Of a DNA stretch of 37,083 bases, positions 1 through 37,083 are shown piece after piece (the stretch's first letter is position 1; every line of letters starts with the position of its first letter). The DNA is from Psammoneis japonica. Its lineage: Eukaryota. The notes under the pieces are model-generated. The model saw nothing but the letters and a program-made list of their open reading frames with translations, had not been told where the DNA came from and made no database searches. The DNA lies in assembly GCA_008632985.1 (NCBI GenBank), contig QPGO01000371.1:1-37083 (forward strand), read 5' to 3'. The position numbers and the translations under genes are program-made.

Positions 1-804
1 GCGCGGCTCTGCTTGCGCTCGCCGTCAAGAACCAACATTCTTGCCAATGTTGGCAACACAAGCAACAGGTAATACCAAATACGATGGTGCCATTGGCGAC
101 AATATTTCAATCAGGGTGGCACAGTCTAGTGACAGAGCAGCAACCATTCGCCATCGTTTGGGATCCGCATCGAATCGAGCACTACCCGCTTTGCCCATGT
201 GCGATGCAAACAAAACACCACCGAGCTGACCAATTCCATCCTTCAATACCCAATTGAGTGCTCCCGCCATGATGGAAGCTTGTTGCGCGGAACCAACGAC
301 GCCTACCGCCAATAACAAAGTCTGAGTCGACAGCACCATTGCTGCGCTACCGCAGACGGAAGCACAAAAGCTATAAATCACGAATCGATCGTATCCAGCG
401 GCAACACTGTTGGGATAGCCCGCTGGTAAGAAATGCGCAACAACGTTTTCCTTGACGAATACGGAGATTTCCTCTGAACGCGACCTTGTCGAATTCTTTT
501 CTAAAGATTCTTCAGGTAATGCGGTTTTCGATACAGATTTTCTCCAGGAAGAACGAGATTCATTCGACACGTACAACGTTGCAACCTTTCGGTTCACTCC
601 TTGACTGTTTGAAGCTGGAAACTCCCAAACCTCTGTCGGTTTTCGAACAGCGCTGCTATAAGACTGTGCCCTGATCGCATGCAGAAACAATCGTGCTCTA
701 AATCTACAATGTCGCGGACACAACAAAGGCACAAACTTCTGACCGCAATAACCAATTCCACATTTGATCCACATTTTACAGATCTTTGGATCTAGCTTGA
801 ACAT
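1..804 (-). CDS. RUS1/DUF647 (root UVB sensitive 1 family) membrane protein, 3' part outside the window
   Basis: Family motifs FLPAGYPNSV, LSTQTLLLAVG, ALNWVLKDGIGQLG, FDADPKRWR and ANIGKNVG are present. The apparent stop at 25-27 is a 1-nt frameshift: one extra base in the AA at 30-31 restores GFLTASASRAA. Exact start is uncertain. Confidence 0.85.
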
Positions 805-893
805 TCCTCAAATAGACATCAAGCAAGAAAGTGTTTCATGATGTCGGGATGCGTGATGAGTGACGCCACCCATTGCTTTTTGCATTTTGCATA

Positions 894-1211
894 CTACAAA
901 TTGCAAAACAATTGCGCGATACACGTGCCCGAAGGTCGAATATCGTTGCCCGAAGCAACATTCTTCCTTCGCGCAGATGTCCATTCTACATAGTATATGG
1001 TATTGAAAATCTCATTGTAGTCGCATGAGTCGTTGAAGTAATTTCATCAATGACCTCTGTGGTACTGTGCTACGTGATCTACACAAATCGGACATTCTCG
1101 AATGCTGGTATATTTTCTACGGTCTCTACGTGCGCGAAGCTCGAATTTCGTGCCCGAAGCAACAATCACCCTTCGGGCACGTGTATCGCGCAATTGTTCA
1201 GCAATTCGTAG
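894..1211. mobile_element. MITE (non-autonomous Tc1/mariner-like), ~318 bp, ~42-bp TIRs, TA target-site duplication
   Basis: Left end CTACAAATTGCAAAACAATTGCGCGATACACGTGCCCGAAGG is the reverse complement of right end CCTTCGGGCACGTGTATCGCGCAATTGTTCAGCAATTCGTAG with 3 mismatches. TA flanks both ends (892-893, 1212-1213). No credible ORF inside. Confidence 0.75.
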
Positions 1212-1615
1212 TACCGTATTTCGGCTGCGCCACGTTCCGGTCGTATCCGCGACCAGATGACACGTCATCTATTTGAACAATTTTCAACGGAAAATATTTT
1301 ACATAGAGCCATGATATATTCAACATATTTAGTATATATGATAAAATACTCGTATCCTTAAATAACTCCACCACACGCACCACCAAAAATTGCATCTTCA
1401 ACATGCCTGAACATAACGCACGCCAATTCTCACGTCGTGTTTTGTGTTTGGAGGGCGTTGAAATAGTTCGAGGTTCGCAATCAACGATTCGATGACTTCC
1501 ATTTTCTGTGCTGATACAGTAGGAAGAACCAAAGTGAAAGCATTGAGTATCTTTTATACTCGCACACAATATCGTTTCTTTGAGTGGTATATAAGGAGAA
1601 TCTTACGGTCACAAA

Positions 1616-3802
1616 ATGGGAACAACCGGTGATCAAGACGAAAAGAAGTGGGGCTCTCGTGCGAATGTTGATCGTGCAAGGTATCAATCGAACTCGCGTC
1701 CTGTTTCTCGTAGGAACAACGCTGACGATGGCATACAAGAACTTCACTCTCCATCACTTCATCACTATAATCGAAGCTCCGCTCGCTCTGGTGGGAGATT
1801 CGGCGAACGCGAAGATGACGTTAGACCCTTAACTCATGCTGCCTCTGCGAGACGGGTAATACATCATGAAACAGATGAAACTATGGACGACTTAGTCGCA
1901 GAGAAAATGAACATACTAAACAGGAACGGGCGACGATCCTCAAATCACGAAGGAATGGAGACAATGGACGACCTCGTCGCAGAGAAAATGGATATGATGC
2001 ACAATTCGGGTACAGAACGGGGAGACCCCAAAAGGTTTGACCTGGGTAACGATTCGAGAACAAGCATGCAAAAGACACACGTGTCCACTCCGTTACATGC
2101 CGTCGCAAGTGACGTCGTTCTTACGTCCGGAACGATGCAAGCAAATGGTAGTGGAGGTGGCTCCATGATGGGCAGCCCTGACGAAACAAAGAAGAGACGA
2201 TTCCATAGCGCCGGCGGCACCAATCGTTCTTCGACCATGAGTGAGCGCGACAACGCTGCTAGGGAGAAACAAGGCCCTCGAATGTCAGTCACCAACAGAG
2301 ACATGGATTACGATGAGGAGGAAGGTACAATAGGAGATGACCCGCAACGCACAGGCGCTTATTTCATTAGCGGTACAGGTGATGTTGTCACTCGTCAACG
2401 TGGTGTTCTAACGTCCCAACCAAGTGAGAACGACCACACAGTGGTGACCAAAAGAGCGCCCACAGCGGAAGTGACGCCTTTGGATAGCTCCAACGCATCA
2501 AAGAGTACTGCAGATGGAAAAGATGTGCCGTGGTACTGCAGTCGAAAGTTTAAATTGATTGCACTGATTGCGCTCATTGTTGGTGGTGCAGTTGGTGCTG
2601 CCGTTGGAATCACGTCGGGTGGCGGTGGTGGAGTCGACGAAGACGATGGAAACGGCGACCCTCCGGTGGATCCAGTTGATCCCGAAGAATCTGCTCTCGA
2701 AATAAGAAGAACGGCCATTCGCGCGTCCCTTCTTCCGGTATCTGGCGCAGATGCGCTGGATGATCAAGGCTCTCCCCAGAACCTGGCCATGAATTGGCTT
2801 GTTTACAACGACACCTTAACTCCAGTGGGAAAGGATATCAGCGAGGAAGACTTGAGCAAGTTGATTCGACGATATTCACTCGCTGTGGTGTATTTTGCTA
2901 CTGGGGGAGAGTCGTGGTTTAGAACCGACAACTGGTTTGAATGTCGTTGAGGAGGAGTGCGAATGGAGCACATGTCGTGTGAAGCCGGTGAAATAGTGTC
3001 ATTTGATACGGGCACCATAGATAACAATGTGGCAGGAGCTATACCTCCAGAGATAGGGCAGCTCTCGTTTCTGCGTCAGTTGCTGTTGCCCAACAATCAG
3101 GTTGCGAGCTTGCCGTCCGAGATGGGGGATCTCAACAACTTGACCTCGTTAGATCTAAAGTTCAACGCCTTGGCAGGTCCTTTCCCTTCTGTGATCTACG
3201 AGTTGACATCACTAACAAAGCTCATATTGGATGAGAATGGGCTTAATGGAACGATTTCAACGGCGATTGCTGCTCTTTCGGACCTTGATTTCCTATCTCT
3301 CCCTAGAAATAGTCTCACGGGAGTGTTGACTGTCGAGTTTCAGTTCCTCTCGGCTCTCACTACGCTGAACATTTTCAAAAACTCATTTCAGGGCTCAATA
3401 AACGAAGTGTTTCGGGGTTTGACCAACCTAGACTTGTTACGAGCCGACAGTAACGAGTTGTCTGGTACCATATCAACAGAAATCGGCATGTTCACGAATT
3501 TAGGCGAGTTGAATCTTGGTGATAACAGAATTGAAAACTCGACGATACCGACGGAAATAGGAGAGCTCACAAAGTTGGTTGGTCTATTTTTGTTTCGAAA
3601 CAACATTGTTGGTACAATTCCGTCCGAGATGGGGAGGTTAAGAAGGCTTCAGACTCTGTTCATTGAGGATACAAACCTTGTTGGCTCCATTCCCTCAGAG
3701 TTATGCACTGTGTTTGAAACAGTTCCCGATTTCCAGTTGCGACTTTTCCCTTGCACTGTCGAGTGCAATTGCAGCGTCTGCGATCCGGAGTGCCAAGCAT
3801 GA
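1616..3802 (+). CDS. Type-II single-pass membrane leucine-rich-repeat protein, copy 1 (interrupted by two compensating 1-nt indels)
   Basis: Disordered N-terminus with GAYF motif, TM helix LIALIALIVGGAVGAAVGI, SPQNLAMNWL/RYSLAVVYFATGGESW cap, plant-type LRRs (LxLxxNxLxGxIPxEIG) and Cys-rich end. ORFs 1616-2950 and 2957-3802 share a frame. Alignment to copy 2 shows +1 T at 2936-2938 and -1 G at 2965-2966, which restores NWLNVVEEECEWEHMSC. Confidence 0.85.
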
Positions 3803-4334
3803 GTTTGCACGAGGAAGGACCGAGTTGTATGTATATGTTATTTGAAAGCATTCGGATGAATTCATCAGTTCATACTGTACACCTTTACTTACTCCATGAC
3901 TTTTAAATGACGTGGATGTGAGAAAAGGGATGTGCCGGAGGCGTGCTGTCCCATGGTCGGTTGTCCGCTACCAAACCTTCGGAAGCGACGTGCGGACGCA
4001 ACCAATTTTCTGTTTAACGGTGAAAACACTAGTTCATAAAGTAGTATTTTCTTTTGATGTCAATCCTCTTTTCCAGGTACTGCTCATCGATTGTACTGTA
4101 GGGCCCTCTTTTAGGCTACACCAAGCTGTGCTGTGTGCTTGAAAGGATTCATTTCGGTACAACGGTGTGTCTGAAATATGAAAGGGTTCGCCACAACAGG
4201 CGTTTCATCCACCAACATTCCAAATACAAATAGATGTAGCCAGTATTGTCTATAAAACATGAGAATGAACCATAGTTTCAGCCTACTATGCTCTCTAGTA
4301 AAGAGCGTACTCATTTGGCAACTCGCGTCTCGCA

Positions 4335-4818
4335 TCATGACGACTTGGCGTCTTCGCCAGCATGATCGTTGATGCCCATAATATACAGAGGAATAGCGAT
4401 TAGCGTCACGAATGGTACATTGAACGCAGCATGTTACACTTCACCCGTCAGTAAACCAAAGCCCGTATCCAAAACAAACCACACTGCTGTGGAGGTTCCC
4501 AGTGATCGACGCGCCAGGGCTCGAATCGAACCGTCGTTGCTTGCTGCAAGACGCACCACGAACCACATGAGAGTCATCCAGCCGACAATGATGGAACCTA
4601 GCACTCCAAATGCAAACATAGCATAATCAACTCCGTCTGGGTCAAGATTGCGGGTGTTGGGGCCGAAACGAAGTGCATCAAACAGCGTCATGGCAAAGAC
4701 GCGGCCCGATAGCACCATTCCAAGACCGTAGACCGTGACAATTGCGATTTTATACCGCACGGAGAAAGGCGTGTGCTCTTAGATACTGGCGTGATGGTGA
4801 AAATTGTTTGGGTGGCAT
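4335..4818 (-). pseudogene. Small 4-TM membrane protein with a frameshift and an internal stop
   Basis: ATG at 4818 gives MPPKQFSPSRQYLRAHAFLRAV, with a frameshift near 4750 into IAIVTVYGLGMVL...FGVLGSIIVGWM...WFVLDTGF. After an in-frame TAA at 4434-4436 the frame continues as hydrophobic HAAFNVPFVTLIAIPLYIM to TGA at 4335. Confidence 0.55.
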
Positions 4819-5325
4819 TGTATATCCTGTACCTAGTATGTGAGGTGCCTTCTGCATGGATTATGGTTCAAGCTTCATCGTCATCGTGATTCTCGGTGGC
4901 TCCTTTGTTGTGTTGGTCATCGCGTGTTGGAACGTGTTGGAACTTCTTTGAATTTTCAAATTCGGACGCATGGGCGGAATGAAGGACAGACGGATCCGCA
5001 GTTAAGGTTCATAAATATCCATATTGAATATATATTCATTAGAAGTATCATTCATTATGTTCAATGAATTTTCTTCAGCTCTAGAGTTCAAAAAAACTTG
5101 CACTTGTCGGTGTCTGAGATTTCGAGATTGCAGATTGCCCATGGCGGAGTCGAACGTTATCTACATCTCTTGCCTTTGTTGACCTTGGACCGCTGGCGAA
5201 GCACTTTGCAAGTTACAGTATCGCAACGGGAACAACTAATCAAAACATCATCACTGCATGACGCACAACAAACTGGTACGGTAGAGAGCATTTCACAGAC
5301 AGCCAATCTTCATGCGACAAGAAAA

Positions 5326-7677
5326 ATGAAGAACACTGGCAGAGAAGAGAAAGAAACTAGCTTGCGTAGTAGCGAACATCACTTGACTTCTTTAAATCAA
5401 GGGACATCCTCTGGTGTGGCTAGTACTGCGCAGAATCAAACTCATCGTGCTTTTCATCGAAGCACACCCGACGATGGTATTCAAGAACTGCGCTCACCGA
5501 GTTTGCGAAAGAGAGAGGCGGCAGCGACACTGGATGCGGGAGACTCCTCGTCTAGCCAAATGATTGAAGAAAAGCCTCGTCAAAGTGCCACCCGGTCGAG
5601 TGGGAGGTTTGGTGAAGGCGAAAATGATGCTTACATTCAGCCCACACTTCGACAGGTCTCTGGGCGGCAAGTAAAACACGAGGCTGTGGACGATCTAGTC
5701 TCAGAGAAAACGGACATGATGGGCAAAAGTGGGGGACAGAGGCCGCCTACAGATGAAACGGTGGAAACAATGGACGATCTCACAGCAGACAGAAAGGATA
5801 CGCTGAACAAGAACGTGAAATTTCCGCCGCCCATTAAATTGGAGGCTGCGGAAACACTAGACCATGCAGTAGCAGAGGCAGAAATGGATATGATGAACAC
5901 GTCAGATGGCGAAGAACAAGCAGATACGAACAAGGTGGAAACAAGCAAGAATTCAAAGCAACACATGAAGACAGCGCGTGCTTCAAGTCCCTCAATAGTT
6001 GCCAATGCTGGTGCAGATTCCGAGCAAGGAGCAATACAAGCGAGTGCAAGTGCTTCTGCTGGAGATGTCGACTGCGCAAAGACAAGAAAGAGACGATTTT
6101 TTCGTGGCAAGACCAACCGCTCTTCAACAGCGAGTGCACCAGGCAAAGCTTCGAGGAAACAGAGACGCTTTCGAGGCTTTGTCGCCTCCAGAGACACCGG
6201 TGTGACGGATGATGATGCCGTTAGCGGTGGTAACGACGACGAAGAAGGACAAGTTGGTCCGATTGCCGGTGCATATTACGTGAGTGCTGCCGGTGAAGTT
6301 ATCACTCGACAACGGGGAGTCTTGACCTCCCACCCAACCGAGAATGAGCGTGAATTGGAAGGGATCACGGCAGAAGTGACACGCAGACGTAGCTACAACT
6401 CCGACACAAATTTTCTGGAGAAAGAGCAAATCCCATGGTACTGTACGAGAAAATTCAAGCTGATTGCAGTGGCTACCCTGGTTATTGCGGCTGCGGTCGC
6501 CGTTGCAGTCGGTGTTACAGCGGGTGGTGGTGGTGGCACGGTAGCTAGCGAGGCCGAAGAATCTGAGTTCGAAACGAGACGAGCTGTTGTTCGTGCGACT
6601 CTCCTTCCTATTTCTGGTAAAGAGGCGCTGGATGAGCCAGGCTCACCCCAGAACCGTGCGATGAACTGGGTCGCGTTCAATGACACCTCGACTCCAGTGG
6701 GTGAAGATATTACAGACGAAGAGTTGAGCAAATTTATTCGGCGATATTCAGTAGCTGTTGTGTTTTTTGCTACTGAAGGAGAGGCATGGTTCAGAAGCGA
6801 TAACTGGTTGAATGCCGATGTGGAGGAATGCGAATGGGAACACTTATCATGTCAAGGGGGAGAAATTGTGTCGTTCGATACGGGCACAAGAGAGAACAAT
6901 GTTGCGGGGGACATACCGCCAGAGATTGGGCAACTATCGTTTCTGCGTGAGTTGCTGTTGCCCTACAATCGGATTACTGGACTGCCGTCCGAGTTGGGCA
7001 CCCTCAACGATCTGACCTCGTTAGATCTAAAGTTCAACGCCTTGGCGGGTCCCTTCCCTTCTGTGATTTATGAGTTGACGTCATTACAAAAGCTCACGTT
7101 GGATGAGAATGGGCTTAGCGGAACGATTTCAACGGCTATTGCTGCTCTTTCAGAGCTTGAAATATTTGCACTTGCTAGCAACAGTTTCACTGGAGTGCTG
7201 ACTGTCGAGTTTCAGTCACTGGCGGCCCTTTCGGAGCTGGATTTATTCAGCAATTCCTTTCAGGGCGAGGTAAACGATGTGCTTCAAGGCTTGACAAAGC
7301 TTGCGTACGTTAGGATGGACAGCAACGAGTTGTCCGGTACAATACCGACAGAACTCGGCCTGTTCACGAACTTGGTCGAATTGAATCTTGGCGACAATAG
7401 AATTGAAAATTCTACGATTCCTACAGAATTAGGGGTGCTCACTGATCTAGAAGGTATCTTCCTGTTTCGGAACAACATTGTCGGTACGATTCCGACTGAA
7501 CTGGGAAGGTTGATAAGACTGAAGTCTCTCTTCATTGAGGACACAAACCTTGTGGGCTCTATCCCCCCGGAGCTATGCTCTGTGTTTGAAACGGTTCCCA
7601 ATTTCCAAGTGCGACTCTTCCCTACTTGTAATGTCGAGTGCAGTTGCCGTGTCTGCGATCCAGAGTGCGACGTGTGA
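5326..7677 (+). CDS. Type-II single-pass membrane leucine-rich-repeat protein, copy 2 (intact paralog of 1616-3802)
   Basis: First ATG at 5326 (MKNTGREE). Same architecture as copy 1, with shared motifs DDGIQELxSPSL, GRFGExE, ETMDDL, TRQRGVLTS, PWYCxRKFKLIA, LRRs and CxCxVCDPEC. Confidence 0.9.
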   Translation: MKNTGREEKETSLRSSEHHLTSLNQGTSSGVASTAQNQTHRAFHRSTPDDGIQELRSPSLRKREAAATLDAGDSSSSQMIEEKPRQSATRSSGRFGEGENDAYIQPTLRQVSGRQVKHEAVDDLVSEKTDMMGKSGGQRPPTDETVETMDDLTADRKDTLNKNVKFPPPIKLEAAETLDHAVAEAEMDMMNTSDGEEQADTNKVETSKNSKQHMKTARASSPSIVANAGADSEQGAIQASASASAGDVDCAKTRKRRFFRGKTNRSSTASAPGKASRKQRRFRGFVASRDTGVTDDDAVSGGNDDEEGQVGPIAGAYYVSAAGEVITRQRGVLTSHPTENERELEGITAEVTRRRSYNSDTNFLEKEQIPWYCTRKFKLIAVATLVIAAAVAVAVGVTAGGGGGTVASEAEESEFETRRAVVRATLLPISGKEALDEPGSPQNRAMNWVAFNDTSTPVGEDITDEELSKFIRRYSVAVVFFATEGEAWFRSDNWLNADVEECEWEHLSCQGGEIVSFDTGTRENNVAGDIPPEIGQLSFLRELLLPYNRITGLPSELGTLNDLTSLDLKFNALAGPFPSVIYELTSLQKLTLDENGLSGTISTAIAALSELEIFALASNSFTGVLTVEFQSLAALSELDLFSNSFQGEVNDVLQGLTKLAYVRMDSNELSGTIPTELGLFTNLVELNLGDNRIENSTIPTELGVLTDLEGIFLFRNNIVGTIPTELGRLIRLKSLFIEDTNLVGSIPPELCSVFETVPNFQVRLFPTCNVECSCRVCDPECDV

Positions 7678-7719
7678 GCGTTCACCGTGAAAGACTGCCG
7701 TGTTTGGTTTAACATAGTC

Positions 7720-7826
7720 ATGCACTGTGTTTGAAACGGTTCTCGATTTCAAAGTATTGCCACTCTCCCCTACATGCAATCTCGATGGCAGTTGGACCGT
7801 CTTCGATCCGGAGTGCGAAGAATGAG
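7720..7826 (+). pseudogene. Relic duplicate of the LRR gene 3' end
   Basis: ATGCACTGTGTTTGAAACGGTTCTCGATTTC...GATCCGGAGTGCGAAG matches 3703-3800 and 7575-7670 but has lost Cys codons. The following sequence (CATCAGT) resembles the copy-1 3' UTR. Confidence 0.7.
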
Positions 7827-8225
7827 GATGAGTTTGTTTGCTGTTCGTGGCACTGGAATGAATGAACAATCATCAGTGCATCCTACGCGGGGATGCTAAA
7901 TAGATCTAGAGTGTAGGAATACGAATTTAGATATGCTTTGGGCTGCTGGAGTAGTGAATTTTTACATTTCCTTAGGTCCTCTGTCTTTCCCAATTTCGAG
8001 AAACGGGAGTGCGGCTAGCAAAGCATTGAGACTCGTCTTTTGCACGTGCTACAGTGCGTTGGTGAATCAAGCTCTGTTTTTTAATATCTAGTGCACTCAA
8101 ATGGCTACCATGGTTGCAACCTGGAACTTATCACACAAAGGCGGTCGATGGGAAGTTGTAGGGCATAGCAAGGAGATACCTTAGAGTCGAGTTACTTCTC
8201 TGGTTACCATAGTAAGTTGTCTGAT

Positions 8226-8370
8226 AGACTCCTCTCTCTCTACTCTCTACTCTAGCTACTTTTAGCTCTAGTAGCTCTCTCTACTCTACTACTACTAGTA
8301 GTAGTAGGAACCTACTCTAGCTAGCTCTAGTCTCTACTACTAGAGAGAGAGAGAGAGCTACGTAGAGCAG
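8226..8370. repeat. Low-complexity CT/AG, CTA/TAG microsatellite-like tract
   Basis: (CT)n, CTACTA, TAGTAG, CTAGCTAG and (AG)n runs. The CT-rich left part and AG-rich right part are roughly self-complementary. Confidence 0.75.
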
Positions 8371-8631
8371 CATCATGACATTGGAGGAGTTTTGCGGACG
8401 AGCTCGTATCTCGCAGAGTATATGATATCTCGTATTACCGAAGAAATTCGTGGCCCCCACCGCACTCACGCACCTCGCGCGCGACCGTCACCACGAGCCT
8501 ACGGTAACAACGCGAAACTGGAAACACGACCCGACGACCGACGACAACGCAATAAGAGTTCGAGCAACTTCTTTGTGATTGTTGCCATTGACAAGGACGC
8601 GTAGTCTTGATTCAGACATAGGCCTATAAAT

Positions 8632-9171
8632 ATGACAACCAGTGTGAAATTAGGCTTTGGTACGTAATCGACGTGATATTCGCCACTGGGAAAACGAGAG
8701 GATGGAGTGCGGCGACGAATGGTGTCGTGTGTGTGATGCAATTGTTCCACTTTCCTTTCGACACAGCTGAAGCTATTCGAATGCGGTTGGAAACGAGCGT
8801 TGTTTTGTATCACGAGCTGCTTCAAGGTATACTTACCCATTTTTTTCTCTAACTCTCTTTTTCTTTATACAGAGGCTTTTGACGATGACTTCAAGGGGGC
8901 TCCCACCGGTGCGGACAAGGTGCACGTTCGTGTTCAGCAGCGAAACGGGCGCAAGTGTATTACGACGGTTGCGGGACTGGCGGATGATTTGGACATTAAA
9001 AGAATCTGCAAAGCCTTCAAGAAGAACTTTAATTGCAACGGTGCCGTTCAAAAGGATGAAGAGGGTGGCGAAGTCATTCAGCTTTCTGGTGATCAGCGTA
9101 CCGATGTGAAGGAGTTTCTGGTGGATCAAGAAATTTGCCACGCTGAGCACATTGTGCTTCACGGATTTTAA
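8632..9171 (+). CDS. SUI1: Translation initiation factor eIF1/SUI1; exons 8632-8659 and 8873-9171
   Basis: VHVRVQQRNGRKCITTVAGL, KAFKKNFNCNGAV, VIQLSGDQR and terminal HGF are eIF1 hallmarks. The intron GTACGT (8660)...CTAAC...TACAG (8872) joins MTTSVKLGF-E-AFDDD in frame. Confidence 0.95.
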
Positions 9172-9424
9172 GATTGCGATGCTTTCGTGTTCGATCGGGT
9201 GGCAGTGTATTTCGTTCGACGTCGTGACGGCAGCTTGGTGTAAGTTCTTGAAAGCTGGCTAGAAGTGTATGTTAGTAAAGTCAAACTAGTTAGAAGGCGA
9301 ATAATATTTATCAAAGGTCGAATCACGGGTATTCCATAAGCATGCCCTGTTGAGGTCGACCGTCACGAGTCTTTTCCAAACTTCTCTTCGGATACTGAAA
9401 ATCCAAAGGTACCGTTTCCCTCCT

Positions 9425-9441
9425 CCCCCCCCCCCCCCCCC
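9425..9441. repeat. Poly-C homopolymer (17 nt)
   Basis: Direct observation in the intergenic region. Confidence 0.9.
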
Positions 9442-9812
9442 GCCTCAGTTTAGAACTGGTCGAAACTAGTAGCTAGAGAGCACTACAAGACTGAGATAAA
9501 ATGTACCTTGAGCAAGAATTAGACCTTGGTCTGGGGTCTTACAGCGAACAATGAATTTTCAGTGTTGATAGTAGCCGAGCAGTGAAAGCGGGAACATGGG
9601 GCCTCTCTAGAGAGAGTATGGGACCGTAGAGCAAGTATGCCACATTGGCAATGCGTACGACGTACGTACTGTACTGAGTTCTCCGTAGAAACAACGTGAA
9701 GCTCTGAGCCAGCCATTTTTGACCCGTCCATCTTCAATCAAATCTCGTTGCTGTTGTTCATCACGAGTTCACCTAAATTGATCAATTCTTGCTCTACACT
9801 ACTGCTTTCACC

Positions 9813-10688
9813 ATGGCAGAGTTTGATACGACGGGTTTCTCCGCCGTGTCTGCCTTTTTTGGAAAAGAATCGGCTACAGAAGAACCTGAAAACAAAAAGA
9901 CTCAGAAAAGCGTCGTGGGCGGTCGTCGCGGTGTCGGCGCAACACTTTTGAAACCGCAGTCGATCCGCAACGATGAAAGACTATCGAAACGTTTGCTACA
10001 AGTTGGAAAAAGAAAACGAAATCTGGAGGACGACGATGAAGATGTGTCGCCTGAACTCCAACATGAGAGTGATGAAGAAGAGGGTGGAAGGACCTCGATT
10101 GAAGAAAAGAAGAAACCTACTCCTGTCGAACCAGTTGTTCCAACAGCGCAAAAATCGAAAAAGAAGAAAAAGAAAGGCAAGAAGGAACGAAAGCTAGAAG
10201 CAGAAATTGTTGTAAAGGAAAGTAAGGATGAGACTCTTTCTTCTGGTACTACTGTTGAAGAAGTGGCAGAAGAGCCGCCCATTTCCACGACGGAGGATAG
10301 AGCCGAGAATACAAATCAAACGAAAAAGAAAAAGCGCAAAAAAGTGAGAAGCCGCCAAAAGAACATTTACAAGGATAAGCGTTTGCCTCAGCACAAACCA
10401 GAGCACTTGATTCTCGGACGAAGCACTTTTGTGGGACGCCCCTTGACCGCCGAGACTCGCGCCCGTCTCAATCTGCCGCCCAGCAAGAATAGTCGAAAGC
10501 ATCAGCAACGACAGAACAGTCATGAACATTATTCGGGAAACGACGAAGAGAGTGGCATGGGACTAGGAATAGACTCGTTTCTAGAGGATGGCGATAACGA
10601 TTTGGGTGTTCCCAACGACGCGCATGAATCAGAAAAGGTTGAAAAGAGAAAGAAGAAGCGAAAGAAGTCCAAATACAAGAACCTGTAG
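9813..10688 (+). CDS. Lys/Glu-rich hypothetical protein, possibly nuclear/nucleolar
   Basis: First ATG at 9813 (MAEFDTTG), 291 aa, with multiple poly-K NLS-like runs and a KKVRSRQKNIYKDKR...GRPLTAETR block. No enzyme motif recognised. Confidence 0.75.
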   Translation: MAEFDTTGFSAVSAFFGKESATEEPENKKTQKSVVGGRRGVGATLLKPQSIRNDERLSKRLLQVGKRKRNLEDDDEDVSPELQHESDEEEGGRTSIEEKKKPTPVEPVVPTAQKSKKKKKKGKKERKLEAEIVVKESKDETLSSGTTVEEVAEEPPISTTEDRAENTNQTKKKKRKKVRSRQKNIYKDKRLPQHKPEHLILGRSTFVGRPLTAETRARLNLPPSKNSRKHQQRQNSHEHYSGNDEESGMGLGIDSFLEDGDNDLGVPNDAHESEKVEKRKKKRKKSKYKNL

Positions 10689-11580
10689 CCTCTAGCCCGA
10701 CCAACGAGGCTTTGAAAGCCAATAGATCTTCTGGAACTTCTTTGTTACCTCAGATGGAACGAAAGGAATTCTACGCAACGCCAGGATGTGATTGCAGAGA
10801 CCCTCATCATCAGAGAGAAAATGCCCAATCGGAAGCCAGATGTATCCGACAAATTGAGCGTGCAAAGATGATTTACACGGCGAAATTCATTTTTCTCAAC
10901 GATAGCTTTCTACTTGCTTTAATGTATACGGTAGTACCAACTCTATAGCCTACTCTATGTAGCTAGAGACTAGCTAGAGCGTACATAGGCTTCGGGGAAG
11001 GTCCGAAGTGAAAACAGAAAACTCAGAAACAGTAAAATATGTGAGGCTCGAGATTCCCCTATTTCGAAATTCTTATTTCAAAATCCTTCAAGTCAGTATA
11101 AACATCATTCTTCGATGGTATGCTGGCGCATTAATCTTCATTTAAAGGGATCGCATACATAAGATAAGGCAAGGAAAGCTATTATTTTCGAAACTATTCC
11201 AAAATCACCTATTTGATTTAAATTTTTGATCTACTATCACTTTTTGTGTATAAGCGTTTTTTGCCCGCCAAACTCCTTTGCTCACATTTTCAGGAATCGA
11301 TGCTTTGATTGCACGTTCATGAACATTGCGTTTTATTCGTTCCTTTTAGGCTTGATTGCTTCAAGAATGTCTCGGATACCTTTTCGCGCTTCGCCAACCC
11401 GGGGATGAAAGCGGCGACGCGACGATTTGAAAAGCCAACGATCCACACACAGCACACAGCAACCTGGAAACCGGACGAGAGAGTTTCACTTTTGACGGGT
11501 GTGTTGCGGTTGTGATTGATGTAAAGAGCGACGACTGCTCTTGCAAAGACACTGTACCATACGTCTGCAGCCGTCGCAAG

Positions 11581-11671
11581 GTGAGTACATCGCTATGTAT
11601 ATTTCTTCTGTTGCGTAAGGTTTTTGCTGTTTCCGCTAACGTTATGACTTCAGTTCGCTTCGTTTCTCAAG
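11581..11671 (+). other. Probable 5'-UTR intron ending immediately before the ATG
   Basis: Donor GTGAGT at 11581, branch GCTAAC at ~11635, acceptor CAAG ending at 11671, followed directly by ATG at 11672. Confidence 0.6.
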
Positions 11672-14104
11672 ATGAATCTCTTGGCAAAGTCGAAAAGGCA
11701 TCTCTCCTTTCGTTCGCGGAAGAAGATCAATCGTCACGAAGAAAACGAGATCGAGTCGTCCATGTCGGATGATGCCGCTCCTCATCCAGATTGGACTCCC
11801 ATCACGCCAGAGAGCAATAGTAAGGTAGGGCTAGTACCTTTTCCGGAAGGGCGTGAAGCGCTGCATACGGCTGATACGGTTGACTGGACCATGAAGTCTC
11901 CAGAACCAACAACTCGCTTGCAGTCCTTTAGCACTCCCGTGGACTTGGATGTAACAATCGAATCTTCATCCGGGTCGGGTTCTGACACTGCCAGCCTTGA
12001 GGATTGTAATTCTGAAAAAGCCGTGCTACCGGATGGATCGCTTCGTCCCCGACGAAACGACACTGACAGTATGGTTCCTCAGATGGCTGCCGCTTCCTTG
12101 GATAAGCGCGTTCTTTCTGATTTGGCATCGAGTGCATACGTCGACTGTTCGTTCGAGTCCGTGGAAGAAGAACTCGCAAAACAACAACAAGTATCTCTTC
12201 AGTCATTCGAGTCGGACGGCTGGGCCGTTTTTGAGGACGAACAAAGCTCCTCGGAAGACGAACCTACACAAAAAGAAGTGTCTCATCAGTCCATCGAGTC
12301 GCTACAGTGGGCGTTTTTTGTGGATGAACGAAGCACCCCGTTCAATGTCCCCGAACAGCCCAAGGCGGACTCCGACCAGATCCCCATGCAAGCTGGTGAT
12401 TCGTTAGCGCAGGCTCCGGTGATTCCAGAAGCAGCATCAGAAGAAACTTCTGCCAACAAGAATGGGGTTGTCAAGCCTGTCCAAGCTGATTCTTCGTCGG
12501 CGCCTGCTCCAGTGACTCCAGAAGCGGCATCAGAACAAGTCTTTGTCGAGAAGAATGACGTACTCTCGACTCCACCACCAGATTGCATGGATTGCCCCTC
12601 CGTTCTCGAAGGTCCCGGCTCGTCTTGTGAAGGAGACACCGCCGATGCAGTCTTTACGAGCTTCTCTTCTGAAGGAGGAACAGCTGACGCAGTTGTTGCT
12701 GAGAATGACGACAGTATTGACAGAACGAGGGAAACTCCAAGCGAGCAAACTGAGCAAGAGCAAGAAGAAAGCAGTGAGACCGAGGGTACTGACGACAGCG
12801 TGGTCTACAACGATGAAAGCCACGAGGAGGGTTCCATCGTCACCTCTGTAGCTTCCGCGAACACCGAGGTTATTGATAGGCAGGTTGTCTACGACGATAA
12901 AGAACACAAAAAGGGATCCATCATTACGTGCGTTGCTCCAGTTTCACCAAAGCAAGAACCTCCAACGAAAAAGGAAGCCGTCAAGCCCGAGTCCGAGAAG
13001 CAAGACAAGATGACTCCGGCGATCAAAAAGGAAACGACCACGGCTCCTCCTACTCCGACCAAGACCAAGGAGGAACGTCTGCGGGACATGTACTTCAAGT
13101 ACTTTAGCTTTTCCGCCCAGCCACCGCCACCCAAGAAGGTTCTCATCAATGAAGACATCAAGATCCGTCTCTTTCAGCGCACCGAAGAAGAATGGAAAGT
13201 GTTCAATGCCAAGAACAAGCGCAAATCATTACTCAAGGATGACCAACGGGGGTATTCAGATCCCATTCAAGCCGACGATCCGCCCATCGATGCGCCATCT
13301 TTTTGGGAGGAAAAGACGAAACTGATGGAGGACGGATTTGAAACCTTGTCGAGAAATGTGCAAGATGCGCTTTCGGTCAATAGCGACAATGACGACGCTG
13401 TGAGCGTGGCGGACAGCTTGAATCTTTGTAGGAGCTCCGAATCAGTGGCTAACAATGACCGACGTTTCATGCCCGAGTTTATGGCGTCCTTTGACGAATC
13501 TGCCTTTGACGCGTCGTCCTTTAAGAGCTTGGATGAGTATCGTTTGCGCTGGTTCACTTGCGCCAATCCAGAAGACCAAGCGAATAACGATGAGATCACG
13601 CGGGACATTCCCATGGACACTCCCGTCGGTGGTGAGGTGTACCTCAACCAGAGCATCGATAATTCCGTGTGGGGATCAGTGCTGACGGAAGCGACGACAG
13701 ATACGGGTTTCTCTGCTGGAAGCGTGAACGATGAGAATCAATCCAAGGGTGGTGAGGATAGTGCCAATGCACGACCCCGGCTAACTACTCCGCCTGGTGT
13801 CAGTGCCGAGTTCTTTGAAAGTTTGCAGCAGCCGATTCTTGAAGACTCGGTTTCTGGTTACAACCAAGACACTAATCCTAAGGAATACAATGCTCCGCCG
13901 CCAAAGATTGGGATTCAACGTGGCGAATCAAGGCCTTTTGTCGAGGCTACAAAGCTGGAAAAGGGTCGCAACTCTACCGGAAGCCCCACATCCATTCTTG
14001 ATCTTGAACGTTCTTTTGACAACAATCCTGAATGTTTGTCACCCGACGAGTTCGAAGCTCTACTTCGTGAGAGGAAGGACAAGTTGAACAAGAATGTTAT
14101 TTGA
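11672..14104 (+). CDS. Acidic, largely disordered 810-aa hypothetical protein with paired internal repeats
   Basis: Long uninterrupted ORF rich in S/E/D/P, with several duplicated peptides. No recognisable domain. Confidence 0.8.
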   Translation: MNLLAKSKRHLSFRSRKKINRHEENEIESSMSDDAAPHPDWTPITPESNSKVGLVPFPEGREALHTADTVDWTMKSPEPTTRLQSFSTPVDLDVTIESSSGSGSDTASLEDCNSEKAVLPDGSLRPRRNDTDSMVPQMAAASLDKRVLSDLASSAYVDCSFESVEEELAKQQQVSLQSFESDGWAVFEDEQSSSEDEPTQKEVSHQSIESLQWAFFVDERSTPFNVPEQPKADSDQIPMQAGDSLAQAPVIPEAASEETSANKNGVVKPVQADSSSAPAPVTPEAASEQVFVEKNDVLSTPPPDCMDCPSVLEGPGSSCEGDTADAVFTSFSSEGGTADAVVAENDDSIDRTRETPSEQTEQEQEESSETEGTDDSVVYNDESHEEGSIVTSVASANTEVIDRQVVYDDKEHKKGSIITCVAPVSPKQEPPTKKEAVKPESEKQDKMTPAIKKETTTAPPTPTKTKEERLRDMYFKYFSFSAQPPPPKKVLINEDIKIRLFQRTEEEWKVFNAKNKRKSLLKDDQRGYSDPIQADDPPIDAPSFWEEKTKLMEDGFETLSRNVQDALSVNSDNDDAVSVADSLNLCRSSESVANNDRRFMPEFMASFDESAFDASSFKSLDEYRLRWFTCANPEDQANNDEITRDIPMDTPVGGEVYLNQSIDNSVWGSVLTEATTDTGFSAGSVNDENQSKGGEDSANARPRLTTPPGVSAEFFESLQQPILEDSVSGYNQDTNPKEYNAPPPKIGIQRGESRPFVEATKLEKGRNSTGSPTSILDLERSFDNNPECLSPDEFEALLRERKDKLNKNVI

Positions 14105-14371
14105 GTGTTCCCTGTACTGTAGTTGTAACCGGGTAGAGATTTTTGTTTCTAAAATGCACTAGCTTATTGTCCAAGAGGGTGACGCAATGTCCATAACAGA
14201 GCTTTAGTTTGTCAATCACGGTGCGCCGGTTCCGCCACACTGTTCCTGTTGGATTTCACTCTACGACAAGTTACATAAAGTAGGCCTACCATATTATACA
14301 CTTCATCTACAGTACCGTACAGCATACCTTGCAAGTAGACTATTCGAACAAACAGCGTTTTACTCTTAGGT

Positions 14372-15715
14372 CTAAAGGGTTAATTTGATTGTGGCCATGA
14401 CAGCAAGTACAAGTGTTGCGATCGAAATGCCGAGAGCCGACGATGCGCTTGGCGCTGTCGTGGGCGTGCCAGTGTGTTTTCCTCCATGGTGTCCACCACC
14501 CGTGTGGTTTCCCATTTCTCCCATGGGTTTTTCAATTGCAGTTTGCAGATCCACGCACCTAGGAGACATCTCCATATCGTCCATTCCGTTCCAGAGCTGA
14601 CGCGCGTCATTTGCACAGGCCAAGTCCTGATCTTGAGCCTCACAAGATTCTTGAGTGACGTTGGTCAAGTTGAAGCATTGATGCCAGCAATAGAACTGTG
14701 AGCCAGATTCGCATTCGACATTATTCAAGCTTCGTGCATGCGTAGAAGAGGAGCAACCAAGCCTGATGGATTCTTCATTGTCACTCTCAATCATTTGCTG
14801 GCGCATCTGACCAAAGCTCTCTTGGTGGACCGGGTGAATAGCGTCGCTGGGTGGGAGTACCATTCTACCGTACCAAACACGGGGTTCTTGGTGGGCGGGC
14901 ATGTCGAGAGAATGAGGTGGGATATGAAAGGACTCTTCATTTCTAGCTTGGAGTACGGGGTTCAAGATTTGGTTGATGGCGTCTCCAAGGAGAATGGCTA
15001 CATCGTCTTGCTCTTCAAAGGCAACCATCTCGGCAGATCCGTCGGGAAGTCGGACGTAGAATCCATCGGAAGGCTGGGATTCAATGAGACCTGGAGTAAA
15101 GACCAGAAACAAACCCTGATCAGTATGCCAGTCAATGGTCGTAGCACCTCCGTCCTTGTTGTACCGCGACCCTTGATAAGAGTGAAAGTGCTCGAGATGT
15201 TCGCCCTGCGTGCATACAGAAGGGATATCACGATACTCTTTGCCTTGTTGAACACTCTTCAGAAGAGGCCTAGCATCATGTAGGTTCACGACGTCTTGCA
15301 AGAGGGAAGCAAAGGCGTCCGTTACGGCTTGAACGCGCTTGCGAAAGGCCAGGCTAGCCTCTTCAAATGACTCGCAAGAGACATTCAGGGCATCGAATTG
15401 AAAGCCATGCATTTCATCGCGAAACGAATGGGTAGCAAGACTACGACGTACCGTGCCATCGGAAAAGGTATGTTTCGCTGCAGCAGGATATTCTTCCATA
15501 CATTTGGGGAGCAGCGCAAGTGTCTCGAGCTTGCGAAAGGACGGAATACCCGTGACAGTGAGCATTCCAGAGCCACGAAGAGCGGTGAGGATCGCGTCAT
15601 GGTTGGCCGTACTTGTCACAAGATCCTTGTATGATATCCTGGTCGGTGTGAATGAAGCACTTGCAACCGAGACAAGCCCAAACAGGACGACAACAATGGA
15701 AGTAAAGCGCACCAT
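14372..15715 (-). CDS. Secreted, probably GPI-anchored 2OG-Fe(II) oxygenase-fold (IPNS-like) protein
   Basis: Signal peptide MVRFTSIVVVLFGLVSVASA, HxD motif (WHTDQGLFLVF), distal His (PPHSL), Cys-rich segment, His/Met/Gly tract and a C-terminal hydrophobic tail after SASSA. Confidence 0.7.
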   Translation of the reverse strand: MVRFTSIVVVLFGLVSVASASFTPTRISYKDLVTSTANHDAILTALRGSGMLTVTGIPSFRKLETLALLPKCMEEYPAAAKHTFSDGTVRRSLATHSFRDEMHGFQFDALNVSCESFEEASLAFRKRVQAVTDAFASLLQDVVNLHDARPLLKSVQQGKEYRDIPSVCTQGEHLEHFHSYQGSRYNKDGGATTIDWHTDQGLFLVFTPGLIESQPSDGFYVRLPDGSAEMVAFEEQDDVAILLGDAINQILNPVLQARNEESFHIPPHSLDMPAHQEPRVWYGRMVLPPSDAIHPVHQESFGQMRQQMIESDNEESIRLGCSSSTHARSLNNVECESGSQFYCWHQCFNLTNVTQESCEAQDQDLACANDARQLWNGMDDMEMSPRCVDLQTAIEKPMGEMGNHTGGGHHGGKHTGTPTTAPSASSALGISIATLVLAVMATIKLTL

Positions 15716-16103
15716 TGCGATGGTATGATAGTATCAATAGTAGGGAGATTCAAGGCACCGTTGTCACAACTAACCCTTAGGCTCCCTTACGTTTTTGCGT
15801 CGTCGCTCTGTGCAGGATTGAAGCAAAATCATACTCCTGATCGTTTCGAAAATAGCCTATGTATCCTATAAAGACAGAAAAGTTTGGCCGGAAAAGCTGG
15901 AGACCGCACTCGGAGTATCACAGGTAGAGTAACAGGCTATGAGTCCTTTGTCACCGACCTAAATCCTAAAATCCTAAATCTTCATCATTCCAAATCATCA
16001 TCTTCACTTTTTCGCAATTGCCGCGATGTCGGCCGTGACAAGCGACTGTAAGCTCACTTTTCAATAAAATCTCTTTGGTAATGTGGAAACACCAAGACGA
16101 GAG

Positions 16104-18242
16104 ATGAAGGATCCTGAAGAAGAATCTGATGAAAATGAAATCGAGTTACTCACAAAAGACTTTGAGCCCATGCCGACAGAGACGACAGAGAATCTTTCGC
16201 CCATCACCGGAGACGGGTTGCACTCCACCAACTCTGGTTCCACCTTGTCGGCAACGCCAGCTGTCGACCGATGGGAAGGGTGGCGAACTGGTTGGGGTGC
16301 ACGTGGTAGAATTAAATTTCCACGCTATCACGCGCTTGTAACCGATGGAAATATTCTCAAGTTCAGCATGTGGTCGCTTCAGTTTTCCGTGATTTGTAGT
16401 TCAATCAATACCAAAATGCTGAATCCAAACTATCCTCTCATGGTGTCTGGGATCCACCCCGAATCATTTCCAAACACGGATCCTTTGGGATTCAACTCGG
16501 CGACGTATTTTATTCCAATGATGTCACTCTTGGGTGTAGCCATTAGTTCCCTCTTCATCGGTCGGATCTCGGATCGCGTCGGCCGTAAGAAACCGATTCT
16601 TGTCATGGCCGTGGTGAGCGGATTTGGTTCTATTGTCAAATATCTTGTAAGGAACTCGTTCTGGGGATTCTGTATAGCAAACTTGGTCTTTGGCTTCTTT
16701 CTCGGGAATCTGCCAATAGCACTTGCATACGTGGGAGACGTGTTTACGAGCAAGAAGGAAAAACAAAGTCGTATCGGGACGCTTGTTGGTAATTTTGTTC
16801 TGGGAAACGCCGGAGGGGGGATGATTGCTATTTTAATGCAAAATTCAGGTCTCTTTTCACCGCTGTGGGTGGGGGCAGGACTAATGTTTCTCAGCGCAAT
16901 AGTCACAACGTTTTACCTGATTGAACCAGGAGATGTTCGTCTCGTGCCAGTTGGCAGTGATGCGCTCATTGAGGAGGAAGAGGAAGCAGATATTCGACCG
17001 ACCGAAATCAACAAATCAGTAATGTGGAATGTGGTTGGAGGTGCGCTTTTTGACAATTTCGGGTCGACGGCACTCTTTCCGCTGTGCCTATCGCCTCTTG
17101 CTCTCGAACAGTACTTATTTGACTTGGTCCGAAACAATAAGGAGCCGATAATGTCATATGTTGGATACCAATGGCTCTCCGTCTGTGTTGCGCTTTTGGT
17201 GATTCCGTCAACATTTGTAACACCATTTCTCTTTTCCAAGCTTGGTTGTGGTGGCACCTGTGTCCTTGGAAACATTTGCACGGCTGTTGTGACATTGGCG
17301 CTCCTCTTGATTGGCAACGGGCCTCAAACGACAGCTGCGTTTGCTGGTTTTGTCACGGTGCTGTACACTGGCTTTCCGACCACGGTATGGAGTCAGTTGA
17401 CGACTGGGCCGATGCTAGATGTATTGGCACCCGAAGACAAGATTGGGTATGTTCAGGGTCTGAACAACTCGACAATGAACTTTGGCATGGCGATTGCACC
17501 GTGGCTATACGGCCTCCTTGCCGACGCGACAGCTACAAACACGGCAATTGGAGTTGGTATTGGTATTAGCGTTTTGGCGGCTGTTGTCAATGCACCCCTT
17601 GTTTGCCGCCCAGAAATGGGACCATTAGCAAAAAGGCAGCCGCCCGAGTTGCGAATCCTGCCCGGAGAAGACGAGGAACTGGTGGAAAAGGTACTTCATG
17701 GTGAAATCATTCCAGCCGAACAACTATTCGAGCTCAATCGTAGGCGGGCATTGAAAAAGAAGCCAGCCATTGTTGGCGCGGTCAAACCGTATGACGAGGA
17801 AAAGGATTCCCTCGACGAACTACGTGCTCAGGCGGCGGACAACTTTCGCTTCCGCAAAGAATTACAGAGTCAAGTTCTTTCGGAACTAGCCAACCCCGAG
17901 AGCGAACGAGACGCGTCAGAATTGTGTGAAATGTTAAATGCGACGGTTTCGGGTGACCCTCAAGTTATCAAGGAACACACGGACGCCCTTGGAATTTGGA
18001 TTAGCGATTACCTCATGGACAATGGCTATCACCCACATTTGTCCAGCACAAGCATAAAACAAATGGTGCTTTTGGCTTTTCCCTCCATAACGCGTGACAC
18101 TGAGTATACTCCAGAAAATATTTCTCAAGCCTTGATTAGTCGAGAGCAAATATTCTCCACGTATCTGGAGGGTTACGAGAAGAAGAACTTTCCGTACGGA
18201 CGCATCTTTGGAAATGGTGCCAGGCCTCAATTCTACTCTTGA
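16104..18242 (+). CDS. Major facilitator superfamily transporter with long C-terminal soluble extension
   Basis: MFS motif A GRISDRVGRK, about 12 hydrophobic segments, LAYVGDVF and GYVQGLN. First in-frame ATG is at 16104. Confidence 0.85.
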   Translation: MKDPEEESDENEIELLTKDFEPMPTETTENLSPITGDGLHSTNSGSTLSATPAVDRWEGWRTGWGARGRIKFPRYHALVTDGNILKFSMWSLQFSVICSSINTKMLNPNYPLMVSGIHPESFPNTDPLGFNSATYFIPMMSLLGVAISSLFIGRISDRVGRKKPILVMAVVSGFGSIVKYLVRNSFWGFCIANLVFGFFLGNLPIALAYVGDVFTSKKEKQSRIGTLVGNFVLGNAGGGMIAILMQNSGLFSPLWVGAGLMFLSAIVTTFYLIEPGDVRLVPVGSDALIEEEEEADIRPTEINKSVMWNVVGGALFDNFGSTALFPLCLSPLALEQYLFDLVRNNKEPIMSYVGYQWLSVCVALLVIPSTFVTPFLFSKLGCGGTCVLGNICTAVVTLALLLIGNGPQTTAAFAGFVTVLYTGFPTTVWSQLTTGPMLDVLAPEDKIGYVQGLNNSTMNFGMAIAPWLYGLLADATATNTAIGVGIGISVLAAVVNAPLVCRPEMGPLAKRQPPELRILPGEDEELVEKVLHGEIIPAEQLFELNRRRALKKKPAIVGAVKPYDEEKDSLDELRAQAADNFRFRKELQSQVLSELANPESERDASELCEMLNATVSGDPQVIKEHTDALGIWISDYLMDNGYHPHLSSTSIKQMVLLAFPSITRDTEYTPENISQALISREQIFSTYLEGYEKKNFPYGRIFGNGARPQFYS

Positions 18243-18678
18243 AAAATGACGGCTTTGCATGTCCTCTCGGCGATGATTAATGAATGTATTTCTGACGGGG
18301 GCAACCTATGGTGAAGGAATATCAGACGTCGATGTGTACCTGCAACTTGGACCATGCACGAGAGCTATAATCTGGTTTTTGGTTGTACCGCGAGCGACTG
18401 TTCCGCTTCCGAACTTGAGACTGAAAGAAGTCCTTCTTCTATTCGTTTCGGAATCCAAATGATCAAGTGGTCAGGACCACCATGAGATACTACAGCTAGA
18501 TAGAACGTTTGCAAAATTGTTATTTTAGATAATATTGTGGTCATTATAGTACAACAGCACGGTCTGATGATTAGACCATGCTCATGAGAGAGCAAGAGTA
18601 AAACGGCAAAAAGAGGGGGTCGGTCCTGTCTTGACAAGAATAAACACGACACACACATTTTGGCTTGCCTTTTTTCCT

Positions 18679-20148
18679 CTACAAGTGGCTCATGATGGAC
18701 GACGATTCGTCATCAGTCCTTTTCTTGCCGTAAATTCGAACACGGCTGAGTCCACCGTCGGGATAAATGCTCACACGCACGTGTGTGACGGCACGAGTCG
18801 CATTGGCAACTTGTCCGACACAAGCATCAAAGACGTGTTCTGAATCGGGCGCCATGCGAACTCTTGGAACCAGTGGAAACCACTCCACAAAAGGGGAATC
18901 GTCATCCACCACCTTGGAATCCGTCACACCCCGTTCGGCAAAACATCCCTCCACCAAGACGCTCTCGGGATAGTTGCCACGAAAGTGCTTTGTGTCGAGA
19001 ATGACACGGGCAACACCGTCCATGGCGGGACTGCCCAATTTCAGAATAGCCCAATCGCTGAGCGGGCTGTCAACAAGATTGGTCTTGGGATCCTTTACCA
19101 GAACGGTAGGACGCTCGGGATGTCTCGCCGTCTCCCAACCGCATCCCATGTCTCGACCCAGCGTGGATTGAATCAACTTGGAGGGTTCGCCATAATGCTT
19201 GTTGGAACAACCAATGCCGACACCGCCATTGACTGATGCGGATAGCTCGGGAAACTCGTAGGGAAGTCTCGAGGGAACCATGTCGGTAGAAGAGTGGCTC
19301 ACCACTGTACAAATCTTGCCCGTGGAAATGGGAGAATACATTGGCTTGGTTGTCCTTGAGCTCTCGGGTGCAGGTGTACTCCAGAGTCGCATGCGAGCGA
19401 CACCACCGTCGGGATAATAATTGACACGAACATGAGTCCCCACCATGGCCGTAGGAAGTGTAAAGTAATGCATGCGGGTTTCTTCATAGCCTGGATTGAG
19501 AGAGGTCATGGGCAAGAGTTCCTTCCACTCTTGATTACGACATGCTTGTTCCGCTTGATGAACTTCTTCCGGAGTGTGTCCCGTGCCTTGAATCATGGCG
19601 TTGCGGTGCAAGAGTCGATCCAAAACACCGGGAATCCCCGTCACCATGGCTGCTTCCTTGGAGGACGTCAAATCGGCAATTTCAATCGATAAATGCGGCA
19701 CGTGGTTGCCCGTAAAGTGCGCTGTATCGAGTTCAATCGCACTAATGTTGGCACGCTTGGCGAGTTTAATTAGACACCAGTCATGACCAGCTTCTCGTCG
19801 ACGACGTGTTTCAAATCCGTCCATGACTTTACCCTCGTTGCAATAGGCGTCCGGGTCAAATTGGGGAGCACTGTCTTGGAGTAAATGATCGGCCGATGCA
19901 AACCACTCGTCCGTGGCAAACAAAACTTGAGCGCCGGCATGGGATGAAGCGACATTGTCGAGATGAGCGTACGGAGATGGCGGCGCAACGTTCTTGGCGG
20001 GTGTGCTAGCAGTAGCAGTACTAGAAACGGGCTTGCTGGTTACTGCAGAAACAACAACACGTTCTTGTTGCGGTTCTGCCTTGTTGGGGGTGTTCAGATA
20101 GGCTAGCTGTGAAACAACTTCATTGACAGAGTTTTTTGTAGCGAGCAT
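18679..20148 (-). CDS. ALLC: Allantoicase
   Basis: Two allantoicase repeats: ATDEWFA, MDGFETRRRREAGHDWCLIKL, LDTAHFTGN, YPDGGVARMRLW, and GWETARH, LDTKHFRGNYP, THVRVSIYPDGGLSRVRIYG. Confidence 0.95.
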   Translation of the reverse strand: MLATKNSVNEVVSQLAYLNTPNKAEPQQERVVVSAVTSKPVSSTATASTPAKNVAPPSPYAHLDNVASSHAGAQVLFATDEWFASADHLLQDSAPQFDPDAYCNEGKVMDGFETRRRREAGHDWCLIKLAKRANISAIELDTAHFTGNHVPHLSIEIADLTSSKEAAMVTGIPGVLDRLLHRNAMIQGTGHTPEEVHQAEQACRNQEWKELLPMTSLNPGYEETRMHYFTLPTAMVGTHVRVNYYPDGGVARMRLWSTPAPESSRTTKPMYSPISTGKICTVVSHSSTDMVPSRLPYEFPELSASVNGGVGIGCSNKHYGEPSKLIQSTLGRDMGCGWETARHPERPTVLVKDPKTNLVDSPLSDWAILKLGSPAMDGVARVILDTKHFRGNYPESVLVEGCFAERGVTDSKVVDDDSPFVEWFPLVPRVRMAPDSEHVFDACVGQVANATRAVTHVRVSIYPDGGLSRVRIYGKKRTDDESSSIMSHL

Positions 20149-20777
20149 GTTCTAAGAGTGTATGGTAGAAAGAGATAGAGAGAGTTAAGGAGATTGACAG
20201 TTTACTGTCGTTGCGGCAAATCGGAATTCTTTTTTATGTGTGCGTTTCGTTTCGGTTCTTGCTTCCCAGAGATGAAACGGAGTTTCGATGTTCTTTTTGT
20301 TCTCGTTTCGCTCAAAAAATGAGGGACAATACTGCATTACGGACGTGAGCGAGACGCCTACGTATTGTCTGGTATATTTCTATCGTTGCGTTAATTGAGA
20401 GAGGTGCGTCAGAGGCATGATAGCCAATCAAAACGTCAAGGTGGTGCACGAGCGCCGGCCCAGTCAATAGTGCAACAATGATACCTATATAGAATGAATA
20501 ACTTACATAAATGTCAAATAAAACGTATTCAGGACTAATATTATATTATCTGTTCAGAATTTTACTTCAACATTCGGACAAATTCTACGGCGAAACTCTT
20601 GCGTCATTTTGACGTGGAAAATGTCCAAACGCGCGAACGTCGCGCGACAAAGACTCTTCGAAACTCTGAAAGGTCGCTGTACCGCACTCACGTAGAATTC
20701 TACTTGTGGGGGCGTTCAACAACGGGAGTACGACACACATTGTTCACCAAGACGGGCCGGGAGCAAGCAGCAGCACC

Positions 20778-23164
20778 ATGAACGGGTCCTACGCACCGTT
20801 CGACCTGGATGCCTTTTCCAATGGCTATCAACAGCAGTCGCCTCAGCAGCAACCACAGTATCAGCAGGGAATAGCACAGCCATGTTATGAAACGTATGAT
20901 CCTCAACATCAGCAACAACCCGTGGTCTTTGACAACCGCCTGTACAATTCTACAGGTCACCATACTGTGCTGCAGCCGGCGCCTGTGTTGGGCGAGTATT
21001 CGTTGGAAGCCGACCCGCTTGTTGTGATACAGCAACAACACCGACAGCAACAACAAAATGCAACGACGACGACGACGACGTGGGCAACAGCATCTACTAC
21101 TACTACGATTCCTCCTACAATTGATCCTCATTTAGAAGCGTTTGCTCATTCGTTTGCAGACGATGATGATGTGATTTTGTCCCCAACACCGCTGAGCAGC
21201 ATGTTGCTACAACAACAACCTGTACAAAATCATTCTCGCAAAATATCTCATACCGAAGAATGGCTCGAAAAAATTTCGATTGATGTTTCGGGTGTGTCGT
21301 TAGAACCCATGACGGGCACACAAATAGTCGAACGAGTCAAGACACGAACAAGCGAAGTGCAGAGACGCTATTTGCCCTGTGTGGATTTTCTCGTGTCGTG
21401 TCAGCAAGAATTACGTGCAGGACTGGCGGCTGCCACGCAGCAACGCCGTTATCATCATCGCGGCGGCATGACGCCACGGCAGTTTTATCAGCGGTATTTA
21501 GAACCGCTCGGTGCCAAGTTTTTGCAACATAACCACGGAAAGATGGAGGTGCAGCATTTGAATCAAGCGCTGGCGGAAATCAAACATCTGTGTGGCAATG
21601 CGAAAAAGGCTGAATATCAGGATGTGAGGGCATGAAGAATGCGTTTTTGGGTGGGATGAAGGATGGAGAATCGTGGGGATTGCGCAAGTGGTTATCCAAA
21701 CACGGTGGGGCGCTTTCGATTTGCAACGATTTGGAATGCATTTTGACGGCAGTCCAGAAAATGGATCGTAATGCAGAAAACACTCGCAGGCTCGCCGAGC
21801 GACTGAGACCCATGGCCAAGAGAACGTTTGATTTGTTGAAACGAGACGTGCCGGATTCGTATCAAGAACAGAGTTCGGCTCATCCGTATTTGCCTTTTTT
21901 TCATCGACTCGAGTGTGCCTTGCGGGGTGTTTCTAATTTTGACCCAGAGGATGACGATGTGATTTGTATTGACGATGACGATGAAGTTCATGAAATAAAG
22001 AAAAAAGCGGCTAGCAGCCCAGCCAAGAGGAAAGCGGAAGTAATGAGTCAGGGACAAGCCAAGCGAAGGAAATCAGAGATTGGTGAGAGCAGCGTCGTGA
22101 CGACGACGACAGCAAAAGCTCGTGGTCCCCTTCATACTATCGCCGAGGGCGGAGATGTTTCGGACGATGACAGCGATATCGAAGTTGTTGGAGTCTCGGG
22201 ACCCGGCAGAAAAGGTATCGTCGGTGCGCCAACCCCACCGCCTGCTCCGGCGGCAGCACCGGTAGCGAAGAAGAGGTCCACCCAGCCCCTACGGTGTACA
22301 CGGTGTACCATGCTCAATGCGGCCTCTAGCACAAAGTGTTGCATGTGTGATCAACCCTTTGATAAGAGTGGCAGCTATGAAGTGGAAGAGGACAACCACT
22401 ATGACGATTCGGAAACTTTTAGTGATTTTGCCGAGATTCCGGGTATGGAGGAAACCACTGCAACACTTGCAGAAGAATTTTGGGGCACAGCAGACGGCTT
22501 GGCGACGGGTACTTCTACCGCTATTTCCACATCTACCGAGGATTCGAATTCGTCCATGACGGCGGACGAAATGGTGCTCTTTATTGAGAACTTGGCGTTT
22601 TTGTTTGAAACCAATCAGCAAGGCACGGTAGTTCCCATAAAGTTGGACAGCTCGTGCTTTTGGAACTCGCGAGTCCAATACGCGAGCGCTCTTCGATTGT
22701 TCGCCTCCATTTTGCAAAAGCGCGACGCACAGCAGTTTCTTGATCCGATCGATGAAGTGCTTTTGGTTGCCGCTGGAAAGCCGCTCTATGGGGATTTGAT
22801 TCGACATTCGATTTGTTTCCGAGACATTTGCACGGCCTTGCAGAGAGACGGCAGACTTCCGGCAGAGTCGACGTTGAAGTGGAACATGTGGAAAGGAAAA
22901 GATTTGTTGCAAGCTATTGACTTAGTGTTTGTGAATTCTCTTGCTTACAACGGCAAGGAAAGGACTAAACAACGGTCCCAAACAAACGCCTTGCGGAAAA
23001 GCTTGTGGGATGGTATAAATTCTACAATAACGTCGGTGCTTGGCGACAATCCAGAGCATCGACGACAATGCTTGCCAACAAGACGAGGGGAGTCGAGTGG
23101 TTTTGTCGTTCACAAGCAACAGCAACCGGCGACACCTACTTTTGATTCTTTTTCGCTTGAGTGA
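20778..23164 (+). CDS. Q-rich protein with RanBP2-type zinc finger and C-terminal bromodomain-like region (one gene, 1-nt frameshift at ~21620)
   Basis: Adding one G at 21620-21621 joins the two ORFs as AEYQGCEGMKNAFLGG. Zinc finger CTRCTMLNAASSTKCCMC; bromodomain-like FLDPID...YGDLIRHSICF...IDLVFVNSLAYN. Confidence 0.75.
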
Positions 23165-23456
23165 CCTTCCTTCCTGCCTGCCGGTGAGGGCTTTGAGCAA
23201 TTCTCGTAATTTTGCTTCCGAGTCTTCGTCGTATGCGATTGGGGAGATTAGACTTTGGACGACGCCGATGCCTAGAACTTACTGCAGACCGGAGAACGGA
23301 CGAAATGCCCGCCAGCGCAATGACGATTTTGGTTCTAATGCCTGATTTCTAGCGAGCAAGAGTCGTCACCAGGTCCTAATTCCTACTGCTAGAAACAAAG
23401 TTTCATACACAGCTAGGGATGGATACCCTTTACACCTTGTGGACTACTAGCTAGGT

Positions 23457-23790
23457 TGTCTCTGCTCATTTATGCACGAGCCCAACGATTTATTGTCGAG
23501 ATCAAGGTCAAGTTCGACAAAACTTCTTACCATACACCGGGGCCATAGCTGGCGTACGGTACAAGTTCCTGCCCGGGCTAGATTCCGTTCGTAGCCCTGT
23601 TGAAGCCACGAGAGCCGAATCTACGAGTGCTATGATAGTTGCGTCCAGGTGAGACAGTAAACATGATCCAAACACCAGGCGAACGTCACGAACGCGACTG
23701 GATTTTCGAGGTGATTACTAGTGAAGATCCGCTGATGACGAGAGCAAGATGGAAAGGAGGAGTTCCGTAAAGCCCTATTCCGCCGTGGAA
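23457..23790 (+). repeat. Isolated repeat fragment with normal TpA/CpG content, homologous to 32160-32500
   Basis: Shared blocks AGATCAAGGTCAAGTTCGACAA, AAGTTCCTGCCCGGGCTAGA, AGTTGCGTCCAGGTGA, AACATGATCCAAACAC, ACCAGGCGAACGTCACGA, GGATTTTCGAG and CCGCTGATGACG. Confidence 0.9.
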
Positions 23791-23891
23791 TGAGCTGTCT
23801 TGTCCCGGTTAAGGTCTCATTGCTCTATCAAACATTATATGCGCCGTAGATTGCAGTGGAAAAACGATATCTACAGTATGCAAATGCAAAC

Positions 23892-24725
23892 CTACTGCAG
23901 CTCGGCTAGTTTCCTTTGAAGTTCCTTCACTGCCGTCTCAGCCGCGTGCCACTGCTGATCCAGGGCACGTCGCTCCTGTTCCACCTTTTTCAACTCTGGT
24001 TCTATGTCACGCAATTCTCGAAAGTACAAATCGATCTCAGCCTTGTATCCAGCGCGTCTTTGTCGCAATTCTTCCATTTCTTGACTTTTACGAGCGCGGA
24101 CTCGACGAAGATTGTCAACTTCCCGCTTTATAGTCCCGTCGTGATCGTGCGCAGCATATCGTTGGTCGTAGTCGTCCAGCATACGTTGCGTTCGTTCCCA
24201 ATACGCCAAAAAGGCTTGCTCTTCCTGGTCGATTCGACCAATCACATCCTGAAGTTCCGGCATGCGGTGATTCTTAAAATGCTTCAACTTTTCCAAGTAC
24301 GCCTGCAAGTCCTGAGAGTAAGTTTCCTTTTGATGCAGTGCTTCTGCCAAATCGTCACGGAGCCGAATCGCCTCGCTCAATTTGGATTGGAAATGAGTTC
24401 TGGCTCGTCGTTGTTGATTCCGTTTCAGTTCCTGTTCCCAAGCTTCCCTTGCCTTTTGGTTCTTGTCCATAGCATTCTGGAACCGCTGTTGGAAGGCTTC
24501 CAAATCTGCGTTGGCCATGCGTTCTAGTTCGTTCTGGACCAACTCGAACGATACTGTTGGATTCTTGATGGCCGCCATTTTTGTGACGAGTTCCACAAAC
24601 TGTTCATAGTAACTGGGCACCTGATATCCATACTCCTCGGCAACACGTAAATACGGATCAAGGGTATCCGTGAAGTCTTTGAGCTGTTCAAAGATGTCCA
24701 ATGTTTCCAATACAACGGATGGCAT
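23892..24725 (-). CDS. 277-aa coiled-coil protein of unknown function
   Basis: Intronless ORF rich in E/Q/R/K/L with heptad-like periodicity over most of its length. Confidence 0.75.
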   Translation of the reverse strand: MPSVVLETLDIFEQLKDFTDTLDPYLRVAEEYGYQVPSYYEQFVELVTKMAAIKNPTVSFELVQNELERMANADLEAFQQRFQNAMDKNQKAREAWEQELKRNQQRRARTHFQSKLSEAIRLRDDLAEALHQKETYSQDLQAYLEKLKHFKNHRMPELQDVIGRIDQEEQAFLAYWERTQRMLDDYDQRYAAHDHDGTIKREVDNLRRVRARKSQEMEELRQRRAGYKAEIDLYFRELRDIEPELKKVEQERRALDQQWHAAETAVKELQRKLAELQ

Positions 24726-24763
24726 GATGGTTTTGGTTTGGCGTTTTGTGTTTTTGTGGCATT

Positions 24764-25020
24764 ACCTGGTATCGTCTTTTCGCATTTTGGTCGGGGTTCA
24801 GTGCGAGTCGAGGGAAATTCTCCTCTGCAAGACTCACTCGGGGCGGATATAAGGCATTACACCTGGTATCGTCTTTTCGCATTTTGGTCGGGGTTCAGTG
24901 CGAGTCGAGGGAAACATTACACCTGATATCGTCTTTTCGCATTTTGGTCGGGGTTCAGTGCAAGTGTGATAGAGTCGAGGGAAATATTCTTCTGCACGAG
25001 TCAATCGGGGTGGATACAGC
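24764..25020. repeat. Three tandem copies of a ~54-bp unit in the divergent promoter
   Basis: ACCTGGTATCGTCTTTTCGCATTTTGGTCGGGGTTCAGTGCGAGTCGAGGGAAA at 24764, 24861 and 24921 (third copy has a small insertion). The ~40-bp segments after copies 1 and 3 are also related to each other. Confidence 0.9.
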
Positions 25021-25136
25021 ATCAGTCGTGCTTCTTCGGCACGAGTCGGGGCACTCCATAAAAATGGAATTGTGCAAAGAATCTCATCAAAACAACAAGA
25101 TATTCCTGTGAAACTATAAGGGAAGACGATTCGATC

Positions 25137-26998
25137 ATGAATGCAATGCCAGAAAACACAGACGACGATCATGAAGAAGGAGGGGATCCGAACCCCCATA
25201 CAATGACAAAATCCGAACGAGTCGGTTGTACGGTTGGAGGTGTTGCCACGGCAGCCGCAGGCGCAGCGGCGATTTATGTCACCGCGCCGATTGTCCTACC
25301 AGCGTTTGGAGCGTTGGCAGCCGGTAGTGCCACCGCTTCTGCTGTCGCCACAGCTGGTGGGTACGTGGCTGGAGCTGCCGGGGTCGGAGCGGGGGCTACT
25401 TCGGCTATTTTTCCTTGGGTTGCATCCCGTGAGAATCAAACCTGGAGCAATGTAGGTCAAGCTGCTGGTGTCGGCGCCACGGTAGGAGTGGTAGTATCTG
25501 CGTTGCCGTTGGCTGTCATGGCAGCGGCAGGAGCAGGGGCCGAGAACAATTCTTCTTCTCAGGGTGGCTCGCAGTCATCATCGGGTAATGATTCCTCTTC
25601 GACGTCTAATCAAAATCAGTCCAACGAGGAAGTTGACGAGCTGAAGGGGTCAACAGGGCAAAATTCTGCTGACAGCAAGGAGAAGAAAAAGAAGGATGAA
25701 GCGGCGAAGAATCCGGCTACTTGCGCCGCTGGGAATAAAGAACGGAAAACTCCTGCAAATCATGTGGGCGTAGATGGAACGAACTTGAACATGACCCGAA
25801 ACTATTCCAAAGGTCCACCTCCTGCAGCGCCGAAATCACAATCTGCAGACCCCTCAAATGTCAAGCCGCGAGGACCACAATATCACTGCCGGGATGAATC
25901 CCAAGAGCAGAAGGCAAAGAGGCCTCACGGTCACGGACAAAACCCTCGAGCTGCACCTGAGCAGCCAGCAAGCGCACCCGGTGGAACTCAAACCCCAGGA
26001 AATCATCATCATCAGCAACAACAACAACAAGAAGAAACCTCAAAAACTTGGGGCGCCAGCGCCGGAACTCTAAGCACCGTCGGTACAACACCGCAAAACA
26101 GAACAGATGGATATCCAAACGGAAAACGCAACAACACCAAGAATCCGACCGCCAGTGCCAGCACACCAAGTACTACCGGTGGTACGTCACGAAAAGGAGG
26201 AACAAATGGAAACGACAAGAATCCCAAGAATCACTTTTTCAAACGGGGACCACAGGAACCAAATCATCGCTTTTCCCGTACCGATAACGACAACAAGAAT
26301 ATGTCGACATGGGATGATACGATGCAGATGGTTGACGATGTCGAAGATGTCGTTGGTGAAGGTTTCGTCAAAGTCGATGTCAATGGTGAGGTGTACATCG
26401 ACCCACAACGTCTTGGTGAGATGACCCCGGAGGAGAAAAGTATCTTGGATGACATCAGAGCCAGAACAAACCGGCGCCGCACGATCCGTTCGAAAGGCAG
26501 ATGGATGATCCAGCAGGATATGACCGCGGACATTTCACTGCTGACGATGAGGATGGTTCTGAAGTAACACCAAGCTTCAACAGAGAAGACGACCACAAGA
26601 ATGGGTCGATTTCCATGAATATTGTAAGAGATATCGAGAATAAAAAGCGGATGCACAATCCTTTCCAACTAACAAATGGCCTATTCGGCCATCAACATTA
26701 CACCAACGACGATGCGGATTCGGAACCACCGACAAGTTTCGGTCGACAAGACGAAAATTCATTGCCTGGCTTCATGAGCCCAGATGATTTTCATGCCTAT
26801 GTTGATGGAATGAACAGTGATCAGCTGGACTTCATCAGACGCCAAATCCATGAATCGATGGGCAGATTGTGGACCCAACTGCAACAAGAGATTCGAGAAG
26901 GTGCCACGGCTAGTGAGATCAACTTACCCTCCCCATTGGACCCGTCCTTCTTTGAATTTCGCCCGCGACCGACGTACTCGGCAACCTATTCTCGCTAA
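25137..26998 (+). CDS. Gly/Ala-zipper membrane region + disordered linker + putative DRGH (His-Me, EndA/NucA-like) nuclease domain; frameshift at ~26470
   Basis: ORF 25137-26567 overlaps ORF 26501-26998. One extra A in the run at 26468-26470 fuses them (IRARTKPAPHDPFERQMDDPAGYDRGHFTAD). The motif spacing GYDRGH..A....GS...N....M...IEN..R...Y......P.SF resembles non-specific endonucleases. Confidence 0.55.
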
Positions 26999-27614
26999 CA
27001 TAACATTAACGATGATTGAAAACTCCACGTCACTAACTCGAGCGCTAATTATTCCAATGCCCTGCTGGAACTAACAAAGACACACACTTGAACACCAGAT
27101 GGTTACTTTGATTTTCACGTGGCTATGACCTCGACATTCATTGGCACAAATTGTGATCACTTCAACCCATTCCCTGCCCCTCTTGGCAAGAGCCCCCATT
27201 CTTTCACTTGGAGGGGCCAGACTTGACTGGATCTGATTTAATTGGAGTTCCATGGATGAAAAGCAGCATGGTGTGAGTGTTCATGAGTTTTGAGCCACCT
27301 GAAGCCACAACGCACACACCACAGTGATCGCACCAATGCAACTTGCTTGGCAGCATTGTCATCATGGTCACCAGATTCCTGGGCATCCAAATGGGAGAAA
27401 AATTGGTGCACTGGATGCTTGATCAAGGAGCATCTCCGTCAATTGTCCCACCTGGACAGGGCCTTGGCACAGAGGTGCTTTGTGGCTGACAATCAAGCTG
27501 TTGCTTCTCTGTGATGTCACATGTGGTCAAAATCCAACTGGCACAATCCGAGTCTGATGTCAAACCCTCAGGTGCACCTGTCTTGTCCTTTTGCTCCCAT
27601 GCACAATGATGCAG

Positions 27615-28023
27615 ATGAGAGCAGTGGTTGGTGTCATTGTGCGTGATTGTGGTGGTGGGTTCTTTTGGTTTTGGTTGTGCTGTCACCCACCTTTTCAGTT
27701 CCTTTTCTGTGCAAAGAGCTGCAAGAAGCCTGCTCTCAGTTGCCACAATTGTCAAACCCTTGCTGCAATTTTGTTCACCAGACACAAGCACTTGTTGCAA
27801 GTGCAGCATTTCAAAAAAGTGTGACCAACTTGGTTGGTGGATTGTCCACTGTGCTTTCTGGAAGCAATGTTGTCAAGTTCTTGCACAGCTCAATGTGGTG
27901 TGTTGCAGATGAGTCACATTGTTCCTTTGCTCCCACACAGGCCCTGAGGAATGTTGAGCAGATGTGGTGTGATCCAGCATTGCACCTGCTTCAAGCCAGG
28001 AGATGATTGTGATCTGCACTTGC
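27615..28023 (+). repeat. Degenerate repeat copy A (homologous to 31305-31889)
   Basis: Shared blocks TTTGGTTGTGCTGTCACCCACCTTTTCAG, CTGCTCTCAGTTGCCACAATTGT, TCAAGTTCTTGCACAGCTCAATGTGG and CCCTGAGGAATGTTGAGCAG. It lacks 187 bp present in copy B. Confidence 0.85.
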
Positions 28024-28140
28024 CTGTCCATGTGCATGCACTGTTGTTCTTCTCTGCCCACTGCTGGGTTTTTACTCTTGTGAGCTTGTTCTGCTTGCTC
28101 ATTGCCTCTGCTGGGCATGTGGCGACACATGCTGCACTTC

Positions 28141-28660
28141 CTTTGTCCAGCCATTGCCTGTTTCTGATTCCTGCCAGCCAGCTGGCTGCTTTGTCCATTG
28201 CATCCCAGTTGACATTGCAGAAGCTTTCACTTGAAATTGTTTCTGGCAGACCCAGTGCTGGCAGATGAGTTTGGTGCCACGAAGCTTTGTCAATGTGTCC
28301 CTGCTAAAACCAGCAACATTTTGTCCTCTGTCCTGTGCTGTGGAGCTGCAGGGAGGGGGTGGTCTGTGCTTTTGCCACAGATTGCATGTGGTGATGTGTG
28401 CCACACTCTCTTTGTCCAGCCGTTGCCTGTTTCTGATTCCCGCCAGCCAGCTGGCTGGCTGCTTGTCCATTGCATTCCAGCTGATGTTGCAGAAGCTTTC
28501 ACTTGAAATTGTTTCTGGCAGACCCAGCACTGGCAGATGAGTTTGGTGCCATGAAGCTTTGTCAATGTGTCCCTGCCAAAACCAGCAACATTTTGTCCTC
28601 TGTCCTGTGCTGTGGAGCTTTGGGGAGGGGGGTGGTCTGTGCTTTTGCCCCACAGATTGT
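28141..28660. repeat. Tandem duplication, period ~270 bp (28141-28385 / 28410-28660)
   Basis: Near-identical units containing TTGCAGAAGCTTTCACTTGAAATTGTTTCTGGCAGACCCAG and AAAACCAGCAACATTTTGTCCTCTGTCCTGTGCTGTGGAGCT. Confidence 0.9.
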
Positions 28661-31304
28661 CCATTTGTGTCATGTTGAGCAGCATCAAAATCAATTGAGC
28701 AGGGCTCCATGTGAGTTTGTTCTTGGCGGTGCTCTCAAAGTGTTTTGGCAGTGCTCTCAAAGTTTCAAAGTTGTTGGAGTAATTGTGGCTGTTGTGTCTG
28801 AGGGCTGGGCAACTTTGTTGTTGTTTTGCTTCACCAAATGTCTTCCACCAAGCATGTGGTCACTCACAGTCCTGAAATCTCTGCTCTGCATGATTGATGC
28901 TGCATCTCCTGGGTGGCAGGTCACATTGTTCTCTCTTTAAAAGAGCGCCCTTGTCACAAATGCTGGGATTTTCCCAGCACTTCTTGTTTTGCTCAACCAG
29001 TGCCACTGGCCATGCCCTTTGTGTGAAGATCCTCAATGCACCACTTGTGGCTGGGCAGATGCTGCTGTGTTCATTGCATCAGGGGTGCAAGAGGTGGCTC
29101 TGCCTGCAGCTTCTTTCTCACCAGCATCAGCCCTGGGTGCTGGAGCACACCCTTCCTTGTGACAGGCCCAGGTCCATTGCACATGCTGTGTGATGGCCTG
29201 CTCCAAATCAAATGTGCCTGCAAATTGCTGGTCTGAATGATGACCATGCACTTTTGTTGTGGGTGCCATTGGTGCAATCAATTTTTGAAGAGAGATGAGC
29301 AGAATCAGGGCAACTTCCTCTTGCTGGTCTTCTTGACTGTCCATGGGTCAAGAAGCTCAGGGCCCTTGTCTCCAGATCCTCCAATCTGATGTTGAGAGTT
29401 TGCTCTGTGCTGTTGAGTGGTGGAAGGACAAGAGGTGTCACACATGTGTCTCCCTTGCCATTCCATGCAACTGCTGGTGCAAGCATTTTCTATCACCCAT
29501 CATGACATCAGCTGGCATGCTCACTCAGAGACATTTGTTGCACAGGCCAAGAGTTTGGCACCCGCTCCAAAAAAAAAAATCCTCTCTGCAATTTTTTCAG
29601 AATTCAGAAGGAGTGCACCATTGTCCAGGCAATGACTTTTGTGGGTTTGTGGCTTGCCCTCTCTTTGACATGGGTGCTGTTCTCCAACATGAACCACCGC
29701 CAATGTTTGGCCCATGAATGGGTTGCAAGTGCTCCAAAGATGTTGTGTGGGTTTGTCCAAGAATGTCCCTCCACTTTGGTTTCTGGTTTGTGTTTCTTCA
29801 ACAGTTCCCAGAAGAACTTCTCCTGTGGTTGTTTGCTGTTTTTGTTTGACCAAGGCTTTGACATGTTTCCTGGACAGGACAAACTCGCTCCACAGACCAA
29901 ATCCCTGAAATCCCTTTTGCTCCCAAGCACAGATCTCAGAAATGCCCTGCTGCATGGCCCTGCCATGATCAAGCCTTGCCTGACAACCAGTGCCTTGATG
30001 TGCCTGCCCCAGCTACTTGGAGATGAGACTCTGGGGCAAGAAAAGGGCAGCCCATTGCCCCCTGCATGCACTGAGTCTGGGAGAGCCAGGCACCCAATGG
30101 GTGTGAGCAATTGCAACATTTTGCTTCTGAGTTGTCATTGTGCGTAATTGGGAAGATTGTTTTTTGGACAATGCAGGTGCCTGGAATTTGCTGCAAACCA
30201 ATGAACAGATGAAATGCCGCCAGTGCAATGACAATTTTGCTGCCAGAAACAAAACTTTCACGCACATCCAGCACAAAAAAAAAAATCCAATTTTAGGTGC
30301 TGTTGCACCTTTGCCCAGCAACACCAGTGCCGGCTGACCCACAACTCCAGTGCACCCTGCAAGGGGTGCAGCAGAAGATCGTGCGATCAGTTGGTCAACG
30401 TGCCGCTTTGCAGCAATGCACACCAGAGACAAAAGGTCAAGGGGAAATTGCACCAGAAGGAGATCATTGCTTTCTTTTGGAGAGGATTTAATGCACCCAA
30501 ACTGCCACAGCAAAGGACAATCATGTCAAGCAGAGAATTCAAAGCCAGCGCAAACTCTGAGAGAAAATCTTTGCCTCTGAGGGAGAATCTTGTCTTCAAC
30601 AAAGACTGACTGAATTTCACAATTGTGCAGACCAGAACAACAGCATGCAGTTCACTGCTCAGAACTGTGATCTTGGCAGGCCAGCAAGCAGAAAAAGGGA
30701 TGTTCGGGACTTGCAAGGATGAAATGGGAAGTCTTGGCAATGTGATGAGAAGGTCGCCAGAAGAAATGTCATTCTCACTTAGAATCGACACTGAATCTTG
30801 CGCACAAAAGCCAATCCATGCAGCAAATGGACGGTCGTCAGGTGATGCCAATGGTTTGTCCATGCAAACACCCGCAGGTGCCACAACAGGGACAGTGCTT
30901 TCACCACATGAGGTGAAGAACTTGAGCAGCCAGTGGAAGCAAAAGAAATTGTTGGGGGCTTTTGGGCATGGAAGAAGGAAGTTGATCGCATCGGAGACGC
31001 AATGACAGCCGGTGCACATTTCTGAAGTGCGCAGAATTTGCACTGGATTCTGTGTAGAAATTGCACTGAATCTGCAAAAAAAAATGCCAAATAAAACAAC
31101 AAGCACGCGAACCACAAGGTGTCGACACCAGTCATTTTCCACTAAAAATTGTTGCACATCATGGAGATGAAAGGGTGCGCCAATGGCGGAAGATTCCAAA
31201 AGGTTGAAAAGGGCGACATCAGCACAAGAGCACACGCAGAAACACATGCAGGGGCTGCCAGTGGGTGCTTGCACAGAAAAGCATGCACATCCAGCACAAA
31301 GATG

Positions 31305-32500
31305 TGGTGAGGGCAGTGGTTGTCATGGTGTGCAGTGGCGGTGGGTTCTTCTAGCTTTGGTTGTGCTGTCACCCACCTTTTCAGCAGAACCTCCATTTCT
31401 GCACAAAGAGCTGCTCTCAGTTGCCACAATTGTGATTCCCTCACTGCAACTTTGTTCACCGGACACAAGCACTTGCAAGTGTGGCATTTCAAAAAAGTGT
31501 GAGGACCAACTTGGTTGGTGGATCCTCCACTCTGCCCTCTGGAGCTAATGTGATCAAGTTCTTGCACAGCTCAATGTGGCGGTGCACTGCAAATGAGCCA
31601 CATTGTTCCTTTGCCACCACAGACCCTGAGGAATGTTGAGCAGCTGCACAGTCCAGCATTGCACCTGGTTCAAGCCAGTCTTCCAAGAGGAAAGCCACTG
31701 AAAGTCCTCATCTTGAACATTTGACCATTCCCTTGCAATGCAGCCTTCAAGAGCAGGAGCTGATCCCATTGATGACATGTTGAGAAAGAACAGCTCCCTT
31801 TGCAGCAGCGGGTTGGTGATGGATTGGCTCTGCAGCTCAGTGCCACAATGGGTCCTCCAGGCCAGGAGATGGTTGTGATCTGCACTTGCTGCTGGTTGAT
31901 GTGCATGTGCTCCTGTGGTTCTTCTCCAGAGCCACCAAGTGACTGTCCTTTGACCTTTGAAGCACACACACTTGCTCTCTGGAGATTTCACAAGGAACCC
32001 CCAAACAGCTGGCTCTTTTGGAAACTTTTGAGACCTTGAAGCCAGTCTTCTGATTGGCACCCCAATGCAGAAAAGCCAAAGACAGCGATTGAAGATCATG
32101 TCGTGCGACACCATGTGAAAGAGGCGGGCAGCATTGTGACACCAGTTCGAACAAAGAGGGTGTCTGCTCATCTGTGCATGAGCCCAATGATTTCTTGTCA
32201 AGATCAAGGTCAAGTTCGACAATGCTTCTTGCACTGGGGCCACAGCTGGCATGCGGCAGAAGTTCCTGCCCGGGCTAGAGTCGTCTGCAGCCCTGTTGGA
32301 ACCATGAGAGCCGAGTCTACGAGCGCCATCACAGTTGCGTCCAGGTGAAACAGTGAACATGATCCAAACACACCAGGCGAACGTCACGACAAACACGAGT
32401 GGATTTTCGAGTTTGTTCATCACGAGGTGACTGCAAGCAAAGGGCGACCCGCTGATGACGGGAGCAAGAAAAGGAGTTCCACAAAGCTCTGTTCCACTGG
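31305..32500 (+). repeat. Longer degenerate repeat/gene relic copy B; 5' part matches 27615-28023, 3' part matches 23457-23790
   Basis: Direct alignment by eye to both other copies. The plus strand shows broken protein-like frames (WVLLALVVLSPTFS..., LALWRFHKEPPNSWLFWKLL) that I cannot assign to a family. Confidence 0.8.
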
Positions 32501-33222
32501 GAGTTGCAGGAAAAAACAATTGTTGCACTGCTGCTTGATGGCACGGATGATGCGACACGTGGCAGCTTTTTTTGCAGCATTGTTTGTCTGCCGCATTGCC
32601 CCGCAAACAACATCATCATCTTGTCTGCCAGTTGTCATGCTGGGTGTGTCTGTCGTGGAAACGAACAGAGGGCTGTTTCGTGCTTTGATTTTTGTGCTGA
32701 GAATCTTGAAATTTGCCATGCGAGAGGAAAAGTGAGTGCTTTTGGTTGAAGAGAAATGGAGTCAACCAACCACAAGCTTCAATGGGTGTGAGACAAGAGT
32801 GTGGTTTTGAAGCTCGGCATCGGCATCTCTGTTGCATCCCCATCATCTGCGCGCGGAATCATCAGAAAAAAAAATGCATGCGCGCACCGCGCTGAGGCAC
32901 TGCCGGCATCTGTCTGCACCCCGCAAGGCTGACCACAAAAAAGCGCGGGAAGCACACATCACAATTGCGTCATCGGTGGGTGCATTTTCATCCCCGGGCA
33001 CGCTGCCGCCACCCGCCCATGCATCACGGAGATGCAGTCCGGCGCATGCTGTGGGCCCCATGACAGTGCTGCAGGGCCCTGCTGTGGGTCCACCTGTGGC
33101 AGGTGGGGAGGAGGGGTTCACTTTTGCTCGCGATTGACTCGCGAGGCGTTGCATCGACAATGAGATCAAGGAACATTCACGGCAACATCATCTTGGCGAC
33201 AACATGCTTTCTGCTGTTGATT

Positions 33223-34119
33223 TTAGTTGTCAAAATGATCCACATCAAATGGTGAGTGACCCATCATGAGGGCCAACTGTGTGATGTTGGCCACGGCATG
33301 AAACACATGGCAATGTGTTTCCTTCGCGTGGCAGCATCTTTTGTTGAGCATTCCGAAACGCTTGAACCATCCATTGACAGCCTCATGCCTTGCCCTTGCT
33401 GTTGTTTTCGTGGCCTCGTCTGCATTTCTTAGGCCGGATGGAGTCGAGCTGCACTGGCTCCCGTTGCTGCGGCCACCGTCGGCCAGACACATCTCGCCGT
33501 CTTCAAGCTCTTCAATGATCCATTCATGAGCAATGTTCAGATCCGGCAACCCAGCTGGGTGCGGCCCATTGACCCAAACAATCCACCCTGTCTGAATGCA
33601 TGTTCCAATTTCATGCCGCAGCCCAGCACCGTGGAATTTGTGGGAGAACCACATTGGATCGAATGGTGATGGCTCGTAGATTCTGAAATCAGTGCCGTCG
33701 AGTGTCACCAAACATCTGCTGCCATTGTCATCAATGAAGCGGTCTTCCCAGTGAATCTAAGAACAAGGTGTCAGTCCATTTGTTTCACACACATGAGCAA
33801 TGTCTGGAATGGTGCGCGCCAAATTCAACTGTCCAACAAGTTGAATTCTGACCCAAACCCATTTTCTCAGCGTGTCTTCATGGATTTTATTACAGATGCC
33901 AGCAACGACTGTCTCAGATTCATGCAATTTGAGAAAGCAAAGGGTGTGGAGCAGGTGAATGGGCAAAAAACCTTGTGGCATTTTCCCGTCGTCAATGAGA
34001 AGCCCCCACAACTCAGATGCCACTTCTTCTGGGGTGCAGAAGCATGCTGCAGGTGACCCTTTTGGCTTCTGAATGATCGTCTGTGCCAAGCACTCTGTGG
34101 CCTCTTTGGGCAGTCTCAT
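33223..34119 (-). mobile_element. PIF/Harbinger DDE transposase pseudogene (2 exons; intron 33757-33819)
   Basis: Exon 1 has HLLHTLCFLKLHESE...EDTLRKWVW. Exon 2 has IHWEDRF...CLVTLDGTDFRI.EP...WFSHKF.GAGLR[H]EIG.CIQTGWIVWVNGP...LADGG...ARARHEAVNG.FKRFG, matching the Harbinger/DDE_Tnp_4 pattern. Acceptor TTCTTAG is intact and the donor reads GCGCGC. Confidence 0.88.
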
Positions 34120-35051
34120 GATTGGCAATTGGCAGTGTGCCACAGTGTGTCACTTTAGCGTTTGTGCCAGTCTCTGCCACTGGCAGCTGCTCTCTGCTCT
34201 GCAGCAGCTGGCTGCTCTAGAGAGTGGCACAGCAGTTGTTTGACATTTGACAATTGTGTTTTGTCGTCTTCACGCAGTTGGGGTTCTCATTAGAAGAGGC
34301 CTTTGGTGAGATTCCGTCGTGTTTGAAGAAAATACGAAAAAAATGCGATTCGGGTGTGGTTTCCGAATGGTGACTTTGGGACGTTCGCAATGGGCAACTT
34401 TGGGCGTCGTTTTGTCAACCGGAACACGGTAGAATGACCATTCCAACGCGTGCTCTTAGCTCAACTAACACAGCAGTTTACATGCAACATGTGACACAGA
34501 ATTTTAAAACCACAATCCATGGTTGGTGGTGCATTAAAAAAGCATTCTCATTCTACAAATCGAAATGAAATCGCCTTTTCACAGACGAAAAGCGCACGGA
34601 AATGTGCCAATGAAAAGCCAAAATGAACATCAGGAGCTAGTTTGCCATCAGTGCCATCACAAACACACACCAAAGCTTGGGATTCAGCCACTCATTCTTC
34701 AGTTGAGATGGTCCAAAGTCATCGTTCTGGAGCTGAAAATCATTTTGGGTGTGATTTGGGAACAATTTTTGTGTGGTCTTGGAATGTTTTTCGTGTGGTC
34801 TTGAGGGAATCTTCGTTGTCAAGAGGCCCTTTCTCAATGTTGGCGGTTGGTGTTTTCTCAAATCTCATTTTGGCGGTTGGAATTTATTCAAATTTGAAAA
34901 GAGCGTCACGCGGATGGTGGTGAGGTAAGTTTGTTGTGACCCATTCAAAAATGGGGTTCTCATTGCTGCCCGTCAACGCGAATGCTGATCTTGACGACTC
35001 TCGACTGTGCACCATCAATCCTCTCACAAAAAAGAGAAAACCAAAGAAGCC

Positions 35052-36233
35052 ATGCCCAAACTCAACCAACGAACCAAATCGGTTCTTGACACTGAGGCTG
35101 CCGGCCCCCTTCGAGCAGTGTGGCGCAAGGGGTCCGCCGACTGCAAACTCTTGAAGGAGATGCTGATGGATGGCAGGGCAAGCGCTGGGAGCGACGCCAA
35201 AAGAGATCCAGCAGATGCGCGCAGAGTTCATGCGCTGTCCACTGGACAAGTTCCGCACTGGCTTGCACAGGCTCAAAGACGAAACCGGGTTCAATCTTCG
35301 TCGAACGATGAACGACAGCAATGAGAACCCTGACGGTGAGTTTGATTTTCACTGCATTCGCACATGCACGTGAAATAAATGTGAGTGACATCACTGTGTT
35401 GCCGATGCGTGCATTTTCATTTGACCACACCGCGCGGTGTTCTTTTTTTTCATCTGGCCACAGACACCGACGACAGCGACGAAGAGCTGTTCTCGGGTGG
35501 CCTTGACAGCACTCGTCGGACGGCATCAGCTCCAGCTCCTGCAAACAACAACGATGCAGCTGCTGTCATGAATGGAGCTGGTGTTGCTTCTGTGATGGAG
35601 GCACGTGGTGGTGGGCAAGGAGGTTCTTGGAAAAGCTTCAAGCCCATGGTTTTGCAAGCTGCTTGCAAGGACTCTGTCACCAAGACCAATCATGTCGTGG
35701 TTGTTGTGGCTCCATCTGGTGTTTGCACCACGGACCTTTCTGGCATCCAGCTGTCTGTTGTGAGCAATGGGTGGATGCTCAGTTGCATTTTCCAGTGGCC
35801 ACAGCACTCCATGGACATGGATGCTCTTCACGCAGTTCTCCTTGATGAAGCCACTGCCCAAGGGGGAAACCACGGTGGCGATGATGAACTCCGTGACATC
35901 TACAAGCGCCTTGAAGCTCTTTCAGATGAGCTGTCTTCAATGAGGCAGTCTGACTCTGAGGTCCTGTCTTCCACAGCCCTCGTGCCCTTGCCAATCCAGG
36001 TCTCTAGGAAAATCAACAAGGTTCATTTGTTGGGTGGTCGCGATGGGTCCAGGATCATTTGTGTGGACCTCAAGTCGGAAGATTCGACATGCTGCGCTGT
36101 GGAGAATCCAAAAGTCAAGTTGATTGATGCCACAGGCGATGGTGTTGGACTCATTGGCTGCAATTGGGAGCTGGACGCCAGCGGACAGGATGCACATGCA
36201 TTTGACACAATGCACAGATTAGGACATTTGTGA
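35052..36233 (+). mobile_element. Probable second (DNA-binding/accessory) ORF of the Harbinger element, degenerate; intron 35336-35463
   Basis: Divergent from the transposase, as is common for two-ORF Harbingers. WRKGS...LLKEML.DG.[fs ~35188].TPKEI...RAEF...PLDKFRTGL.RLK is a helical motif. The GTGAGT...CACAG intron splices in frame to DTDDSDEE. The true stop is uncertain because TA stops are eroded. Confidence 0.55.
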
Positions 36234-36389
36234 TTGTCAGCAACTGATTGGCACAACAAAACATTCTTTCAACAACAGTCTCCACAGCTGCCACTGTGGC
36301 AGCAGCAGGGCCTGCTCTAGCCAGCAGAGTAGACTGCAGTTTGACTCGGCGATGAACTCGGCAGTGCGAGCACAGCAGTGCTCACGTCT

Positions 36390-37083
36390 TTGGCTTTTTA
36401 AACAGAAGATTAAGGGAGCCCATGTAGAGCGGAAGGAACAGCAGAGGGAGGCACAGAGGTGGCTGTAGAGACGGCAGAGAAGAAGGGTCGAAGGACGCAA
36501 GACGAAGGGCGTTTTGAGGAAGGTGTGGGTGAGGAGGGAGCAGGGAGAGAGGAAGTGAATCAGAGGATGTGCGTAGAAAGGTGAAGAACGACGTTGCAGC
36601 CAAGAGTTTGGGTGGCCCACTGGGATGGGGTGGCTGTGCGGCAGGTGCTCCCAAAGCGATCGGCAGACAGGCGATGCCATGCGAAGTCAGCAGAGGGAAG
36701 GATTGCAGACGGAGACGACAAAGCGTAGAGGAAGGTGGAGCAGGAGGCATCGGAGTGACGAAAGTCAGAGGAGAGGACCAGGGTGGCTTGGGCTGAGAGC
36801 AGACGGAGGAGGATGTAGAGCCAAAGAGCAAGCGGTGAGCAAAGTGGCCGAGACCACCAAGGTGATCTACAGTGAAGGGGAGCAGGAAGATGCCATTGTT
36901 GTCAAGCGAAGAAAACAACAAGGGATCCATCGGCAGAGGAAGTGAGAGGGGCCAAGAAACTTCAATCTCGCGCTCGAGTGTGTGCCTCAGTTGAGGCAGG
37001 AGAAGAGGGGGGCAGGCAGACCTGGAGGAGGGCGGAGGAAGCTTAGGGACGGCAACGTCCACTGCAATGTAGTGATGGTGGGA
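36390..37083 (-). mobile_element. 3' end of a degenerate non-LTR retrotransposon with restriction-like endonuclease (CRE/Ambal-like)
   Basis: DVAV...LLPFTVDHLGGLGHFAHRLLFG matches the C-terminal RLE pattern (D-V-x-V...P-F-x-V-D/E-x-x-G-x-L-G). The coding strand is pyrimidine-rich, frameshifted, and has a short A-run near 36395-36399. Confidence 0.55.

Follow-up and report, generated by a model that had tools for sequence, protein, structure and literature searches.

What kind of process can remove nearly every TpA step from one block of a chromosome and leave the neighboring genes with an ordinary composition? The question is raised by a contig of Psammoneis japonica, of which we analyzed a stretch of 37,083 nucleotides, referred to below as the window. 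An earlier note on this DNA had described a repeat of ~330 bp present once outside and once inside a TA-poor domain, with TpA and CpG preferentially lost from the inside copy, and had proposed RIP-like hypermutation acting on adenines. The features that we delineated are listed in Table 1. An allantoicase flanking the domain places the organism among pennate diatoms.

Table 1. Features of the hypermutated domain and its surroundings in the window
Feature	Coordinates	Strand	Basis
Outside, unmutated copy of ~330-bp repeat	23458..23781	+	blastn, MAFFT, pairwise alignment
TpA/CpG-poor, TpG/CpA-rich hypermutated domain	27240..37083	.	dinucleotide counts and fine map
Sub-domain 1: TpA (O/E 0.05) and CpG (O/E 0.17) nearly erased	27240..32250	.	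composition, contig depth
Direct repeat, left copy; spacing 3.68 kb; LTR-like or segmental	27601..28054	+	self-comparison
Tandem duplication, 2 x ~272 bp, 90% identical, within domain	28115..28659	+	self-comparison
Very high-copy repeat family member	30260..31399	.	summed depth 2400-4900
Direct repeat, right copy (partner of 27601..28054)	31294..31926	+	self-comparison
Inside, hypermutated copy of ~330-bp repeat	32160..32495	+	blastn, MAFFT, pairwise alignment
Sub-domain 2: TpA nearly erased (O/E 0.13), CpG partly lost (O/E 0.66)	32251..37083	.	composition, contig depth
Harbinger/PIF-type DDE transposase pseudogene (DDE_Tnp_4)	33229..34134	-	Pfam PF13359, 20 full-length homologs, tblastn span

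Extent and Composition of the Domain

Dinucleotide counts confirmed that the TA-poor domain is real and sharp-edged. It continues past position 32500, where the stretch treated in the earlier note stops, and reaches position 37083; its right edge lies past the end of the window. The left edge falls between 27125 and 27240; on the fine map, the ordinary TAs end at 27239, after which none occurs before 28073. Counted per 1-kb interval, the observed/expected ratio (O/E) of TA was at most 0.24 throughout the domain (n = 36) and at least 0.34 throughout the outside (n = 105). TpA O/E was 0.05-0.13 in the two sub-domains versus 0.57 outside, and CpG O/E was 0.17-0.66 versus 1.05, while TG and CA were raised to 1.47-1.82 from outside values of 1.11-1.14, equally on both strands (TG 1.81, CA 1.82). 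The domain contains 53 TA versus 374 expected from the outside frequency (-321), i.e., ~86% were removed, and 262 CG versus 605 expected (-343). The gains, +390 for TG and +285 for CA, balance these losses closely (TA+CG -664, TG+CA +675). Local TpA O/E goes down to 0.02, the ATA/TAT contexts being the most thoroughly emptied. GC content is unchanged, at 0.49-0.52. The depletion of TpA and CpG is real and far beyond chance, and both losses begin at a common left edge, within ~100 bp.

Sub-domain 1 is mostly single-copy at 80% likeness or above, with a depth of ~62-66 except in 27980-28549 and 30260-31399, and sub-domain 2 consists of high-copy repeat families (summed contig depth 150-4700). 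An ORF at 30390-31322 (minus strand), within the high-copy repeat, had no protein matches among 1.84 billion representatives. No viral genes were found in the domain, whose content is transposon-like. Within the window, the 27 kb of genes to the left of the edge are ordinary in composition, and the domain contains a Harbinger pseudogene and high-copy repeats. These observations support a mutational process that stays within one block, rich in repeats and sharply bounded toward the gene region.

Directional Loss of TpA and CpG in a Repeat Pair

The two copies of the ~330-bp repeat were found as described; blastn aligned them at 77% over 348 columns, and they were also aligned with MAFFT. The outside copy is non-coding, lies between two genes, and is overlapped by no ORF longer than 68 amino acids. 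A separate pairwise alignment yielded 43 mismatches, 35 of them transitions and 8 transversions. Only 2 of the 16 outside TA are kept in the inside copy; 6 correspond to TG, 6 to CA, and 2 to other dinucleotides. TA was thus changed to TG/CA 12 times in the outside-to-inside direction and 0 times in the reverse (binomial p = 0.0005). For CG, 14 of 23 are kept, with 5 TG and 4 CA in place of the others, and the corresponding numbers are 9 and 1 (binomial p = 0.02). A control pair with both members outside the domain (2682-3803 and 6554-7826; 124 transitions, 115 transversions) was symmetric, with TA>TG/CA changes at 8 versus 8 and CG>TG/CA changes at 12 versus 17. The comparison supports the earlier proposal that the inside copy lost TA and CG directionally.

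Transitions affected 12 of 32 A/T bases within TA versus 10 of 124 elsewhere (Fisher p = 1.3e-4), so that an excess of A>G in TpA over other A/T contexts is present, and 9 of 46 G/C bases within CG versus 4 of 110 elsewhere (p = 0.002). Among the 14 transitions in neither context, 10 are A:T>G:C in the outside-to-inside direction, which two sequences cannot polarize; the 10/124 differences could mean that the specificity is less strict, or that the outside copy itself has changed.

Ancestral State from a Transposase Pseudogene

A single minus-strand frame in sub-domain 2 matched PF13359 (E = 2e-6, 28 bits versus a cut-off of 24.8) and 20 full-length homologs (E from 1.6e-51 to 1.4e-12), with identity at 88 of 111 conserved columns. 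Since the frame contains one in-frame stop, it is a pseudogene. Its composition is that of the surrounding DNA (TA O/E 0.09, CG O/E 0.54). Relative to the 20 homologs, 0 of 4 conserved tyrosines are kept, three being replaced by His (CAT) and one by Arg (CGC); five conserved arginines are kept, and three are changed, to CAT (His), TGG (Trp), and TGC (Cys). There is 1 Tyr in 307 amino acids, compared to a homolog median of 3.4%. Ordinary decay, in the form of the stop and of transversions, accompanies these codon changes. Judged by this protein outgroup, TA and CG were shown to be ancestral and the TA-poor state derived, which rules out a domain that was TA-poor from the start. No extreme TpA loss was seen among 80 environmental transposase relatives (TA O/E 0.34-0.99), a point against the hypermutation reading, though the search was biased to intact copies.

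Mutation in Place after Local Duplication

The halves of the tandem duplication differ at 22 mismatched bases, 21 of which are transitions and 1 a transversion. YpR interconversions account for 17 of the 22, including 6 TG<->CA double differences, and both products, TG and CA, occur side by side within stretches of 30 bp. The two copies of the direct repeat show 5 further doubles of this kind. Such a double can arise between local duplicates only from a TA or CG ancestor, and its presence in the tandem duplicate therefore means that mutation went on in place after duplication.

At positions 34916, 35661, and 36846, the window has TG, while all compared contigs of other copies (7, 6, and 17, respectively) have TA, a further indirect sign of continued action; the letter in the window is, however, carried by none of the compared contigs.

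Recovery of the Bases in a Public Sequencing Run

Contigs were assembled from exact 31-letter words, at a depth of ~60, from the reads of a public run (one sample and study, platform not on record), and the hypermutated bases were recovered in them. One contig (X1; 3061 nt, depth 61.7) spans 25185-28244 with 4 differences and crosses the domain edge without a change of depth relative to the flank (55-62), as single-copy DNA. Another, over 28590-30311, has 1 difference, and a third, over 31244-32525, has 2. Overall, the contigs match the window at 1-4 differences per 1.3-3 kb, long near-identical ones being available for the left half of the domain only. Substitutions among repeat copies in the contigs were A>G 169, G>A 182, C>T 175, and T>C 138, and each transversion class numbered 16-34. 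The public run may itself be the source of the assembly.

Two Proposed Separable Processes

The direction of the changes, their polarity, their dinucleotide specificity, the sharp boundary, and continued action after local duplication are established by the counts above. A locally targeted A:T>G:C mutator, as suggested earlier, is supported by the direction, by the polarity of the transposase, and by the sharp edge of the repeat block. Of the three outcomes that the earlier note named as refuting it (no TpA excess, an ancestral TA-poor state, changes missing from reads), none was observed, with the reservation that the reads come from a run of unrecorded platform. We consider it likely that two separable mutational processes, one directed at TpA and the other a decay of CpG, rewrote a transposon-derived block in place, at the DNA level. 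The block, from ~27.2 kb to the end of the window, would consist of nested transposon-derived repeats, some old and others young, in the genome of a pennate diatom. The first process would be locally targeted and almost complete, turning TpA into TpG or CpA (A:T>G:C at TpA only). The second would be CpG>TpG/CpA decay, with deamination of 5-methylcytosine in CG-methylated silenced transposons as its simplest source; it would be slower, having gone nearly to the end in the left half, which is old and by now single-copy, but only part of the way in the right half, whose high-copy repeats are younger. We read the processes as separate because sub-domain 2 lost TpA and kept two thirds of its CpG. 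With TpA almost gone and most CpG left there, the TpA loss is independent of the CpG loss, and error-prone (pol-eta-like) repair near deaminated 5mC, an earlier suggestion, fits poorly.

RIP of ascomycete fungi produces C:G>T:A changes, mainly CpA>TpA; it creates TpA, lowers GC, and mutates both copies of a duplication. The domain resembles its products in the dinucleotide-specific transition hypermutation of repeated or mobile DNA and in sharply bounded aberrant blocks. At TpA, however, the process is the opposite of RIP, as had been noticed: TpA is destroyed, TpG/CpA are enriched, and with GC unchanged there is no AT-rich block. RIP-like in the sense of repeat induction is doubtful. The copy that lies outside the domain is unmutated, with all of its 16 TA and 23 CG, and homology alone is therefore not the trigger, though ~330 bp may be below whatever length threshold applies. 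Targeting would rather follow a silenced or foreign chromatin state than pairwise homology.

Decay of methylated CpG resembles the second process, with CG>TG/CA changes, a CpG deficit limited to repeats, and Arg CGN codons turned into CAT, TGG, and TGC. It cannot account for the loss of TpA, which is larger, faster, and opposite in compositional direction. In P. tricornutum, cells that lose DNMT5a are reported to be demethylated globally, with young TEs de-repressed (PMC9998398); by analogy with these diatom TEs, the present locus would be CG-methylated.

As for the enzyme of the TpA process, the most likely candidate would be an adenine deaminase of the TadA/ADAT2 family working on DNA, T at -1 being usual for the family. 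The earlier wording "acting on adenines" is not separable from its converse, since every A>G reads as T>C from the opposite strand and neither strand is favored among the products. Deaminase defenses (APOBEC3, C>U on DNA; ADAR, A>I on dsRNA; fungal ADAT-derived mRNA editing) would share with it base deamination, as hypermutation or as editing, with a neighbor preference. We know of none of these that erases TpA in chromosomal DNA, and to our knowledge ADAR is absent outside animals. ADAR acts on RNA, and APOBEC makes C>T, not A>G, changes. U at -1, comparable to the T of TpA, is preferred by ADAR and by fungal ADAT-derived editors, strongly so, according to PMC11156358, in the A-to-I editing of the latter.

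Comparison with Bigelowiella natans

The signature has so far been reported only in a 2026 preprint by Mettrop et al. (bioRxiv 10.64898/2026.01.13.699255), which describes, in Bigelowiella natans, a TpA-specific hypermutation that strikes viral and foreign DNA integrated in the genome. The earlier note knew of no description in diatoms, and the preprint offers none there, but the phenomenon as such is not unprecedented. In the mutation-accumulation lines of that study, two viral regions acquired 231 de novo mutations, of which 230 were A>G or T>C, every one of these at TpA, and the rate in culture was elevated ~1000-fold. The preprint also reports 124 TpA-depleted, CpA+TpG-enriched clusters, an enrichment of DDE endonuclease and reverse transcriptase domains in low-TpA CDS, and a TadA/ADAT2-family candidate proposed by its authors; it mentions neither diatoms nor CpG (0 occurrences of CpG).

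Both systems have A:T>G:C changes concentrated at TpA and yielding TpG/CpA on both strands (6 TG and 6 CA from 16 TA here), and in both these are limited to blocks of foreign or mobile DNA, the rest being ordinary, as judged here from one window. The long-term footprint, TpA-depleted and TpG+CpA-enriched, is also the same, with DDE-transposase and RT genes there and Harbinger here. The lineages differ, a pennate diatom (Stramenopila) here and a chlorarachniophyte (Rhizaria) there, as does the content, transposon-like here and viral there. Depletion is far more complete here (O/E 0.05-0.13 over 10 kb versus a Rho of 0.45 in their NCLDV region), and de novo mutations were observed there, whereas here there is the footprint alone. 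Virtually no G:C>A:T changes occur there, while CpG>TpG/CpA is strong here. Since we read the CpG decay as a second, separable process, this difference leaves room for the TpA component to belong to the B. natans type. We file the diatom domain as a further case of that type, from a distant lineage, more complete, and overlaid with CpG decay. The CpG component, without a counterpart in B. natans, weighs against the main reading; it would be an independent process or else mark a true difference between the two systems.

Alternative Explanations

A single deaminase of dual specificity, working in silenced chromatin, would leave TG on the attacked strand whether it hit a DNA adenine preceded by T or a cytosine (or 5mC) followed by G; we regard this as possible but unlikely. 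It would explain the shared left edge and why both losses give TG from deamination of the plus strand and CA from the minus strand, and ADAT2 enzymes of amphioxus and Trypanosoma that deaminate A and C in DNA are cited in the B. natans preprint. However, the losses are uncoupled (TA 0.13 and CG 0.66 in 32251-37083 versus 0.05 and 0.17 in 27240-32250), the B. natans process yields almost no G:C>A:T changes, and ordinary 5mC decay accounts for the CpG loss without a new enzyme.

Somewhat less probable is thymine as the target, with a TET/JBP-type dioxygenase converting the T of TpA to 5hmU/5fU, which mispairs with G to give T>C. Dinoflagellate DNA has 5hmU enriched at TpA, base J occurs at TpA in telomeric repeats, and 5-formyluracil gives T>C transitions. 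These precedents favor the idea, and strand-symmetric products fit T>C as well as A>G, but the B. natans preprint, the sole study of the phenomenon, proposes adenine deamination as the candidate.

RNA-level hyperediting of repeat transcripts (ADAR-like A>I, with U at -1), followed by reverse transcription into the genome, is very improbable. A Harbinger DNA transposon, without an RNA intermediate, is affected; the tandem duplicate went on mutating in place; both strands are equally affected, with TG and CA intermixed at short range; the edge is a chromosomal position; and de novo mutations in B. natans fall in single-copy, transcriptionally silent DNA. Such hyperediting would agree with the dominance of transitions among copies (138-182 per class versus 16-34 per transversion), and the 5' U preference would fit ADAR, as the preprint's discussion points out.

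We give equally little credence to a base-calling or assembly artifact in which heavy modification of the DNA would have turned modified A into G calls and 5mC into T calls, although no platform is recorded for the run and the run is possibly the assembly's own data. The same signature was obtained in B. natans by Illumina reads. Here, contigs of exact 31-letter words reproduce the sequence at a depth of ~60, strand-dependent misreading would give mixed calls rather than clean TG or CA, and the transposase has matching codon changes beside ordinary decay.

A TA/CG avoidance native to foreign DNA, or else selection against UpA/CpG in transcripts, finds a precedent in the under-representation of both CpG and UpA in many RNA viruses and mRNAs, but has practically no probability left, being refuted by the polarity set by the transposase outgroup and the ~330-bp pair, and opposed by near-total depletion in non-coding DNA and a pseudogene, by the TG<->CA doubles, with their TA or CG ancestors, and by the TA O/E of 0.34-0.99 in the 80 transposase relatives.

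Implications

It is conceivable, and we propose it tentatively, that diatoms share the TpA-directed DNA-editing defense seen in a chlorarachniophyte, here near complete on silenced transposons and perhaps coupled to CG methylation. If so, this defense would be ancient across the SAR supergroup, or would have spread between marine algae. It would possibly involve one enzyme reading the self-complementary YpR steps TpA and (m)CpG, both converted to TpG/CpA, and would amount to a eukaryotic genome-defense mutator with a polarity opposite to that of RIP.

Extent and composition of the domain

Dinucleotide O/E (observed/expected) values shift abruptly near 27.2 kb, and the altered state, poor in TpA and CpG and rich in TpG and CpA, persists to the window end (see the table). 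The final ordinary TA is found at 27239, the following one at 28073, and the left edge of the domain lies ~100–250 bp past the point where a long flanking ORF stops. When calculated for 1-kb windows, TA O/E was 0.24 or less in the domain (n = 36), and 0.34 or more outside (n = 105). The earlier note had let the affected region end at 32500, which is too short: the domain runs to 37083, and probably extends past it. Relative to outside frequencies, the 9,844-bp domain has lost 321 TA and 343 CG and gained 390 TG and 285 CA, i.e., 664 dinucleotides lost vs. 675 gained. The conversion of TpA and CpG to TpG/CpA is confined to this sharply bounded repeat block. The two strands were affected equally: a raw excess of TG over CA at 27.2–30.2 kb is gone after base-composition correction (O/E 1.81 vs. 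1.82). GpC is a further dinucleotide enriched in the domain, by 182 relative to outside (O/E 1.15–1.26), which is expected if GTA>GCA and TAC>TGC were common products.

Compositional domains and repeated features of the window
Feature	Positions	Strand	Characteristics
Outside of the domain	1–27239		TA 0.57, CG 1.05, TG 1.14, CA 1.11 (O/E); GC content 0.48
Domain, left half	27240–32250		TA 0.05, CG 0.17, TG 1.81, CA 1.82 (O/E); GC content 0.49
Domain, right half	32251–37083		TA 0.13, CG 0.66, TG 1.47, CA 1.60 (O/E); GC content 0.52
~330-bp repeat, outside and inside copies	23458–23781 and 32160–32495		77% identity, 348 columns (blastn)
Control pair, outside of the domain	2682–3803 and 6554–7826		78% identical
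Tandem duplication in the domain	28115–28384 and 28384–28659		90% identical
In-domain direct repeats	27601–28054 and 31294–31926		3.68 kb apart, 79% identical
Harbinger/PIF-type transposase	33229–34134	−	one frame, one in-frame stop
High-copy families	30260–31399 and 33110–37083		summed depth 880–4900

TA loss differs between sequence contexts. ATA and TAT drop from ~10 per kb outside to 0.3 per kb in the domain, while TTA/TAA and CTA/TAG are reduced only to 1.6–2.5 per kb. An A before or a T after is found for 6 of the 53 surviving domain TA, compared to 486 of 1034 outside (p = 1e-7). These numbers hint at a sequence preference wider than the TpA dinucleotide, and part of the surviving TA may be new, having been created by back-mutation. 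A pocket of 12 TA in ~480 bp is present at 34156–34638. In one contig from the public sequencing run X1, 34477 is followed directly by 35319, with 841 bp missing, which implies that other copies are without 34478–35318. Possibly, younger DNA was inserted into this part of the domain, or the part was mutated less.

Direction of the changes

The ~330-bp repeat that the earlier note described outside and inside of the TA-poor domain was indeed recovered by blastn (MAFFT was also run), and the removal of TA and CG from the inside copy is as directional as had been claimed (12 vs. 0 for TA, 9 vs. 1 for CG). Of 16 TA in the outside copy, six correspond to TG and six to CA inside, two (in CTAG and CTAC contexts) are kept, and two are changed otherwise; there are no cases in the reverse direction. 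The 23 outside CG yielded five TG and four CA, with 14 kept and one reverse case. In a separate local alignment, the 43 mismatches comprised 35 transitions and eight transversions. Transitions affected 12 of 32 A/T bases in TA and 10 of 124 elsewhere (Fisher p = 1.3e-4), so the excess at TpA over other A/T contexts holds; for G/C bases, the numbers were 9 of 46 in CG and 4 of 110 elsewhere (p = 0.002). The control pair was symmetric (TA>TG/CA, 8 vs. 8; CG>TG/CA, 12 vs. 17), with 124 transitions and 115 transversions. It is thus only the in-domain copy that shows the asymmetry. The control pair is a 1.1-kb duplication, located in and beside an LRR-protein ORF (5068–7677).

The changes were polarised with the one gene that could be recognised in the domain, which encodes a DDE transposase of the Harbinger/PIF type (Pfam DDE_Tnp_4, E = 2e-6); 20 full-length homologs (31–55% identity), one of them from the diatom Seminavis robusta, formed the outgroup. 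At columns conserved among the homologs, the window copy is identical in 88 of 111. All four conserved Tyr are changed, three to His (CAT) and one to Arg (CGC), as are three of eight conserved Arg, to His (CAT), Trp (TGG), and Cys (TGC). A single Tyr remains in 307 residues, compared to a homolog median of 3.4%. TAY>CAY and CGN>CAN/TGN are the expected codon changes, which shows that TA and CG are ancestral and rules out an ancestral TA-poor state. Native composition or selection is an unlikely explanation. Among metagenome relatives of the transposase, TA O/E below 0.34 was seen in none of the best 80 of 358 confirmed stretches, which were retrieved with search patterns that favour intact copies.

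A Pfam search of 19 long window ORFs and all 80 ORFs of at least 70 aa reaching past 27000 (78 of them in-domain) revealed only DDE_Tnp_4 in the domain. The ORF at 35385–36230(+) had no relatives among 1575 candidates, the one at 30390–31322(−) had no matches among 1.84 billion representatives, and the one at 31557–32612(−) had no usable Atlas match, with low recognition. Per kb, TAA drops from 7.1 outside to 1.6 in the domain and TAG from 9.0 to 2.5, and many long open frames are present there, up to 352 aa. Because of this loss, we read the three long ORFs without relatives as by-products rather than genes; automated gene prediction in 27240–37083 would probably yield spurious genes. The best named relatives of the flanking allantoicase are in pennate diatoms (Asterionellopsis, Amphora, Seminavis, Nitzschia, and Pseudo-nitzschia; 53–61% identity). 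The window is diatom DNA, as the earlier note had assumed.

Mutation in place

The tandem duplicates differ at 22 bases, 21 of them by transitions, and 17 of the 22 fall in TA/CG/TG/CA interconversions. Six columns have TG in one copy and CA in the other, as produced by independent opposite-strand conversion of one ancestral TA or CG. Five such doubles are present between the direct repeats, compared to two among 239 mismatches of the control pair. Mutation thus continued after the local duplications, in place and at the DNA level. RNA hyperediting followed by reverse transcription, which would bring edited copies into the genome, is unlikely. A decayed non-autonomous element could have left the direct repeats as its LTRs; the sequence between them yielded neither RT nor integrase.

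Support in sequencing reads

One public study contains the window sequence, with 0.85 of sampled words present in run X1 and 0.29 in run X2. An X1 contig of 3,061 nt (depth 61.7) spans 25185–28244 with four differences, and crosses the domain edge at flank-like depth (55–62). Further X1 contigs cover 28590–30311 (one difference) and 31244–32525 (two differences). The contigs were assembled from exact 31-letter words at ~60-fold depth, and long near-identical ones are listed for the left half only. The window bases are thus present in run-derived contigs, from a run whose platform is not on record and from which the assembly itself may have been built. Exact-word contigs at such depth are hard to reconcile with a misreading of modified bases, and a sequencing artefact is unlikely. 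No contig from X2 was found across 27410–31969, a third run, X3, gave no contig matching the window, and no RNA runs containing the window sequence were listed among public runs. At 27325, in the single-copy part of the domain, the window has TG and the sole X1 contig at this position CG; recent mutation, allelic variation, or a mistake in the assembly could each account for the mismatch.

Differences among 1,671 contigs were dominated by transitions (A>G 169, G>A 182, C>T 175, T>C 138; each transversion 16–34). Among the best-supported differences listed, positions 34916, 35661, and 36846 are TG in the window and TA in all contigs of other copies (7, 6, and 17, respectively), which reveals less converted copies elsewhere in the genome; the window's letter is absent from every contig there. 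Outside of the domain, contig depth at 21140–23419 is 2–4 times that of the flanks, and several contigs swap short stretches, with joints at 21432, 22201, 22399, 22858, and 22989. The ORF at 21614–23164 belongs to no Pfam family. These features suggest a small multi-copy gene family of variable sequence.

Two processes and a possible mechanism

TpA loss is near-complete in both halves of the domain, while CpG loss is near-complete in the left half only. At a likeness of 80% or more, the left half is mostly single-copy and hence presumably old; the right half is younger and high-copy, and two thirds of its CpG remain. TpA conversion is thus faster than, and independent of, CpG conversion, which argues against error-prone repair around deaminated 5mC, one of the mechanisms proposed earlier. 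The simplest account of the CpG component would be ordinary decay of 5mC. Without DNMT5a, P. tricornutum is reported to lose methylation and to de-repress young transposons (PMC9998398).

The targeted mutator proposed in the earlier note stands as to its existence, direction, and polarity. That it is repeat-induced is doubtful, since the outside copy of the 330-bp repeat is untouched; for the same reason, targeting would follow a silenced or foreign chromatin state, and not pairwise homology. Its action on adenine is unproven. Oxidation of thymine at TpA to 5hmU or 5fU, which mispair with G, is equally compatible with the sequence. If adenine is the target, an enzyme of the TadA/ADAT2 family would deaminate it at TpA. 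This family's natural substrates have U at −1. Fungal ADAT-derived mRNA editing is likewise reported to favour U at −1 (PMC11156358). Biased gene conversion among repeats was rejected: it allows no TpA specificity, and is opposite to the CpG>TpG direction.

Precedent and significance

According to a 2026 preprint on mutation-accumulation lines of Bigelowiella natans, a rhizarian alga of the chlorarachniophytes (bioRxiv 10.64898/2026.01.13.699255), two integrated viral regions accounted for 231 of the 302 single-nucleotide mutations in the nucleus; all but one of these 231 were A>G or T>C (230), and every GC-biased one was at TpA, yielding TpG/CpA. The rate was ~6e-7 per site per generation, in some lines only. 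The same source describes 124 clusters of TpA-depleted, CpA+TpG-enriched 1-kb windows in the genome, with DDE endonuclease and reverse-transcriptase domains enriched in low-TpA coding sequences, and its authors suggest, without a test, an ADAT2-like DNA adenine deaminase. The preprint text makes no mention of diatoms or CpG. By its sequence signature, the TpA component of the window appears to belong with this process, in a lineage very far from B. natans. It is further advanced here (TA O/E 0.05–0.13, compared to a Rho of 0.45 reported for the B. natans NCLDV region), and the targets are transposon-like repeats overlaid with CpG decay, as opposed to the integrated viral regions of B. natans.

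In the literature on diatoms and algae searched, which excluded subscription journals, no TpA hypermutation signature was found described in diatoms. The earlier statement that no diatom description is known therefore holds for diatoms, while a precedent does exist in B. natans. Targeted hypermutation of A:T to G:C in chromosomal DNA has almost no precedent; within the literature searched, the only description found was this preprint, with no enzyme identified. The domain is the first diatom case, and the most extreme described footprint of the process, that we can find.

That a diatom carries this signature, and in much stronger form, means that the process is not a single-species curiosity, and ties it to ordinary transposons besides viral inserts. 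Hypermutated blocks lose TAA/TAG stops, so that long spurious ORFs arise, and diverge from relatives by more than 20%, so that repeats escape annotation. For developers of base editors, a natural DNA adenine editor specific for TpA would be of interest. Since gene knock-outs, methylomes, and maps of chromatin are available for some diatoms, the enzyme could be sought experimentally.

Follow-up and report, generated by a model that had tools for sequence, protein, structure and literature searches.

The question raised by this locus is what removed nearly all tyrosine codons and the intron donor from a transposase gene while leaving its reading frame open. The gene lies on the minus strand at positions 33,223–34,119 of the window, i.e., the whole 37,083-nucleotide stretch of Psammoneis japonica DNA that was analysed, and consists of two exons. 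Exon 1 (33,820–34,119, minus strand) runs from an ATG at 34,119 to the residues QLNL and is colinear with exon 1 of related environmental loci L003, L045, L049 and others. It is followed by a phase 0 intron of 63 nt (33,757–33,819, minus strand), which contains an in-frame TAG, a donor site that reads GCGCGC(A) at 33,814–33,819 and a conserved CTTAG acceptor, and by exon 2 (33,223–33,756, minus strand), which was identified from a Pfam match and the alignment of homologs and encodes a DDE_Tnp_4 domain that ends at a TAA stop. The two minus-strand ORFs that cover the gene (33,757–34,149 and 33,223–33,756) are in the same frame with a single TAG between them, and no frameshifts were noted in comparisons with related loci.

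Exon 2 matched Pfam DDE_Tnp_4 (PF13359) over profile positions 1–156 of 158 with an E value of 2e-6 and a score of 28.0 bits (cut-off 24.8), compared with 30.3 bits for the related locus L003. Residues D151, D224 and E256, which we take from general knowledge of the fold to be the catalytic D-D-E triad, occupied invariant alignment columns and were encoded in the window by GAC, GAC and GAG. A word-indexed search with the 308-residue read-through product, in which TAG was read as X, returned 539 candidates, of which 226 reached E ≤ 0.001 and the best (P0002) was 71% identical over exon 2, while an exhaustive protein search returned 2657 matches at E ≤ 0.001, including 63 at E ≤ 1e-30. Named relatives were diatom proteins, e.g., of Seminavis robusta. 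The gene had been introduced in a preliminary description as a Harbinger transposase, and its domain does score above the cut-off, the superfamily label being drawn from that one domain. Taken jointly with the explanation of TA loss given below, the segment is very probably a relic copy of the transposase of a two-exon DDE_Tnp_4 (PIF/Harbinger-type) DNA transposon.

A second conserved ORF of the element, divergent from the transposase, was found on the plus strand at 35,167–36,230 in two frames (35,167–35,373 and 35,385–36,230). By tblastx, it was colinear with an upstream stretch of L002, approximately 1–1.8 kb from the transposase, and L031 gave a weaker match. In common with the PIF/Harbinger superfamily, the element encodes a DDE_Tnp_4 nuclease domain, in which the D-D-E triad is intact, and a second ORF. 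A Pfam scan of this ORF and its relatives revealed no Myb/SANT domain or other family above cut-off, and neither terminal inverted repeats (TIRs) nor a 3-bp (TWA) target duplication was found in 27,000–37,083, where duplications that contained TA would have mutated as well. An inverted-repeat search of the same interval gave 13 short pairs, none of which convincingly bracketed both ORFs. The motif GGGTTCTCAT had three exact occurrences (34,281, 34,954 and, inverted, 35,321), but its total count at ≤1 mismatch was matched in 14 of 100 shuffles. A direct repeat at 27.6 kb and 31.3 kb may or may not represent a pair of LTRs: the copies were approximately 87% alike with indels, and reverse transcriptase and integrase were absent between them.

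The loss of tyrosine was evident from an alignment of the window product with 268 homologs (269 sequences). The product contained one Tyr in 308 residues, as opposed to a mean of 3.86% in the homologs, and was richer in His (6.5% versus 3.8%) and Cys (4.9% versus 2.7%). The sole remaining Tyr was Y158 (TAC at 33,676–33,678) in exon 2, in agreement with the earlier count of one for that exon, and all motifs quoted at that time are present. Five columns contained Tyr in 40% or more of the homologs, and the window residues there were H76, F168, H179, R227 and H305; in the four with Tyr in at least 79%, they were H, H, R and H (codons CAT, CAT, CGC and CAT). Thus, the family motif FLKLY reads FLKLH in exon 1 (H76, CAT at 33,922–33,924; Tyr in 71 of 90 homologs), and in exon 2 Tyr was replaced in LRHE (CAT; Tyr in 252 of 266 homologs, or 95%, at Y179), in ADGGR (CGC; 247 of 264, or 94%, at Y227) and in VDHFD (CAT; 175 of 209). 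Codons at the Tyr columns of exon 2 were CAT (179), CAC (197), TGT (221), CGC (227), TGC (272) and CAT (305). Among the 40 closest relatives, Tyr was found in 26 at the Cys of EMCLAD (TGT) and in 15, with Phe in the other 25, at the His of GPHP (CAC). The motif KRCCH, which had also been offered as an instance of Tyr loss, is less clear: position 272 (TGC) is an ambiguous column with 30 Phe and 10 Tyr, and position 273 (TGC), which is Arg in 97%, reflects a change of the CpG type rather than one at TA.

These columns gave the independent polarity that the preliminary description had expected of a conserved protein, as TAY codons conserved in the family read CAY, TGY or CGC in the window. The nine aligned Tyr residues of P0002, the nearest relative, corresponded in the window to one Y, three H and one each of C, R, F, E and A. 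The change, described as systematic, was so at Tyr columns and not across the protein: compared with a 50% consensus built from the 40 nearest unmutated relatives, 35 positions differed, 6 of which could be reached by TA-only and 4 by CpG-only changes, and the remaining differences appear to be ordinary divergence. Most homologs (250 of 268) contained no H, C or R at the four conserved columns, 9 contained one, 4 contained two, 4 contained three and 1 contained four. The nine with at least two such columns were themselves Tyr-poor, with 0–3 Tyr in total, and all came from environmental contigs assembled from metagenomes or sequencing runs (JGI/IMG, ENA and Logan). These nine are very probably fellow victims rather than a functional variant.

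Further evidence came from the intron. Of 80 related environmental loci, 74 contained an AG directly before the codon aligned to I132, and four loci (L019, L035, L042 and L062) were intronless at the exon junction, with LDL directly followed by IKW across it in L019. Donor sites were recovered from the 18 loci with an exon-1 match that reached the boundary, two pairs of which were the same element from two assemblies. In 13 of these 18, GT was present at the homologous donor site (GTAAGT in 7, GTACGT in 4 and GTGAGT in 2), the other 5 contained GTRAGT 3–9 nt downstream, and none contained a GC donor. In the window, the donor GT is lost at an intron that is conserved in the family, GCGCGC being found at 33,814–33,819 where relatives contain GTAAGT or GTACGT(A), as had been suspected from the GTACGT donor of the SUI1 intron in the same window. 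The latter is indeed present at 8,660, directly after the first codons of the SUI1 gene (Pfam E value 2e-24). All three differences between the window donor, GCGCGCA, and that of L015, GTACGTA, lie within TpA, and the ancestral donor was probably GTACGTA, in which the first TA would have become CG and the second CA. Intact family members with His or Cys at the Tyr columns and a GC donor, which would speak against decay of this copy, did not appear: homologs with at least two substituted columns were Tyr-poor, and GC donors numbered 0 of 18.

The specificity of these changes was determined at the DNA level by threading onto the codons of the window DNA from 15 relatives whose TA content was normal and scoring retention of each relative dinucleotide, with each of the 15 scored identically against the others as a control. 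TA was retained in the window at 4 of 393 relative-TA sites (1.0%), which are not independent because the 15 pooled relatives are related to each other, compared with 18.4–30.9% (mean 26.1%) in controls (z = -6.5). In contrast, |z| was at most 1.8 for the other 15 dinucleotides, including CG (16.8% versus a control mean of 19.3%), and mean conservation of the other 14 was 0.341, in comparison with 0.323–0.374 in controls. The window letters at relative-TA sites were CA at 106, TG at 67, TT at 51, TC at 35, GA at 26, AA at 22 and CG at 20, so that CA and TG together accounted for 44% of outcomes as opposed to 16–28% in controls. TA was therefore the only dinucleotide lost past control levels, mainly to CA and TG, and both strands were affected, since CA and TG outcomes were both seen on the coding strand. 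Loss of TA from the gene was approximately 96% complete. Thus, the count of TA to CA, TG and CG changes against relatives, proposed beforehand as a check, came out TA-specific. With 14 dinucleotides at control level and no frameshift, there was no excess general decay of this copy, which argues for a TA-specific rate far above the background rate. A single process for loss of both TA and CG from the gene was rejected, as conservation of CG equaled that of controls.

Changes of TA to CG, which include Y227 to CGC and the donor GTA to GCG, had been attributed to two hits at one TA site. As successive TpA-specific hits these are excluded, because the first hit removes TpA on both strands; moreover, the frequency of this outcome (5.1% of relative-TA sites versus 0–5.5% in controls) was not clearly enriched. 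CG outcomes would require repair of an I:T mismatch toward the inosine strand within one episode, relaxed specificity or an ordinary later transition.

The gene lies within a TA-erased block (27,240–37,083) of at least 9.8 kb, which begins at approximately 27.2 kb and runs to the end of the window. The observed/expected ratio (o/e) of TA was 0.57 in positions 1–26,900, 0.07 in 27,000–32,000 and 0.13 in 32,000–37,083; corresponding values were 1.05, 0.17 and 0.65 for CG, 1.12, 1.80 and 1.61 for CA and 1.14, 1.81 and 1.48 for TG. The similarity of CA and TG values within the block again points to changes on both strands. The border was sharp, with the last closely spaced TA at 27,124 and the next ones at 27,239 and 28,073. 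From 27,251 onward, TA o/e in 250-bp windows was 0.00–0.21 except in 34,251–34,500 (0.34) and 36,251–36,500 (0.50). CG was also nearly erased in 27.25–32.25 kb (o/e 0.17), so that TA loss was not the sole process in the block; the two losses were separable, the gene having lost only TA and the 27.25–32.25 kb segment both. One joint process for loss of TA and CG in 27–32 kb is possible.

The consequences of TA loss for stop codons were noted on both strands. TAA and TAG together occurred at 8.0 per kb in the block versus 32.4 in 1–27 kb, whereas TGA was little changed (36.9 versus 43.7 per kb), and ORFs of at least 70 aa occurred at 7.9 per kb versus 5.2. Since changes of TA to CA or TG cannot create stops, an open frame in this block is uninformative with regard to function. 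When compared with Pfam, the block's 77 further ORFs of at least 70 aa gave no match above cut-off, and the transposase is therefore the only marker of polarity there. In 1–27 kb, host genes had TA o/e values of 0.35–1.01 per kb window and intergenic DNA retained TAs; TA loss was thus restricted to mobile or silent DNA beside normal genes. The 1–27 kb region is gene-dense and includes LRR, MFS, allantoicase and SUI1 genes, and its allantoicase was closest to pennate-diatom proteins, at no more than 66% identity. These genes identify the host as a diatom, as the preliminary description had assumed, with a genome of the pennate type.

Support for the block in sequence reads came from public run X1, which contained 0.70 of sampled words of 27,200–37,083; DNA matches came from a single study, and no RNA run was among them. 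Contigs of this run with a word depth of approximately 60 matched 25,185–28,244 (3.06 kb, spanning the border) with 4 differing letters, 28,590–30,311 with 1 and 31,244–32,525 with 2. X1 is probably the source sample of the assembly, and its agreement with the window, taken alone, is accordingly of little weight. Summed depths of 650–4500 indicated that 30.1–31.4 kb and 33.2–37.1 kb are multi-copy, while 27.06–30.1 kb was at single-copy depth, so that targeting was not obviously repeat-induced. Over the gene itself the summed word depth was 650–1240, which suggests that the element has many genomic copies. Between X1 contigs and the window there were 387 transition and 88 transversion places; among the differences listed (40 of 475), 24 of the 31 in the block were transitions within YpR, i.e., between TG or CA and CG or TA.

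The same signature recurs in independent environmental relatives. Whole-locus TA o/e values of the 80 environmental loci ranged from 0.34 to 0.99, and values for the gene fell below those of the flanks in L077 (0.16), L020, L021 and L022 (0.19), L004 and L025 (0.25) and L049 (0.29); L021 and L022, like L023 and L028 and like L026 and L027, are the same element from two assemblies. Among the 64 loci with at least 3 informative columns, gene TA o/e was inversely correlated with the share of conserved-Tyr columns that read H, C or R (Spearman -0.48, p = 6e-5). Mutated conserved-Tyr cells numbered 10 of 27 in loci with values below 0.4 and 8 of 198 in those above. L077, which is 36% identical to the window, contained H, H and R at the same three columns and retained TA at 1.4% of relative-TA sites.

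The changes described above are specific to TpA, run in one direction, affect both strands, are confined to a region and recur in relatives. We consider it highly likely that they reflect hypermutation of TpA to CpA or TpG, which struck the element, together with no less than 9.8 kb of repeat-rich surroundings, after insertion. A DNA-level process that acted on both strands would have replaced either base of TpA (T by C, A by G), with CpA, TpG and occasionally CpG as outcomes, and would have spared other dinucleotides. Tyr codons (TAY) would thereby have come to specify His, Cys or Arg, including those of the two near-invariant tyrosines in LRYE and ADGGY, and a donor similar to GTACGTA would have become GCGCGCA. 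No stops would have been created, because TpA to CpA or TpG changes cannot make one, and a fully open 'ghost' reading frame would have been left. The agent was most likely a targeted enzyme, in particular a DNA adenine deaminase that prefers TpA and is aimed at silenced or foreign DNA, as proposed for the chlorarachniophyte Bigelowiella natans. The further claim that these changes inactivated the transposase copy is probably correct as regards the Tyr and donor losses, both of which were seen; the D-D-E triad is intact and the TAA stop of the element itself is retained. By analogy, such a process might be viewed as a 'reverse RIP', in which transposons would be killed through loss of tyrosines and splice donors without stops, and open ghost ORFs would still be predicted as proteins.

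Other accounts of the locus fit parts of this evidence. The open reading frame and intact D-D-E triad would be expected of a functional sublineage that naturally uses His, Cys or Arg at the Tyr columns together with a GC-AG intron, and GC-AG introns do occur in eukaryotes. This is nonetheless extremely improbable, given that Y179 and Y227 are Tyr in nearly all homologs, that the homologs with H, C or R at two or more columns contain 0–3 Tyr, that Tyr-poor homologs for which the DNA is known have low TA in the gene and that the scarcity of TAA and TAG in the block makes an open frame uninformative. Miscalling of modified bases in heterochromatin, such that TA was read as CA or TG in sequencing or assembly, is very unlikely as well. 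X1 is the only run that contained the stretch, has a sample in common with two other runs and was possibly the source of the assembly, but its contigs match 3.06, 1.7 and 1.3 kb at a depth of approximately 60 with only 4, 1 and 2 differences, and neither the same signature in relatives from unrelated environmental assemblies nor the nine Tyr-poor homologs would be explained by such an error. Editing of A to I in a transcript by an ADAR-like enzyme, followed by copying of the RNA back into DNA, would agree with the preference of ADAR for a 5' U, as discussed in the B. natans preprint (bioRxiv 10.64898/2026.01.13.699255). However, this DNA transposon has kept its intron, T to C and A to G changes occur on the same strand, and non-genic flanks in the block are equally affected, which leaves this account scarcely credible.

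An unlikely but more substantial alternative is that no targeted enzyme was involved and that TpA was lost slowly in silent, unrepaired chromatin through an ordinary bias of lesion or repair, e.g., TpA photoproducts or a context prone to repair errors. A chromatin-domain effect of this kind would agree with the absence of TA from the single-copy segment at 27.06–30.1 kb, the block shows the CpG decay expected of old methylated DNA, and the enzyme is at this point only hypothetical. On the other hand, TA was almost completely lost from the gene while the other 15 dinucleotides, including CG, stood at the level of intact relatives and the frame was undisturbed, and intergenic DNA in 1–27 kb keeps its TAs. 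In addition, the signature in B. natans arose at approximately 1000 times the background rate and in some lines only, according to the preprint.

TpA hypermutation by an enzyme, the reading that we prefer, has had a precedent since that preprint appeared in 2026. In mutation-accumulation lines of B. natans, two integrated viral regions are reported to have received 231 of the 302 nuclear mutations; 230 of those 231 replaced A by G or T by C, all on TpA, and the rate was approximately 1000 times background in only some lines (10.64898/2026.01.13.699255). TpA-depleted coding sequences of B. natans were enriched for DDE endonuclease and reverse-transcriptase Pfams, and an ADAT2-like adenine deaminase was proposed (Mettrop et al., 10.64898/2026.01.13.699255). 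The two cases share changes of TpA to TpG or CpA (A:T to G:C), foreign or silent regions with normal flanks, a target that can be single-copy and the presence of a DDE-endonuclease Pfam among affected coding sequences. They differ in that B. natans is a rhizarian with a viral target, whereas the present case concerns a diatom (a stramenopile) and a DNA transposon in a repeat block. They also differ in extent, TA o/e being 0.07–0.13 and thus near saturation here (at or below 0.2 in most 250-bp windows), as opposed to the 0.45 given for the B. natans NCLDV region in the preprint, and in that the process was seen to arise in B. natans lines, whereas here it is deduced from fossils, part of the block being CpG-erased too. 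A literature search for earlier descriptions of TpA hypermutation in stramenopiles, diatoms included, found none; the preprint text mentions neither these groups nor CpG or tyrosine, and its supplements may list further taxa or gene families (10.64898/2026.01.13.699255). New here, then, are the diatom host, the near-saturation, the DNA transposon target and the environmental relatives that share the signature.

Repeat-induced point mutation (RIP) of fungi resembles the present case in that context-specific transitions riddle repeats and mobile DNA within sharp limits and inactivate transposases. RIP turns C into T, chiefly in the CpA context, and new TpA sites and stop codons are the result. 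In the present block the opposite was found, TpA being destroyed (o/e 0.07–0.13), CA and TG elevated (o/e 1.5–1.8) and the creation of stops impossible; furthermore, homology-dependent targeting, as in RIP, was not apparent, part of the block being single-copy by depth. Decay of CpG in methylated transposons by deamination of 5mC shares with the present changes an excess of CA and TG and was seen in 27.25–32.25 kb, but cannot yield TA loss, and retention of CG in the gene (16.8%) was close to the control mean (19.3%). By a test of CG paths, CpG decay plausibly accounts for up to four changes in the gene, namely R208H, D229N, R261W and R273C. Transposable elements of diatoms are controlled by DNMT5a-dependent CpG methylation, and many diatoms contain DNMT4, a relative of fungal RID with a function given as unknown, according to a published study (PMC9998398). 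Such methylation fits the CpG decay of the block and does not explain the loss of TA.

A broader reading, which we advance tentatively and with slightly less than even confidence, is that diatoms and their uncultured relatives possess an enzyme-driven defence that deaminates adenine in TpA on both strands, is aimed at chromatin or foreign DNA and is the same as that of Bigelowiella, in which case the system would date far back in the SAR supergroup. Because transformation and CRISPR editing work in diatoms, candidate deaminases would be directly testable. The transposase supplies what base composition alone cannot, i.e., the direction, specificity and relative speed of the change, and shows the route by which an element is disabled, through conserved tyrosines and splice donors that contain GTA. 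Because TAA and TAG stops are removed and none are created, relics of hypermutation keep open frames and contaminate protein catalogues, as illustrated by the nine Tyr-poor sequences among 268 homologs. If real, the present case would be a second and far more saturated instance of TpA hypermutation, from a phytoplankton lineage of major importance that is not related to that of the first, and would suggest that the process is widespread in marine protists.

The edge of the TA-erased block was abrupt (27124-27239) and came straight after the last host open reading frames (ORFs; 25062-26567 and 26453-26998). This border was spanned, at single-copy depth, by a contig (25185-28244) from the public sequencing run X1. 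Within the block, both TA and CG were almost gone from 27250-32250, with observed/expected ratios of 0.07 and 0.17, respectively, whereas the ratio for CG was approximately 0.65 from 32.25 kb on. Word depth was single-copy over most of 27250-32250 (27.06-30.1 and 31.4-32.3 kb), and no recognisable protein family was found in this interval. TAA and TAG trinucleotides together occurred at 8.0 per kb in 27251-37083 as opposed to 32.4 per kb, and long ORFs were noted there in all six frames, including one of 352 amino acids on the minus strand at 31554-32612. Such ghost ORFs arise as a side effect of stop codons being lost. The GTACGT donor previously described for the SUI1 intron was confirmed at 8660, within a SUI1/eIF1 gene (8633-9168, plus strand; Pfam E 2e-24) whose first exon is short. 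All 11 GTACGT sites in the window lay before 27 kb.

The block also contained a direct repeat, the copies of which (27632-28023 and 31321-31889) were about 3.68 kb apart and approximately 87% alike, with indels, and may be long terminal repeats (LTRs). Many differences between the copies were adjacent swaps of CA and TG at one pyrimidine-purine site, the pattern that would be expected if one ancestral TA or CG had been hit on different strands in the two copies.

A second ORF of the element (35167-36230, plus strand), transcribed divergently from the transposase, had no Pfam match and was conserved with two environmental DNA loci, L002 (322-1352, minus strand) and L031 (117-1217, minus strand). 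One X1 contig skipped 841 bases and joined 34477 to 35319, indicating another copy without that segment, near which were a 25-nt inverted repeat (34954-34978 and 35306-35330) and the motif GGGTTCTCAT (34281, 34954 and, inverted, 35321).

Among environmental relatives of the transposase, loci L019, L035, L042 and L062 were intronless, with exons joined exactly at the predicted transposase junction, and may be transcript-derived or reflect true intron loss. The donor was GTGAGT in L045 and L049 as opposed to GTAAGT in others. The same signature, low TA in the gene together with His, Cys or Arg at conserved Tyr positions, was evident to graded extents in loci L077, L020, L021/L022, L004, L025, L049 and L045 and in homologous proteins P0049, P0125, P0129, P0135, P0143, P0192, P0250, P0257 and P0262.
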